Positions 1 to 64,000 of a stretch of 64,000 nt of DNA are shown piece by piece (position 1 is the stretch's first letter; every line of letters begins with the position of its first letter). This DNA comes from an uncultured Acidimicrobiia bacterium (GTDB taxonomy: Bacteria; Actinomycetota; Acidimicrobiia; Acidimicrobiales; AC-14): NCBI GenBank assembly GCA_963836205.1, contig CAWIIV010000006.1, positions 32,001 through 96,000 of the forward strand. The letters are read 5' to 3'. A program made the translations under genes and the position numbers. The notes under the pieces were generated by a model. The model was not told the origin of the DNA and ran no database searches. It saw only the letters and a list, made by a program, of their open reading frames with translations.

Positions 1-222
1 GCGGTGCGGGGGACGGGCGTGGAGGGGCTGAAGGCCCGCTGGTGGGAGGCGGTGGAGGCCCGCCGGGCGGTGGCGGTGTCGGCCGCGTCGGCGGACGACG
101 TCGACCTCCTGGCGTCGTGGGGGGCTCGGGCCGTCCTCGTGGCCGACGGGTCGTCGCCGGCGGCGTGGGCGTCCCTGGTAGACGCGGTGAAGCACGTGAC
201 GCGGGCGGCGCGCCCGTCGTGA
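1..222 (+). CDS. 3' end of a gene entering the window (unknown product)
   Basis: Open frame from the window edge with GC-rich third positions; its TGA overlaps the next GTG (GTGA at 219-222). Confidence 0.5.
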   Translation, partial: AVRGTGVEGLKARWWEAVEARRAVAVSAASADDVDLLASWGARAVLVADGSSPAAWASLVDAVKHVTRAARPS

Positions 223-1292
223 GCCGGCCGCGGTTGACCGGCACGGGCGCCCGGCGAGCCCGGATGCGGGGGCAGTTGCTGTCGGGTCGGGCGGCCGGGC
301 GGTCGGTGGACGACGTGGTCGGCACCCTCGTCGGCGTGCAGGCCCAGGACGCCACCGCCGCCGCCCTCGCCGTCCGGGCCCGGAGCCGGGGCCTGGTGGC
401 GGCCGACGTCGACGCGGCCCGGGAGGACGGGCGGGTCGTGCTCACGTGGAGCCTCCGGGGCACGCGGCACCTCCACCGGGCCGACGACGTGCGCTGGCTG
501 GTGGCCCTCGTCGGGCCGACGTTCCTCCGGCCCAGTCGCCGGGCGGAGCAGCTCGGCATCGCGGGCGAGGTCGGGGACCGGGCGGTGGGTGTCCTCCGGG
601 ACGCGCTGGCCGCCGAGGGACCCCTCACCCGCGATCAGGTCAAGGGGCTCCTCGCTCCCCACGGGATCGACCCCACGGGGCAGGCGGCCATCCACGTCAT
701 CGCCCGGGCCGCCCTCGAAGGCGTGCTGTGCGTGCTCCCGGGAGAGCGCTACGTCCTCCTCGACGACTGGCTGGGTGCGGCGACGGCCTCGGCCTCGGGC
801 GGCCCCCCGGGCGGCCCCCCGGCCGGCGAGCTGGCCCGCCGCTACCTGGCCGCCTTCGGTCCCGCCTCACCGGCCGACTTCGCCGCCTGGTCGGGGCTGG
901 GATCGCCCGCCGCCCGCCGGGAGTGGGCCGCCGTCGAGTGCGAGCTGGTGGAGGTGGGTCCGGCGGGGTGGATGTCGGCCACCGACCTCGACCGGGCGGT
1001 GGCCGCCGCCCGCCGTCCCGCGCCGTCGCGCCTGCTGGGAGCGTTCGACTCCCTCCTCCTGGCCTACGCCGACCGCCGGCTCCACCTGTCCCCCGACCAC
1101 GCCCCCCTCGTCAACCCCGGCGGCGGGATCGTGAAGCCGCTGGTGGTGGTCGACGGCGAGGTCGTCGGCACGTGGTCGCGGCCTCGCGGCCAGGTCGAGC
1201 TCCGCTCGTTCCGGGCACTTGCTCCCGAGGAGACGCGCCGGCTCGATGGCGAGGTCGGTGCCGTGGCCCGGTTCCTCCATCCGTCGCCGTAG
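219..1292 (+). CDS. AlkZ/YcaQ-like winged-helix DNA glycosylase (HTH_42)
   Basis: GVQAQD motif, 'WSLRGTRH', 'RYLAAFGPAS..DFAAWSG', 'LLGAFDSLLLAYADR' and 'DGEVVGTW'; GTG at 219 is coupled to the upstream stop. Confidence 0.85.
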   Translation: MSRPRLTGTGARRARMRGQLLSGRAAGRSVDDVVGTLVGVQAQDATAAALAVRARSRGLVAADVDAAREDGRVVLTWSLRGTRHLHRADDVRWLVALVGPTFLRPSRRAEQLGIAGEVGDRAVGVLRDALAAEGPLTRDQVKGLLAPHGIDPTGQAAIHVIARAALEGVLCVLPGERYVLLDDWLGAATASASGGPPGGPPAGELARRYLAAFGPASPADFAAWSGLGSPAARREWAAVECELVEVGPAGWMSATDLDRAVAAARRPAPSRLLGAFDSLLLAYADRRLHLSPDHAPLVNPGGGIVKPLVVVDGEVVGTWSRPRGQVELRSFRALAPEETRRLDGEVGAVARFLHPSP

Positions 1293-1299
1293 CCACCTG

Positions 1300-1326
1300 G
1301 CAACCTTCTGGACAAGCGGTGGCGTC
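1300..1326 (+). promoter_or_regulatory. Putative ECF-sigma (SigE-like) autoregulated promoter
   Basis: GCAAC-N18-CGTC ending 8 nt before GTG 1335, the spacing expected for a leaderless transcript. Confidence 0.5.
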
Positions 1327-1334
1327 TAGAGGGT

Positions 1335-1859
1335 GTGAGAGGAGCGGCGGTGGCTGAGGTCGAGGCGCCGACGACCTACGAGCCGTCCGCCGGCCTGGAG
1401 GACCTCTACCGCCGGCACGCGCCCGAGGCCCGGCGGCTGGCGTACCTGCTCACCGGCGACCACTCCGCGGCCGACGACATCGCCCACGACGCCTTCGTCA
1501 AGGTCGCGGGCCGGCTCGTCGGGCTCCGATCGCCCGAGGCGAGCGGCGCCTACCTGCGCAAGGCGGTGGTCTCCGCCGCCGTCTCCCGGGCCCGGTCGCG
1601 GCAGCGGGACGACGCCAGGGTCGACGCCTACGCCCGCCGCCAGTCCCCGTTCGAGCCCGAGCGGGACGAGCCCGACGGCGAGCTGTGGGCGGCCTTGCTG
1701 CGGCTGCCGCCCCGCCAGCGGGCGGCCATCGTCCTGCGCCACTGGCTCGACCTGTCCGAGCCGCGCTCGGCCGAGCTGATGGGGTGCGGGGTCGGCACGG
1801 TGAAGTCGCTCGTCTCCCGGGGCCTGGCCACGCTGCGAGAGGAGGCGGGAGATGTCTGA
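1335..1859 (+). CDS. ECF RNA polymerase sigma factor (SigE family)
   Basis: 'RRLAYLLTGD..AADDIAHDAF' region 2 and 'LPPRQRAAIVLRHWLDLSE..GTVKSLVSRGL' region 4; alternative start at 1350. Confidence 0.9.
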   Translation: MRGAAVAEVEAPTTYEPSAGLEDLYRRHAPEARRLAYLLTGDHSAADDIAHDAFVKVAGRLVGLRSPEASGAYLRKAVVSAAVSRARSRQRDDARVDAYARRQSPFEPERDEPDGELWAALLRLPPRQRAAIVLRHWLDLSEPRSAELMGCGVGTVKSLVSRGLATLREEAGDV

Positions 1860-2979
1860 CCTCGAGCCGAGCCTGCGCCGCCTCCTCGAGGGCCGCGCCG
1901 CCTCGGTGCCTTCCGAGGACGGCCCGCCGCCGGCGGTGCTCCGGCGGGCCCGCCGGCGCCGGCTGCGCAACCAGATGGGCGTGGGCGTCGTCGCCGTCCT
2001 GGCCATGGTGGGGATCGGCGCCCAGTTCCGGCCCGCCGAGCGCCCGGCCGACGTCGTGAGCGTCCCCAACCCCACGGCCCCCACCTGCGCCGACCCGGCC
2101 ACCAGCAGCCGATCCGACTTCGACCCGGAGGGCGGCCAGTACGCGGTGTACCTCTACGGGGTCAACGCCAGCCTGCGCACCGTCTCCTTCGACGTGATCC
2201 AGTTCCTCCGGGGCGACGACGCGGTGGAGGCCTACCGGCGGGACAACCCCGCGCCGGCGGGTGCGGACCCGGACGCTGGTGGACCGCCGGGGGGCGCCTA
2301 CGTCGTCAACGCCTTCGTGCACACCGACCAGGCCGCGGTGGCCACCGAAGTGGCCGTCCGCGTCGTCGACCCGTCCCAGCCGACCGTGCTCGTCACCACG
2401 ACGCTGGACCGGATCCCGGCCGGCCCCAGGGGCCTGCCCGGGCTCGGCCTCTACTGGCTGTCGTTCCGGGACGGCGTCGTCACCCAGGTGTGCCAGCAGG
2501 ACTCGACGGCGCGGGTGGGCGGCTCGACCCCGGAGGTCGGCTCTGGGGGCGTGCTCGGCACCGGCTGCGCCGACCTCGGCACCAGCAGCCGGAGCGACTT
2601 CGATCCCCGCCGCGGGCAGTACGCGGTGTACCTCTACGGGGTCAACAGCGGCCTGCGCACGGTGGCCTTCGACGTGGTCCAGTTCCTCGTCGGCGACGAC
2701 GCCGCGCAGGCCTACCACCGCGACAACCCGACCGATCCGGGCGGTCCGCCCGGCGCGTACTACCTGGTCAACGCCTACGAGAACACCGACGAGGCGGCGG
2801 TCGACGGTGGCGCCCGCGTCCGGCTCGTCGACCCGTCGCGGCCGGCGGCGCTCGTCTCCGGCGAGCTGGCCGACGTGCTCTCCCAGGTCACGGTCGGCAG
2901 CCATCCCGCCTACGGCCTGTACTGGCTGACCCTCGACGACGGCCACGTCACCGACATCTGCCAGCAGGCGACGCCGTAG
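1852..2979 (+). CDS. Putative membrane anti-sigma factor with two tandem extracellular repeat domains
   Basis: Overlaps the sigma stop; Arg-rich N-terminus 'VLRRARRRR', one TM helix, then two ~135-aa copies 'C..TSSRSDFDP..GQYAVYLYGVN...GLYWL...CQQ'. Confidence 0.7.
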   Translation: MSDLEPSLRRLLEGRAASVPSEDGPPPAVLRRARRRRLRNQMGVGVVAVLAMVGIGAQFRPAERPADVVSVPNPTAPTCADPATSSRSDFDPEGGQYAVYLYGVNASLRTVSFDVIQFLRGDDAVEAYRRDNPAPAGADPDAGGPPGGAYVVNAFVHTDQAAVATEVAVRVVDPSQPTVLVTTTLDRIPAGPRGLPGLGLYWLSFRDGVVTQVCQQDSTARVGGSTPEVGSGGVLGTGCADLGTSSRSDFDPRRGQYAVYLYGVNSGLRTVAFDVVQFLVGDDAAQAYHRDNPTDPGGPPGAYYLVNAYENTDEAAVDGGARVRLVDPSRPAALVSGELADVLSQVTVGSHPAYGLYWLTLDDGHVTDICQQATP

Positions 2980-2999
2980 CCGCGCAGCCGGTCAGCCGC

Positions 3000-3843
3000 T
3001 CAGGCGGGTCCCCGCTCGCCGCACTGGACCGCCGCGTTCAGGCAGGCGGTGACGAGCCGGGCCTGGGCCGCGGGGTCCCAGGCGTTGAAGAAGTCGGCGT
3101 GGGCGGTCGCCGGCCCGCCGGAGCTGAGCGTGAGGTCGGCGCCGCCGACGCCGGCCGGGTAGTGGACGCCCAGGCGCAGGTGGGGCACGGCCACCGGGTG
3201 GGTGGCGGGGCAGGCGCCGCGAGCCGCGTAGGCCATGTGGCTGCGGTGGTCGGAGCTGTCGAGGCGCTGTCCGTCCCAACAGTCGGGGAAGTGGACCCGC
3301 ATGACCCGGTGGAGGCCGGACGGGCAGTCGGGCGGGGTCGTGGCCTCGGGGGTCTGGCGGCCGCCGCCGATGCAGGCGAAACGAACCACGTGGGCGGCGG
3401 CGTCGGTGACCACCCGCAGTCCGAGGGGGAAGGGCTGGATGGAGGCGGGGTCGCGCCCGGCCACCAGGTAGTAGGCGAGGACGTTGGTGGGTTTCACTGG
3501 GTCGCCGCCGTCGGCCGCTGACGGGACCCAATAGGCGGCGTGGTCGCCGTCGCGGCGGCAGAGGTCGGGCCCGGCCTGGAGCGACTCGGTGGTCGAGAAG
3601 GCGTCGGTCGACGTGTTGCCGAAGAAGTCGTGGCCGTGGGACGCACCCGGGCTGGCCGGGATGGACGATGGGGTCGTCGGGCGCGGAGTGGCTGTACCGG
3701 CACACGCTGACGAAATTGCCGGCGGGACGGGGCTTGGGCGCCGCCGCCGCCGCGGCCGGGCCGGCGACGGCGAGGGCGGCGACGGCGAGGGAGAGGGCGG
3801 CGAGGGCGGCGGCCGCGGCCAGGGCGGTGCGGGCGGGTCTCAT
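3000..3843 (-). CDS. Secreted DUF1996 domain protein (one frameshift near 3650)
   Basis: Signal peptide; 'CRYSHSAPDDPIVHPG', 'SHGHDFFGN', 'AYWVP', 'FPDCWDG', 'HADFFNAW' spread over two frames. Confidence 0.85.
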
Positions 3844-3864
3844 GGCGGTGATGGTCCGACCTGG

Positions 3865-3897
3865 ATGTGAGGAGGCTGTGAGGAGTCGGTGAGGATG
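3865..3897 (-). promoter_or_regulatory. Three 11-bp-spaced direct repeats, an OmpR/PhoB-type box
   Basis: GTGAGGA at 3867, 3878 and 3889; the minus strand reads TCACAGC-N4-TCACATC just upstream of the DUF1996 start. Confidence 0.55.
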
Positions 3898-3956
3898 CTG
3901 CGGTGCGGCGGGGCCGGTGGTTGCCGCCCGAGTGCCCTATCTCTTACCCTATGTAG

Positions 3957-4863
3957 GTGCAGATGCGGAAGACGAGCGTCTACCTGCCCGACGGGTTGAA
4001 GGTCCGGCTGGCCGACGTGGCCCGGCGGACGGGACGGTCGGAGGCCCAGCTGGTGCGACTGGCCGTCGAGCGGCTGGTGGCGTCGGAGCCGGCCGCGTCC
4101 CCTCGGCCTCGGCCTCGGTGCCCGGGAGGACCCGGTCGTCGCCCGCAACCGCCCCGGCCCGGCGTTGGTGGGGGTGGGGATGGGTCCCGGCGACCCGGGG
4201 CTCGTCACGACCCGCGCCCTGGCCGCCCTGCGGGCGGCCGACCGGGTGTTGGCGCCGACCACGTCGGCCTCGGCGGTGGGGCGGGCGGAGGCCATCGTCC
4301 GGGAAGCCGTCCCGGAGGTGGTGGTGGAGCGGGTGGTGTTCGTGATGGCGACCGACGGTGCGGCCCGGGCCGGGGCCCTCGCCGCCGTCGCCGACCGGGT
4401 GGTGGCGCTGCTCGACGTGGGCGAGCGGGTGGTGTTCGTCACCCTTGGTGACCCCAACGTGTACAGCACGTTCTCCTCGGTGGCGGCATCGGTGCGGGAG
4501 CGACGCCCGTCGGTGCCGATCGAGTCCATCCCCGGGATCATGGCCTTCCAGGACCTGGCCGCCCGCTCGGGGACCGTCCTGGTCGACGGCGACGAGCGCC
4601 TGGTGCTGGTGCCCGCCCACCGGGGCGACGGGGCGGAGGCGGTAGCCGCGGCCGCGGCCGATTCGCGATCGGCGGTGGTGGTCTACAAGGGCGGCTCCCG
4701 CCTGCCCGAGCTGGCGGCCGCCCTGGCCGCCGCCGGTCGGCTCGAGGGGGCCGTGGTCGGTGAGCTCCTCGGGCTGCCCGGGGGGCGGGTGGCGGCAGTG
4801 GCCGACGTGGCCGACCGTCCCGCGACCTACCTGGCCACCCTCGTGGTGCCGCCGGTCCGATGA
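3957..4863 (+). CDS. cbiL: CopG/RHH domain plus precorrin-2 C20-methyltransferase (CobI/CbiL); apparent fusion with a frameshift near 4100-4120
   Basis: N-terminal 'MRKTSVYLPDGLKVRLADVARRTGRSEAQLVRLAVERL' has no nearby stop; the next frame gives 'LVGVGMGPGDPGLVT..', 'TLGDPNVYSTF', 'IPGIMAF' and 'VVYKGG'. Confidence 0.8.
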
Positions 4864-5663
4864 TCTCGTTCGTGGGCGCCGGCCCCGGTGCGCCCGACCT
4901 GCTGACCCTGCGGGGCGCCGACCGTTTGTCACGGGCCGACATCGTGGTGTGGGCGTCGTCGCTGGTGCCGGAGGAGATGCTCGTGCACGTGGCCGCCGAC
5001 GCGGTGATCCACGACTCGGCCGGGATGACCTTCGAGGACGTGGTGGCGGTGTACTCGTCGGTGCCCGACTCGGCCCGGGTGGTGCGCCTGCACTCGGGCG
5101 ACGTGGCCCTGTACTCGGCGGTGCAGGAGCAGGTCGACTGGTGCGTCGCCGCGGGCCGGGAGCTCGAGATCGTCCCCGGGGTGGGTTCGCTGGCCGCGGC
5201 GGCGGCGTTGCTGGGACGGGAGCTCACCGTCCCCGGCGTGGCCCAGTCGGTGGTGTCCACCCGCCTGCCAGGGCGGACGGCGGCGTCGATGCCGCAGGGG
5301 GAGACGGTGGCCGCCTTCGCCTCCCACCGCACGACGATGGCCGTGTTCCTGTCGGCCGCCCGCCCGGCGCAGTTGGTCGACGAGCTGCTCGACGGCGGCC
5401 GGGGCTACCCGCCGGACACGCCGGCCGCGTTCGTCGTGCGGGCGTCGTGGCCCGACGAGCGGGTGGTGCTCACCACCGTCGGCGGGTTGGCCGACGCCAT
5501 GGCCGCCGACGGCGCCCGCACCGCCGCCCTCGTCCTGGTCGGACCCGCCCTGGCCGGTGCCGCCCCCCGCTGCCACCTCTACGACCCCGCCTACGCCCAC
5601 GGCTACCGCCGCCGCTCGCTCCCCGGCACCACGACCGGCCGCCCCACCGGCGCCACCCCGTGA
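4860..5663 (+). CDS. cobM: Precorrin-4 C11-methyltransferase (CobM/CbiF)
   Basis: 'FVGAGPGAPDLLTLRG', 'VRLHSGD..LYSAVQEQ', 'RELTVPGVAQSV', 'RASWPDE', 'LYDP.Y.HGYR'. Confidence 0.93.
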   Translation: MISFVGAGPGAPDLLTLRGADRLSRADIVVWASSLVPEEMLVHVAADAVIHDSAGMTFEDVVAVYSSVPDSARVVRLHSGDVALYSAVQEQVDWCVAAGRELEIVPGVGSLAAAAALLGRELTVPGVAQSVVSTRLPGRTAASMPQGETVAAFASHRTTMAVFLSAARPAQLVDELLDGGRGYPPDTPAAFVVRASWPDERVVLTTVGGLADAMAADGARTAALVLVGPALAGAAPRCHLYDPAYAHGYRRRSLPGTTTGRPTGATP

Positions 5664-6302
5664 ACCGCTCCCGGCCCGGCGAACTGGTGACACAAACGGG
5701 GTCCCCGGCCACCGAAAACGTCACCGGTTCGGGATCGGGGGACGGTTCGATCAGCCTTGTCGGGGGTGGGCCGGGGGACCCCGACCTGCTCACCCTGCGG
5801 GCGGAGCTGCTCCTGGCGGGGGCGACGACGGTCGTGGTCGACGTCGGCGTCGGCCACCTGGCCGCCGCCTTCGCCCCCGGCGCCGCCATCGTGGCCGTGC
5901 CCGACCGGCAGGCCGGCCGTCGACGCCCTCCTCGCCGCCACCGCCCACCCGCCCGTGGTGCGTCTCTACCCGGGCGACCCGTGGCTGCACCCGGCCCACG
6001 GTTCCGAGGCGGCGGCTCTCGACGCCGCCGGCATCCGGTTCGAGGCGGTGCCCGGGGTGGCCACCGAGCTGGCGCTGCCGGCGATGGCGGGCATCGCCGT
6101 CCACGTCCGCCACCTGGCCGTCGTCTGCACCATCGCCGACTTCGACGACGCCCCGCCCACCACCGACCCCGCCCGCACGCTCGTCCTCGTGGCCGACGAC
6201 CTCGCCGCGGCGACCGCCGCCAGTGACCCGGCCGCCCGCACCCTGCCGTGCGTCGCGGGCACCGGCGGCGGACTCGTCGTGTCCGGGGCGGTCGTGCCGT
6301 GA
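5660..6302 (+). CDS. Divergent, truncated tetrapyrrole (SUMT-like) methyltransferase (frameshift near 5915)
   Basis: 'LVGGGPGDPDLLTLRA', then 'VVRLYPGDP..FEAVPGV'; both ends are coupled to the neighbours by GTGA overlaps. Confidence 0.65.
5681..5730. repeat. REP-like palindromic element inside the 5' end of the methyltransferase ORF
   Basis: GAACTGGTGAC ... GTCACCGGTTC, an 11-bp inverted repeat with one mismatch. Confidence 0.45.
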
Positions 6303-7404
6303 ACGGCACCGTCGACCCCCCCTCGCGCCCGAGGTGGCCGACGCCAAGGGCGGCCTCCGCACCGGGTGGACGACGGGGACGTGCGCCGGCGCGGCGGCCA
6401 AGGCGGCCCTCGTCGGGTTGGTCACCGGCTCCGCTCCCACCGAGGTCGACGTCGGCCTTCCCGACGGGCGGCGGGTCACGTTCCCGGTCGAGTCGGACGG
6501 CGCGGCCAACCGGTGCGTCGTGGTCAAGGACGCCGGCGACGACCCCGACTGCACCCACGGCGCCCGCATGACCGCCACCGTCGAATGGGCGGACCCAACG
6601 GCCACGACGACACCCGCCGAGCTCCGGGCCGGACCGGGCGTCGGCACCGTCACCCGTCCCGGCCTGGGCATTCCCGTCGGCCGGCCGTCGATCACCGACG
6701 TCCCCCGCCGCATGATCCGCCGGGCCCTGGCCGAGGTCGACCCCCGGTCGGTCGTGGTCACGTTCGAGGTCCCGGGGGGCGAGGACATGGCGGCCAGGAC
6801 GTCGAACGGACGACTCGGCATCGTCGGCGGCATCTCCATCCTGGGCACCACCGGCGTGGTGAAGCCGTTCTCCACCGCCGCCTACCGGGCGTCGGTCGTC
6901 CAGCAGATCGACGTGGCCGCGGCCCAGGGGGCGGACACCATCGTCCTCGCCACCGGTACCCGCTCCGACGCCTACGCCCAGCTCGCCCTCCCCCACCTGC
7001 CCGAGGTGTGCTTCGTCGAGGTGGGCGACTTCACCGGCATCGCCCTCCGGCGGGCGGCGGCGGCCGGCATCGGCCACGTGACGTGGGTGGGCATGGTGGG
7101 CAAGATCACCAAGCTGGCCGCGGGCGTGATGATGACCCACTTCCGCCGGACCAAGGTCGACACCGGGCTGCTGGCCGAGGTGGCGGTCGAGGCCGGGGCG
7201 CCCCCCGAGGTGGCCGACGCCGCCACCCACACCAACACCGCCCGCCACTTCTACGAGGTGTGCGTCGAGCACGGCGCGGTCGAACCGTTGCGCCTGCTGT
7301 GCCGGCGAGCGGCGGTCAACTGCCGGGCCCACGTCGACGGCGCCCTCTCGGTCGACGTGGTGTGCGTGGACTTCGACGGCACCCGGGAGGTCGCCCGTGG
7401 CTGA
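6299..7404 (+). CDS. cbiD: Cobalt-precorrin-5B C1-methyltransferase (frameshift in the C-run near 6320)
   Basis: 'LRTGWTTGTCAGAAAKAA', 'VVKDAGDDPDCTHGA', 'GVGTVTRPGL', 'RLGIVGGISILGTTGVVKPFS'. Confidence 0.93.
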
Positions 7405-9643
7405 CGACGCCCCGGTCGTGGTGGTCGGACTCCTCGGCGGACGTCCGGTCGGCGACGCCGCCGCCGCCGCCCTCCGCGCCGCCACTCTTGTCGCCGGGGG
7501 ACGGGACCAGCTCGCGGCGGTGGCCGACCTCCTCGCTCCCGGCGCCCGCACCGTCGTGGTCGGGGCGGGACTGGGCGCCCTCGACGACGTGGCCGCCGAC
7601 CCCGGCCCCGCGTGCGTCCTGGCCTCGGGCGACCCCGGCTTCTTCGGCGTGGTCCGTGCCCTCAACGCCCGAATCGGCGACCGCCTCGTCGTCCACCCCG
7701 CGCCCTCGTCGGTCGCCCTCGCCTTCGCCCGCCTGGGCCTGCCGTGGGACACCGCCGTCGTCCGCTCGTGCCACACCGGCGACGCGGCCCGCGTGGCGGC
7801 CGAGGTCGCCCGGGCCGAGGTGGCCGCGGTCCTCACCGGCCCCGACGCCCCCCCGGAGGCGGTCGGCGCCGCCCTCGTCGCCCTCGGCGCCCACCACCGG
7901 TTGGTCGTGGTGGCCACCCGCCTGGGCGAGCCGGGGGAGCTGGTCACCCGCTGTACCGACCTGGCCGACCTGGCCGCCGGCCGCTTCGACCACCGATCGG
8001 TGGTGGTGCTCGGCCACCCGAGCACGCCGAAGTCGGCGGCCCTCGGCGGACGCCCGGCGGCCGCCTTCGCCCACCGGGCGTCGATGATCACCAAGCCCGA
8101 GGTGCGGTCGGTGGTGCTGGGCAAGCTCGACCTGCCCGCCCATGGCGTGTTGTGGGACGTCGGCGCCGGCAGCGGGAGCGTCGCCATCGAGGCCGCCCTG
8201 GCCGCCCCCGGGTTGCGAGTGGTGGCGGTGGAACGGAATCACGACGACGCCGAGCGGGTGCTGGCCAACGCGGCTGTCCTCGGCGCCCTGGTGGACGTGT
8301 TCGAAGGCGCCGCCCCTGCCGTCCTCGAGCGGCTGCCCCCGCCCGACCGGGTCTTCGTCGGGGGAGGCGGGCTCGACGTGCTCGACGCGTGCCTGGCCGC
8401 CCTCCGCCCGGGCGGCCGGCTGGTGGCCACCTTCGCGGCCGTCGACCGGGCCGCGGCCGCCCACCGCCGGCTCGGCAACCTGGTGCAGGTGGGCGTCGAC
8501 CGGGCCGAAGTCCTCCCTGACGGCGGAATTCGCTTCGTGGCCGACAACCCGGTGTTCGTGGCCTGGGGCGACGCGCCCGCGGCGGCGATCGCGGCTGTCG
8601 TTCGGCGGGTCGTCGTCGGGATCGGCTGCTCGTCCGGCGCCACTGCCGACGAGGTGTCGATCGTGGTCCGCGAGGCCCTGGCCGCGGCCGGCGAGCACGC
8701 GGCCGACGCCTACGCCACCATCGACGTCCGGGCCGGCCACCCCGCCCTGCCGACTTCGACCCAGCCGTTCCCGCCCTCGCTCCTGGGACTGGTCGACGTC
8801 CCCAACCCGAGCGCGGCGGTCGATGACGCGGTCGGCACGCCCAGCGTGGCCGAGGCGGCCGCCCTCCTCGCCGCCGGGCCCGGCGCCCGCCTCACCGTCG
8901 CCAAGCGCAAGGGCGCCACCGCCACCGCCGCGGTGGCCGTGGGGACGGGCGGGACGGGCGGGACGGGCTCCGTCCACGTGGTCGGACTCGGACCGGGCGG
9001 TGCCGTCCACCGCACCCCGGCCGCCATCGCCGCCGTCCGCCACGCCGACGCGGTGGTCGGTTACCGGCCGTACGTCGATGCCGTCGACAGCCTCCTCCGT
9101 CCCGACCAGCTCGTCCTCCGGGGGACGATGGGAGCGGAGGACGAGCGGGCCCGGGCCGCCCTCACCCTGGCCCGGTGCGGGTGGCGGGTGGCCCTGGTGT
9201 CGTCGGGCGACGCCGGGGTGTTCGCCATGGGCGCCCGCACCCTGGCCCTGGCCGCCGGGGGCGCAGATGTCGAGGTCCACCTGGTCCCGGGGGTGACTGC
9301 GGCCCACGCCGCGGCCGCCGCGGCCGGCACTCCCCTCGGCACCGCCCACGCCCTCGTCACCCTGTCCGACCTGCACCTTCCGTGGGCGACGATCGAGGCT
9401 CAGCTACGGGCGGCGGCCTCGTCGGGGATGGCCCTGGCCCTCTACAACCCCCGGTCCGCCGGCCGTCCCGACAACCTGGCCCGGGCACGGGAGGTCCTCC
9501 TCGACGTGCTCTTCCCGTCGACGCCGGTGGTGGTCGTCACCGACGCCACCGGTCCCGACGAGTCGGTCGTCCACACCACCCTCGCTACCCTCGACCCCAC
9601 CGACGCCGGCATGCGTTCGATGGTCCTGGTCGCCGGCCGGTGA
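7397..9643 (+). CDS. Fusion CbiE-CbiT-CbiG(C-terminal)-CbiH/CobJ
   Basis: CbiE 'ASGDPGFFG'; CbiT 'MITKPEVR..WDVGAGSGSVAIE'; CbiG_C 'VVGIGC..VGTPSVAEAAAL'; CobJ 'VGLGPG..SSGDAGVFAMG..LSDL..PW..LYNPRS'. Confidence 0.88.
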   Translation: MADDAPVVVVGLLGGRPVGDAAAAALRAATLVAGGRDQLAAVADLLAPGARTVVVGAGLGALDDVAADPGPACVLASGDPGFFGVVRALNARIGDRLVVHPAPSSVALAFARLGLPWDTAVVRSCHTGDAARVAAEVARAEVAAVLTGPDAPPEAVGAALVALGAHHRLVVVATRLGEPGELVTRCTDLADLAAGRFDHRSVVVLGHPSTPKSAALGGRPAAAFAHRASMITKPEVRSVVLGKLDLPAHGVLWDVGAGSGSVAIEAALAAPGLRVVAVERNHDDAERVLANAAVLGALVDVFEGAAPAVLERLPPPDRVFVGGGGLDVLDACLAALRPGGRLVATFAAVDRAAAAHRRLGNLVQVGVDRAEVLPDGGIRFVADNPVFVAWGDAPAAAIAAVVRRVVVGIGCSSGATADEVSIVVREALAAAGEHAADAYATIDVRAGHPALPTSTQPFPPSLLGLVDVPNPSAAVDDAVGTPSVAEAAALLAAGPGARLTVAKRKGATATAAVAVGTGGTGGTGSVHVVGLGPGGAVHRTPAAIAAVRHADAVVGYRPYVDAVDSLLRPDQLVLRGTMGAEDERARAALTLARCGWRVALVSSGDAGVFAMGARTLALAAGGADVEVHLVPGVTAAHAAAAAAGTPLGTAHALVTLSDLHLPWATIEAQLRAAASSGMALALYNPRSAGRPDNLARAREVLLDVLFPSTPVVVVTDATGPDESVVHTTLATLDPTDAGMRSMVLVAGR

Positions 9644-9822
9644 TCGACACCGTCCGCATCACCGACGCCTGCACCGCCTGCGGGGCGTGCCTGGCGACGT
9701 GCCCGGAGCGGGCCCTGCGGCGGGCGCCCCGCAAGCCGGCCGTGGTCGACGACCTGTGCACCGCCTGTTGGGACTGCGTCGGCATCTGCCCCGCGGGCGC
9801 CATCGTGGAGGCAGCCCGGTGA
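9640..9822 (+). CDS. 2x[4Fe-4S] ferredoxin
   Basis: CTACGACLATCP and CTACWDCVGICP motifs; 60 aa; coupled at both ends. Confidence 0.88.
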   Translation: MIDTVRITDACTACGACLATCPERALRRAPRKPAVVDDLCTACWDCVGICPAGAIVEAAR

Positions 9823-10427
9823 CCGTCCACCCCATCGAGGCCGAGTCGTACCGGATCCTCGCCGAGCGGGTCGACCTCACCCGCTGGCCGCCGGCGGCGG
9901 CGGCGGTGGTGGCGCGGGTGATCCACGCCGCGGCCGACGTCACCTACGCCGACACCCTCGTGGTCGACGAGGACGCCTGCCTGGCGGGCATCGCCGCCCT
10001 CCGGGCGGGGTCGCCGGTGGTCGCCGACGTGGAGATGGTGCGGGTCGCCACCCGCCGGGCCGGTACCCGTTGCCTCCTCGACGATGGTCGGGCCTTCGCC
10101 GCGGCCCATCCCGAAGCCGGCCTCACCGCTTCGGCCGCGGCCATGCGGGTGGCGGCCGAGCGGTGGCCGGAGGGGGCGGTCGTGGTCGTCGGCAACGCGC
10201 CCACCGTCCTCTTGGAGGTCGTACGCCTGGCCCAGGCGGGGGACTTCCGGCCCGCGCTGGTGATCGGCCTCCCGGTCGGGTTCGTGGGCGCGGCCGACGC
10301 CAAAGCTGCCCTGCGGGCCTCGGGACTCCTGTCGGTGAGCAACGTGGGCGAGCGGGGCGGGAGCGCGGTGGCGGCCGCCGCTCTCAACGCCCTGTGGCGG
10401 CTGGCCACGGCGGAGGCCGACCGATGA
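9819..10427 (+). CDS. cobH: Precorrin-8X methylmutase (CobH/CbiC)
   Basis: 'HPIEAESYRIL', 'RVIHA', 'VGNAPT', 'GLPVGFVGAA.AK', 'GGSAVAAAA.NAL'. Confidence 0.93.
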   Translation: MTVHPIEAESYRILAERVDLTRWPPAAAAVVARVIHAAADVTYADTLVVDEDACLAGIAALRAGSPVVADVEMVRVATRRAGTRCLLDDGRAFAAAHPEAGLTASAAAMRVAAERWPEGAVVVVGNAPTVLLEVVRLAQAGDFRPALVIGLPVGFVGAADAKAALRASGLLSVSNVGERGGSAVAAAALNALWRLATAEADR

Positions 10428-11122
10428 GTCCGCCCACCGTCCACCTGGTGGGCGGCGGCCCCGGCGACCCCTTGCTCCTCACCCGGCGGGCCGCCCGCCT
10501 CCTGTCTGAGGCCGACGTGGTCGTGGTCGATCGCCGCTCGCTCGACGCCATCGTCGCCCTCGCCCCACCGGCCGCCGAGCGCGTCTTCGTCGGTCGGGCC
10601 GACGGGCATCCCGCCTGGGACACCGACGCCGTCGCCGACCTCCTCGCCCACCGGGCCCGCACCCACCCGACCGGCACCGTCGTCCGCCTCAAGAGCGGCG
10701 ACCCCTTCGTGTGCTCCCGGGGAGGCGAGGAGATGGCCGCCCTGGTCGAGCGGGGCATCCATGTCGAGGTCACGCCGGGCGTCTCGGCCGCCACCGCCGC
10801 CCCCCTGGCCGCCGGCATGCGCCGCGGCCGCACCGTCACCATCCTCGCCGGCAACTCCGACCCCGTGTACCCCGACGTCGACCTCGGCGCCCTCGCCGAC
10901 CCCGACGCATCCCTCGTCGTCCTCGTCGGGCGGTCACGGCAGCAGCACCTGGCCGACGCCCTGATGGCGGCCGGGCTCGACCGCACCACCCCCGCGGCCG
11001 TCGTCCACGCCGCCACTCGCCCCGGTGCTCGCGTTGTCCACACCACTCTCGAACGCCTTGGCGACCACCGCCTCCCCCCGCCCGCCACCGTCGTGATCGG
11101 CCCCGCCCGTGCACATCCCTGA
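10424..11122 (+). CDS. cobA: Uroporphyrinogen-III C-methyltransferase
   Basis: 'VHLVGGGPGDPLLLT', 'VVRLKSGDPFV.SRGGEE', 'PGVSAA', 'PPATVVIG'. Confidence 0.88.
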   Translation: MSPPTVHLVGGGPGDPLLLTRRAARLLSEADVVVVDRRSLDAIVALAPPAAERVFVGRADGHPAWDTDAVADLLAHRARTHPTGTVVRLKSGDPFVCSRGGEEMAALVERGIHVEVTPGVSAATAAPLAAGMRRGRTVTILAGNSDPVYPDVDLGALADPDASLVVLVGRSRQQHLADALMAAGLDRTTPAAVVHAATRPGARVVHTTLERLGDHRLPPPATVVIGPARAHP

Positions 11123-11732
11123 CGGCTGGATCGACCTGCCCACGTCGGCCGCAGCCGCTGCCATAGCGGCCGCGGCCGTCACCGTCTCCGCCCGCCGGGC
11201 CAAGGTCGGCCTCCAGCAGAAGGCCACCACCACGCCCGCCGTGGTGGCCGCCTACCTGCTGGTGGCCGAGCTCCTCGTCGTCCCCCTCGGGGTCGGCACG
11301 GGCGCCCACCTCGTCGGCACCGGCCTGGCCGCGGTCCTGGTCGGACCCGAGCTGGCCATCGTGTGCGTCACCGTCGTGGTCCTCGTCCAGGCCCTGGTGC
11401 TGGCCGACGGGGGGGTCACCGCCATCGGCCTCAACGTGGTCAACAACGGCGTGGTGCCCGCCCTCGTGGCGTGGACGCTCTTCCGGGCCCTGACGACCGC
11501 CCGCGCCTCCCGGCCCATGGCCGCGGGGATCGCCGCCGGCCTGGCCACTCTCGCCGCCGGGGCCGCGGCGGCCGTCGAGTTCACCATCGGCGGCACCGAC
11601 GTGATCCCGGCCCGGGCCGTCGCCGCTGCCCTGGGCGCGGGGCACCTGGTCGTGGCCGTCGTCGAAGGGGTCCTCACCGCCCTCGTGGTCCGGGTGGTCT
11701 ACCGGCTCAGGCCAGACCTGGTGAAGGTATGA
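11109..11732 (+). CDS. cbiM: ECF cobalt transporter S component
   Basis: N-terminal MHIPDG metal-binding motif, 'GTGAHLVG', 'QALVLADGG'; multi-TM. Confidence 0.9.
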   Translation: MHIPDGWIDLPTSAAAAAIAAAAVTVSARRAKVGLQQKATTTPAVVAAYLLVAELLVVPLGVGTGAHLVGTGLAAVLVGPELAIVCVTVVVLVQALVLADGGVTAIGLNVVNNGVVPALVAWTLFRALTTARASRPMAAGIAAGLATLAAGAAAAVEFTIGGTDVIPARAVAAALGAGHLVVAVVEGVLTALVVRVVYRLRPDLVKV

Positions 11733-12670
11733 GCCGAACCCACGGCACCACGCTGCCGGCCACACCGACACGCACCCCGCTCACCGCCCTCGCCCCCGAG
11801 GCCAAGCTGGTGGGACTGGTCGCCTTCCTGGGGGCGGTGGCGACCACTCCCCCGTCCCGCCCGTGGGCCCTCGCCGGGCAGGCTGGGATCGCGGTGGCGG
11901 TGGCCGTCGCCGCGCTCGTGCGGCCCCGGGCTGTCGTCCGCCGGCTGGTGATCGACCTGCCCCTGGCGGTGCTGGCCGTCACCGTCGCCGTCGCCGCCTC
12001 GGGACCGAGAGTCCACGTGGCCGGCATCAGCCTCTCCCGGGCCGGTCTCCAGGTCGGCCTGGCCCTGCTGGCCAAGGCCACCGTCGGCATCGTCGCCGTC
12101 TCGGCGGTGGCGGCCGCCACCACTGCGTCCGAGACCGTCGCCGGACTCCGCCGCCTGCGCCTGCCCGCCTGGATCTGCGACCTGGTGGCCCTCACCGCCC
12201 GCCAGCTCCAGGTCCTCGGCGACGAGCTGGCCCGGCTCCGGCTGGCGGGGTCGGTCCGGGCCGGAAACCGGGGCCGGCGGGGCGAGTGGTCGGCCGTGGC
12301 CCGGTCGCTGGGCGTCCTCTTCGTCCGCAGCGTCGAGCGGGCCGACCGCCTCGAAATCGCCCTCGCCGCCCGCGGCGGCCCCCCGTCGGCCGCGGTCAAC
12401 CACTCCACCCCGTCGTCGACGACGGCGGGTGGGGCCCCTCACGCCGCCGCCGTGGCCCCGGACACCCGCGCCACCGCCACGCCCGACCACCCGGCCACGG
12501 GCGCCTCCCACCGCGTCACCGCGAACGGCGCAACCACCTGGGGCGACGCCGCCCCGACCGACGACCCCGCTTCCACGGCCACGGCCACCCCGTCGACGAC
12601 GACGGCCGGCGGGTGGATCCCCGCGCTTCTCCCCGCGGCGGCCGCCCTCGTCCTCCGGATCGCGGCATGA
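11729..12670 (+). CDS. cbiQ: ECF cobalt transporter T component, with a Thr/Ala/Pro-rich insertion
   Basis: 'PEAKL', 'GLRRLRLP', 'LFVRSVERADRLEIALAARG'. Confidence 0.85.
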   Translation: MSRTHGTTLPATPTRTPLTALAPEAKLVGLVAFLGAVATTPPSRPWALAGQAGIAVAVAVAALVRPRAVVRRLVIDLPLAVLAVTVAVAASGPRVHVAGISLSRAGLQVGLALLAKATVGIVAVSAVAAATTASETVAGLRRLRLPAWICDLVALTARQLQVLGDELARLRLAGSVRAGNRGRRGEWSAVARSLGVLFVRSVERADRLEIALAARGGPPSAAVNHSTPSSTTAGGAPHAAAVAPDTRATATPDHPATGASHRVTANGATTWGDAAPTDDPASTATATPSTTTAGGWIPALLPAAAALVLRIAA

Positions 12671-14395
12671 CCGACCTCCTCCTCGTCGGCCATGGCAGCC
12701 GCGATCCCGCGGCGGCGGAGGAGTTCACGACACTCACGGCCCTCGTCCGGGCCGCGGCCCCGCCCGACATCCGGGTCGGTGCCGGCTTCCTCGAGCTGGC
12801 CGAGCCGCATGTCGACGTCGCCCTCGACCGCCTCGTCGCCGACGGCGCCACCGACATCGCCGCGGTCCCGTACGTCCTCTTCGGCGCCGGCCATCTCAAG
12901 GACGACGGCCCCGCCATCCTCGCCCGGGCCCGCCGCCGCCACCCCGCCGTCCGCTTCCACCTCGCCCGCGACCTCGGCATCCACCCCGCCGTCCTCGACG
13001 TAACCGAGGACCGGGCCCGTTCCGCCCGCAAGCGGCTGCCGTCCACCGAGCGCACCGCCGTCGTCCTCGTCGGGCGGGGCTCCACCGACCCCGACGCCGG
13101 CGCCGACTTCGTGAAGTTCGCCCGGCTCCTCGAGGACGGACGAGGCCTCGGCCCGGTCCACCCCGCCTTCGCGGCCATGAGCCGGCCCCACCTCCACGAC
13201 GCCCTCGACCGGGCTCACAGCCTCGGCGCGGAAGCCGTCACCGTCGTCCCCCTCCTCCTGTTCCAGGGCGTCCTCGTCGAGCGGATCGTGGTCGACGCCG
13301 CCGCCTGGGCCACCGCCCACCCCGACGTGGCCGTCACCACCGCCGCCCCCCTCGGCCCCGATCCCCGCCTGGCCGACCTGGTCGTCGAGCGCCATCGGGA
13401 GGCCGTCCAGGGCGACGTCCGCATGAACTGCGACGTCTGCGCCTACCGGGTGCGGCTCCCCGGCTACGAGGAGAAGGTGGGAACGCCCCTGGTCGTCTCC
13501 CCGCCGGAGGACGAGCCCCGCGGCTGGCGGGCCCGCCGGGCCGCCAATCAGGCCGCGGCCGACGCCGCCACCCGCCGCCAGCGGCCCCGACGGGGACTCG
13601 GCCGTCGCACCGGCATCCCCCCCGCCCCCGACCGCGACGACCACCCCGCGATCCACATCGTCGGCCTGCGCCACACCTGGCCCGACGGCACCGACGCCCT
13701 CTCCGGGGTCGACCTCGACGTGGCCCAGGGCGAGCGCATCGCCGTCCTCGGCCCCAACGGGTCGGGCAAGACCACCCTCGCCCTCCACCTCATCGGCGCC
13801 CTCGGGCGGCCGACCGCGGGCGCCGTCCATGTGACCGGCCTCACCGTGGCCGACACCAACCTGGCCGAGGTCCGCCGGCGGGTCGGGCTCGTCTTCCAGG
13901 ACCCCGACGACCAGCTCCTCCTGCCCACGGTGGCCGACGACGTCGCCCTCGGCCCGGCCAACCTCGGCCTCACCGGCGACGCCCTCGCCCAGCGGGTGGC
14001 CACCGCCCTCGACGTGGTCGGCCTCACCGACGCCGCCGACCGGGCGCCGCAGCACCTCGAGCATGGGCGAGCGCCGCCGGGCCGCCCTCGCGGGAGTGCT
14101 CGCCGTCCACCCCGAGATCCTCGTCCTCGACGAACCCAGCGCCAACCTCGACCCGTCCGCCCGTCGCGACGCGGTCGAGATCGTCAAGGGCCTGAGGGGC
14201 GTGACCACCGTGGTCATCACCCACGACCTCCCCCTCGCCCTCGAGCTGTGCCCCCGCGCGGTCGTCCTCGACGGGGGACGCATCGTGGCCGACGGCCCCA
14301 CCGCCGCCCTCCTGGCCAACCCCGCCCTCATGGCCGCCCACCGCCTCGAGCTCCCCTACGGGTTCCCATTGCCGGTTAGCGGACCCGCCCGGTGA
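12667..14395 (+). CDS. cbiX: Sirohydrochlorin cobaltochelatase CbiX fused in frame to the ECF ATPase CbiO (frameshift near 14060)
   Basis: 'LLVGHGSRD', 'FLELAEP', 'GAGHLKDD', 'VGRGSTD', 'MNCDVCAYR', then without a stop 'GPNGSGKTT', 'FQDPDDQL'; after the indel 'LSMGERRR..LVLDEPSANLD..ITHDL'. Confidence 0.85.
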
Positions 14396-15306
14396 CCCAA
14401 GCCCCGATCGTCGACGTCGCCCCCCCGCCCGCGGCCCATGGCGGGGACGGCGCCCGGCTGGCGGCCGCCCTCGGCGTCGACGCCGACGACGTCCTCGACC
14501 TGTCCGCCTCCCTCAACCCGTACGCCCCCGACGTGTCCGCCCTGGCCGCCCGCCGCCTCGGCAGCCTCCGCCGGTACCCCGACCCCACCGACGCCACCGC
14601 CGCCCTCGCCCGGGCCATCGGCGTCGACACCGACCGCCTCGTCCTCACCGCCGGTGGCTCGGAGGCCATCGCCCTCGTCGCCCGCCACGTGCGAACGGGC
14701 CACGTCGAGGGACCCGAGTTCTCCCTGTACGAACGCCACCTGACCCCCGGCGAAGGCCGGTGGCGATCCAACCCGAACAACCCCCTGGGGACCCTGGCCG
14801 CCCCCGCCGACCGGGCCGCCGTCTGGGACGAAGCCTTCTGGCCCCTCGCCACCGGCACCTGGACCCGGGGCGACGCCGACCGGGGTGCCGTCGTGGTCGG
14901 CTCGCTCACCAAGGTGTTCGCCTGCCCCGGCCTCCGGGTGGGCTACGTCGTCGCCCCCATACCCAACGTGGCCGAACGCCTCCGCCGCCGGCTACCCCTC
15001 TGGAGCGTCGGCAGCCTGGCCTGTGCCCTCGTCCCCGACCTGCTCGACCGGGCCGACCTCCCCGCGTGGCACGCCGCCGTCACCGCACACCGGTCAGAGC
15101 TCGCCACCCTCATCCGCCACCACGGCTACACCGTCGCCACCGCCGATGCCCCGTGGGTCCTCGTCTCCCCCGCCGGCGACCTCCGCCCCCGCCTCGCCCG
15201 CCACGGCATCCTCCTCCGTGACTGCGCCAGCTTCGGCCTGGTCGACACCGTCCGCATCGCCCTCCCCGATGCCGCCGGCCTCGACCGCCTCGCGTCCGCC
15301 CTGTGA
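14392..15306 (+). CDS. Threonine-phosphate decarboxylase-like PLP aminotransferase (CobD/CobC type)
   Basis: 'HGG', 'DLSASLNP', 'SNPNNPLG', 'DEAF', 'SLTKVFACPGLRVGY', 'RDCASFG'. Confidence 0.85.
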   Translation: MTQAPIVDVAPPPAAHGGDGARLAAALGVDADDVLDLSASLNPYAPDVSALAARRLGSLRRYPDPTDATAALARAIGVDTDRLVLTAGGSEAIALVARHVRTGHVEGPEFSLYERHLTPGEGRWRSNPNNPLGTLAAPADRAAVWDEAFWPLATGTWTRGDADRGAVVVGSLTKVFACPGLRVGYVVAPIPNVAERLRRRLPLWSVGSLACALVPDLLDRADLPAWHAAVTAHRSELATLIRHHGYTVATADAPWVLVSPAGDLRPRLARHGILLRDCASFGLVDTVRIALPDAAGLDRLASAL

Positions 15307-16049
15307 TCGTCTTGGACGGGGTCACCCTGCGGGCGGAGATGATCGCCGCCATCCGGGCCGAGGCCCACGCCGCCTGCCTGGCCACGGTGGTCGTGGGCGA
15401 CAACCCCCGGTGCCACGCCTTCGCCCGCGACAAGCGGTCGGCGGCCATCGAGGCCGGCCTGGCCACGGCCCAGGTCGACCTGACCGGCACCGCCAGCCGA
15501 CACGAGGTGCAGGCCGCCGTCGGCCAGCTGGCCACCAACCCTGCGATCAACGGGATCTTCGTCCAGCTCCCCCTTCCGGAACACATCGACCTCGACCCCA
15601 TCGTCGAGCTCCTCCCGCCGGCCAAGGACGTCGACGGCATGCGCCCCGGGGCCCTCTACGCGCCGACCACGGCCCAGGCCGTCGTCCGCCTGCTCGATCG
15701 CTACGGGATCGCAATCGCCAGCCGGAAGGTCGTCGTGGTGGGAAACTCACCCCGCGTCGCCCACGCGATCGCCCTGCTCCTCACCCTCCGGGGCGCCGAG
15801 GTCACCACGCTCGACGACCCCCTGCCCGACGTCTGCCGCCAGGCCGACATCCTCGTCGCCGCCACCGGCCACCCCCGGACGATCACCGCCGACCACCTCC
15901 GACCGGGGGCGGCCGTGGTCGACGTCACCGGCGACGTCGACCTCGCATCAGCCAGCCGCGTCGCGGGCGCCCTTGCCCCCTACCCCACCGCCGTGGGACC
16001 GGTCGCCGTCGCCTGCCTCCTCCGCAACACCGCCGACGCCGCCCGGTAG
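15303..16049 (+). CDS. folD: FolD-like methylene-THF dehydrogenase/cyclohydrolase (divergent)
   Basis: 'LDG', 'VVGDNP', 'GIFVQLPLP', 'KDVDG', 'ADILVAATG', 'VGPVAVA.LL.N'. Confidence 0.8.
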   Translation: MIVLDGVTLRAEMIAAIRAEAHAACLATVVVGDNPRCHAFARDKRSAAIEAGLATAQVDLTGTASRHEVQAAVGQLATNPAINGIFVQLPLPEHIDLDPIVELLPPAKDVDGMRPGALYAPTTAQAVVRLLDRYGIAIASRKVVVVGNSPRVAHAIALLLTLRGAEVTTLDDPLPDVCRQADILVAATGHPRTITADHLRPGAAVVDVTGDVDLASASRVAGALAPYPTAVGPVAVACLLRNTADAAR

Positions 16050-16451
16050 CCGCGTCCACAGCGCGGCCAGGCGGGGACCGGCCCGCGACAACTCCTCCAG
16101 GTGCGCCTCGGCCAACCCGCCGAGGCGGCGCTCGCCCTCCTCGGTGAGCGCCACCCGCACCACCCGCTGGTCGCCCTCGCCGTGGAGCCGCCGCACGAGG
16201 CCCGCCTGTTCGGCCCGGTCGACGAGCTCGACCACGCTGTGGTGGCGCAGGAGGAGGTGCCCGGCCAGCTCGCTCATGCTGGGCGGCGTGGGCGGCGACA
16301 TGTGGCCGTGGCCACGCACCGCCAGCAGCAGCTGGTGGCGGGCCGGCGTCATCCCCGCGGCCCGGGCCCGGTCCTCGCTCCAGCGCAGGAAGCGCCGCAG
16401 CCCGTCCCTGAACTCCAGGAGCCGCCGGAAGTCGTCGTCGCTCAAGTCCAT
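15948..16451 (-). CDS. MarR-family regulator
   Basis: 'DFRRLLEFR..LRRFL.WSE', 'HQLLLAVRG', 'LLRHHSVVELVDR', 'DQRVVRVALT'; divergent from the ClC gene; alternative start at 16469. Confidence 0.88.
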   Translation of the reverse strand: MDLSDDDFRRLLEFRDGLRRFLRWSEDRARAAGMTPARHQLLLAVRGHGHMSPPTPPSMSELAGHLLLRHHSVVELVDRAEQAGLVRRLHGEGDQRVVRVALTEEGERRLGGLAEAHLEELSRAGPRLAALWTRLPGGVGGVAEEAGDGDRSHGGGVGGKGARDAAG

Positions 16452-16499
16452 CCCTCGCCTCAAATCCATATCGTAAGACGAGACTATCGTGAGACGATA

Positions 16500-18245
16500 A
16501 TGATTTCGACGACCCCGCCCCGCCGCCTCGCCTTCCTCACCGTGTTGGCCGCCGTCCTCGGGCTGGCCGGCGGGGCGGCGGCGTGGATCCTCCTGCACCT
16601 CATCGCCCTCATCACCAGCGTGGCCGTCTTCGGCCAGGTCGGCTTCCACCCGCCGGCCTACGCCGACCTCCACCTCGGCCCCCGGATCGTGATCGTCGCC
16701 GTCGTCGGCGCCCTTGCCGTCAGCCTGCTGGCCAAGTGGTCACCCGTGATCCGGGGCCACGGCATCCCCGAGGCCATGGAGGCCGTCCTCACCCGCCAGA
16801 GCCGCATCGCCCCCCGCACGGCCGTGGCCAAGCCCCTGTCGGCCGCCCTCGCCATCGGCACCGCGGCGCCGTTCGGGGCCGAGGGACCGATCATCGTCAC
16901 CGGCGGCGCCCTCGGGTCGCTCCTCGGCCAGGTCGTCCGGGTGTCGCCGTCGGAGCGCAAGATCCTCCTCGCCTGCGGGGCGGCGGCAGGCATGTCGGCC
17001 ACCTTCGGCGCGCCCCTCGCCTCGGTGATCCTGGCCGTCGAACTGCTCCTCTTCGAGTTCTCGGCCCGGGCGCTGGTCCCCCTGGTGGTGGCGACGAGCG
17101 TGGCCGCGGGCATGCACGACGCCCTGTTCGGGTCGGGTCCGCTGTTCGACGTCGCCGTCCACGACTTCGCCGGGCTCCGGGGCCTGCCCGCCTTCGTCAT
17201 CCTCGGCTTGGCGTGCGGCCTCCTCGCGGTGGTCGTCGTCCGGGGCCTGTTCCTGGTCGAAGGCCTCTACCGGCGCCTGCCGTTGAAGGACTTCTGGCAC
17301 CCGGTGCTCGGCGCCGTCGCCTTCGCCACCGTCGGCACGGCCGCGCCCCGCGCCCTGGGGGTCGGCTACGACGCCATCGCCGACGTCCTCCACAGCCGCC
17401 TCGCGCTGGGGACGGTGGCCGCCCTCGGCCTGGTCAAGCTGGCGGCCTGGTGGCTGGCCCTCGGCTCGGGGACGTCGGGCGGCACCCTGGCCCCCATCCT
17501 GCTGATCAGCGCCTCCTTCGGCACCGTCCTCGGCACCGGACTCGACCGGGTCCTCCCCGGTCCCGACATCGCCCCCGGCGCGTTCGCGGTCGTGGCCATG
17601 GCCGCCACGTTCGGCGCGTCCACCGGGGCCACCTTGGCCGCCATCGTCTTCGTCTTCGAGCTCACCCGCGACTACGAGGTGGTCATCCCGCTCATGCTCG
17701 CCACCGTGCTCGCCGACCTCGTCTTCGGCGCCCTCAGCGAGCACACGATCATGACCGAGAAGCTCAGCCGCCGGGGCCTGCGCGTCGGCCGCCACTACGG
17801 CGTCGACCCTTTCACCACCGCGACGGTGGACCGGATCATGACCTCGCCGGTGGCGACCCTGCCCGCCTCCGCCACCGTGGCCGCCGCCCGCCGCCGGTTC
17901 GTCGAGCCCGGTGGGCACGGTGCCTACCCCATCGTCGACGACGAGGGACGGGTGCTCGGCATCGTCGCCCGGGGCGACGTCCTGGCCGAGGGCACCGGGC
18001 CCGACTCCTCCGTCCTCGACCTCGCCAGCCGGGAGGTCGTGGCGGTGACGCCCGACGACACCGCCCAGACCGCCTGGCAGGTGATGGTCGACGAAGCCGT
18101 CGATCACGTCCCCGTCGTCGACGGCACCCGGTTGGTCGGCATCTGCACCCGTACCGACCTGCTCAAGCTGCGCCGGGCCCAATCCGACCACGAGATCCGC
18201 CAGGACGGGCTGAGACGGCGCCCATCGGCCAAGCTGGACCTGTGA
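16500..18245 (+). CDS. ClC-family anion channel/antiporter with tandem CBS domains
   Basis: 'GHGIPE', 'GAEGP', 'GTSGGTLAP', 'FELTRDY', C-terminal CBS pair. Confidence 0.9.
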   Translation: MISTTPPRRLAFLTVLAAVLGLAGGAAAWILLHLIALITSVAVFGQVGFHPPAYADLHLGPRIVIVAVVGALAVSLLAKWSPVIRGHGIPEAMEAVLTRQSRIAPRTAVAKPLSAALAIGTAAPFGAEGPIIVTGGALGSLLGQVVRVSPSERKILLACGAAAGMSATFGAPLASVILAVELLLFEFSARALVPLVVATSVAAGMHDALFGSGPLFDVAVHDFAGLRGLPAFVILGLACGLLAVVVVRGLFLVEGLYRRLPLKDFWHPVLGAVAFATVGTAAPRALGVGYDAIADVLHSRLALGTVAALGLVKLAAWWLALGSGTSGGTLAPILLISASFGTVLGTGLDRVLPGPDIAPGAFAVVAMAATFGASTGATLAAIVFVFELTRDYEVVIPLMLATVLADLVFGALSEHTIMTEKLSRRGLRVGRHYGVDPFTTATVDRIMTSPVATLPASATVAAARRRFVEPGGHGAYPIVDDEGRVLGIVARGDVLAEGTGPDSSVLDLASREVVAVTPDDTAQTAWQVMVDEAVDHVPVVDGTRLVGICTRTDLLKLRRAQSDHEIRQDGLRRRPSAKLDL

Positions 18246-19057
18246 CCTCCGGGCCCGGCGCCGACCAGCTGCTCATCCACCGCCACGTCGGCGGACGCCT
18301 GCGCCGGGTGCCCGACGAGGTGGCGGTGGAGGAGCCGCTCGAGATCCGCCTCGACGGCCACCTCGTCGCCACCACCCTGCGCACGCCCGGGAACGACCAC
18401 GAGCTGGCCGTGGGCCTCCTCCACGCCGAGGGCCTCGTCGACGGACTCGCCATCACCCGCGTCCACCACTGCTTCGACGCCAAGCACACGTCCGGCGGCT
18501 CGCCGACGGTCGAGCTCAACGTCATCACCGTCGACACCGGCGGTCGGGCGCCCGTCCCTACGCCCCGCCTCCAGACAGCCACCGCCGCCTGCGGCCTGTG
18601 CGGCTCGACCACCATCGACCAGCTCACCGCCCGCCTCCCGCCGCTGCCGCCCGCCCCCCTCCTCCCCGACGACGTGGTCCTGGCCGTCGGCGACCGGGTG
18701 CGCAGCCGCCAGGGCCTGTTCGGGGCCACCGGCGGGGTGCACGCGGCCGCCGTCTTCGACGCGACCGGCGACCCCCTCCTCATCCGGGAGGACGTCGGCC
18801 GCCACAACGCAGTCGACAAGCTGGTGGGCCGCCTCCGCCTCGACGGCCGCCTGCCCGCCACCGGCCTGGGACTGTTCGTCTCCGGGCGGGCCGGCTTCGA
18901 GCTGGTGCAGAAGGCATGGGCCGCCGGCTTCGCCTGGATGGTGGCCGTGGGCGCCCCCACCTCTCTCGCCGTCCGCACCGCCCGCACCGCCGGCCTGGTC
19001 CTGGTCGGCTTCGCCTCCGACGACCGCTTCAACCTCTACGCGCCGCAGGAACCGTGA
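18242..19057 (+). CDS. fdhD: Formate dehydrogenase accessory sulfurtransferase
   Basis: 'VEEPLEIR', 'RTPG.D.EL', 'CGLCG', 'TGGVHAA', 'EDVGRHNAVDK', 'SGRAGFELVQKA'. Confidence 0.92.
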   Translation: MTSGPGADQLLIHRHVGGRLRRVPDEVAVEEPLEIRLDGHLVATTLRTPGNDHELAVGLLHAEGLVDGLAITRVHHCFDAKHTSGGSPTVELNVITVDTGGRAPVPTPRLQTATAACGLCGSTTIDQLTARLPPLPPAPLLPDDVVLAVGDRVRSRQGLFGATGGVHAAAVFDATGDPLLIREDVGRHNAVDKLVGRLRLDGRLPATGLGLFVSGRAGFELVQKAWAAGFAWMVAVGAPTSLAVRTARTAGLVLVGFASDDRFNLYAPQEP

Positions 19058-19545
19058 TCACCCTCGTCCTCGGCGGGGCCCGGTCGGGGAAGTCGGAGGT
19101 CGGTGAGCGGCTGGCCGCCGCCCTCGGGCCCGACGTCACGTACCTGGCCACCGCGGCCTTCGACCCGGCCGACGACGATTGGGCCCGCCGCATCGAGAAG
19201 CACCGGGCCCGCCGCCCGCCCTCGTGGACGACGGTCGAGGCCGGCCCCGACCTGCCGACCATCGTCGCCGCCCTGGCCGGGCCCGTCCTCGTCGACTCCC
19301 TCGGGACATGGGTGGCGGGATGTTCCGCCCCCCCCGACGCCGACGCCCTCTGCCACGCCCTCGCCCACCGTGACGGGTCCACCGTCGTCGTCTCCGAGGA
19401 AGTCGGCCTCGGCGTCCACCCGTCCACCGAGGTCGGGCGGGCCTTCCGCGACGTCCTGGGCACGCTGAACCAGGCCGTGGCCGACGTCGCGGACGACGTG
19501 CTCCTCGTCGTCGCCGGTCGGGTCCTCCCCCTCGCCCGCCCGTGA
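19054..19545 (+). CDS. cobU: Adenosylcobinamide kinase/guanylyltransferase
   Basis: 'LVLGGARSGKS', 'RI.KHR.RRP..W.T.E', 'VSEEVGLGVHP', 'FRD.LG.LNQ'. Confidence 0.93.
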   Translation: MITLVLGGARSGKSEVGERLAAALGPDVTYLATAAFDPADDDWARRIEKHRARRPPSWTTVEAGPDLPTIVAALAGPVLVDSLGTWVAGCSAPPDADALCHALAHRDGSTVVVSEEVGLGVHPSTEVGRAFRDVLGTLNQAVADVADDVLLVVAGRVLPLARP

Positions 19546-19578
19546 CCCCGCCGGCCCCGGCCCCGGCCCCCCGACCGA

Positions 19579-19634
19579 CGTTCGGTGCACCCGTAGATCC
19601 GAGCCCGAACCACGTCCCCCCCGGTGCACGAAAC
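19579..19634. repeat. REP-like imperfect palindrome between cobU and cobS
   Basis: CGTTCGGTGCACC ... GGTGCACGAAACG inverted repeat. Confidence 0.45.
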
Positions 19635-19648
19635 GGGCCCGTGACCCA

Positions 19649-20362
19649 GTGATCGCGGCCCTCGCCTTCCTCACCCCCCTGGGCGGTGCCCGGGACCCTG
19701 ACCGCACCACCTTCGAATGGTTCCCCCTCGTGGGAGCACTGCTCGGAGCCGCCGTCGGGCTCGTCTGGTGGGGGGCGAACGAGCTGTGGTCGCCTCTGGT
19801 GGCCGCCACCCTGGCCGTGGCCGCCGACATCGCCCTCACCGGCGCCCTCCACGTCGACGGCCTGGCCGACACCGCCGACGGCGTCCTCCCCCACCTCGAC
19901 CGCGAGCGCCGGCTGGCGGTGATGGCCGAGCCTGACATCGGGGCCTTCGGCGTGACCGCGGTCGTGCTCACCCTCGGCCTCCGGGTGGCGGTGCTGGCGT
20001 CCCTCGAGCCCGACGTGGCCCTGCTCGCGGCCCTGTGGTGCGCGTCCCGCACGATGATGGCGGTCGTCGCCCGATCGGTGCCCTACGCCCGGCCCGACGG
20101 GGGCCTGGCCGCCGCCTTCCTCGGCCGCCCACCGGCGACGGTGGCCCTCGAGGGCACGGTCCTGGCCGTCGCCATCGGTGTCTCGCTCACCGTCGTCGGC
20201 GCCGTCCCCGCCGTGGCTGCCCTCGCCGCCCTGGCCGCCGCCGGCGCCGCCACCGTCGCCCTCGCCCGCCGCCGGCTCGGAGGCTTCACCGGCGACGTCC
20301 TGGGCGCGGCCGGCATCATCGGTGAGACGGTCGGCCTCCTCGTCGCCGCCGCCCGCTGGTGA
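19649..20362 (+). CDS. cobS: Cobalamin synthase
   Basis: 'FPLVGALLG', 'TGALHVDGLADTADG', 'GAFG', 'GGFTGDVLGA'. Confidence 0.93.
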   Translation: MIAALAFLTPLGGARDPDRTTFEWFPLVGALLGAAVGLVWWGANELWSPLVAATLAVAADIALTGALHVDGLADTADGVLPHLDRERRLAVMAEPDIGAFGVTAVVLTLGLRVAVLASLEPDVALLAALWCASRTMMAVVARSVPYARPDGGLAAAFLGRPPATVALEGTVLAVAIGVSLTVVGAVPAVAALAALAAAGAATVALARRRLGGFTGDVLGAAGIIGETVGLLVAAARW

Positions 20363-21258
20363 CGAGCCGTCCCCTGGGCGCGGCCGCCGGCATCCTCCTC
20401 GACCTGGCCCTGGGCGAGCCTCCCGCCGCCGTCCCCCACCCGGTGGCCGCCTTCGGTTCGTTCATGCTCGCGGTCGAGGACTCCCTGTGGCGTGACGACC
20501 GGGCCGCGGGCGTGGCCCACGCCGCCGTCGGCCTGGCAGTGGGCACCCTCGCCGGGGCCGGGGCCCACTCGACGACGGCCACCACCTATGTGGCGGTGGC
20601 CGGACGCCTCCTCCACGACACCGCCCTGGCGGTGGCCGCCGCCCTCGCCGCCGGCGACCTCGACCAGGCCCGATCCCTGCTCCCCGCCCTCGCCGGCCGC
20701 GACCCCTCCGGCCTCGACGAGCCCGAACTGGCCCGGGCGGTGGTGGAGTCGATCGCCGAGAACACCGTCGACGCCGTCGTCGCCCCCGCCCTGTGGGCCG
20801 CGGTCCTCGGCGGCGCCGGCGCCTTCGGCTACCGGGCGGTCAACACCCTCGACTCGATGGTGGGGCACCGTTCCGACCGCTACCAGCGTTACGGCTGGGC
20901 CAGCGCCCGCCTCGACGACGCCGCCAACTGGGTCCCGGCCCGGGTCACCGCCGCCCTCGTGGCGGCCGTCCGGCCGGGCCAGGCCGTCGAGGTGTGGCGC
21001 ACCGTCCGCCGCGACGCCCCCGGCCACCCGTCCCCCAACGCGGGCGTGGCCGAGGCCGCCTTCGCCGCCGCCCTCGGTCTCCGGCTGGGCGGCGTCAACC
21101 GCTACGGCGACCGGATCGAGCACCGGGCCCACCTCGGAAGCGGCCGTCCACCGGGTCGCGACGACATCCGCGCCGCCGTCAGCCTGTCCCGCGCCGTGAG
21201 CCTGACCCTCGCCGGCGCCCTCACCGTGATCTCCTGGGACCCCAAAACGGACTGTTAA
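20359..21258 (+). CDS. cbiB: Adenosylcobinamide-phosphate synthase (CbiB/CobD)
   Basis: 'HPVAAFG', 'ESIAENTVDAVVAP', 'YRAVNTLDSMVGHR', 'ARLDDAANWVPAR', 'SPNAG'. Confidence 0.93.
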   Translation: MTSRPLGAAAGILLDLALGEPPAAVPHPVAAFGSFMLAVEDSLWRDDRAAGVAHAAVGLAVGTLAGAGAHSTTATTYVAVAGRLLHDTALAVAAALAAGDLDQARSLLPALAGRDPSGLDEPELARAVVESIAENTVDAVVAPALWAAVLGGAGAFGYRAVNTLDSMVGHRSDRYQRYGWASARLDDAANWVPARVTAALVAAVRPGQAVEVWRTVRRDAPGHPSPNAGVAEAAFAAALGLRLGGVNRYGDRIEHRAHLGSGRPPGRDDIRAAVSLSRAVSLTLAGALTVISWDPKTDC

Positions 21259-21269
21259 CCTCGGGGATC

Positions 21270-21875
21270 ATGGGGATGGCGGAACAGCCGGCCACCCGGG
21301 TACGCGACGACGCTCGGGAACGCATCCTGTCCACCGCCTACGACCTTTTCTGCCGGCACGGCACCCGGGCCGTGGGCATCGACCGGGTCATCGCCGAGGC
21401 GGGCGTGGCCAAGATGAGCATGTACCGCCACTTCCGGTCCAAGAACGAGCTCATCGTGGCCGTCCTCGAACGCCGGCGGAACCTGTGGACCGAGGGCTGG
21501 GTCCAGGCCGAGACCGCCCGCCGGGCCACCGACCCCGCCGATCGGCTGCTCGCCATCTTCGACATCTTCGACGGTTGGTTCCGGGAGCAGTCGTTCGAGG
21601 GGTGCACGTTCATCAACATGCTCCTCGAGGTCACCGACCGCGACAGCCCGGTGCACCAGGCCAGCCGCGAGCACCTGCTCGTGATCCGGGAGTTCGTGCG
21701 AGGACTGGCCGAGGAGGCCGGCGTGCGCGACCCGGAGATGCTCGCCCGCCAGTGGCACATCCTCATGAAGGGCTCGATCGTGGCCGCCGGCGAGGGCGAC
21801 GTGGAAGCGGCCCAGGGCGCCCGCCAGGTGGGTGCCCTCCTGCTCGACCACGAGCTGGCCCTCGCCCGGGCCTGA
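21270..21875 (+). CDS. TetR-family regulator
   Basis: 'RERIL.TA..LF...G..AVGIDRVIAEAGVAKMSMYRHFRSK', 'GCTFIN'. Confidence 0.92.
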   Translation: MGMAEQPATRVRDDARERILSTAYDLFCRHGTRAVGIDRVIAEAGVAKMSMYRHFRSKNELIVAVLERRRNLWTEGWVQAETARRATDPADRLLAIFDIFDGWFREQSFEGCTFINMLLEVTDRDSPVHQASREHLLVIREFVRGLAEEAGVRDPEMLARQWHILMKGSIVAAGEGDVEAAQGARQVGALLLDHELALARA

Positions 21876-21878
21876 GCG

Positions 21879-22370
21879 CTACCCGCCGAGCACCACCAGC
21901 CGGGCGATCAGGCTTCCCGGCGCCCCCGGCTGTCCAGTCACCTCCACCGTCGCGCCCTCGTCGACGTCCTGCAACGTCGCCGCCGACCCGCCGGCCGTCC
22001 GATACTCCGTCTCCTCGGTGAGGGCGACCCTCGAGTAGCCGTCGACCGGCGGGTCGATCTGGAGCACCCGGGCGCTGGCGAAGACGGTCAGCACGGTGCC
22101 CCGCACGGTGACCTCACCGGGGGCGACGGTCGAGCCGGCCGTCGGCACGGTGGACGACGGGGTGGACGTGGCCGACGTGGGCGGGCCCGTCGTCGCAGTC
22201 GTGGCCGGCCCGGTCGACGCCGGCCCGGTCGACGCCGGCGTCGGCGTCGACGTCGACGTCGACGTGGTGGACGGCGGCCGGTCGGCGGTGTCGGAGTCGC
22301 CGTCGGAGCACGCCCCGGCCACGACCAGGACGGCAACCACCGCCACCGTTCTCAGCCGCCCGTCGAGCAC
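21879..22370 (-). CDS. Putative lipoprotein with a Thr/Ser/Pro linker and a small OB-like (DUF5666-like) domain
   Basis: Lipobox-like 'AGAC', low-complexity linker, 'TEY...L.DV..GA.VEVTG'. Confidence 0.65.
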   Translation of the reverse strand: MLDGRLRTVAVVAVLVVAGACSDGDSDTADRPPSTTSTSTSTPTPASTGPASTGPATTATTGPPTSATSTPSSTVPTAGSTVAPGEVTVRGTVLTVFASARVLQIDPPVDGYSRVALTEETEYRTAGGSAATLQDVDEGATVEVTGQPGAPGSLIARLVVLGG

Positions 22371-22379
22371 CGCCCCACT

Positions 22380-23777
22380 CTACGGCTGGCAGTCCTCGAT
22401 GAAGCCGGCCGCCTTCCGCAGCGTGGCCGGTGTCGGCTCGTCGACGATCAGCTCCTCGTCGGTGAGCCCGAGGACGAGCGCCGACCCGAAGCAGCGAGCC
22501 TCCTCCCGGCTGGCGCCCTCGTCGAGCGCGTCCACCGCCACGTAGGTGCGGGTGACGGCCAGCTCCAGGGCCAGGGCCGACCCGCCGGTGCCCCCCGCCG
22601 CATCCGGGCCCGGGTCGCAGGACTCCAGGTGGACGATGTCGCCGTCGCGCGACGTGGTCGAGTTGTCCGGCGACGCTTCCACCCAGGCGGCGAGGGCGTC
22701 GGCCAGCTCGTCCGTCTCCGCCTCGTCGTCGCCCGTGACGTCGAGCCGGATGCACGTGCGGTCGTCGCGGGGAAACACGACGTAGGCGTCGCCGCCCCAC
22801 CCGGTGGCCGCGGCCAGGGCCAGGCGGGGGTCGATGCGCTCGGCCAGCACGACCATCAGTGAGACGGCACCGAAGTCGCCGTCGTCGAACGCATCCTCCC
22901 CGCCTGTGTCGGGCACGTCCACGAACGTGGGATCGTCGCCGTCGAAGTAGGCGAACGGGTCGAACACCTGCTCCTCGCTGATCGGCGGATCGTCGAAAGC
23001 GGAGTCCACCGACTCCCCCGCGACCTCGTCGAGGACGGCGATGAACGAGTCCCCCAGGCCGTAGATGGCCCCGAACAGGGTGCTCAAGGCGGCCGGGACT
23101 TCGCCGGTGGCGGCCTGGAAGTCCTCGAAGCCGGCCGCGTTCTCCTCCTCGATGGCGTCCTGGGTGGCCTGGTCGAGGCTCTCGACGTACCGCTGCTCGA
23201 TGCGGTCGGCGTCACCCTCCACCAGGGAGTCGAAGGCGAAGGTCTCCCCGCTCAACGGCTCCTCGTCGGCCTCGCGGTAGCGGTCGAGGGCGAAGACCTG
23301 GTCCTGGAGGACGTGGGTGAGCTCGTGGACCAGGGTGACGGCCAGCCCGGGCGTGACCTCGGTGCCCCGCACGACGACCTGCTCCTCGAAGCTGTCGTAG
23401 TAGGCCAGGGTCCCGGTGTCGGTGAGGTCGTTGGTGGCGTCGATGAGGCTGGTGTCGCCGGAGAGGATGCCCAAGGCCCGCATCTCCCCCTCGAACTGCT
23501 CGATCTCGGCCGCCTCCTCCTCGCTGAGCGACCCTTCGTCGGTACGGGTCCGCTCCGAGTACTCGTCCGCGGTGAGGAAGTCGACCGGGACCGGATGGTC
23601 GAACAGGGCCCCCCGCTCCCGCTCCACGAACTGGGCCAGGTCGAGCACCCGGGCGTCCCACTCCGACGGATACTCGTCCTCGGTGGTGCGAACGATCACG
23701 GCGGTGACGCCGGCGGCAAAGACCACGGCCACCGCCACGGCCGTGACCCACTCGAACAGGCGCGAACGACTGACCAC
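22380..23777 (-). CDS. Acidic membrane-anchored protein with an HExxH zinc motif (putative surface metallopeptidase)
   Basis: GTG at 23777 with a GGAGG RBS; N-terminal TM; 'LVHELTHVLQDQ..EGDA', 'GWGGD'. Confidence 0.75.
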   Translation of the reverse strand: MVSRSRLFEWVTAVAVAVVFAAGVTAVIVRTTEDEYPSEWDARVLDLAQFVERERGALFDHPVPVDFLTADEYSERTRTDEGSLSEEEAAEIEQFEGEMRALGILSGDTSLIDATNDLTDTGTLAYYDSFEEQVVVRGTEVTPGLAVTLVHELTHVLQDQVFALDRYREADEEPLSGETFAFDSLVEGDADRIEQRYVESLDQATQDAIEEENAAGFEDFQAATGEVPAALSTLFGAIYGLGDSFIAVLDEVAGESVDSAFDDPPISEEQVFDPFAYFDGDDPTFVDVPDTGGEDAFDDGDFGAVSLMVVLAERIDPRLALAAATGWGGDAYVVFPRDDRTCIRLDVTGDDEAETDELADALAAWVEASPDNSTTSRDGDIVHLESCDPGPDAAGGTGGSALALELAVTRTYVAVDALDEGASREEARCFGSALVLGLTDEELIVDEPTPATLRKAAGFIEDCQP

Positions 23778-23873
23778 CCTGACCTCCGATTTTCGCCGTC
23801 CTCCAAGTATCGACGGTGCCGGGGCCTTCCTTGAACGGCGGCCGGCGGGCCGGTGCGCCGGTAGCCTTCCCCC

Positions 23874-24733
23874 GTGACCAAGATCGCCGACCTGCTCGCC
23901 GCCGGGCGGTGCTTCTCGTTCGAGTTCTTCCCGCCCCGCACCGAGGCCGCGGAGGCGACGCTGCGCCAAACCCTCGTCGAGCTCGAGCCGCTTCGCCCGT
24001 CGTTCGTGTCCTTCACCTACGGCGCGGGGGGAACCACCCGGGAGAAGACCTACGAGATCGTCATCGACGTGCTGCGGAACACGTCGATGACCCCCATGGC
24101 CCACCTGTGCTGCGCCGGGCACACGGCTGACGAGCTGCGGTCGCTGCTCGAGGCCTACCGGGCCGACGGGGTGGAGAACATCCTCGCCCTCCGGGGCGAC
24201 CCGCCCGCCGACCTCGGCCTGCCCCCCGGCGACATCCTCCACGCGGCCGAGCTGGTCGAGCTGGTGCGGGAGACGGGCCCGTTCTCGGTGGGCGTGGCCG
24301 CCCATCCCGAGGGCCACCCCGCCTGCGGCGACCGCACCCTCGACCGCCAACGGCAGGCGGCCAAGCTGGCCAAGGCCGACTTCGCGGTGACGCAGTTCTT
24401 CTTCAACCTCGACGACTACCTCGGCCTCGTCGACGACCTGGCCGCCCTCGGCGTCGACAAGCCGGTGCTGCCCGGGATCATGCCCGTCACCAACGTGGCC
24501 CAGATCGAGCGCTTCGCCAAGATGTCCGGCGCCGCCTTCCCCGGTTGGCTGGCCGAGCGCCTTCGGGCGGTGGAGGACGATCCCGAGAAGGTCCGCCGGG
24601 TGGGCGTCGAAGTGGCCACCGAGCTGAGCCAGGCCCTGCTCGACGCCGGCGCGCCGGGGCTGCACTTCTACACCCTGAACCGCTCCCAGGCCACGACCGA
24701 GATCTGGACGGCCCTGGGCCTGGGCCTGGGTAG
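23874..24733 (+). CDS. metF: 5,10-methylenetetrahydrofolate reductase
   Basis: 'SFEFFPP', 'TYGAGG', 'LALRGDPP', 'HPEGHP', 'TQFFF', 'HFYTLN'; the likely true stop (TAG 24731-24733) is out of frame by one indel. Confidence 0.92.
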
Positions 24734-24760
24734 GACCCCGGCCGTCTGGCCGGTGGGGGC

Positions 24761-24776
24761 GGTATGCTGGCATACC
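24761..24776 (+). promoter_or_regulatory. TA operator/promoter palindrome
   Basis: GGTATGC-TG-GCATACC perfect inverted repeat containing a TATGCT -10 directly before ATG 24777. Confidence 0.65.
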
Positions 24777-25016
24777 ATGCGCCGAACCACAGTGAAGCTG
24801 CCCGATGACCTCGACGCCCGGCTCCGTCACGAGGCGGAGCGGCGGGGCACGACGGTGTCCGCCCTGACGCGAGAAGCGATCGAAGCCCATCTCGGTGGTA
24901 GGGGCAGTGGTGGCCGTCGCTCGCTTCTCGCTGCCGGTGCCGGCGCCAGCGGCCACACCGACATCTCCGAACGCATCGAGGACATCCTCGCGGCCGAGGT
25001 TCCGGGATCGCGCTGA
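24777..25016 (+). CDS. vapB: RHH/CopG antitoxin (VapB)
   Basis: 'MRRTTVKLPDDLDARLRHEAERRGTTVSALTREAIE..D.SER.EDIL'. Confidence 0.85.
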   Translation: MRRTTVKLPDDLDARLRHEAERRGTTVSALTREAIEAHLGGRGSGGRRSLLAAGAGASGHTDISERIEDILAAEVPGSR

Positions 25017-25418
25017 TCGTCGACGCCGGTCCGCTGTACGCCTACGTCGACCGCGACGATGCCCACCACACCGCCTGCCTCCACCTCCTCGAGACCCACA
25101 TCGGACCGCTGATCGTCCCTGAGCTCGTCATCACCGAGGTCGTCTACCTGCTCGGCACCCGCATCGGCGTCGACGCCGAGGTGCGATTCCTCGGCGACTC
25201 TGGCGGCCGGGAATCTCATCCCCGAGCCGGTCGCGCCCGCCGACTGGCTACGCATCGCCGACCTGGTCGGCAGGTACCGCGACCTTCCGCTTGGGACAGT
25301 GGATGCTTCGGTCGTGGTCGCCGGCGAACGCCTGGGGATCGCCGAGATCGCCACCCTCGATCGCCGCCACTTCTCCGTCGTCAGACCGGCCGGCCGAACC
25401 TTCGACCTCCTGCCGTGA
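25007..25418 (+). CDS. vapC: PIN-domain toxin (frameshift near 25200; apparent ATC start)
   Basis: '(I)ALIVDAGPLYAYVDRDDAHH..VITEV.YL..RYRDLPLGTVDASVV..ERL..IATLDRRHF'. Confidence 0.85.
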
Positions 25419-25592
25419 ACAGGGCTGCGTCGGCCGACTGGTCCACCGGCCTTCCGGCGGACATTGAGCCGGCGGCTGCTCGCTCCGCGTCCCGCTCGGA
25501 AGGTGTCGCGTTCGGCGGCCACCGTGGCCCTTTCAGCAACCGCACACCGGCTCGAAGCTGGCGACCAGACCGACCCCGACCGACTCGCGGCC

Positions 25593-26321
<729 letters not shown>

Positions 26322-26329
26322 GGCGAGCC

Positions 26330-28342
26330 TCAGCCGGCCTGGGGCTCGGGTTCGCCCAGATAGGCCTCGATCACCCTCGGGTCGCGCTGCACGTCGGCGG
26401 GCCGGCCCTCGGCGATCTTCTCGCCGAAGTCGAGCACGCACACCCGGTCGGACGCCCCCATCACCAGGCTCATGTCGTGGTCGATGAGGACGATGGTGAG
26501 GCCCTCGTCCCGCAGCCGGCGGATCAGCGCCATCACCGCCTGCTTCTCCGCCGCCCCCATGCCCGCCGCGGGTTCGTCGAGGAGGAGGACCTGGGGCCGG
26601 GTGGCCACCGCCCGGGCGATCTCCAGCCGCCGCTGGTCGCCGTAGGGCAGGTTGCGGGCCAGGTCGCCGGCCCGGTGCCCGATGCCGACCAGCGCCAGCA
26701 GGGTGCGGGCCTCGTCCCGGCTCTCCCGCTCCTCCCGCCGGTGGCGGCGCAGGCCGAACAGCGCCCCCGGCACGCTCGTGCGGTGGCGGGAGTCGGCGCC
26801 GATCATCACGTTCTCCAGGGCCGTCATGTTGGGGAACAGGCGGATGTTCTGGAACGTGCGGGCGACGCCGGCCTGGGTGACCTCGTGGGGCCGGTCGCCG
26901 CAGATGGTCGTCCCGTCGAGGCGGATATCGCCCCCGGTGGGACGGAACACGCCCGTGACGCAGTTGAACACGGTCGTCTTGCCCGCCCCGTTGGGACCGA
27001 TGAGCCCGAGGATCTCGCCCCGGTTCACGACCACGTCGACCCCCCGGAGGGCGACCACGCCCCCGAACTCCATCCGCACCCCGTCCAGCTCGAGCACGTT
27101 CGACCCCTTGGCCCCCGAGGCCAGGTCGACCGAAACCGGTGCCGCCATCGGGCCGGGGACCGGGATCGGCGCCCCACCCACCTCGGCCTCCGCCTCCACG
27201 TCGACCGCCACCGGCGCCTCGACCGTTCCACCCATGCCCCCCTCGGGCGGGGCCTCGGCCAGCTCCGCCGCCCGCTGCCGGCTGGGGATCAGGCCCTGGG
27301 GCCGGAAGATCATCATCACCACCAGGGCCAGCCCGAACAGCAGCACCCGGTACTCGGTGATGTTGGTGGCGTGGCCGCCGAGGATGGTGTTGAGCCAACG
27401 GGTCAGCGTCTCCCCCGCGGCCGCGTCCCGGAGATACTCGGGGAGGAACGCCACCGCGAACGCGCCCACCACCACGCCCGGGATCGAGCCCATCCCGCCC
27501 AGCACCACCGCCGACAGCAGGATCACGGAGAGGAAGAACGGGAAGTTGTCGGGGTTGATGAAGCTCACCCGGCTGGCGTAGATCCATCCTCCCAACCCGC
27601 CGGTCGACGCCCCGATGGCGAACGCCCACAGCTTCATCTTGAACGTCGGGACACCCATGGCCTCGGCCGCGTCCTCGTCCTCCCGGATGGCAGCCCACGC
27701 CCGACCCACGCGCGACCGCTTCAGGCGCACGATCATCGTCACCGCCAGCGCGATGGCGACAAGGGTGAGGTAGTAGTACGGCAGCGGGTCGAGCCCGAAC
27801 TTCACCCCCAGCACCGGCGTGGGGTGGGGGATGGCCGAGATGCCGCGGGACGCCCCCAGCGACTCCGAGTTCTGGGCCACGATGCGGGCGATCTCGCCGA
27901 AGCCGAGGGTGACGATGGCCAGGTAGTCGCCCCGTAACCGCAGGGTGGGGGCGCCCAGGATCACACCCGCCACCGACGCCAGCAGCACGGCCACCACCAG
28001 CGCCTCCCACGCGGTCCAGCCGGCCGACGTCGTCAGCTTGGCCGTGGTGTAGGCGCCGACCGCGTAGAAGGCCACGTAGCCGAGGTCGAGGAGGCCGGCC
28101 TGGCCCACCACCACGTTGAGTCCCAAGGCCAGGAGGACGAACACCGCCACCGGGTAGAACAGCACGCTCTGCCACACGGTGGAGATCCCGAGCGGGGCGA
28201 GGATCGCCCCCAGGACGGCGAGGCCGATCACCGCCGCCCGCATCCAGCGGCCCTGCCGGTCCCACCACCGGGCCACCGGCGCCACCACTGACGGCAGCCA
28301 CGACCGCCGTCCCGCCATGCGCCCAGCCCGCAGCCGTCTCAC
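26330..28342 (-). CDS. livM: LivM permease fused to LivG ATPase
   Basis: 'GLLDLGYVAFYAVGAY', 'LRGDYLAIVTLGFGEI', then in frame 'GPNGAGKTT', 'LPYGDQRRLEIARA', 'DEPAAG'. Confidence 0.9.
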   Translation of the reverse strand: MRRLRAGRMAGRRSWLPSVVAPVARWWDRQGRWMRAAVIGLAVLGAILAPLGISTVWQSVLFYPVAVFVLLALGLNVVVGQAGLLDLGYVAFYAVGAYTTAKLTTSAGWTAWEALVVAVLLASVAGVILGAPTLRLRGDYLAIVTLGFGEIARIVAQNSESLGASRGISAIPHPTPVLGVKFGLDPLPYYYLTLVAIALAVTMIVRLKRSRVGRAWAAIREDEDAAEAMGVPTFKMKLWAFAIGASTGGLGGWIYASRVSFINPDNFPFFLSVILLSAVVLGGMGSIPGVVVGAFAVAFLPEYLRDAAAGETLTRWLNTILGGHATNITEYRVLLFGLALVVMMIFRPQGLIPSRQRAAELAEAPPEGGMGGTVEAPVAVDVEAEAEVGGAPIPVPGPMAAPVSVDLASGAKGSNVLELDGVRMEFGGVVALRGVDVVVNRGEILGLIGPNGAGKTTVFNCVTGVFRPTGGDIRLDGTTICGDRPHEVTQAGVARTFQNIRLFPNMTALENVMIGADSRHRTSVPGALFGLRRHRREERESRDEARTLLALVGIGHRAGDLARNLPYGDQRRLEIARAVATRPQVLLLDEPAAGMGAAEKQAVMALIRRLRDEGLTIVLIDHDMSLVMGASDRVCVLDFGEKIAEGRPADVQRDPRVIEAYLGEPEPQAG

Positions 28343-29295
28343 GCCCGGGCCCTCCCCAGGCTCTCGCCCAGCAGGCCGGTGGGACGGAACAGCAGCACCA
28401 GGACCAGGACGGCGAACGCGAACACGTCCTTCCACTCGCCGCCGAGCACGGTCGACCCCCAGTTCTCCAGGAGCCCGAGCAGGAGGCCGCCCAGGAGCGC
28501 GCCGCGGATGTTGCCGATGCCCCCCAGCACGGCCGCGGTGAAGGCCTTGATGCCGGGCAGGAACCCGATGTCGAAGCGGGCGGCCTCGAAGAAGATCCCG
28601 AACAGGGTCCCGGCGGCCCCGGCCAGCATGCCTCCGAGCAGGAACGTGAGCACGACCACCCGGTTGATGTCGACGCCCATCATCGACGCCGTCTCCGGGT
28701 CCTGGGCCGCGGCCCGGATGCCCCGTCCGAGGCGGGACTTGGCCACGAAGCGCTCCAGCGCCACCATCAGCACCACCGCGAAGACGAGCACCAGCACCTT
28801 GTCGGCGCGGATGTCGGCCCCTCCGATGGACGCCAGCTGCCGCTTCTCCAGAACCCGGGGGAACCCGAGGATCTCCCGCCCGTACCGCACCGCGAACAGC
28901 TCCTGTAGGAAGAGCGACATCCCGATGGCGGTGATGAGGGCGGCCAGGCGGGGGGCGTTGCGGCGGCGCAGGGGGCGGTAGGCGATGCGCTCCATGGCCA
29001 CGGCCGTCAGCCCCGACACGGTCATGGCCACCAGCATCACGACCACGACCGTGACGACAAGCGCGACCCCCGTCTTGGCCGGGTCGCCCGTCTCGATCCC
29101 CAGCCCGTGCATGGCGAAGAGGCTGGCGAACACCCCGATCATGAACACTTCGGAATGGGCGAAGTTGATCAGGCGCAGGACGCCGTAGACGAGGGTGTAG
29201 CCGAGGGCGATGAGAGCGTAGATCGAACCCAGGGTGAGACCGTCGACCGTCTGCGGCCAGAACTGGTCGCGGAGGCACTGGAAACAGGTTTCGAT
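28339..29295 (-). CDS. livH: Branched-chain amino acid ABC permease (apparent ATC start)
   Basis: The frame continues upstream of 29148 as 'IETCFQCLRDQFWPQTVDGLTLGSIYALIALGYTLVYGVLRLINFAHSE'; 'KAFTAAVLGGIG'. Confidence 0.92.
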   Translation of the reverse strand: METCFQCLRDQFWPQTVDGLTLGSIYALIALGYTLVYGVLRLINFAHSEVFMIGVFASLFAMHGLGIETGDPAKTGVALVVTVVVVMLVAMTVSGLTAVAMERIAYRPLRRRNAPRLAALITAIGMSLFLQELFAVRYGREILGFPRVLEKRQLASIGGADIRADKVLVLVFAVVLMVALERFVAKSRLGRGIRAAAQDPETASMMGVDINRVVVLTFLLGGMLAGAAGTLFGIFFEAARFDIGFLPGIKAFTAAVLGGIGNIRGALLGGLLLGLLENWGSTVLGGEWKDVFAFAVLVLVLLFRPTGLLGESLGRARA

Positions 29296-29340
29296 AGCGG
29301 GCCCTGAGTCCGCTCGTTACCGTTGGGAGCCGGGCCGGCG

Positions 29341-30537
29341 CTAGTTCAGGAGCTCTTGGGTGGTGCCGAGGACGGTGGGCTTGCCGGCCCGGAACTCGTA
29401 GACGAAGACGTCGCCGGCCTTGATGTTGCCGTTGGCCTCGAACTCGATGGTCTTGCCCGCACCCTCGTAGACACCCAGGTTCTCGACGTGGTCGAGCAGG
29501 GCCTCCCGGCTGGTCTTGCCGGCCTTGATGCCCGAGATGAGGATGTTGGCCGCGTCGTAGCCCTCGGTGGAGTAGGTGGCGGGGGCCGTGTTCCACTTGT
29601 CCTGGTAGGCCTTGGCGAACGCACCGAGCGCGCCCGGCGCGTCCTCGGTGGCCAGCTTGCAGGCGCAGGTGACCTGGACACCCTCGGCCGCCGGCGCGCC
29701 GGCCGAGGCCACGAAGCCGACGTCGAGCGAACCGTCGCCGCTCAGGAAGCGGACGTTGACCTGACCGTCGGTGAGCTGCTTCTTGAGCCGGCCCGCCTCC
29801 GAGTAGTAACCGCCGTAGAAGATCATGTCGGGCGGGGGCGTGAGGGCCCGGATCTGGTTGACGACGGCCGAGAAGTCCTGCGACTTGGGGTCGATGACCT
29901 CGTTCAGAACGGTGGCGACGCCCGCCTTCTCCAACGACGCCCGGGTGCCGTCGGCCAGGGCCTTGCCGTAGTCGGCGTTGTCGTTGACGTAGGCCGCGGT
30001 CTTGACCGTGAGCTTCTTGGTCACGTAGTCGGTGACGCCCAGGCCCTGGAGGTCGTCATCGGGGACCAGGCGGTGGAACACGGTCTGCCCGGCGAGCTCG
30101 TTGGGCAGGGCGGTGGCCGTGGCGGACGCGCTCACCATGACCAGGCCCGCCTCCTGCAGCGACGGGATCACGGCCCGGGTCTCGCCCGAGAAGGTGGGAC
30201 CGACCACACCCCGGATGGACGCGTCGTTGATGAACCGGTCCTTCGCGGTGGTGGCCTGGTCGGGGCTGCCCTGGGTGTCGAACGGGACCAGGTCGAATTT
30301 CACGTCGCCGCCGGCGTCGTTGGCCTCATCGACGGCGATCTGTGCGCCCTGGCGGATGTTGATACCGAGGTTGGCGTTGGGTCCGGTGAGGGGACCGACG
30401 AAGGCCAGCTTGTACGTCGTCTGGCCCGACGTCTCCCCTCCCTCGTCGTCGGAGTCACCGCATGCCGCCAGCATCAGGGCGGCCATCGAGACGATGGCTA
30501 CGACCCTCCAGGTCCCAGCCCGGGTCACACGTGACAT
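29341..30537 (-). CDS. livK: Branched-chain amino acid binding lipoprotein
   Basis: Lipobox LAAC; 'GPLTG..A.LG', 'VVGP.FSG', 'YGGYY.EAG'. Confidence 0.88.
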   Translation of the reverse strand: MSRVTRAGTWRVVAIVSMAALMLAACGDSDDEGGETSGQTTYKLAFVGPLTGPNANLGINIRQGAQIAVDEANDAGGDVKFDLVPFDTQGSPDQATTAKDRFINDASIRGVVGPTFSGETRAVIPSLQEAGLVMVSASATATALPNELAGQTVFHRLVPDDDLQGLGVTDYVTKKLTVKTAAYVNDNADYGKALADGTRASLEKAGVATVLNEVIDPKSQDFSAVVNQIRALTPPPDMIFYGGYYSEAGRLKKQLTDGQVNVRFLSGDGSLDVGFVASAGAPAAEGVQVTCACKLATEDAPGALGAFAKAYQDKWNTAPATYSTEGYDAANILISGIKAGKTSREALLDHVENLGVYEGAGKTIEFEANGNIKAGDVFVYEFRAGKPTVLGTTQELLN

Positions 30538-30807
30538 GACTCACACTCCTTTGGAGGATGCGAAGGTGTCGCGGACATTACCCCCGCGGCGTCTCGCGTA
30601 CCCGGGTGCGGCAAATCTGACCCGAGGAGCGAAGAGGATCTCGAGGAGTTGGCGGAGAACATCTGCATCCTCGTCCGGGAGGAGCTCGAGACCCAACACC
30701 GGCTCGAAGGCCACGCGGAGGCGGTGCCGGACTGCGCGGTGCGCGAATCGCGCCGGGTGACGTAGGCAGCCCGCGTTCCCCCGGGCCGCGGTAGGTAGGC
30801 TCCGAGC

Positions 30808-31275
30808 ATGCCCGAGGCACCCGCTGTCGACCCCATGCTCCAGCTGTTCGTCCGCCTGATGAACAACCTCGACGTGCAGCTCGGCGTGACGGTCCTGGTC
30901 GGCGGGTCGTGGGTGACGGGCATCCTCATCCCGCCTCGCACGTTCACCGAGGAGTCGGGGGCGGAGTTGGTGGAGAAGGCGGGCGCCGAGGCGGAGGGAC
31001 TGCAAGTCTTCTTCCGGGAGCTCGGTCGGCACTGGTTCCCGAGCGACGAGGAGCTGGAGGCGGAGACCGCCGCCGGCACCGGCCCCCGTCGCGACGACCG
31101 CCCGTTCCACCTCCACCTCCGCAAGGCGAGGCTGGTGACGACCACGGGGACGATCCCGATGGACGGCGCCTACATGCGCATCCGCCTGGCCGACATCGCC
31201 GGCTGGGTGATCGGAGACTTCTCCGCCACCCATCCCTTCCGCCCGCCAACCCCACCTCAACACACCGACTCGTAA
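30808..31275 (+). CDS. GvpU-like protein
   Basis: 'D.MLQLFV..N...LGVTVLVGG..VTG.LI', 'HLHL..A', 'R.RLADI.GW..G', a pattern recalled for the GvpU family. Confidence 0.55.
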   Translation: MPEAPAVDPMLQLFVRLMNNLDVQLGVTVLVGGSWVTGILIPPRTFTEESGAELVEKAGAEAEGLQVFFRELGRHWFPSDEELEAETAAGTGPRRDDRPFHLHLRKARLVTTTGTIPMDGAYMRIRLADIAGWVIGDFSATHPFRPPTPPQHTDS

Positions 31276-31393
31276 CGGGGGGGGCCGAGGGGGGCCGGGG
31301 GCCGAGTGCGGGGCCGGCCGGGCACAGGGAACCCGGCGGTACAAGGGCGGGCTGGGTCGCCCTCATCGCCAGGGCGGGACGGAAGACGTGGCT

Positions 31394-31474
31394 GACCACG
31401 ACCCGGGCCCGACCACGACCCGGGCCCGACCACGACCCGGGCCCGACCACGACCCGGGCCCGACCACGACCCGG
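31394..31474. repeat. 17-bp tandem repeat (GACCACGACCCGGGCCC) x4.8
   Basis: Exact copies at 31394, 31411, 31428 and 31445, partial at 31462; intergenic. Confidence 0.92.
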
Positions 31475-31537
31475 CCAAAGCGGCTCGAACCCACGCCGAT
31501 GCCCACGACCGGCCAGACTTCGCCACACGCCAGCACC

Positions 31538-32728
31538 TCACGGTGGCAGCTCCGGTGGTGGGTCCCATGTCCATGCTCCCGGGCGGCCGGCCAGGACCCA
31601 GCCCTGATGGGTCTTGAGGGCGTGGTGGCGGTGGCAGAGCCGGGCCAGGTTCTCCAGCGTGGTGGGACCACCCTCGGCGAAGGAGACGAGGTGGTCGATC
31701 TCCAGGCGCTGGCGTACGTCGCAGCCGGGGACGACGCACTTGGGGTCTCTCGTCTCCAGCGCCGAGCGCACGTGGGCGGGGACGGTCCGTCCCCCGTGGG
31801 CCACCGCCACCACGTCGACGCCCCTGGTCACCAGCACCTTCAACACGCCGTCGGTGGCCAGGGCCCGGGCGGTGGCCACCGGGATGGGGCCCAGCCCCGG
31901 GATGTCGCACACCTCACCCTCCTCCACGTGGCCCCGGACCAGCGCTGCGTGGTCGACGCGGACGTGCACCACCGGTACCGGTCCCCTTCCTCCGCCTCCA
32001 CCGCAGGCCAGCGCCACCAGGGCGTCGGCGGCGTAGGCCTCGTAGGGCTCCCGGCGCCCCTCGCCCCGGGCGGTGGCGAAGATCCGCCGCTGGTGGACCT
32101 CCAGCGCGGCCAGCAGCTTGGCCCCGGCGTCGGGACAGAGCCGGGCCTCGAGGCGAAAGGCCCCCTCCTCGTCGCTCCAGTGGCGCAGGAAGCGGTGCTG
32201 GTGGACTCGTCGGTAGCCCTCGGAGGCGGCCGATCCCTCGGCCCGCACCGCCCGGCACCGCTCCTGCAGCGCGGGCAGGGTCTCGGAACCGGCCGCCGCC
32301 ACCAGCTCGGCCTCGCGCTCGGGCCGTTCCCCGGCCACCGAGGCGACCTCCTTCGCCTGGGCCAGCGACAGCTTTCCGGAGCGAAGCGCCTCCTCCGTCG
32401 CCGGCAGCGACTCCAGCCGGCGGGCCGTCTCCAACGCCACCACCGCCGAGCGCAGCGACGAACCCCAGCGGGAGGCCACGAAATGCGCCGCCGAACGAGT
32501 CCCCGAGCCCTGCCAGGCCCGGGTCGCCTCCACCCGCCCCCCGGCCAGCGCCACCCCCGCCGCCCCCAGCCGCTCGACCTCGCCGAACAGCCCCAGCGCC
32601 TCCACCGCCGCCGGCCCGTCGAGCGATCCCGGCTCGAAACCCGACACCATCTCGCGCAGCATCGTCACAAGCTCTGCCAGCCTGCCCCCCGTCCGACCCT
32701 TCCGACATACCCTCATGCTATCGAACAC
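31538..32728 (-). CDS. DUF222 (13E12-repeat) HNH endonuclease
   Basis: C-terminal 'RDPKCVVPGC..EIDH....GGPT..ENLARLC..HH..KT'; helical DUF222-like N-terminus. Confidence 0.88.
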   Translation of the reverse strand: MFDSMRVCRKGRTGGRLAELVTMLREMVSGFEPGSLDGPAAVEALGLFGEVERLGAAGVALAGGRVEATRAWQGSGTRSAAHFVASRWGSSLRSAVVALETARRLESLPATEEALRSGKLSLAQAKEVASVAGERPEREAELVAAAGSETLPALQERCRAVRAEGSAASEGYRRVHQHRFLRHWSDEEGAFRLEARLCPDAGAKLLAALEVHQRRIFATARGEGRREPYEAYAADALVALACGGGGGRGPVPVVHVRVDHAALVRGHVEEGEVCDIPGLGPIPVATARALATDGVLKVLVTRGVDVVAVAHGGRTVPAHVRSALETRDPKCVVPGCDVRQRLEIDHLVSFAEGGPTTLENLARLCHRHHALKTHQGWVLAGRPGAWTWDPPPELPP

Positions 32729-32736
32729 ACGTTCGG
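32721..32736. promoter_or_regulatory. LexA (SOS) box
   Basis: TCGAAC-ACAC-GTTCGG matches the actinobacterial TCGAAC-N4-GTTCGA consensus, at the HNH gene start. Confidence 0.8.
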
Positions 32737-32862
32737 TGTGTCAAGCGATGAGGACAGGATCTCGGCCGACGCGGACCTCCCTCCGGCGGCGGGCAAGGGG
32801 TTCCCAGGAAGCTCTTAGGTTGTGGCTGGGGGGCTCCCAGGGGTGGGGCTGACTATCAGGTC

Positions 32863-33237
32863 ATGAGCATGCAGACCGACCTCCGACCGACTGTTCCTCA
32901 ACCGCCCGAGCCCCGGAAGCCCCGCCGGCTGGCCAACGTGCGCGACCACGCCGCGCCCGAAACCTCGGTTTCGGTGCGCCTGGAGCAGGCGGGGGCGATG
33001 GCCGTGCTGGTGGTGGCCGACGACGGGCCCGGGGTGACGGCGGAGGAGGCGGCCCGCGCCTTCGACCGCTTCTGGCAGGCAGACGGGGACAGTTCCGCCA
33101 GCCGGGGTCACCGGGGCACGGGCCTGGGCCTGTCGATCGTGGCCGAGATCGTGGCCGCCCACGGCGGCGACATCCGCCTCGAGACGGCCCCCGGCACCGG
33201 CGCCACCTTCACCATCACGCTGCCCGTCCGAGGTTGA
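32863..33237 (+). pseudogene. Truncated sensor histidine kinase (HATPase_c only) joined to an unrelated N-terminus
   Basis: 'LANVRDH', 'VADDGPG', 'FDRF', 'GTGLGLSIV', 'HGG', 'GATF'; no HisKA or sensor domain. Confidence 0.7.
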
Positions 33238-33275
33238 CGCCAGGTACCCTGGGACCCGTGCGCCGACGACGTTGA

Positions 33276-35018
33276 TCCCGACCCAAACCTGAGGTTCGCC
33301 GGCTCGGCCGGCTCGCAGTCGGTTGGTCCGCGCTCGCCGACACCATCCCGATCTACCCGCTGTACGCGCTGCTGTTCGCCGACGCCGGGTTGTCGGAAGG
33401 CCGCATCTCCACCCTCTTCCTGCTGTGGTCGGCGGTCGCCATCGTGGCCGAGGTGCCGGGGGGCGCACTCGCCGACCGCTTCTCCCGACGGTCGGCGCTG
33501 GCGGTTGCCTGCGTCTTCCAGGCCGCCGCCTACGTGCTGTGGACGGTCGCTCCCGGCTACGGCGCCTTCGCCGCCGGCTTCGTGGTGTGGGGCCTCGGGG
33601 AGGCCTTCGCCTCGGGAGCGCTGGAGGCACTGCTCTACGACGACCTGCTGGCCCTGGACAGCGAGGACCACTACCCCCGGATCTACGCGCGGGTCACCGC
33701 CGTCGGCCTGGTCTGCCAGCTCCCGACAGCGATCGCCGCCACCCTGCTGTTCGCAACCGGCGGCTACACCCTGGTCGGCTGGGCGAGTGTCGCCTGTTCC
33801 CTGGCCGCGGCGGCCGTCGCCACCCGTCTCCCCGAGCACCGAACGGAGCCCACCCCGGCCGCGACCACAGCCGGCTCGACCCCGCGCCGCGCCACCGGCA
33901 GCCCGGACGACGGCGACACCGAGCCGGAGGCACCGAGCGGGGCCGACACCGTTGTCCGGGCCGGTCACGGCGACGGCAGCAGCCCGGTCGGCGCCGGCCG
34001 AGGCAGGGACACGGACATCGCCGCCCCGACCGAGGTAGGCGCCCCGACCGAGGTAGGCGCCCAGACCGACGCCGCCCCGATCGATGTCGGCGTCCCGATC
34101 GATGTCGGCGTCCCGATCGATGTCGGCGTCCCGACCGAGGTCGGCGTCCCGACCGAGGTCGGCGTCCCGACCGACGTCGGCGTCCCGCCTGAGATCGGCG
34201 TCCCGACCGACGTCGCCGTCCCGACCGGCGTCGGCGTCCCGCCCGAGATCGGCGTCCCGACCGGCCTCCCGGCCTCGGCCGTAGCAGCCGTCGCTACCGG
34301 TAGGGCCGTCGCTACCGGTAGGGCCGTCGCTACCGGTAGGGCCGTCGCTACCGGTAGGGCCGTCGCTACCGGTAGGGCCGTCGCTACCGGTAGGGCCGGC
34401 TACCTCGCCGTCCTCCGCGAGGGGGTGGCGGAGGCAGCGCGCAACCCGGCGGTGCGGGCGGTGGTGGTGGCCGTCGCCGTGCTCACCGGGCTCGACGGCC
34501 TCGAGGAGTATTTCCCGCTGCTGGCCCACGACTGGGGGGTCCCGGCGTCGCTCGTCCCCGTGGCGGTGGTCGGCATCCCCCTGGCGGGCGCGGCCGGGGC
34601 CGCGATCGGCGGCGCCGCCAGCCGCTTCCGACCTCGGACCCTCGCGCTCGTCCTGGTGGCGGCCATCGGCCTGTTCTGCGCCGCCGTCCTCGTCCACCGA
34701 CCGGTGGCGGTGGCCGGGATCGCCCTCTCCTACGGGCTCTACCAGCTCGTCCTGGTCGTCACCACCGCCCGTCTCCAGCCCCGAATCGAGGGCTCGTCCC
34801 GGGCCACGGTGACCTCGGTGGCATCCTTGGGCACGGAGCTCAGCGCCGGACTGCTCCTGGCCGCGTGGGCCCTCGACCGCCGGTGGCTGGTCGCGGCGCT
34901 GGCCCTGGCCGTGGCCTGGGCACTCCCCCACCTGCTCCGGCCCCAGGCCGGCGACGGCGATCTCGCAACCGACCCGACCGGCTCGAAGAGGGGAGTGACG
35001 AGCCGCTCGCGGAAATGA
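33276..35018 (+). CDS. MFS transporter with an expanded repetitive central loop (start uncertain)
   Basis: 'PIYPLYALLF', 'EVPGGALADRFSRR', 'SGALEALLYD', 'EEYFPLLA', 'RATVTSVA'. Confidence 0.82.
   Translation, partial: SRPKPEVRRLGRLAVGWSALADTIPIYPLYALLFADAGLSEGRISTLFLLWSAVAIVAEVPGGALADRFSRRSALAVACVFQAAAYVLWTVAPGYGAFAAGFVVWGLGEAFASGALEALLYDDLLALDSEDHYPRIYARVTAVGLVCQLPTAIAATLLFATGGYTLVGWASVACSLAAAAVATRLPEHRTEPTPAATTAGSTPRRATGSPDDGDTEPEAPSGADTVVRAGHGDGSSPVGAGRGRDTDIAAPTEVGAPTEVGAQTDAAPIDVGVPIDVGVPIDVGVPTEVGVPTEVGVPTDVGVPPEIGVPTDVAVPTGVGVPPEIGVPTGLPASAVAAVATGRAVATGRAVATGRAVATGRAVATGRAVATGRAGYLAVLREGVAEAARNPAVRAVVVAVAVLTGLDGLEEYFPLLAHDWGVPASLVPVAVVGIPLAGAAGAAIGGAASRFRPRTLALVLVAAIGLFCAAVLVHRPVAVAGIALSYGLYQLVLVVTTARLQPRIEGSSRATVTSVASLGTELSAGLLLAAWALDRRWLVAALALAVAWALPHLLRPQAGDGDLATDPTGSKRGVTSRSRK
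34023..34262. repeat. Degenerate 18-bp in-frame tandem repeat (P[TIP][ED][VI]GV, about 12 copies)
   Basis: CCGACCGAGGTCGGCGTC / CCGATCGATGTCGGCGTC units. Confidence 0.88.
34287..34394. repeat. Perfect 18-bp tandem repeat GCCGTCGCTACCGGTAGG x6 (AVATGR)
   Basis: Six identical copies, each containing the palindrome CTACCGGTAG. Confidence 0.95.
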
Positions 35019-35737
35019 CAGCGCTTGTCAGTACGCTCTACGACGTGCAAGGCCAATCGCGCGGACGAATCCTTGTCGTCGACGACGAGGACGACGTGCG
35101 CGCCCTTCTGGCCAGGTACCTCGAGACCGAGGGCTACCAAGTAGACCAGGCCGCCGACGCGCGCAGCGCCTACAAGGCCCTCGCCGAGCACCCGCCCGAC
35201 CTGGTGCTGCTCGACGTGATGCTCTCCCCCGACGACGGCCTCGAGGTTCTGTCCCGCCTCCGCAAGGAGAGTGACGTGGGCGTGATCCTGCTCACCGGCA
35301 AGGGTTCGGAGGCCGACCGGGTCGTCGGGCTGAAGCTCGGCGCAGACGACTACGTGGTCAAGCCGTTCTCCCCGGCGGAGGTGGAGGCCCGCATCGCATC
35401 GGTGCTGCGACGGGTGAGGCCGGCCACCACCACCCCCTCGTTCGACTTCGACGGGCTCTCCATCGACATGGCCACCCGGGAGGTCCGGGTCGGCAACGAG
35501 CTGGTGTCGCTCACGGCGAAGGAGTTCGACCTCCTCGCCTTCCTGGCCTCGTCCCCCCGCCAGGTCTTTTCCCGCGACCAGCTCCTCGACCAGGTCTGGA
35601 ACTCGTCGTCGGAATGGCAGAGCGCGGGCACCGTCACCGAGCACATCCGCCGCCTCCGCAACCGGATCGAACTCGACGTCGACCACCCCCGCTGGATCAC
35701 CACGGTGTGGGGCGTCGGGTACCGCTTCAACCCGTAG
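35015..35737 (+). CDS. OmpR-family response regulator
   Basis: 'ILVVDDE', 'LLDVML', 'GADDYVVKPFS', 'LTAKEFDLL', 'TVWGVGYRF'. Confidence 0.95.
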   Translation: MTALVSTLYDVQGQSRGRILVVDDEDDVRALLARYLETEGYQVDQAADARSAYKALAEHPPDLVLLDVMLSPDDGLEVLSRLRKESDVGVILLTGKGSEADRVVGLKLGADDYVVKPFSPAEVEARIASVLRRVRPATTTPSFDFDGLSIDMATREVRVGNELVSLTAKEFDLLAFLASSPRQVFSRDQLLDQVWNSSSEWQSAGTVTEHIRRLRNRIELDVDHPRWITTVWGVGYRFNP

Positions 35738-35746
35738 AGCCGAGCC

Positions 35747-38420
35747 TCAGCCCTGGCGGCGGCGCTTGGCCTCGTACATGGCCTCGTCCGCCCGGCGGAT
35801 GATCGTCTCCGGCTCCTCGGCCGACCCCCGCCCGAGGGACAGTCCGACACTGGCCGTGACCAGCTCGGTTGCGCTGCCGAGGACCATGGGCCGGGCCACC
35901 GCCTCCTCGATCCGGGCCCGCATCTGGGCCAGGTCCTCGTCGGTGTCGAGCCCGCCGCAGACCACCACGAACTCGTCGCCGCCGATGCGGCCGACGGTGT
36001 CGCCGGGACGGACCGCCCGCGAGAGCCGGCGGGCCATGCGCACCAGCACCTCGTCGCCCGTGTCGTGGCCCCATCGGTCGTTGATCGCCTTGAAGTCGTC
36101 GACGTCGAGGTAGAGCAGCGCCACCCCGCCGCCCGTACGCCCGGCCCGGGCCAGCTCGAGACGGATGCGGTCGAGGAGCAGGGTGCGGTTGGCCAGCCCG
36201 GTCAGGGGGTCGTGCAGCGCCTGCTCCGCGAAACGGGCCTCCAGCGCCTTGCGCTCGATGGCGTGGCGCACCGACCGTGACAGCCGCTGCCCGTCGACGC
36301 TGCCCTTGACCAGGTAGTCCTGCGCCCCCTCGTGGACGGCCTGCAGCCCCAGCTGCTCGTCGGCCAACGAGGTCAGGATGACGATGGGGACCATCGGGTC
36401 GAGCGCCGTCATCTGGGCCAGCGAGTCCAGGCCCTGGCCGTCGGGCAGGAAGAGATCGAGCAGGATGCAGTCGGCGGGATGGCGGTCGAGCTCGGTTCTG
36501 GCACCGGCCAGGTCCCGGGCCCGCCGCAGCCGGTAGGCCCCCTCGGCCCCGCCCGCCAGGATCTCCTCGACCAGGCGGGCGTGGTCGTCGTCGTCCTCCA
36601 CCAGGAGGAGGTCGAACCCGCCGTCGGGCATGGGAGCGCCCCGCCCCCCCGCACCGGGCGTGGCCGCCGGCACGATTGGCATCGGCGAGGGGCGGACGGC
36701 AGCCGCGGCGGCGGTGGGACCCGCCACGGCGGGACCGGCACCGGCGGTGGGACCGGCCGGGGCGGCGATGCCTCCGGCGGGACCGGGGCCGGCGAGCCCC
36801 GAACCGGAGGCGGCCTCGGTGAGGTCGTCGAGATTGTGGGCGCCCACCTCGTCGGGGACGGTGAAGCGGAAGCGGCTGCCGCCGCCCGGGTTCTCCTCCA
36901 CCCAAAGGGATCCACCCCGCTGCTCGACGATCCGCTTGCCGATCGCCAGGCCGATGCCGGTGCCTTCGTAGTCGTTGCGGTGCAGGCGTTGGAACATCCC
37001 GAAGATGTGGTCGCGGTGTTGGGGATCGATGCCGATGCCGTTGTCGGTGACGTCGATGCACCAGGCATTGACCATCCGTGACGCCGACACCCGGATCCGG
37101 GGCTGGGTGCCGGGGGCCACGAACTTGAGCCCGTTGGCCACCAGGTCGTGGAGGAGATGGACGAAGAGCGGCGGGTCGCCGGTGACCACCGGCAGCGCCT
37201 CGTGCTCGACCGACCCGCCGGAGGCGGCGATCTCGGCCTCGAAGCGAGGCCACCACCTCGTCGACCACGCCGTCGAGCGCCACCGGCACGTGCGGCCGCC
37301 GCTCGGCGCCGACCTTGGCGTAAGCCAGGAGGTCGTCGATGAGGACGTTCATGCGCACCGCGCTGCGGAGGATGAACCCCAGGAACTCCTGGCCCCGCTC
37401 GTCGAGGGTGTCGGCCTGGGTCTGCTCCAGCAGGCCGGCGAAGCCGGAGATGACCTGCAGGGGGGACTTGAGATCGTGGGCGGCGACGGTGGCGAACTGG
37501 GCCAACTCGGCGTTGGAGCGGGCCAGCTCCTTCTCGTAGCGCTCCCGCAACTCCTCGGCCTGGGCGCTGGCGGCCTCGGCCAGCTTGCGATCGGTGACGT
37601 CGAGCGCCTGGCAGATGAAGCGCTCGGGCGACCCGTCGTCGTCGCGCACCAGCGACCAGGTCAGCACCGTCCAGGCGATACGGCAGTCGGAGCGAACGAA
37701 GCGGTGCTCGTCCTGGACCCGGAGCCCGAGTCCTCGACGCCCAGCAGGCGCCGACGCAGCCCGGCACCACGCTCGACGTCGCCCGGATGGCTGATCGCAT
37801 CAATCCCGGAACCGAGAATCTCGGCCATGGGCCGGGCCACGATGCGACAAAAGGCGTCGTTCACCTTCTGGAACCGGCCTTGGAGATCGACGAGGGCCAT
37901 TCCGATGGGCGCGTGGTCGAACGCCAGGCGGAACCACTCCTGGCCCGGGTGACCGACATCGCCCCACGAGTCGAAGCCATCGGGGACGGGCGCCCCCGCG
38001 TCGCCCCCGTCGGGCAGCCGGCACGCATCCACCAAGCGCTCGACCAGCGACTCCGACAGCAGCCGCTTCTCGATGAAGGCGTCGGCCCCCGACGCCAGGG
38101 CCTGGTCACGTACCCGGCCGGGGTCGATCGCCGACAGGACCACGATTCGAGTCGAGGGTGAGGTGCGGCGGATGTCGGGGATCGCCGCCAGCCCGTCCAG
38201 CACCGGCATGGCCAGGTCGAGCAGGACCACGTCGGGGTGGTAGGCGCCGGCCATCCGCACCGCCTCCTCGCCGTCGCTCGCCTCGCCGACGATCTCGAAG
38301 GCGGCGGAGTCTTCCAGCATCCGCCGGAGCAGGGCCCGCATGGCCGAGGCGTCGTCGGCGATGACTACCCGGAGCCGGTCGCCGGGCGGTGCGTCGGCGA
38401 GATCGGTCGGATTCCCACAT
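35747..38420 (-). CDS. Hybrid REC-PAS-HisKA-HATPase-REC-GGDEF protein (about 3 indels)
   Basis: 'RVVIADD..LLDLAMP.LDG' REC; 'FDHAPIGMA' PAS; 'AAHDLKSPL' HisKA; 'GTGIGLAI' HATPase in frame with 'LLVEDD..LLDL.LPD' REC and 'HDPLTGLANR..RIGGDEF'. Confidence 0.8.
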
Positions 38421-38683
38421 GGTGGCTGCCATTCTCACGTGGATGACCACCCTCGACGCCATCCGGCCCCGCCAGCGCCAGTTGACACCGAGCTCGTCAC
38501 CCGGGTCGATGCCATCTCCCGCTCCTCGTCCCATCCAGCGGCGGGCGGGGCCGATCCCCATCCTGACGCCTGCCATGGAACGTTCGGGTGTCGACATCAA
38601 CCGCCCCACCACGAACTCTCAAAATCCTCGCAACTCTGAGAGTTGGATTGTCGGTTTCGGCGGACTGGGCGCCGGCGTCGTGC

Positions 38684-38977
38684 TTATCGGGAGACTGGCC
38701 GCCGGCCCGCCCGCCAGATCCGGCGCAGGCGGCGACGCTCCTCCTCGTCCGTGCCGCCCCAGATGCCCGCCTCCTGGTTGGTCTCGAAGGCGAACTGCAG
38801 GCAGGCGGTCTGCACCGGGCAGCGCCGGCACACCGCTTTGGCCGCCTGGATCTGCTCAACCGCGACCCCGGTCGTCCCCACCGGGAAGAACTGGTTGGCG
38901 TCCGACAGGCGGCAGGCGGCATCGACTCGCCAGCCCTCTTTGTCCCAGTCGAAACTTGGGCTCCACGTCACTGCCAC
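38684..38977 (-). CDS. whiB: WhiB-family Fe-S transcription factor (WhiB1-like)
   Basis: 'W...AAC...D...FFP.G..AKAVCRRCPV...C..GIWGG..E.ERR'. Confidence 0.95.
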   Translation of the reverse strand: MAVTWSPSFDWDKEGWRVDAACRLSDANQFFPVGTTGVAVEQIQAAKAVCRRCPVQTACLQFAFETNQEAGIWGGTDEEERRRLRRIWRAGRRPVSR

Positions 38978-38978
38978 T

Positions 38979-39174
38979 CAGACCTCTCCTGCGATCGTCC
39001 AACGGTTGGACGCTGCCGGGGTCCGGGGCAACGACCTTCGCAGTTTAGGAGATCGCGGGGGTCTAAGGTCGAGGCGGGACCGATTCGGTCTCCCAGCGAT
39101 GCTCCAGATCCCGGCAGCGCGCGCCCGTCGCCGCTCCAACCGATCAGGACGTCTGGATGACCGCATGAGGTCTG
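38979..39174. promoter_or_regulatory. Divergent promoters whose two leaders share a repeated hairpin motif
   Basis: Five sequence blocks appear in mirror image; TAAGGT (+, 39064) and TAAACT (-, 39047) -10-like hexamers lie in the centre. Confidence 0.6.
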
Positions 39175-39206
39175 TCTGTCTCTCAGGTCCGGGTTGGGCC
39201 GCGCCG

Positions 39207-39920
39207 ATGAGGGGCGAACGGCGGCTGCGCATCCTCGGCCGGCTGGCTGAAGGCGGGGGCGGAGCTGTCACCGGGTCACGGCTGTGCGACGTCTGCCGGG
39301 AGGTGACCGGAGTGACCGGTGCCGGCGTCATGCTCATGTCCGGCGACCTTCCCCTCGGGTCGATGTGCACGACCGATCGGGTCAGCGCCCTCATCGAGGA
39401 CCTGCAGTACACGTTGGGAGAGGGACCCTGCGTCGACGGCCACCTCCTCGGCCGCCCGGTGCTCGAACCCGACCTCGCCGATCCCGCCGTCCGGCGCTGG
39501 CCGGCCTTCAGCGGACCGGCGGTGGAGGCGGGGGTGCGGGCCGTCTTCGGGTTTCCGATGGTCGTGGGCGGCGTCCGGCTGGGGGCCGTCGACCTCTACG
39601 TCGACCGACCCGGCGCCCTCACCTACGACCAGCACGCCGACGCCCTCGTCCTGGCCGACGTGGCCGCGGAGGCGGTGCTCTGCCTGCAAGGGGTCGGGGC
39701 GGACGACGCCCCCGGCCTGGAGGCCGAGCTCGAGCGCGGTTCCAACTTCCAGTACGTGGTGCACCAGGCCGCGGGGATGGTGTCGGTGCAGCTCGACGTC
39801 AGCGTGACCCAGGCCCTGGTCCGACTCCGGTCTCACGCCTTCAGCCACCAGCGGGTGCTGGCCGACGTGGCCGCCGACGTGGTCGTCCGCACCCTCCGCT
39901 TCTCCGAGGAGGACATATGA
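39207..39920 (+). CDS. GAF-ANTAR domain protein
   Basis: 'EDLQYTLGEGPCVD', 'RAVFGFP', 'VHQAAGMVSVQL..AL.RLR.HAF'. Confidence 0.9.
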   Translation: MRGERRLRILGRLAEGGGGAVTGSRLCDVCREVTGVTGAGVMLMSGDLPLGSMCTTDRVSALIEDLQYTLGEGPCVDGHLLGRPVLEPDLADPAVRRWPAFSGPAVEAGVRAVFGFPMVVGGVRLGAVDLYVDRPGALTYDQHADALVLADVAAEAVLCLQGVGADDAPGLEAELERGSNFQYVVHQAAGMVSVQLDVSVTQALVRLRSHAFSHQRVLADVAADVVVRTLRFSEEDI

Positions 39921-39987
39921 CGCCGGCCGTGGGTACCCTGACCCAGTCGTCCAAACCGCGGGCGAACGGTACGTAGGGGGCATCGAC

Positions 39988-40707
39988 ATCCCGAGAGAAG
40001 CGCTGCTGGCACGCACCTTGGTCGCACTCGCCGACAGCTTGGTCGCCGATTTCGACGTGGTCGAGCTGCTCACGCTGCTGACCGACCGCTGCGTCGACGT
40101 CCTCGACGTGGGCGCGGCCGGGATCATGCTCGTCTCGCCCGACGGCGAGCTGCGGGTGGTGGCTTCGTCGAGCGAGGCGGCCCGGGTTCTCGAGCTCTTC
40201 GAGGTGCAGGCCGACGAGGGACCGTGCGTCGACTGCTTCCGCACCGGCCAGCCCATCCTCAATCTCGCCCTCGACAGCGTCGACGGCCGCTGGCCCCACT
40301 TCGGCCCCAAGGCGATGGCGGCCGGCTTCCGGTCGGTGCACGCCCTGCCCATGCGGCTGCGGAACCAGACCATCGGCGCCCTCAACATGTACCGCGTCGA
40401 CGACAGCCTGATGCGCGACTCCGACGTCGTCGCCGCCCAGGCCCTGGCCGACGTGGCCACCATCGCCATCCTCCAGCACCGCGCCGTCGCCGACGCCCAG
40501 CTCCTCAACGAGCAGCTCAGCCAGGCCCTCAACACTCGCGTCGCGATCGAGCAGGCCAAAGGGGTCGTCGCCGAGCGGGCCGACGTCGACATGCGAGAGG
40601 CCTTCGCCCGCCTCCGCCGCCACGCCCGCAACCACAACCTGCGCCTCGCCGACGTGGCCCAGGCGGTGAGCTGCAAGTCCCTCCCGGTGGGCGCCCTCGA
40701 TCCCTGA
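39988..40707 (+). CDS. GAF-ANTAR domain protein (apparent ATC start)
   Basis: '(I)PREALLARTLVALADSLVADFDVVELL', 'EGPCVDC', 'ALNTRVAIEQAKG..AF.RLRRHAR'. Confidence 0.9.
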   Translation: MPREALLARTLVALADSLVADFDVVELLTLLTDRCVDVLDVGAAGIMLVSPDGELRVVASSSEAARVLELFEVQADEGPCVDCFRTGQPILNLALDSVDGRWPHFGPKAMAAGFRSVHALPMRLRNQTIGALNMYRVDDSLMRDSDVVAAQALADVATIAILQHRAVADAQLLNEQLSQALNTRVAIEQAKGVVAERADVDMREAFARLRRHARNHNLRLADVAQAVSCKSLPVGALDP

Positions 40708-40749
40708 TCCGTGGGTCCTGATCACTCAAGGCTGCCGGCCCCTCCGCCG

Positions 40750-41318
40750 ATGATGGAAGGACGAGCCTCGGACCCGCCTTCGACTCCGTCCTCGCCGCCG
40801 CCCGTACCGGTGCCGGTTGGGCGCGGACGCGGCTCTACCAGTCGCTGGCCCCGGCCGTGGCCGGGTACGTGCGGGCCCAGGGGGTCGCCGACCCGTCCGA
40901 CCTGACCAGCGACGTGTTCGTGGCCGTCCTGACCCGGCTGCCGTCGTTCGAGGGGAACGAGGACCAGTTCCGCAGCTGGGTGTTCACCATCGCCTACCGG
41001 CGGGTGGTCGACGAGTGGCGGACCCGGGCCCGGCGGGACACGGCGTTGCCCGACCCTCCGGCGGTAGGCGATGCGGCCTCGTCGTCGCCGGCGGAGGCCG
41101 TCGCCCTCGCCCGCCTCGGGGACGAGCGGGTGGCCGAGCTGCTGGCCACCCTCACCCCCGACCAGCGCCACGTCATCGCCCTGCGGGTGGTGGCCGATCT
41201 CAGCCTGGAGCAGGTGGCCGAGCTGCTGGACAAGCCGGTGGGCGCGGCGAAGGCGCTCCAGCACCGGGGACTGGCCACCCTCCGGCGCACGATGGCGGGC
41301 AAGGCCGTATCCCGATGA
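40750..41318 (+). CDS. ECF sigma factor (frameshift near 40775)
   Basis: 'FDSVLAAAR.G', 'FRSWVFTIAYRR..DE.R', 'LTPDQR.V..LR...DLS.EQVA..KALQHRGL'. Confidence 0.88.
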
Positions 41319-42096
41319 CGCACTCCTCCGATGGCTGGGGCGACATGCGTGACGAGCAGCTTCCGGACGAGCCCCTCGTGACCGACTTCCTGGCGGAGTT
41401 GCGGTCGTGGGGCACGGGTGAGGCGCCGACTCCCTCGGCGTCGCTGGCGACGCTGCTCGACGCCGAACACGTGGCCCCCGCGGCCCCCGTGCACCCCGTG
41501 CCGCAGCCCATCAGGAGGAAGAGGATGCTCGTCACCAAGCTCGCCGGACTCGGACTGGCGGCCAAGGTCGCCCTGGGCGCCGGCGTCGCCGCCGCCGCCG
41601 TCACCACCGCCGGGGCCGGCGGGGTGCTCCCGGGACCCGCCCAACACGGGGTGGCCGTCGCCATCATCGCCGTCTCCCCGCTCGACATCCCCGACCGGGC
41701 CAAGGACAAGGCCGTCGCCGACGAAGCCCGATGGACGCCGATGACGGGTGACGCCACCACCACGACGCTCGCCCTGCCGGGAGTCGGTGACCCCACGGAT
41801 GACGTCGATGACGACGAGGACGGCGACGCGACGAGGCCACCGACAACCACGGCGCCTGCGTCTCCGCCGTCGCCCGCGACAAGGGCCTGAGCGGCCGCGA
41901 GCACGGCCAGGCGGTGTCGGCCATCGCCCAGAGCGACTGCGGCAAGGAGGACGAGCCCACCACCACGACCACGATCCCGACGTCGACGACCACAACCATC
42001 GCCACCATCGCCGAGACCCCGAGCGAGACCTCCGGCCCGGGCAACTCCGGCGGGAACGGGAACGGGAACAAGGGCAAGGACGCCGGCAACTCGTAG
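41315..42096 (+). CDS. Putative anti-sigma membrane protein (frameshift near 41840)
   Basis: Coupled to the sigma stop; TM 'KVALGAGVAAAAV..GVLPGPAQ', then 'NHGACVSAVA..HGQAVSAIAQSDCGK'. Confidence 0.65.
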
Positions 42097-42130
42097 TCCC
42101 CGTCGGACAGTTCGCTGCGCCCGTGGGGAC
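42095..42130 (+). terminator. GC-rich stem-loop after the anti-sigma gene
   Basis: GTCCCC...GGGGAC hairpin immediately after the stop codon. Confidence 0.4.
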
Positions 42131-42608
42131 GTGATCGAGGCCAAGGACGGCCGAACTCACGTCCTACGGGTGATCCGAGCCGTCGAGCCGGTCAGCCGTG
42201 GGCGGGCGGGATGTTGGCGTTCCGGACGAAGGCGTGAGGTCGGCGGCATCTGGGTGTCGATGACCGCCGCCGCGGCTGTCGGCAGGCGACTGGACCGGTC
42301 CGGCGTCGTCACTGGTGACGGTCACGTTGAGGCACCGGGCCTGGGCCGACGACCGAAAACCGGCCCACTCGCGAGCGGCGGACGGGGCATCCGGCACGGA
42401 ACAGCAGGCCGTCGTCGGCGACGACTACCCGGCACGGGACCGCCCGCTGACCTGTCGCACCGTCGAAGTCGTGACGACCCGCGGCGCGGGCACTCTGGGA
42501 CCACGTCGGGAGCGGGCCCAGGGCGCCAAACGGGCGCCGGGGGTTAGGGCCGTGACAGGTGACTGTGCCGGTTTTATCGGGAGATGGCCGGGGACGCCCC
42601 GGAGTCCC

Positions 42609-43208
42609 TCACTCCGATGGTTTCGACGACCTCGACGCGGACCATCGTTGGAAGATCCACCGTTCGTCCGGCGTGGCGTCCGTCGGCAGATTCGTGGGCT
42701 TCGCCGCCTGCCAGTCGTCGGTTCCCTCGCGCTTCTCTTCCAGCGAGAACGGCCGGCGGGTGCCGACGTCGTACGTCATCCTGGACCGAAGGCGGCTGGC
42801 GATCTCGCGGAGATGGTCGAACGTCGTGTCGTCGACCCGCTCCACGCTCGTGTCTTCCCATCGGTCGGACGCGACCACCACTCGAACGGCCCGTTGCAAG
42901 GCGATGCAGGCATCGCGGGTCTCCACGGAGAGGTAAAGGCCGCCCTTGTCGAAGTACCAGTCCCGGAGCGCCACCGACAGCGCCTCCAGGTCGTCACGGG
43001 AGGGATTGTCGACACGAGCGAACGCAGCCAAGGGCTTCGTCACCTGCCAGAGATCGCAGTACGCCCCGAGTCGGAGGCCGCGAAGGCTGTCGTCGTACTT
43101 GGCCTCGAGATCCTTGCGGATCTTCCAATGGATGCCGAGATAGGTCCCGATGGCCGAGACCACCAACCCGATGAGCCCGGAGACGAGCGCGGTTCCGAAA
43201 TTGCCCAT
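42609..43208 (-). CDS. Hypothetical protein with an N-terminal TM helix
   Basis: 199 aa with natural composition; 'R..AY.DLW', 'WYFDKGGLYLS'. Confidence 0.75.
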   Translation of the reverse strand: MGNFGTALVSGLIGLVVSAIGTYLGIHWKIRKDLEAKYDDSLRGLRLGAYCDLWQVTKPLAAFARVDNPSRDDLEALSVALRDWYFDKGGLYLSVETRDACIALQRAVRVVVASDRWEDTSVERVDDTTFDHLREIASRLRSRMTYDVGTRRPFSLEEKREGTDDWQAAKPTNLPTDATPDERWIFQRWSASRSSKPSE

Positions 43209-43277
43209 TTGGTAATCGTCGCGCCGACCGGTTCACCGGGCTCGGATCGGGTCGGCCATATGCCGTACCATATGGTC

Positions 43278-43523
43278 ATGGGCCGCAAGGAAGTGCTCGT
43301 GCAACTCGACGACGACCTCGTCGATCGACTCGACCGGTTGGCCGCTGAGCAGCACACGAGCAGGTCAGAGCTGTTGCGGCGCGGCGCGGCCGCGGTCCTG
43401 GAGGCCGCCGCGCTGACGGCGGCGGACCGCCAGCTTCAGGAGGCGTACCGTCACGTCCCGCAGGACCCGGCGATCGTCGCCGCCGCTGCGCACCTGGCCG
43501 CCATCACCGCGCCGGAGTGGTAG
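43278..43523 (+). CDS. RHH antitoxin (MazE-like)
   Basis: 'EVLVQLDDDLVDRLD..SRSELLRRG..AY...PQ'; CCATATG repeats directly upstream. Confidence 0.85.
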   Translation: MGRKEVLVQLDDDLVDRLDRLAAEQHTSRSELLRRGAAAVLEAAALTAADRQLQEAYRHVPQDPAIVAAAAHLAAITAPEW

Positions 43524-43841
43524 CCCGCGGTGACATCGTGTGGGCCGACCTCGGCCCCCCCGCAGGTCGCCGCCCTGTCTGCGTGCTCACTCGGGACGCC
43601 GCGATCGCCGTGCTCACCGCCATCACGTGCGCCCCGATCACCCGAACCAGGCGCGGAATCCGATCGGAGGTCGAGAGTAGGCCAATCTTCGGGGTTGCCG
43701 GAATCGAGCGTGATCAGCTGCGACAACCTGATCACCATCCCGACTGTGCTACTCGACGACGACCCCGTCGGCCACCTCGATCTCCAAACTCGAGCCGACC
43801 TCGACCAAGCCCTCCGCTACGCCCTGGACATCCGATACTGA
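43517..43841 (+). CDS. mazF: MazF/PemK toxin (frameshift near 43680)
   Basis: 'RGDIVWA..GRRPV.VLTR', 'APIT', 'SVISCDNL.TIP', 'ALRYAL'. Confidence 0.85.
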
Positions 43842-44146
43842 CCGCGACCCGCCGATCTCGTATCCCGACGACGAACGACTGATGAGGCCCGAAGCGCCTT
43901 GAGGAGCAAGTTCGGTCCATAGAAGAGGTTCTCTCCCCCGGAAAGCCGATGGACGGAGATGGCCGGATCGAGGTCGAACATCGGGGTCGTTCGTCGGCAC
44001 CCGGATAATGAACGCCGCTCCGACGGACACAGTCCCTGGGTCGTCCAGCCGAGGGACGACTGCGGCGGGGTGTGAGGATCTGCGATTTGGGTCGGTCCGT
44101 CGTATATGGCGACGCACACCCGCCGGTGGGCGGTATGGTAAACGGT

Positions 44147-44404
44147 ATGGCCACCAAGAAGGTCACCGTGACGCTCGACGAGCTACACCTTGATCGAATC
44201 CGGGCGCTTGTCGAGGCGGGGTCGGCACCGAGCGTCTCGGGGTTCGTCCAGCACGCGGTCAATGTCGCCCTCGACGACGTCGCCGGCTGGGGAGCGCTGC
44301 TGGCCGAGGCCCTTCGGGAGACCGGCGGCGCCTTGTCCGACGATGAGCGCGCCTGGGCCGACGGGATCCTGGGTACGTCGCCGGCATCGAGTTCTGCGGC
44401 CTGA
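44147..44404 (+). CDS. vapB: RHH-type antitoxin
   Basis: 'MATKKVTVTL..IRALVEAG.APSVSGFVQHAV..ERAWAD'; CGGTATGG direct repeat upstream. Confidence 0.8.
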   Translation: MATKKVTVTLDELHLDRIRALVEAGSAPSVSGFVQHAVNVALDDVAGWGALLAEALRETGGALSDDERAWADGILGTSPASSSAA

Positions 44405-44781
44405 TGCCAGGCGTGACCCTTGACGCCGGAGCGCTGATCGCACTTGAACGCGGCGACCGCCGCGTCCTGGTCCTCCTCGCCCGGGCGCGGGAGACCGGAG
44501 CCACCATCACGGTGCCGGCGACTGCGCTCGCTCAGGTCGTCCGGGCGCCGGCACGCCAAGTGCGTCTTGCCCGCCTTGTCCGGCAGCCCGCGGCCGAGGT
44601 CGTCCCCCTCGGTAGAGTTGATGCCACGAGCGTCGGCCGTCTCCTCGCTGCGAGCGGGACCGCCGATATCACGGACGCGCATGTCGTTATCTGCGCTCGA
44701 AGAGCAGGCCACCACGTCGCCACTTCGGACCCCAACGACCTTCGGCTGCTCGACCCAAATCTCTGCGTCGTCCTCGTGTGA
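44404..44781 (+). CDS. vapC: PIN-domain toxin
   Basis: 'LDAGALIALERGD', 'DAHVV', 'TSDP.DL..LDP'. Confidence 0.85.
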   Translation: MPGVTLDAGALIALERGDRRVLVLLARARETGATITVPATALAQVVRAPARQVRLARLVRQPAAEVVPLGRVDATSVGRLLAASGTADITDAHVVICARRAGHHVATSDPNDLRLLDPNLCVVLV

Positions 44782-45252
44782 GACGGCCGCGCGGGCATTC
44801 GCGGCCGGGCTAGCCAGCCGCCCACCACCGGCGGCTGATGGGCACGGGCCGCTCATCGTCAAGGGGCCCCGGACAATCGGACATTCCGGTGATACCGCTC
44901 ACCCCTACGAGGCCCACGAGCTTTGCGCAAGCGAGAAGGATCGGCACATCATTCTCACCACTGTGCAAGATGCGGGACGAAGGGCATCCTGCGGCCGTGT
45001 CCCCACCTACTTGCACCTCGGGGGCGACGCCACTCGGGGACGACGATGGCAGTGCGTGGACCAACATCCCGCCAACACATCGGTTCGGAGAGGTCTCATT
45101 GAGCTAAGCGCGCGAGTCGAAGGGCGGCATCGGTTGGTTCGATCGCTTACGGCGGCAATTTCATCCGGGCTTCGCTGCGAAGATGTCCCTTTGCGCGGCG
45201 ACGTTAATGCGCGCACGCCCTAAGGGTGCTCGCAAAGTTGCGTTAAGCTCCT

Positions 45253-45660
45253 CTAGGTGCGCTGGCAGAAGTTCTTCGCGTAATAGGCCGACCAGACGTC
45301 ATAACAAGTGACGTTTAGGAGAATCCCGCCGCTCGCATAATAGTACTTCGAACGATTGGTGCTGCCCCACTTTTGAGGGGATCCACCGCAACCGACGTGT
45401 AGGCGCACCTGTGTGAGATCTCCGGAGTAGCTGATCGATGCACTGTAATTAGCTTCGTAAGGTGCGCCGCTAACAGCTTTCCAAGAGGCCCACTTGCTCC
45501 CGCCTTTGGTGCTCTCAATCCAGACGCCGACCACAGAATTCTGTGACACGCACATTACTTCGCCGCGAACACTGACGGTGCCTGCACGGGCTGGTGGTGC
45601 TACCACCATTACTAGCGCGGTGACCGTCAGCGTTATCACAGCGACTCGGACTTTCCCCAT
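45253..45660 (-). CDS. Small secreted Cys-containing protein, low GC
   Basis: Signal peptide ending ARA; 'C....VVGVW', 'LHVGCGG.PQ.W'; 4 Cys; AT-rich codons. Confidence 0.75.
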   Translation of the reverse strand: MGKVRVAVITLTVTALVMVVAPPARAGTVSVRGEVMCVSQNSVVGVWIESTKGGSKWASWKAVSGAPYEANYSASISYSGDLTQVRLHVGCGGSPQKWGSTNRSKYYYASGGILLNVTCYDVWSAYYAKNFCQRT

Positions 45661-46019
45661 GGCCCCTCCCACATCTTGGGTGCGCCGCCCCATGGCGGGC
45701 TACGGAGAGAGTACACAAACGCCAGCAGGACGCGCCTTGCACTGGAGGCCGAGTCCGCACCCTCCATCCGCTCGGTCTTATCGCGCGGCGCCACGGCGAG
45801 CGCCCCTTGCTCTCCTGGCCGGGATGGCGGATGCCCGTGCGGGCGGAGCACCGGCCGGGGAAACAGGTCGTATTGCCCCGAGCCGGGCTTGGGCAGGGGC
45901 GGTGGAGGTATCGGGTTCTTACCGAGGGAGACACACGGACGAGGAGCCGATTGCCGGCCGATAAGGACCGGTTCTACCGCACACCGGCACGCCCAAGTCT
46001 CGCATGGCCGAAAGTGCTG

Positions 46020-46946
46020 TCACCGATTGAGCCTTGGCCGGCGGGGCTTCTGTCCACTGATGAGGACCGGGCTAACCATCTCACCGTACGCCACCCCGAG
46101 TAGGGCAGCAGTCAATAACTCCGCTGCGTCATGTTTCGTCAACGGGCTCGGCGACAGGGCGCGATGCGCTTGGTAGTTGCGGAGCTTGTTCAGACGATTG
46201 AGAACCCCACGAATAGAATCGAGTAGCGGTGGAACCTTGCCTAACGCGGCAACGACCGGCAACAACACGTTTAGCTGGTGACTGTATGTGGCCACCTCGA
46301 GAAGCCGGTGTACACGATCGTGGCCAGCATAACGATCAAGACTTGCCCGCACAAGAGGCGTAACAACAGACTCGACCGCGACATTCGCAGGAATAATCGC
46401 GTCGATGTATCGTTCGTTGACGAAGGCGCTCATCGCGTTGACCAACTGCCTTTGAGGCGTGTGCTCACCACGCGGCATCCAAACAACAGCCATGGTCAGA
46501 TGGTCGCCCTGCCCTTCACTGGTGGCGAGCCCAGTCAGAGACAGTTGGCGCGGTGCTTCAGCCGGGAAGCGTTCCGGGAGAGCGATATGGGGAACGACAG
46601 TTAGGCTCTCGGCATCGGGAGCTGAGAACACCGCGAGTATATCGGCGTCAAGTGGGACACCGTACTCGCTCAAGTCGATCGTGATGGGCATTCCGGCGAG
46701 CGGTGATACTCGAAAGAAAGGGACACGCGCTCCAACTATTGCCATCGCAACTTCAGGCTGCGCCTGCAAAGCCAGATAGTCGCGGAGAGCGACGGGAAGA
46801 TCGATGTTCACTCCACAGCGCTCGCACGGTAGAGCCTGGTCCCAAAGGTAGACCTGTAGCTCTGCCGGCAGAAGGAGGTTCGGGTTGTGACAACCCGGGC
46901 ACGGAAGTTGCGGTGCCCACTGCGGATGGTACTGCCGCGGTGCCAA
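46020..46946 (-). CDS. Zn-ribbon plus C-terminal HEPN-like protein, low GC
   Basis: CPGC...CERC at the N-terminus; 'AII.ANVAVE' and 'LRNYQAH' (Rx4H) at the C-terminus. Confidence 0.7.
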   Translation of the reverse strand: MAPRQYHPQWAPQLPCPGCHNPNLLLPAELQVYLWDQALPCERCGVNIDLPVALRDYLALQAQPEVAMAIVGARVPFFRVSPLAGMPITIDLSEYGVPLDADILAVFSAPDAESLTVVPHIALPERFPAEAPRQLSLTGLATSEGQGDHLTMAVVWMPRGEHTPQRQLVNAMSAFVNERYIDAIIPANVAVESVVTPLVRASLDRYAGHDRVHRLLEVATYSHQLNVLLPVVAALGKVPPLLDSIRGVLNRLNKLRNYQAHRALSPSPLTKHDAAELLTAALLGVAYGEMVSPVLISGQKPRRPRLNR

Positions 46947-47096
46947 CTACAGCTCCGGATACGAGGAGGGCGACAGCGGAGGGAGAATGCTCAGGCTACA
47001 AGTCTGCCATCAACAACGCCGGCTCACGAATAGCGAAAGGATGAGCCGGTGGACGGTGAGACTGCCGGCCCTCAATATCTTACTCGGGCTGTGCGG

Positions 47097-47300
47097 CTAC
47101 GGGTTTCCCGGAGCTTGGCGCCGTCGCTTCACGTCGACTGCGATCAACAGCGCAACGACCGGCAACGCGATCAGGATCATCGCCAACGTGCCGACCGATT
47201 GTGTGAGGAACCAGACGAGCATCCCGCCTACGATTTCGCTCAGAACCAGCATGATGGTCACGCGGACGCGAATCGATCCGAGGCTTGTCACCGCGAACAT
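47097..47300 (-). CDS. Small two-TM membrane protein
   Basis: Two hydrophobic stretches followed by KRRR. Confidence 0.45.
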   Translation of the reverse strand: MFAVTSLGSIRVRVTIMLVLSEIVGGMLVWFLTQSVGTLAMILIALPVVALLIAVDVKRRRQAPGNP

Positions 47301-47521
47301 CGGTCAGCCAGCGTCAGCTCAGCTCGTGCCTCAGCTCGTTTCCGGGGACGGAATCCATACCCAGAGTGACAGACAGGACGGCGTACAGGGTCGTGATCGA
47401 TAAGAAGGGCCGGATACATCGCGAGGGTGCTGGCAGGTCGCCTGACGAGGAACGGCGTGAACGCGCTGTTATCGACGGCGCGCCAGTATGAGCCGCACCC
47501 GCCGCGGGCTCGCCAGATACT

Positions 47522-47887
47522 TCAGCGACGACTTCGAAATGCCTCGACGATGGCGTTTTCGACATCGAGGCCCGACGCCGCCCGCACGAGAAGATCGCCG
47601 AGGACACGATCGTCGGGGGGAACGACCTGCTCACCGTCGATCCCGTTGCGATCAAGCAGCCACTTCGCCAGCAGCAGGGCTGTGCGCTTGTTTCCCTCAG
47701 CAAAACCCTGCGCCCGAGCAATGCGGTACGCGAGAACGGCAGCGGCGTCGATCGGGTCATCGACCTCATCGACGGCAGCAAGCGCCCTTTGAACCCGGTC
47801 GAGATCGTCAGGCTCATCGAACCACTCGTCAACATCACGAACGGCGCGGTTGAAGGCGATGGCAATCGCGATGGTCGGGCGCCTCAA
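47522..47887 (-). CDS. Fic/Doc-family toxin with a variant motif
   Basis: 'AA.LAY.IARAQGFAEGNKRTA...L..NG'. Confidence 0.82.
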   Translation of the reverse strand: MRRPTIAIAIAFNRAVRDVDEWFDEPDDLDRVQRALAAVDEVDDPIDAAAVLAYRIARAQGFAEGNKRTALLLAKWLLDRNGIDGEQVVPPDDRVLGDLLVRAASGLDVENAIVEAFRSRR

Positions 47888-48006
47888 TGCTCGCGAAGAT
47901 AGGCAAGCAGCTCGCGATAGCGATCGAGCTGCTCGTCAAGCCAGACGCGGTCCTCGGCGTCGAGGGCGGTCTCCTCCTCCTCGATCACCTGCTTCGCGTC
48001 TGTCAT
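47884..48006 (-). CDS. 40-aa putative antitoxin for the Doc toxin (absent from the ORF track)
   Basis: MTDAKQVIEEEETALDAEDRVWLDEQLDRYRELLAYLREH; its TGA overlaps the toxin TTG. Confidence 0.7.
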   Translation of the reverse strand: MTDAKQVIEEEETALDAEDRVWLDEQLDRYRELLAYLREH

Positions 48007-48290
48007 GGTCCAAGCGTACCGCTGTGCCCCCACGGCCGTCATCGGCACCGGTCGTCGGGTTCAGGCATCCGGTACTGCTGGATATGCGGGCAATCCGTGA
48101 CGAGGGTTGGGGGCCGTCCGCGAGACGGCGCTCGACCCTCTGGAAGGAGCCCGGCGGTGCGGCGCCATTGATGTGCAGGTCCTGGCGCGAAGGCGGGGAT
48201 CACTCCTGCTGCCGCCGCGTCCAACCCTTGCGCCCAGCACGGGCCTCGGCCGCTGCGTAGTTGCTCGGCGACGCGACGACTCCGTCGAGT

Positions 48291-51200
48291 TCAGCCGATG
48301 GCGCGGCGGACGGTGCGGGTGGCGACGACGAGGGCGTCGAGGCGGAGGGTGGGCTCGGCGTCGATGCGGCGGAGGAGGGCGGTCATCTCGGCCGAGTGGC
48401 GGGTCTGGGCGGCCAGGAACTTCGCCACCGCCTCGCCGACCTCCACGTCGGAGGCCGCCGCGAGGGCCCGGCGGGCGGCCTGGCGGCGGAGGTCGTCGAG
48501 GTCGTCGAGCAGGCCCCGGATGGCGTCGTGCGACCACCGGTCGCCCTCTTGGACGGCCACGTTGCGGAGGCGCTCCACGAGTTGGTCGATGCCCAGCGCC
48601 TCCTCCACCGCCACCAACGCTTTCGCCACGCCAATCACGGGCCGGCCGGTGTCGCGGGCCACCTCGGCCACGTCGGCCACCATCTCCAGCTCGCCGATGC
48701 ACGCCCACCGCACGGCAGCGTCGGGCTCGATCCCGTCGTCGACCAAAACCTCGGCCAGGCGGGCTCGCCGGCGGTGGCGGAGGGCGGTCTCCAACTCCGG
48801 CAAGCGCCGCCTCCAGTACCGAGGCGGTGGGACGGTCCCGGGCGACGACGGCGGCGATGTCGGCGCCCACCGCCCCGACGGAGGTAGTCACGGGTCAGCG
48901 ACTCGAGCACCGTCCGCACGACGGTCACCTGCTCGTGCACCAGCCGCCGGCCCAGCCCCCCTTCGCCGTCGAGGTCACGCCACCAGGCCGCCGCCCCGAC
49001 CACGTCCCGCGCGATCCACCAGGCGGCGGCCACCTCGGCCTGGTTCGACCGGGTGTCGGCCGCCAATCGGGAGGCGAACGTGACTCCCATGCGGTCGACC
49101 ACCTCGTTGGCGACCACCGACGAGATCAGCTCCCGGCGCAGGCGGTGACGGTCGAAGAGGTGACCCCAGCGGGCAGCGAGCCGGGCGGGGAAGTACGACT
49201 CCAGCGCCGCCCGCAACGCGGGCTGGTCGGGCATCCCCGACGCCAGCAGGGCCGCAGTCAGCCCCCGCTTGGCGCCGGCCAGCAGCACCGCCAGCTCGGG
49301 ACGGGTCAGGCCGGCGCCGGCCCGGGCCCGGGCCGCCATCTCCGCCGTGGTCGGCAGTGCCTCCACCGCCCGGTCGAGGACGCCCGCCTGGCCCAGCTCC
49401 ACCATCAGGCGCTCGATCGCCCCCACCCGACCGGCACTCGCGGCGGTGGCCCACGTCAGGGCCATGCTCTGGCGGGCGCTGTCGTGCAGGACCGCCGCCA
49501 CCACGTCGTCGCACACATCGGCCAGCACCGAGTCCCGCTCGGCCGCCGTCATCTCGCCCGCCTCCACCGCCGGCCGCAGGAGGATCTTGAGGTTGACCTC
49601 CCGGTCGGAGATGTCGACGCCGGCCGAGTTGTCGATGGCATCGGTGTTGATGTGCCCACCCCGGCGGGCGTACTCGATGCGGGCCCGCTGGGTGAAGGCC
49701 AGGTTGGCCCCCTCCCCCACCACCCGGGCCCGCACCTGTGACCCCGTCACCCGGACCTCGGCGTTGGCCCGGTCATCGATCTCCCGGTCGGGCTCGTCGC
49801 TGGCCCGCACGAACGTCCCCACCCCGCCGGCGAAGAGCAGCCCGACCGGCGCCTGGAGGATGGCCCGGATCAGCTCCGGCGGGGAAAGCTGCTCCACCGA
49901 CGGGTCGAGCCGCAGCGCGCCCCGGACCTGGGCGCTCACCGGGATGCGCTTGTCGAGCCGTGACCACACCCCTCCGCCGGCGGAGATGAGCGAACGGTCG
50001 TAGTCCTGCCACGAGGATCGGGGCACCGCGAACAGCCGGGCCCGCTCCCGGTAGGAGGCCGTCGGGTCGGGGTCGGGGTCGAGGAAGATGTCGCGGTGGT
50101 CGAAGGCGGCCACCAGCCGGATGCGGTCGGACTGGAGCATGGCGTTGCCGAACACGTCGCCCGACATGTCGCCGATGCCCGCAACGGTCACCGGCTCGGC
50201 CCCGCCGTCCCCCTCGACGTCGAGGTCGATGTCGAGCTCGGCGAAGTGGTGGCGCACGGCCACCCACGCCCCCCGGGCGGTGATGCCCAGCTTCTTGTGG
50301 TCGTAGCCCCGCGACCCTCCCGAGGCGAAAGCGTCGCCCAGCCAGAACCCGTGCTCCTCGCTCAACCGGTTGGCCAGGTCGGAGAAGGTGGCGGTGCCCC
50401 GGTCGGCGGCCACGACCAGGTAGGGGTCGTCGCCGTCACGCCGGCGGGGGATGCCCACCACCCGGTTGCCGACCACGTTGTCGGTGACCTCCAGCAGGCT
50501 GGACACGAAGATCTCGTAGCCCCGGCGCACGTCGACCCCTCCGTCGCGGCGCACCACGAACCCGCCTTTGGCCCCGGTGGGCACGATGACGGCGTTCTTC
50601 AACACCTGGGCCCGCATGAGTCCCAGCACCTCGCTGCGGTAGTCGTCGGGCCTTTCGCTCCACCGGATCCCGCCCCGAGCCACCGGCCCCCACCGCAGGT
50701 GGACGCCCTCCACGTCGGGTCCGTAGACGAAGATCTCCCGGTAGGGGACGGGCCGGGGGATGTCGGGCACCGCCGCGCTGTCGAACTTCAGGGCCAGGTG
50801 CGACCCCTGCCCCGCGCCCAGGTAGCGGTTCGTACGCAGGGTGGCGTCGACCAGGGCGAGAAAGCCCCGGAGGATGCGGTCGTGGTCGAGGCGGGGGACG
50901 GCGTCGCAGCCGTCGACGATCCGGTGTCGCAGCTCCTCCGCGATCGACGTGCCCGCTGCCCGCACGGGGTCGAAGCGGGCCTCGAACAGCTCGAGAATCG
51001 CCCGGGTGACGACGGCGTTGTCGACGAGCACGTCGTTGACGTACTGGCTGGTGAACGTCGTCCCCACCTGGCTGCGGTAGCGGCGGTAGGCCCGGAGGAC
51101 GGCCACGTCGTCCCACGGCACGCCCGCCCGCAGCACCAGCCGGTTGAGGGAGTCGACCTCGGTTCGGCGGTCCCACATGGCCAGGGCGGCCTCGGCCAGC

Positions 51201-53026
51201 CGGCGGCCGTCCCCCTCGATGTCGAGGGCCCGACCGGTGGGGTCGGTGACGGCGAAGTCGTGCAGGTGGGCGGAGGCCTCGGCCGAGCCGAGGGTGTACG
51301 GCACCTCCTCGACGGCCCACAGACCCAGGCTCTCGATGATGGGCAGGAACCGGGACAGCTCCACCGCCCGGCCCCGGCTGAACACCTTCAATCGGGCGTG
51401 GGCCCCGCCCTGCGGGTCGAGCGCGAGCACAACCGCGACGTCGCGGTCGGCGGCGAAGAGCGCGTCGAGCTGGAGGACGTCGTCGACCGCGGCCGGGGCG
51501 TGGACCGCGTCCCGGTACCGGGAGGGGAACCAGTCGGCCCAGGCGTGGGCCAGGCGAGTGGCCCGGCCGTCGCCCACCCGGTCGGCCAGGGCCTGGGCCA
51601 GCTCCTCGTCCCACGTGCGGCACAGCAGACGCACCTCCCGCTCGAGTGCGTGCAGCGGCGGCTCAGGGAGGGGGCCGTCGACCTGCACCACCAGCCGGGC
51701 GATCACGTCGGCGCCCTCGACCAGGGAGACGTTGGCGTCGACCCGGGTGCCGTCGAGCTGGGCCACGAGGAAGCGCTCGATGCGCTGGCGCAGGGCGGTG
51801 GAGTAGAGCTCCGGGGGGACGGAGAGCAGGGCCGACACAGTGTGGTCGGCCGGCTCCACCTGGAGCATGACCTGGACGTCGTTGGTCTGCTCGGCCGCGG
51901 CCAGGCCCATGATGACGCCCCGCAGGGTCTCCACGTCGGCCTCGAACAGCTCTTCCTTGGGCAGGACCTGGAACAGCGACACGAGCGTGTTCTCGTCGTA
52001 GCCACCCGCGACCACGTCCTCCAGCTCGAGGATGCGGCGGAGCTTGAACCGCAGCATCGGGGTGACGACCGCAGGCTCGGCCGCCGCCTTGCGGCTGAAG
52101 ACGCCCACCACCCGGAAGCTGCCCACCACCTGGCCCTCGGGGCCCACGTCGACCGCGTCGATGCGGTGCATCGGCACCTGGCGGTGGACGGTGCTGATCT
52201 CGGCCGTGCGCACGATGCGGACCGGCTGGTCGGGCGCGGCGGCACCGGCTGCACCGGCGGCAGCGGCGGCTTCGACCTCGGCGGGCGGCGGCGGCTCGGT
52301 GGGAATGCCGAGGATGTCGAGGACCTCGGCGCCAACCCGCCGGCAGCACCCCTCGAGCACGAAGTTGTCGTCGAGGAGCCACTCCAGGAGGTCGGCCCCC
52401 TCGGCCACCTCCTCGGCCGGGTAGCGGAGGGCGGCGTGGGCCCGCAGCCGGGCGGCGGCGGCGGACACCTGCTCCCGCATGGCCAGGAAGTCGCCGGTGG
52501 CCGAGAACACGTCGCCGAGAACCGCCTGGAGCGCGCTCACCAACGGACGCCGGGCCTCCGGGGCCACCCGTCCCCCCAGCTCGGCCTGGAGGAACGACTC
52601 CCGGTGCTCGGCGTCGCGGGCGGGGAGGATGGCGCGCAGCCGCCCGTCCGCACCCCGCTCGCTGCCGAAGACGGGGTGGAGCATGCGGGTCACCTTGTGG
52701 CCCAGGCGGTGGAGCTCCTCCTTCACCGTGGTCACGATGAACTGGCGGTCCTCGCAGTTGACCTGGACGACGGTGCCGGTGGAGTGCCAGCCGTCGATCG
52801 TCACCCGGGGGTCGACCAGGCGCACCCGGATCTCGCCCGGCGGGCGGGCGTCGACGAAGTCGAAGGCGTCGACCAGGGCCACCGCGACGGAGACCTGGTC
52901 GCCGTCGTCCAGCTCCTCGGCCGGCACCCGCCGGAGCACCGCCCGGGCGAAGGCCTCGGCCAGGACGCCCCTCTCCCCCGGCGGGCCCACCAGGGCGAGC
53001 ATCGGCTCGAGCGCGTCCTCCTCCAT
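48291..53026 (-). CDS. gdhB: Large NAD-specific glutamate dehydrogenase (indels near 48810-48880)
   Basis: 'EGVHLR.GPVARGGIRWS', 'KNAVIVPTGAKGGF', 'DDPYLVVAADRGTATFSD', 'GIGDMSGDVFGN', 'NTDAIDNSAGV'. Confidence 0.92.
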
Positions 53027-53949
53027 CACGCGGCGCGGACCAGGTCGCGCACCTTGGCCAGGCGGTCGAACGACGCCAAGACCTCGTCGTGGTCGTCCGC
53101 CAGGTGGCGGACAAGGACGTCGGTGTAGCCCAGCTCGCCCAGGCGGAGGAAGGCCTCCGCCACCTCCTCGGGGCCGCCCACCACCGGCGCGTCCGGCGGC
53201 AGGCCCCGGTAGCCGGCGGCGACGACGGGGTCGGCCACCCGGTGGGCGTCGGCCGAATCGGCCCCCACGTGGACGTCGCGGCGGATGGCAACCACGCCCG
53301 GCGGCCGGCCGAGGGCGGCTCGCCGGTCGAGGTAGGTGTCGGCCTGGGTCCGGGCCTCGTCGAGCGGTAGCCATGGGCCCGCGATCCACCCGTCGCCCAG
53401 GCGGGCGGCGCGGTCGATGCCCTTGGGCGCGCCCGCCCCGATCCACACGTCGACGGGCGTGGGCGGGAGCGGTCCGACGCGAGCATCCGCGATGCGCACC
53501 GGCCGCTCCTCGCTCACCGTCTCCCCGGCCAGGAGGCGGCGGACGATGTCGAGGGAGGCCTCCAGGTCGCCCGCCCGCCGGCCGAGGGTCGCGCCCATGC
53601 CCGCGAACTGGGCCTCCCCGTCGCCCAGTCCGACCTGGAGGACGAACGGCCCCCGAGCCAGGGCGGCCAGGGTGCCGACCTGCTCCGCCACCAGCACCGG
53701 GTGCCAGAGAGGCAGGAGGAACAGCGCCCCCGCCGGCCGGTCGCCCCATTCCCCCAGCAGCCGGCCGAGGATGGGGACGTTCTGGAGATAGTTCGAGCCG
53801 GTGACGTGGTGGTCGCCCACGAACAGCGAGTCGAGGCCGGCGGCCCGGGCGGCCCGGGTGCGCTCCACCATGCGCCGGACCGCCACCCGGGGCTCGACCG
53901 CTCCGTATCCGCTCCGCAGCGATACACCGACTCGCATCGGGAGCATCAT
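53026..53949 (-). CDS. LLM-class flavin/F420-dependent oxidoreductase
   Basis: 'GLDSLFVGDHH', 'LLPLWHPVLVAEQ.GTL', 'VWIGA....DRAARLGDGW'. Confidence 0.88.
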   Translation of the reverse strand: MMLPMRVGVSLRSGYGAVEPRVAVRRMVERTRAARAAGLDSLFVGDHHVTGSNYLQNVPILGRLLGEWGDRPAGALFLLPLWHPVLVAEQVGTLAALARGPFVLQVGLGDGEAQFAGMGATLGRRAGDLEASLDIVRRLLAGETVSEERPVRIADARVGPLPPTPVDVWIGAGAPKGIDRAARLGDGWIAGPWLPLDEARTQADTYLDRRAALGRPPGVVAIRRDVHVGADSADAHRVADPVVAAGYRGLPPDAPVVGGPEEVAEAFLRLGELGYTDVLVRHLADDHDEVLASFDRLAKVRDLVRAA

Positions 53950-55913
53950 GGCCCGTCGCCCGCCGCCCCGCCGTCGGCAGCGAAGTCGATGAAGAAGCGC
54001 AGGGCATCGGGGTTGGCCATGCCGTCGACGGTGACCACCCTCTGCCACGGTTCGCCCAGGAGGATGCGCTTGACCGGCACCTCCAGCTTCTTGCCGTTGA
54101 GGGTGCGGGGCACCTCGGCCACGGCCACGATCTCGTCGGGGACGTGGCGGGGCGAGAGCTCGGCCCGCAGGCGGCGGCCGATGGTGGCCCGCAGGTCGTC
54201 GTCGAGGTCGGCCCCTTCGGCCAGGACCACGAACAGCCAGCAGCGGCCGTCGTGGCCCAGCCGGCCGGTGTCGACCACCAGGCTGTCGACGATCCGGTCG
54301 AGGTCCTCCACCACCCGGTACAGCTCGCTGGTGCCGATGCGCACGCCGCCCCGGTTGAGGGTGGAGTCCGACCGCCCGTAGATCACGCAACTGCCCCGCT
54401 CGGTGATCCGGATCCAGTCGCCGTGGCGCCAGACGCCGGGGTAGGTGTCGAAGTAGGCGGTCCGGTAGCGGGCGTGGTCGTCGTCGCCCCACAGGAACAC
54501 CGGCATCGACGGCATGGGCTCGGTGACCACCAGCTCGCCGACCTGGTCGACGACGGGCTTGCCGTCGTCGTCGAAGGCGTCGACGGCCGCCCCCAGGTAC
54601 CGGCACTGGATCTCGCCCGCCACCACCGGCAGGACCGGGCACGAGCCGACGAAGGCGGTGCACACGTCGGTGCCACCGCTGACCGATCCGAGGGCGAGGT
54701 CGGGCTTGACCTGGTCGTAGACCCACCGGAACCCCTCCGGGCTGAGCGGCGCGCCCGTCGACCCCAGGCCCCGCAGCCGGGAGAGGTCGGCCACCTCCCG
54801 GGGGACGACGCCCGCCTTCAGGCACGACTGGACGTAGGCCGCGCTGACCCCGAAGTAGGTCGTGCCGGTGTCCTCGGCCATCCGCCACAGCGCGCCGAGG
54901 TCGGGGGCGGCCGGGGCTGCCGTCGTAGAGCACCACGGTAGTACCGACGAGCAGGCCGCCGACCAGCAGGTTCCACATCATCCAGCCGGTGGAGCTGAAC
55001 CAGAAGAAGCGGTCGTCGCGGCCCAGGTCGTGGTGCAGGGAGAGCGCCTTGAGGTGCTCGAGGACGATGCCCCCGTGGCCGTGGACCAGCGCCTTGGGCA
55101 GGCCGGTGGTGCCCGACGAGTAGAGGACCCAAAGGGGATGGTCGAACGGGACCCGCTCCACCGCGAGGTCGGCGCCGACGCCGGCCGCGGCCAGGTCGTC
55201 GAAGCGGACACCGTCCATCGGGAGGCCGACGTTGGCCACGGTCGACCACCGCCTCCACGCTGGGGAGGTTGCGGGCCAGCTCGGCCACCTCCGGCCGGCG
55301 GTCGTAGACGGTGCCCCGGTAGAGGTAGCCGTCGGCCGCCACCAGCACCTTGGGCTCGATCTGGCGGAAGCGGTCGAGGACGGCCGTCACCCCGAAGTCG
55401 GGCGAGCACGACGACCAGATCGCGCCCAGGCTGGCGGTGGCGAGGAAGGCGATCAGCGTCTCGGGGACGTTCGGGGCGTACGCCGCCACCCGGTCGCCCC
55501 GCCCGACGCCGAGGCCGCGCAGCCCGGCCGCCACCTCCGCCACCCGTCGCCGCAGGTCGCGGTGGCTGATCGTCTCCGGGGGACGACCACCTGGCTCGGA
55601 GCGGAACTCGACCGCCGGCCGGTCGTCGTCCCACCGCAGGGCCTGCTCGGCGTAGTTCAGCTCCGCATCGGGGAACCACCGGGCCCCGGGCATGGTGCGG
55701 TCGGCGAGGACGGTGCCGCCCCGGGTGCCCGGGCACGTCGAAGTAGTCCCAGATCGACGCCCAGAACCCGTCCAGGTCGTCGACCGACCACCGCCAAAGG
55801 TCGTCGTAGGACTCGAAGCCCATGCTCCGCATGTACCGGGACAGGTTGGTGGTGGCGACCGCCTCCGCCGACGGCTGGTAAAGGACGTCGACGATGTTGG
55901 GGGTGGCGGTCAC
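53946..55913 (-). CDS. Acetoacetate-CoA ligase (3 indels)
   Basis: 'WFPDAELNYAE', 'WSSCSPDFG', 'YSSGTTGLPK', 'TGWMMWN', 'SGGTDVCTAF', 'GRSDSTLNRGGVRIG', 'GKKLEVPVK'. Confidence 0.92.
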
Positions 55914-56374
55914 GGCCGGATCACGTCGGGCTCGTCGAGGAGGAGCAGCGTCTGGGCCGACTGCACCTCGGGCATGGCCTGGAGCCCCTCGAGGATCACG
56001 TCCCGGAGGTGGTCGACGTCGGGGGCCCGCACCAGCAGGACGTAGTCGAACGAGCCCGTGCTCAGGGCCAGCCACTCGACCCCGGGCAGCCGGCGCAGCC
56101 GTTCCGACACGCCCCGCCACGAGTGCTGGGCCACGCTGACGAGCACCAGGGCGGCGATGGGCAGGCCCATCTTGCGGGGGTCGACGTCGACCGTGAAGCG
56201 CCGGATCACACCGCTTTCCCGCAGCCGGGCCAGGCGCTGGTAGGCGGTGGCGCGGGACACGTTGACCCGGGCCGCGAGCTCGTTCACCGACAGCCGGCCG
56301 TCGACCCGAAGCTCCTCGACCACCCGCCGATCGACAGGGTCCAGCTGGACGCTTTGCTCCGTCAGCTCGGTCAC
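55910..56374 (-). CDS. Lrp/AsnC-family regulator
   Basis: 'LDPVDRR....L..DGR.S..ELA..V.VSR.T...R..RL...GVI', 'TG.FD'. Confidence 0.92.
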   Translation of the reverse strand: MTELTEQSVQLDPVDRRVVEELRVDGRLSVNELAARVNVSRATAYQRLARLRESGVIRRFTVDVDPRKMGLPIAALVLVSVAQHSWRGVSERLRRLPGVEWLALSTGSFDYVLLVRAPDVDHLRDVILEGLQAMPEVQSAQTLLLLDEPDVIRP

Positions 56375-56442
56375 ACTTCCAGTATGTATCGAATTCTCCC
56401 CGTTGGCTATACATACCGCGCCCATCGGCCGACACTGGTCCC

Positions 56443-57372
56443 GTGGCCACAGGGTCGCTCTACGCACCTGTCGTGCGGGACGGACAGGGTGAGGTCGAGG
56501 TCGTCCTCGGCCCCGGACACCCCGGGTTCCACGACGCCGACTACCGCCGCCGGCGCAACGATCTCGCCGCCCTCTCCGTCGACTGGAAGGCGGGCGACCC
56601 CGTCCCCCGGGCCGACTACTCCGTGGCCGAGCACGAGGTGTGGCGCATCATCGCCCGCGAGCTGGCACCCCTCCACCACGCCCACGCCTGCCGGGCGTTC
56701 CTCGAGGCCAAGGAGGAGCTCGGCCTTCCCGCCGACCACGTCCCCCAGCTGACCGAGGTGACCCGCCTCCTCCGGCCGGTCACCGCCAAAGGAAAGCCAG
56801 CATTCCGGTACCACCCCGTCGCCGGCCTTGCTCCGTTGCGGGACTTCTACGGCTCCTTCGCCGACTCCGTCTTCTTCAGCACGCAGTACCTCCGCCACCC
56901 GTCGCAGCCGCTCTACACACCCGAGCCCGACATCGTCCACGAGGTGGTGGGCCACGCCAACCAGCTGGCCTGCCCCGAGCTGGCCGACCTCTACCGGCTG
57001 GTGGGCGGGGCGGTGGCCCGGTGCCGGACCGACGAGGCCCTCCAGCTGCTGTCCCGGGTCTTCTGGTTCTCGTTGGAGTTCGGGCTGGTCGAGGAGGACG
57101 GCGAGCCCAAGGCCTACGGCGCCGGGATCCTCTCGTCGTGCGGGGAGACGGCCACGTTCCTCGGCGCCGACATCCGCGCCCTCGACATCGGTGAGATGGC
57201 GGCCGTTCCCTACGACATCACCCGCTTCCAGCCGGTGCTGTTCGCGGCCCGCTCGATGACCCACCTCACCGACACCCTGTCCGCCTTCTTCGCCGCCTAC
57301 GACGACGACACCCGCCACCTCCTCCTCCGCCACCGATCCGTCCGCCACCCTTCCGTCTGGGAGCCCGCATGA
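56443..57372 (+). CDS. phhA: Phenylalanine 4-monooxygenase
   Basis: 'STQYLRH...P.YTPEPDIVHEVVGH', 'WFSLEFGL', 'KAYGAGILSS.GE', 'YDIT.FQP'. Confidence 0.93.
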   Translation: MATGSLYAPVVRDGQGEVEVVLGPGHPGFHDADYRRRRNDLAALSVDWKAGDPVPRADYSVAEHEVWRIIARELAPLHHAHACRAFLEAKEELGLPADHVPQLTEVTRLLRPVTAKGKPAFRYHPVAGLAPLRDFYGSFADSVFFSTQYLRHPSQPLYTPEPDIVHEVVGHANQLACPELADLYRLVGGAVARCRTDEALQLLSRVFWFSLEFGLVEEDGEPKAYGAGILSSCGETATFLGADIRALDIGEMAAVPYDITRFQPVLFAARSMTHLTDTLSAFFAAYDDDTRHLLLRHRSVRHPSVWEPA

Positions 57373-58497
57373 CACTCACCGCATCGAACCCGACCGACGT
57401 CCTCACCGCCCGCGCCGCCCTCCTCGGGTGGGACGCAGTCGAGCTGTGGGTCGGCAACGCCGCGCGCGTTCGCCGGCTTCCTGGCCTCCGGCTTCGGTTT
57501 CAAGGTCACGGCCTACGCCGGCCCGGAGACGGGCTGGCCCGACCGGGCGTCGTACGTCCTCGAACAGGGACGCATCCGCTTCGTGGTCACCGCCGCCCTC
57601 ATCCCCGACTCCCCCATCGCGGCCCACGTCCGGGAGCACGGCGACGGTGTCCACAACCTGGCCCTCGCGGTCGCCGACGTCGACGGCGCCTACCGCGCCG
57701 CCGTGGAGCGGGGGGCCCGGGGCCTCGACGCGCCCCACACCGACGCCGACGCCGACGGCCTGGTGCGCTCGGCGAGCATCGCCACCTACGGGGAGACCCG
57801 GCACACGTTCGTCGACCGCTCGTCGTACCGGGGCCCCTACCTGCCCGGCTACACCACCGAGGGCCTGCCCCCGGAGCCGGCGGCGCTGGTGGTCGGCCTC
57901 GACCACGTCGACCACGTGGTGGGCAACGTCAAGCAGGGGACGCTGGAGGAGTGGGTGGGCTTCTACCGCTCGGTGCTCGGCTTCGAGCGACTGCGCCACT
58001 TCGACGACTCCCAGATCTCCACCGAGTACTCGGCCCTCATGTCGACGGTGGTGTGGGACGGCAGCCGCATCGTCCTCCCCCTGAACGAGCCGGCCAAGGG
58101 ACGGCGCAAGAGCCAGATCCAGGAGTACCTGGAGACCTACCGGGGGCCCGGCGTGCAGCACATCGCCCTCCACACCGACGACATCGTGGCCGCGGTGGCG
58201 GCCCTGCGCAGCCGGGGCGTGCGCTTCCTGACCGCCCCGCCCGCCTACTACGACGACGTCCGCACCCGGCTGGCCCACCTCGACCTGCCGTGGGACGACC
58301 TCCAGCGGCTCGGGATCATGGTCGACGAGGAGCCCGACGGCTGGTTGCTCCAGATCTTCACCGAGACCATCACCGACCGCCCCACCGTCTTCCTGGAGAT
58401 CATCCAGCGGGGCGGGGCGCGCGGCTTCGGCACCGGCAACTTCAAGGCCCTGTTCGAGGCCATCGAGCGGGAGCAGGCCCGGCGGGGCCACCTGTGA
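57369..58497 (+). CDS. hppD: 4-hydroxyphenylpyruvate dioxygenase (frameshift near 57465)
   Basis: 'WVGNA', 'HGDGV', 'DHVVGN', 'SQIQEYL..GPGVQHIA', 'LLQIFT', 'GFG.GNFKALFEAIE'. Confidence 0.95.
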
Positions 58498-58580
58498 CCC
58501 GGACCCTCGGCGGCACCCGGCCGTCGGTGGTGGGATCGTTGAGGAATGGCCATCAGGCGCGCGCCCAACGGACGGTACGG

Positions 58581-59834
58581 ATGACGGACGGGGCGGGCGC
58601 GGGCGGCGCCGGGTTCGGCATCGAGAACCTGCCGTTCGGCGCGGCCCGGCTGGCGGGCGGGGCCCACGCCTGCGTGAGCGCCCTGGCCGCGAAGCTGATC
58701 GACCTGTCGGTGCTCGACCGGGCGGGGTCGTTCGAGCATGTCGACCTCCCCGAGGGCGTCCTGGAGGAGGCCACTCTCAACCGGTTCCTCGCCTGCGGGC
58801 GGGAGGCGGTGGGCGCGGTCCGGGAACGGCTGGCCGAGCTGATCCGGGCCAGGGACGACCGGCTGGAATCCGCCCTCCTGCCCCGGCGGGCGGTCGACCT
58901 CCTCGTGCCGGTGGCGGTGGGCGACTTCGTCGACTTCCACGGATCGCTGCACCACGCCCTCAACATGGGCCGGCTGTTCCGCCCCGACGGCGATGCCCTC
59001 CCCCCCAACTGGCGCCGGCTGCCCCGGGCCTACCACGGGCGGGCGGGCTCGATCATGCCGACCGGCACCCCGATCATGCGGCCCTACGGGCAGGTGCCGG
59101 GCGACGAGTGGCCGGTGGTGGGCGTCACCCGCAAGCTCGACTTCGAGGTGGAGGTGGGCTTCGTCGTCGGCGTCGGCAACGAGCCGGGGCGGCCGGTACG
59201 GGCCTCCGCGTTCGCCGACCACGCCGCCGGGCTGGTGCTGGTGAACGACTGGAGCGCGCGCGACATCCAGGGCCTGGAGGCGCAGCCCCTAGGACCGTTC
59301 CTGGGCAAGTCGTTCGCAACATCGGTGTCGCCGTGGGTGATCACCTTGGACGCGCTGGAGCCGTACCGGGTGGACGGGCCCGTCCAGGACCCGAAGCCGC
59401 CGCCCTACCTCACCGCTCCGGCCCGGTCGGCGTACGACATCCGCCTGGAGGTGTCGGTCCAGAGCCAGTGGATGCGGGTCAACGACATCCCCCCGGCCGC
59501 GATCACCCACAATCGCCTGGCCGAGCAGTACTGGACGTTCCCCCAGATGCTGGCCCACGCCACGGTGAACGGGGCGTCGGTCCGTGCAGGCGACCTCTTC
59601 GCCTCGGGGACGGTGTCCGGGCCCGATCCGGGGACGGAGGGGTGTCTCATGGAGCTGGCCGCCAACGGCGAGCGCCCGGTGGCCCTGCCCGACGGCACCA
59701 CCCGGGCGTTCCTGGAGGACGGGGACATCGTCACGATCACCGGCTGGGCCGGTGGCGACCGAGATGATCGGCCCCTGCTTTGCGTCGGCGAGGTCACCGG
59801 CCAGGTGCGCGCCGCCCGCCGTCTGGAGGTGTGA
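58581..59834 (+). CDS. fahA: Fumarylacetoacetase
   Basis: 'FGIENLPFG', 'GDFVDF', 'YHGRAGS', 'LDFEVE', 'NDWSARDIQ..PLGPFLGKSF', 'SGTVSG'. Confidence 0.93.
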   Translation: MTDGAGAGGAGFGIENLPFGAARLAGGAHACVSALAAKLIDLSVLDRAGSFEHVDLPEGVLEEATLNRFLACGREAVGAVRERLAELIRARDDRLESALLPRRAVDLLVPVAVGDFVDFHGSLHHALNMGRLFRPDGDALPPNWRRLPRAYHGRAGSIMPTGTPIMRPYGQVPGDEWPVVGVTRKLDFEVEVGFVVGVGNEPGRPVRASAFADHAAGLVLVNDWSARDIQGLEAQPLGPFLGKSFATSVSPWVITLDALEPYRVDGPVQDPKPPPYLTAPARSAYDIRLEVSVQSQWMRVNDIPPAAITHNRLAEQYWTFPQMLAHATVNGASVRAGDLFASGTVSGPDPGTEGCLMELAANGERPVALPDGTTRAFLEDGDIVTITGWAGGDRDDRPLLCVGEVTGQVRAARRLEV

Positions 59835-59835
59835 C

Positions 59836-61002
59836 ATGCCGAACTACCGATCCTTGGGAGACGTCCCTCGCAAGCGCCACCTGCGGGTGGCCGGCCCCGA
59901 CGGGGGGCTGCTGTACGAGGAGCTCATGGGTGAGGAGGGCTTCTCCGGCGACTCGTCGATCCTGTATCACCGGCGGTCGCCCTCGGCGATCGTCGACGCC
60001 AAGGAGGTGCCGTTCGAGTCGCCTGGCCTGGTGGCGAACCAACCGCTGGTGCCCCACCACCTGCGGACGGGCCTGTTGGGTGTCGGCGGGGACCCCGTGA
60101 CCGGGCGGCAGGTGCTGCTCGGGAACGACGACGTGGTGCTGTCGTGGGTGGCAGCCGACACCGGGGGACCGCTGTACCGGAACGCGGTCGGGGACGAGCT
60201 GGTGTTCGTGCAGTCGGGCTCGGCCGTGCTGGAGTCGGTCTTCGGCCGGATGGCGGTGGGCCCGGGCGACTACGTGGTCGTCCCCGCGTCGACGACGCAC
60301 CGGTGGGCGCTCGGCGGCGGCGTGGTCGAGCTGTTGGTCGTGGAGGCGCGGGGCCACGTGCGGCCGCCGCGGCGTTACCTGTCGCCGACAGGGCAGTTCC
60401 TGGAGCAGGCGCCGTACTGCGAGCGCGACATCCGCAGTCCCGAGGTCCTCGTCGGCGGCGATGGCGGCCCGGTCGACGTACTCGTCCGCCATCGGGGTGG
60501 GCTGACCCGCTACGCACTGCCCTCGTCGCCCTTCGACGTGGTCGGTTGGGACGGGTGCCTCTACCCGTGGGCCCTGTCGATCCACGACTTCGAGCCCATC
60601 GTGGGCAGCATCCACCAGCCGCCCCACGTCCACCAGACATTCGAAGGCCGCGGCTTCGTCGTCTGCTCGTTCGTCCCCCGCCCCTACGACTTCCACCCGG
60701 GGGCCATCAAAGTTCCCTATCACCACGCCAACGTCGACAGCGACGAGGTGATCTTCTACTCCGCCGGCGACTTCATGAGCCGGGCCGGGTCGGGCATCGG
60801 GGTGGGGTCGATCTCGCTGCACCCGGCCGGTTTCGTCCACGGTCCGCAGCCCGGGAGCATGGAGCGGGCGGCCGACCAGGACCGCACCGAGGAGGTCGCG
60901 GTGATGATCGACACCTTCCGCCCGCTGGGGCTGGGCCCGGCCGCCTTCGCCTGCACCGACCCCGACTATCCGTGGAGTTGGGCGACCGACGGTCGGGGGT
61001 AG
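59836..61002 (+). CDS. hmgA: Homogentisate 1,2-dioxygenase
   Basis: 'P.KRH', 'EEGFS', 'PFDVVGWDG', 'HQPP.VHQTF', 'PYHHANVDSDEV', 'LHP.G..HGP.PG'. Confidence 0.93.
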   Translation: MPNYRSLGDVPRKRHLRVAGPDGGLLYEELMGEEGFSGDSSILYHRRSPSAIVDAKEVPFESPGLVANQPLVPHHLRTGLLGVGGDPVTGRQVLLGNDDVVLSWVAADTGGPLYRNAVGDELVFVQSGSAVLESVFGRMAVGPGDYVVVPASTTHRWALGGGVVELLVVEARGHVRPPRRYLSPTGQFLEQAPYCERDIRSPEVLVGGDGGPVDVLVRHRGGLTRYALPSSPFDVVGWDGCLYPWALSIHDFEPIVGSIHQPPHVHQTFEGRGFVVCSFVPRPYDFHPGAIKVPYHHANVDSDEVIFYSAGDFMSRAGSGIGVGSISLHPAGFVHGPQPGSMERAADQDRTEEVAVMIDTFRPLGLGPAAFACTDPDYPWSWATDGRG

Positions 61003-61061
61003 GACAGACCTGGGCGTTCCGACGTATGGGCTCGGCGAGCAGGAACGCCCGAGGAGGAACG

Positions 61062-61448
61062 ATGGCATTGAATCTCACCAACGTCATGCTGGGGTCCGAG
61101 GACTCCAAGCGTCTGGCCGACTTCTACACCCAGGTGCTGGGCGCCCCGAACCCCGACTGGAGCGACGAAGCCAACGGCTGGTTCGGCTTCAAGGCGGGCG
61201 ACGGGAGCATCGCCATCGGACCTCACAGCGAGGTCACCGGCCGGAGCCAGCAGCCCGGACGAATCATGCTCACGTTCGCGACACCCGACTTCACCGGCGA
61301 GTTCGAGCGGGTCAAGGCTCTCGGCGCCGAAGTCGTCGCCGAGCCCTACGCCCCGGATGGCGGCGGCGGGATGCTGATGTGCACCTTCGCCGACCCCGAC
61401 GGCAACTACTTCCAGCTGGCCCCGCCCTGGGACGCGACGTCGACGTAG
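61062..61448 (+). CDS. VOC/glyoxalase-family protein
   Basis: 'LADFY..VLG', 'TFADPDGNYFQL'; GAGGAGG RBS. Confidence 0.88.
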   Translation: MALNLTNVMLGSEDSKRLADFYTQVLGAPNPDWSDEANGWFGFKAGDGSIAIGPHSEVTGRSQQPGRIMLTFATPDFTGEFERVKALGAEVVAEPYAPDGGGGMLMCTFADPDGNYFQLAPPWDATST

Positions 61449-61451
61449 GCG

Positions 61452-61482
61452 GTGTACGTCGCTGTACTCCCACGTACAAAAT
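61452..61482 (+). promoter_or_regulatory. Putative Phd/YefM operator
   Basis: TGTAC, TGTAC and GTACA half-sites directly upstream of the antitoxin start. Confidence 0.5.
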
Positions 61483-61487
61483 GGGCC

Positions 61488-61806
61488 ATGGCAATGATGT
61501 CGGTGAGTGAGGCACGGGCCGCCCTCCCGCAAAATCCTCGACCTGGTCCAGGCCGGTGAGGAGGTGACCCTCACCCGGCACGGCCAGCCGGTGGCGGTGA
61601 TCGTCCGTCCGGACACCCTCCGCGCCCGCCGGGCCGATCAGGCGTTGGCGACGGCGACGGCGACCGTACGAACGGTGCTGGAGCTGGGCCGGCGAGCCCC
61701 CCTGGGACTCGTGCCGACCCTCAGCGAGGAGCGGGCCGACGCCCTGGTCGCCGATGTCGAGGCCTCACGTTCGAGCGGGTGGACTCCTTCGACGCCGACG
61801 TCCTGA
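61488..61806 (+). CDS. Phd/YefM antitoxin (frameshifted)
   Basis: 'MSVSEARAALP' then 'ILDLVQAGEEVTLTRHGQPVAV'. Confidence 0.8.
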
Positions 61807-62209
61807 CCTACGCGGCGGTGGCGGACCACGATCCGGGGCGGCGAATACGGGCCCTGTTCCCGTCCGACCCGCTCGGAATCGCTGGCATGGCTCGGTGCTG
61901 CTCCTCCCGGAGTTGCTGACGAAGCCGTTGCGAGCGCAGTCCACCGACGAGGTCGAGGCGCTCGGCGCGCTCCTCGGCCGGCTCGACCTGCGTGCGGTCG
62001 ACCTGGCGACAGCCGAGCTGGCGACCGCGCTGGGTGCGTACTACGGACTGCGAACGGCGGTCGCGGTCCATCTCGCCACCGCCGTCGCCGCCGGTGCCGA
62101 CCGTTTCCTCACCGACAACCAACGCGATTTCCCGAGATCGATCACCGAGATCGACGTGACCTATCCCGGCGACCTTCCCGACTCTGCGACCACTGAACCT
62201 CGTGCCTGA
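61779..62209 (+). pseudogene. vapC: PIN-domain toxin, frameshifted and with a substituted conserved Asp
   Basis: 'DSFDADVL.YAA', 'GSVLLLPELLTKP', 'GLRTAVAVHLATA' (Asp expected at the V), 'DRFLT.N.RDF'. Confidence 0.7.
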
Positions 62210-62241
62210 CCGGGAAACTGATCGGGTTGTATCGTCGTGAT

Positions 62242-62463
62242 ATGGCAAAGAATCGGCGGAAAGACTTCGACCCACTCGCGTCGCAACCACGAACGCCGAC
62301 GCGTCGACCTGGGAATTTCAACGAACAAGCCGACGCCCGACCCGACCCCAACACCGACTTCATCGGGGTCCACAGCCAGGCAACCGGTGGCGACCCGACC
62401 GCCGGGATCCTGCGACTCTTCCGCTGGCTCGGGCGGGCGGTCCGCAACCGGGGTAGTCAATAA
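62242..62463 (+). CDS. Small hypothetical protein
   Basis: ATG at 62242, 73 aa, amphipathic basic C-terminus. Confidence 0.35.
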   Translation: MAKNRRKDFDPLASQPRTPTRRPGNFNEQADARPDPNTDFIGVHSQATGGDPTAGILRLFRWLGRAVRNRGSQ

Positions 62464-63182
62464 GTCGCTTCTGGATGCGCGGGGCGCGTCGGCTGCACCG
62501 ACGCCCGGATCGCCGATCCTGATCGCAAGCGATCACCACTTCCAGGTGTCGGCCAGTCCCTGTCGGACGGTGGCGGATAGCCCTCGAGGGCGCCCAGTCG
62601 CTCCTCCGGGTTCAGCTTCATCTCCGAGGACCGCACGAACCAGGCCGGCACGCCGTCGAGCCGCCGGGCCTTGATGACCGCGAAGACCGACTCGATCACG
62701 TACTGGTCACCGACGCCAACGGTGTCGAGCCCGGCCAACAGCTCGCTGAACTGCATGGGGGGCAACGGCACACCAGTGCTCGGCGGCGGCGATTGCCCTT
62801 TCCAGGAAAGAGAGAGTCGCTGGCGCATCGAAGTGGTGAGCCCGTCGAGGACGCCCAGCAGTTCCTCCGCGGTCAGAGGGGTGCCACCGCTCCGGACCGA
62901 CCACGCCGCGCTCCCGTTCTCGGCCCGGACCTTGAGGAGTGCGAACACGGACTCCACTCGCAGCCCGTCACCAAGCGACGTGGTGCCGTAGCCGGCCAGC
63001 AGCACGCTGAACGACGTGGGCTCCTCAGCCACCCGACGTGTCCTCCACAAGACCCACGGCCAACGGAACCTACTCGCTCCCCCTGCGTGTGCGGGAGGCG
63101 GCCACGACTGTCGATCTTCCGGGCGACCCCCGCACGCCCGAGCGTCCAGCCGACCGATCACGGAGCCGTCGACCTTCGCCAT
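62457..63182 (-). CDS. Hypothetical protein with a duplicated ~70-aa domain
   Basis: 'FS.LLAG......GD...ESVFA..K.R...G..AW.VRS....L..EE.LG.L.G' occurs twice. Confidence 0.65.
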   Translation of the reverse strand: MAKVDGSVIGRLDARACGGRPEDRQSWPPPAHAGGASRFRWPWVLWRTRRVAEEPTSFSVLLAGYGTTSLGDGLRVESVFALLKVRAENGSAAWSVRSGGTPLTAEELLGVLDGLTTSMRQRLSLSWKGQSPPPSTGVPLPPMQFSELLAGLDTVGVGDQYVIESVFAVIKARRLDGVPAWFVRSSEMKLNPEERLGALEGYPPPSDRDWPTPGSGDRLRSGSAIRASVQPTRPAHPEATY

Positions 63183-63312
63183 CGCCCTCGCCCCGGCCCG
63201 ATCCAGCCCGCCAGTGGCCGTCCGTGCCGGCGCCTTGGGGCTGAGCACGGTCCGACGGTGGGCGCCGAGCAATTGCCTCGTGGGGCGGGTCGCCAATCGC
63301 AGGGAGGCACTC

Positions 63313-63807
63313 ATGGACGAGCAGGAGATTGCAGAGGTCATGGCCAAGCCGATCTCGATCGAGCTCATGGGCTCGTCGATCCCGGCGCGGCTCGCCTACA
63401 CGGGCATCGACGGCGACCCACGGGTGATCCCGATCGCGTTCGGCCTGGGATGGTTCGCGGCTCACGGTGTGCACCGTTCCGAAGGCGGCGAAGGTGCGGG
63501 CCCTGCAACGCAATCCCCGAGTGGCGATCACCATCGATACCGAACGCTTTCCACCGCACGTGCTGCTCATCCGGGGCGAGGCGACCGTCGAGATCGTGGA
63601 CGGGGTGCCGGACGTGTACATCGACGGTCACGGACAATTGTGCCAGCCGAGCAGTTCGAAGCCTGGGAGGCCGGGGTTCGAGCCCTCTACTCGCAGATGG
63701 CGAGGATCACGATCACACCCGACTGGGCGAAGCTCTTGGACTTCGAGACGACAATCCCCAAGGCGGTCGAAGATCTGGTCAACGCCCACGGCGATCGTCG
63801 AGGATGA
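63313..63807 (+). CDS. Pyridoxamine 5'-phosphate oxidase-like (split barrel) protein, two indels
   Basis: 'PARLAYTG.DG.PRVIPI', 'KVRAL..NPRVAITID', 'LLIRG.A', 'RITITP.W..LLDFET'. Confidence 0.8.
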   Translation: MDEQEIAEVMAKPISIELMGSSIPARLAYTGIDGDPRVIPIAFGLGWFAAHGVHRSEGGEGAGPATQSPSGDHHRYRTLSTARAAHPGRGDRRDRGRGAGRVHRRSRTIVPAEQFEAWEAGVRALYSQMARITITPDWAKLLDFETTIPKAVEDLVNAHGDRRG

Positions 63808-64000
63808 CTGGCAACCACCCCGTATCGACGAGAACCATGTGACGAGCTCGTCTTCACTGGGCAGTGCTACTTTCGGTCGGACATTGCCTCCCGCTTCGAC
63901 GACATCGCCTTCTCGCCCTGCATCGTGAGCAGATGAGTTTGGGCGGTGTGGCTCGCTGCAAGTGCAGCATCGATGAGCTTGTCCCGAGTCTCGTTGTCAG

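Follow-up and report, generated by a model that had tools for sequence, protein, structure and literature searches.

An RHH-CbiL fusion heads B12 operons in uncultured Acidimicrobiales and apparently stands in for the cobalamin riboswitch

Among the described systems closest to the protein discussed here is PutA of Escherichia coli and Salmonella, a dimeric proline dehydrogenase/P5C dehydrogenase of a catabolic pathway, which carries an N-terminal RHH domain on a metabolic enzyme, uses that domain to read short repeated sites (GTTGCA) in the control region, represses its own regulon and is controlled through membrane association upon substrate oxidation. Similarly, BirA and NadR couple a biosynthetic enzyme or a ligand-binding domain to a winged-helix/HTH DNA-binding domain that controls their own pathway, and MetJ and NikR are RHH repressors, MetJ with SAM as corepressor. 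To our knowledge, none of BirA, NadR, MetJ and NikR acts in B12 synthesis. Textbooks illustrate riboswitch control with the operons for B12 biosynthesis, a pathway that has few protein regulators.

In this article, we describe a predicted protein encoded by the first gene of a B12 operon in a 64-kb stretch of DNA (the whole of which we call the window) from the Acidimicrobiales, a large lineage that is abundant in soil and sediment and whose members are mostly uncultured. It shares with PutA the architecture of an enzyme with an N-terminal RHH domain and, according to a model, may be dimeric as well; however, the PutA enzyme is unrelated, belongs to a catabolic pathway and reads GTTGCA, whereas this protein has CbiL and would read CCCTAY, the binding being putative. 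BirA and NadR resemble it in joining an enzyme or ligand-binding domain to a DNA-binding domain for their own pathway, although theirs is not an RHH, and MetJ resembles it in pairing an RHH with SAM, which CbiL also binds, whereas MetJ and NikR are not enzymes. Its relatives carry the enzyme and the RHH domain on a single chain, and we read RHH-CbiL as a putative enzyme-repressor of the PutA/BirA kind. Databases name such proteins only 'precorrin-2 C(20)-methyltransferase', and the listings and abstracts returned by a full-text search held no literature on RHH-CbiL or on an RHH-type cobalamin regulator.

The locus and its relatives

In the window, the gene lies on the plus strand and is read in two frames. 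GTG 3957 starts the RHH frame (translation VQMRKTSVYLPDGLKVRLADVARRTGRSEAQLVRLAVERLVASEP...), which stays open to 4451 with a low-complexity tail; the RHH domain itself (residues 1-45, 3957-4091) comprises the beta-strand KTSVYL, helix A, a GRSEA turn and helix B. The +1 frame, open from 4000 to 4863, encodes CbiL (...LGLGLGAREDPVVARNRPGPALVGVGMGPGDPGL...; Pfam TP_methylase, E 9.3e-38), so that the earlier note on this DNA was right to describe an RHH frame without a stop beside a CbiL in the adjacent frame. Between the domains lies a hypervariable linker (4086-4120, plus strand, with CCCC at 4099-4102 and CCTCGG three times) in which a +1 frame move is needed to join RHH to CbiL, and the linker remainder and the CbiL/CobI methyltransferase domain occupy 4102-4863. 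The only candidate CbiL starts near the beginning of that domain are TTG 4165, GTG 4168, GTG 4174 and ATG 4180. The next gene starts at ATG 4860, within which the CbiL stop (4861-4863) begins, and the rest of the cob operon (4860-15306, plus strand, assigned by NCBIfam matches, with frame breaks near 5912 and 14057) runs through CbiF/CobM, a TP_methylase-like gene, CbiD, a CbiE-CbiT-(CbiG part)-CbiH fusion, CbiC, CobA, CbiM, CbiQ, a CbiX-type chelatase, CbiO and CobD/CobC, followed by FolD (15303-16049). On the other side stands a divergent DUF1996 gene (2992-3843, minus strand) with a frame break of its own near 3638: the domain match (E 6.7e-33) falls in the frame 3003-3839, and the ATG start, which is followed by an N-terminal hydrophobic stretch, in another frame, 2995-3936. 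The spacer between its minus-strand ATG 3843 and GTG 3957 measures 113 bp (3844-3956), close to the 110 bp estimated before.

The fusion that the earlier note had proposed for this gene is encoded in a single frame of about 300 aa in 6 of 7 genomes of the same genus, and every same-genus relative with a complete locus is in frame. In-frame fusions are also present in genomes G016, G029 and G015 and, across eight families, in 9 of the 45 other genomes with cbiL among 151 sampled from the order; the fused frame was found in at least seven other families of the Acidimicrobiales (some counts in this article take in the unpublished genomes L012, L017, L018, L019 and G165). Of the best 120 database matches, 91 carry both RHH and TP_methylase Pfam domains, and the match begins at residue 8 or earlier in 26 of the best 150 clusters at 50% identity. 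Judged from these sequences, the RHH-CbiL fusion is common in uncultured Acidimicrobiales.

Two explanations would deprive the window of its fusion. By chance, a small RHH or antitoxin gene of its own might precede cbiL, its open frame being an accident of high GC, and with 71% GC in this genome off-frames do run on for hundreds of bases without a stop; however, there are dozens of in-frame fusions at identities down to 42-50%, and no relative examined has a stop codon or the separate RHH gene that the earlier note had named as a refuting case, the latter being missing from all 71 unfused loci, so that we give this explanation practically no credence and regard chance juxtaposition of the two genes as ruled out by the in-frame fusions in relatives. 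The other is that the frameshift is real in the strain, which would make either a free RHH with a junk tail (3957-4451) and a short CbiL from 4165-4180, or an operon in decay; the source annotation calls a 227-aa CbiL from ATG 4180 (P0046), the cob operon carries three 1-nt insertions (near 4100, near 5912 and, in the ABC signature motif, near 14057), and about 20 kb of housekeeping genes (rpoB, two dnaE, gyrA, two uvrA, secA and part of rpoC) are intact in frame. A GC3-based frame-switch detector, which recovers three known breaks exactly, places the linker switch at 4100 and flags 6.6 sites per 100 kb genome-wide, no higher than in relatives' loci (0-3 per 20 kb), its genome-wide total of 267 being unusable as an error rate. 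Against a real frameshift, breaks also occur in unrelated genes, namely DUF1996 (3638), a histidine kinase (37244), an AMP-binding enzyme (54917 and 55241) and CbtA (outside the window), at least seven such genes in or near the window overall; a density of about one per 8 kb is hard to square with a living 4-Mb genome and typical of long-contig assembly indels, and the same-genus relatives with a complete locus are uniformly in frame. Because so many unrelated genes are broken, assembly error is likely for the linker too, and a DNA alignment with six same-genus loci reduces the split to a 1-nt insertion in the hypervariable linker, just the single indel near 4100-4120 that had been predicted; the linker lengths of these six differ by multiples of three, and that of the window does not. 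The split is most likely an assembly indel, and a real frameshift, which would leave this strain without the fusion, strikes us as unlikely. Programmed +1 frameshifting was rejected in view of the in-frame relatives and the hypervariable linker, and so was an apparent truncation of rpoC, the gene being simply cut by the contig end. No public sequencing run was found to contain this DNA, 0.06 being the highest word share of any.

The two domains

By profile, the N-terminal domain is of the VapB/CopG type and a member of the RHH superfamily. The window copy matches Pfam RHH_5 at E 1.3e-4 and 22.1 bits, under the 26-bit cut-off, whereas the intact relative L002 exceeds the cut-offs of both RHH_5 (27.8 bits) and RHH_1 (20.7 bits), and RHH_1 matches the N-termini of 13 of 13 relatives. 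The pattern KTSVYLP, LK..L...A, GRSEA and QL.R.A.ERLV follows what we take to be the N-terminal beta-strand, helix A, the G-x-S/T/N turn and helix B; across 27 sequences K3, Y7, L8, P9, L12, K13, E27, A28, R32 and A34 are invariant, as are the beta-strand and the GxS turn across the aligned relatives, and no part is better conserved than the beta-strand that would contact DNA, in keeping with a putative DNA-binding domain. Among solved structures, the RHH part of the fusion matches solely the antitoxin VapB26, which is also closest to an RHH profile (PDB 5x3t, E 7.9e-13 over residues 1-37). The two share the MxKT(T/S)VYLPdeLK strand-helix; however, VapB26 has its own C-terminal tail, which binds the VapC toxin encoded alongside, and the fusion has a linker and CbiL instead. 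The gene does not fit a type II antitoxin, since the RHH runs on into the linker and CbiL, with cbiF as the following gene, and no PIN/VapC gene was found among the 17 window ORFs (2992-19054) that were profile-scanned.

The C-terminal part is, on its profile match, CbiL/CobI, a precorrin-2 or cobalt-factor II C20-methyltransferase (TIGR01467 cobI_cbiL, 184.5 bits in L002 against a cut-off of 163.25), and it lies in a corrin-ring operon as a single copy, the sole CbiL match in the source genome being that of the window. Its 230 C-terminal residues match the CbiL/CobI structures 8xj3, 2qbu and 2e0k (E 1.7e-24, 1.3e-20 and 1.7e-14), which are of the same methyltransferase fold family and differ from the fusion in that their chains, 232-259 residues long, match from within the first 23 residues and leave no space for an N-terminal RHH. 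A homodimer model scored 0.92, the best of three controls reaching 0.00, a result that may stem from likeness to solved RHH and CbiL dimers; among proteins solved as one-chain pairs, 20 of 30 attain the mark set for this score, and among those solved as single chains, 1 of 23 does. The runs agreed in at least 85% of contacts with pLDDT of at least 84, and the modelled interface involves RHH residues 1-42 and CbiL residues 76-229.

The promoter repeat and the cobalamin riboswitch

The spacer holds two elements that the earlier note had pointed out and that are indeed there: a tandem direct repeat, CCCTAT-CTCTTA-CCCTAT (3935-3952, plus strand, half-sites at 3935-3940 and 3947-3952), which would be the RHH operator, and a -10-like hexamer of the TANNNT type, TACCCT (3945-3950, plus strand), which overlaps the second repeat and stands 6 nt before GTG 3957. 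The spacing from hexamer to start is the same in many fused loci and, if TACCCT is the promoter -10 as we infer, implies a leaderless or near-leaderless mRNA; an E. coli-type promoter scan found nothing at the spacer, a result that is uninformative for a high-GC actinobacterium. The 64-kb window holds a single tandem CCCTAY-N6-CCCTAY, none of 100 shuffles has any, and the exact repeat with a gap of 4-6 nt is present in 67 of 73 fused loci versus 0 of 71 unfused ones (67 of 153 loci overall, all 67 of them fused, with one copy each, 0-52 nt before the RHH start). The repeat forms the core of a 22-nt consensus, TGCCCTAYGTnnTRCCCTAYGT, and in 44 distinct instances with a 6-nt half-site gap (12-bp period) this block is conserved and its flanks are not. 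Such a fused-specific, promoter-proximal repeat argues for a putative autoregulatory operator because the motif is fixed while the flanks diverge; its proximity to the RHH coding start makes joint inheritance possible, so that the co-occurrence by itself is weaker than it appears. Within the genus, a TAG stop between motif and start indicates that the conservation acts at the DNA level, and the repeat has the same form at loci where 20-50 nt separate it from the start codon and in L028, where it is inverted. The near-palindrome CCTATGTAGG at 3948-3957, which had also been stressed, fared less well, since outside the genus just one neighbour keeps it, and the direct repeat is the conserved feature of the spacer. 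Genome-wide, exact tandem sites number 4 versus 5 for a reversed control, which indicates no regulon beyond the cob promoter.

The fused loci L009, L084 and L027 lack a consensus half-site, L084 looking like the same place as L009. The strand KTTVYLP is found only in these loci, whose half-sites read CCAYMC and not CCCTAY, and a covariation of RHH strand and half-site is a possible lead from two lineages only.

The earlier note had also held that the operon lacks a riboswitch. An Rfam scan found no family at gathering score in the window and no match to the cobalamin riboswitch RF00174, the region being clean with permissive filters too, and permissive cmscan found no cobalamin riboswitch upstream of any of 34 fused loci (0/10, 0/4 and 0/20 in three sets), whereas RF00174 lies directly upstream of unfused cbiL in 27 of 63 locus scans (7/10, 10/17, 1/16 and 9/20), a detected riboswitch being missing at the other 36 as well. 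In these scans the fusion and an upstream riboswitch exclude each other. As a point against, the fused genome G037 does have a riboswitch in front of cbtA, on the same strand as the fusion and 1.4 kb upstream of it. The source genome uses a B12 riboswitch elsewhere, before cbtB-cbtA. In unfused relatives, RF00174 holds the place of the protein-operator pair, directly upstream of cbiL, and presumably serves the same regulatory task; it differs in being RNA and in sensing the end product in cis. Together with its operator-like repeat, RHH-CbiL seems to replace this usual riboswitch by repressing its own promoter. In a quick tree, with L029 and several unfused rows on long branches, 15 of 17 fused CbiL domains form one group, so the contrast between riboswitch and RHH may reflect one or a few events, the relatives not being independent.

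Modes of action and their meaning

We think it probable, with some reserve, that RHH-CbiL is a bifunctional protein which binds the tandem repeat over its own promoter and represses its own operon in the riboswitch's place. The first gene of the cbi operon would encode a VapB/CopG-type RHH, a variable linker of about 20-30 residues and a catalytically competent CbiL, which in the early-cobalt B12 pathway is the C20 methyltransferase; the fusion would dimerise through both domains, as modelled, and its RHH ribbon would bind tandem TRCCCTAYGT repeats with a period of 10-12 bp, which overlap the -10 hexamer and the leaderless message start, so that repression of its own operon by the protein would follow. 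Of these steps, DNA binding and repression are predicted from sequence, and any tuning of DNA binding by ligand occupancy of the CbiL domain, as in the trigger enzyme that the earlier note envisaged, is the least certain.

It is quite improbable that the RHH does not bind DNA at all and is a leftover antitoxin module, adding a dimer contact or docking a partner, with the repeat serving RNA polymerase or another factor as a promoter element. The -10-like hexamer within the second repeat and an antitoxin as the closest solved relative would suit that idea; however, being 12 bp upstream of the second, the first repeat is not at a -35 distance, neither a greater distance from the start codon nor inversion alters the form of the repeat, it is missing from all 71 unfused cbiL loci, the strand that would touch DNA is the best-conserved part of the domain, and cbiF, not a toxin gene, follows. 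If RHH-CbiL does bind the repeat, the dimer may set a steady operon level by feedback on its own concentration, CbiL being enzyme and dimerisation scaffold without an allosteric link. All the support for operator binding fits such feedback equally well, the long, length-hypervariable, low-complexity linker argues against tight allosteric coupling, and B12 sensing would remain through the cbtBA riboswitch; against it, the fusion occupies the exact place of the relatives' ligand-sensing riboswitch, the loss of end-product control over a costly operon of more than ten genes would be unexpected, and the known enzyme-repressors PutA and BirA respond to ligand, so that we entertain it only tentatively. 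The bolder proposal, which we put forward with similar hesitation as a possibility, is that RHH-CbiL is a protein sensor of the B12 pathway, in which SAM/SAH, the tetrapyrrole substrate or a corrinoid mimic of this substrate at the CbiL active site changes the seating of two dimers on the repeat, and which displaced an ancestral riboswitch and spread with its operator as one cassette across Acidimicrobiales families. Were this so, the promoter would receive its signal of flux or end product straight from the branch's first committed enzyme. Cobalamin synthesis would then have its first transcription-factor enzyme, and RHH-CbiL would join PutA as a second class of RHH enzymes.

The lineage appears to have swapped an RNA sensor for an enzyme with its own DNA-binding domain and a precisely conserved 22-nt site, which would be a clean case in nature of a protein supplanting a riboswitch and would show metabolism taking over the DNA-binding module of an antitoxin. 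The putative protein-operator pair is small and well defined and thus suited to in vitro testing, and its regulatory domain is invisible in current annotation, where these proteins are named as plain methyltransferases. For B12 ecology, it matters whether such producers still stop synthesis once B12 is supplied.

A fused RHH-CbiL gene and its broken frame

The ribbon-helix-helix (RHH) frame of the window opens at GTG 3957 on the plus strand, reads VQMRKTSVYLPDGLKVRLADVARRTGRSEAQLVRLAVERLVASEP... and then, rich in proline, glycine and arginine, goes on until a stop at 4451, and the +1 frame, open from 4000 to 4863 on the same strand, reads ...LGLGLGAREDPVVARNRPGPALVGVGMGPGDPGL... and then a full tetrapyrrole methylase; in Pfam, the N-terminal 45 residues of the window frame match RHH_5 and the +1 frame matches TP_methylase (E 9.3e-38). 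By direct reading, 113 bp separate GTG 3957 from the start of the divergent, minus-strand gene at 3843, and this spacer holds a CCCTAT direct repeat (3935-3940 and 3947-3952), TACCCT (3945-3950, six bases ahead of the GTG) and CCTATGTAGG (3948-3957). The tandem CCCTAY-N6-CCCTAY occurs once in the 64 kb, against 0 in 100 shuffles. Rfam returned no family at gathering score across the whole window and a permissive riboswitch scan of the window locus was empty, and in every detail (frames, spacer, motifs, no riboswitch) what an earlier note had observed in the sequence was confirmed by reading and by Pfam and Rfam. Also in this spacer, adjoining the divergent DUF1996 gene, GTGAGGAnnnn occurs three times with an 11-nt period (3867-3910), and relatives having the same DUF1996 neighbor carry GTGAGG/GTGA repeats of a similar kind; the window's copies may serve the DUF1996 gene as leader or operator.

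The architecture itself is plain in relatives. When 41 related genomes were searched with the window's CbiL frame and the open frames then read, six of the seven same-genus genomes encoded a single RHH-CbiL protein of 300-308 aa, starting VQMRKTSVYLPDGLK... and having a short linker that leads into ...DPVVARN.PGPALVGVGMGPGD, and in the seventh (G006, 66% complete) the gene lay in three frame pieces; the in-frame fusion was also present in another genus (G016), another family (G029) and an unpublished genome (G015). Across an even sample of the order, cbiL was present in 46 of 151 genomes, and among the 45 other than the window's own it was fused (match from residue 1-4) in nine, these fused genomes spanning eight families with that of the window's genome included. 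Furthermore, 118 of the best 120 matches among 5.8 billion proteins align with 97% or more of the 300-aa fusion's length and 91 of these 120 carry PF07878 and/or PF01402 beside PF00590; they come from Acidimicrobiales MAGs and are named at source only as 'precorrin-2 C(20)-methyltransferase'. When proteins are clustered at 50% identity, the match of 26 of the top 150 representatives begins no later than residue 8, with identities reaching down to 42%. Scanning GTDB species genomes gave 80 loci, 52 of them fused and all of these in MAGs with the labels Acidimicrobiales, Acidimicrobiia or Actinomycetota; an Aquihabitans, the only complete genome of a cultured organism among those listed, is unfused. 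The earlier note's claim of an RHH fused to CbiL is thus borne out by single-frame proteins across families, and a separate copy of the same RHH, which the note had named as counter-evidence, was found within ~1.2 kb in 0 of 71 unfused loci.

What remains is the break in the window's own copy. An alignment of linker DNA from the window and six same-genus loci confines the frame shift to 4086-4102, where there is a CCCC run, and the linker is a hypervariable (GGCCTC)n-like stretch in which the relatives' lengths differ by multiples of three whereas the window is off by one. Relative to three relatives, the same operon has two further 1-nt insertions, near 5912 in the TP_methylase-like gene and at ~14057 within cbiO's ABC signature; Pfam matches are split between frames at 3638 (DUF1996 gene), 37244 (a histidine kinase, HisKA and HATPase_c) and 54917 and 55241 (an AMP-binding enzyme, broken twice), and outside the window CbtA is split in a further stretch of the same genome (L021, 1859-2613). 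Housekeeping genes totalling about 20 kb carry no break, rpoC merely being cut by the contig end, and none of the public sequencing runs searched contains the stretch. Because breaks occur in unrelated genes at about 1 per 8 kb, the evidence points to uncorrected indel errors in the long-contig assembly as the cause of the window's frame breaks, and we consider it improbable that RHH and CbiL are really split in the window's strain. The fused gene is in two or three frame pieces in other assemblies too (L025, G111:C135, and G006:C13), so such breaks are not unique to the window.

A promoter repeat and the cobalamin riboswitch

The repeat is conserved and specific to fused loci: an exact CCCTAY-N4-6-CCCTAY was found in 67 of the 153 loci compared, all 67 fused, each with one copy lying 0-52 nt ahead of where the RHH starts, and in 0 of 71 unfused loci; some places are duplicated among the loci (L038-L040 are repeats and several from L074 onward are earlier loci), with 57 distinct instance strings. 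Six fused loci lack an exact copy and form two groups, L080, L087 and L139 having the repeat with one mismatch (CCCTAG), and L009/L084 and L027 having variant half-sites of the form CCAYMC (CCACCC/CCATAC). Only these CCAYMC loci have the strand KTTVYLP instead of K[TS]SVYLP, a hint, from two lineages only, that protein and DNA may covary. The period is 12 bp in 51 loci, 11 bp in 10 and 10 bp in 3, and the 44 distinct instances with a 6-nt half-site gap (12-bp period) give the consensus TGCCCTAcgTcgTaCCCTAcGT, with information falling to about zero just upstream of the block. Since a TAG stop lies between repeat and GTG in same-genus loci, and since the repeat is 40 nt upstream in L008 and, at the minus-strand gene of L028 (G168, ~1394-1440), inverted relative to the gene in at least three copies, the conservation is in DNA and not in coding sequence. 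At L028, further ACATAGGGCCACG-like units continue into a stretch of N. A count over the whole of the window's genome gives 4 exact tandems and, for the reversed control, 5; only the cob promoter copy stands out.

Fusion and riboswitch exclude one another. Permissive cmscan found RF00174, the Rfam cobalamin riboswitch, in none of the fused loci of three sets (0/10, 0/4 and 0/20), and immediately ahead of cbiL, on its strand, in 7/10, 10/17, 1/16 and 9/20 unfused loci, L097 repeating L010 in these counts and the omission of unpublished genomes turning 7/10 into 5/7 and 0/10 into 0/9. A genome-wide riboswitch scan of the order sample agrees, with the single exception of G037, in which a riboswitch lies 1.4 kb upstream of RHH-cbiL with cbtA in between. 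The only cobalamin riboswitch detected in the window's genome (G000:C6:10796-10868, or L021 1501-1573) is outside the window, 25 kb upstream of the cbi operon, and precedes the cbtB-cbtA cobalt transporter genes, so B12 riboswitches are in use in this organism, though not on its cbi operon. In a quick tree of the CbiL domain, one group nested among rows with a riboswitch takes in 15 of the 17 fused rows, and the number of changes that the 'fused' label needs is 4 against a shuffled mean of 15.1, with starred branches forcing at least two; as the tree is unrooted, we infer rather than read from it that the riboswitch probably came first. Members of the fused group come from different taxonomic families, suggesting that the gene was transferred together with its operator.

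An enzyme as putative repressor

RHH_1 matches the N-termini of 13/13 fused proteins, and the N-terminus profile matches the solved antitoxin VapB26 (E 7.9e-13). Across 27 fused proteins there is hardly any variation in the strand K-T/S-S-V-Y-L-P, the GRSEA turn or helix B, and the linker is conserved neither in length nor in sequence. The C-terminal half matches solved CbiL chains and, in the intact relative L002, scores above the curated cut-off of the cobI_cbiL equivalog (184.5 bits vs 163.25). As the CbiL of the fused gene is the sole CbiL match in the genome, it must, judged from sequence, be the working enzyme. Behind it come cbiF, a TP_methylase-like gene, cbiD, a cbiE-T-(G)-H fusion, cbiC, cobA, cbiM, cbiQ, a CbiX-type chelatase, cbiO and cobD/C, an operon of the early-cobalt route, so the methyltransferase is CbiL by context. 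At 7397-9643, CbiE, CbiT, a C-terminal piece of CbiG and CbiH stand in series in one open frame, either as a four-part fusion or as adjacent genes in a shared frame. A predicted homodimer scored 0.92 against 0.00 for the best control, a score that, because solved RHH dimers and CbiL dimers exist, may reflect likeness to these and is not independent proof; 20 of 30 proteins with solved same-chain pairs reach the mark, vs 1 of 23 with solved single chains. Contacts agreed between runs at 85% or more, pLDDT was at least 84, and the predicted interface takes in RHH residues 1-42 and CbiL residues 76-229.

We infer that RHH-CbiL binds the repeat and represses the operon. The repeat overlaps a putative -10 hexamer of TANNNT type and ends 5-6 nt ahead of the GTG, with which a leaderless message probably begins; an RHH dimer would read one sub-site through its ribbon, and RNA polymerase would be blocked by two such dimers, each tethered to CbiL, on sub-sites separated by one helical turn. 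Candidate modulators of this predicted binding, as ligands in the CbiL pocket, are SAM/SAH, the tetrapyrrole substrate and a corrinoid. The protein may instead be a plain autorepressor, for which the floppy, hypervariable linker argues somewhat, but an end-product sensor has apparently been displaced, which argues for retained sensing. In logic the nearest known counterpart is PutA, an enzyme that acts as repressor of its own genes and carries an RHH at its N-terminus; BirA and NadR likewise unite enzyme and repressor but have DNA-binding domains of other folds, and MetJ is an RHH protein with SAM as corepressor. At the level of titles and abstracts, a full-text literature search returned no RHH fused to a B12 enzyme and no RHH regulator of cobalamin synthesis. 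There is good support for RHH-CbiL as a real architecture that is widespread and has a DNA site dedicated to it, and the protein and its site together are directly testable.
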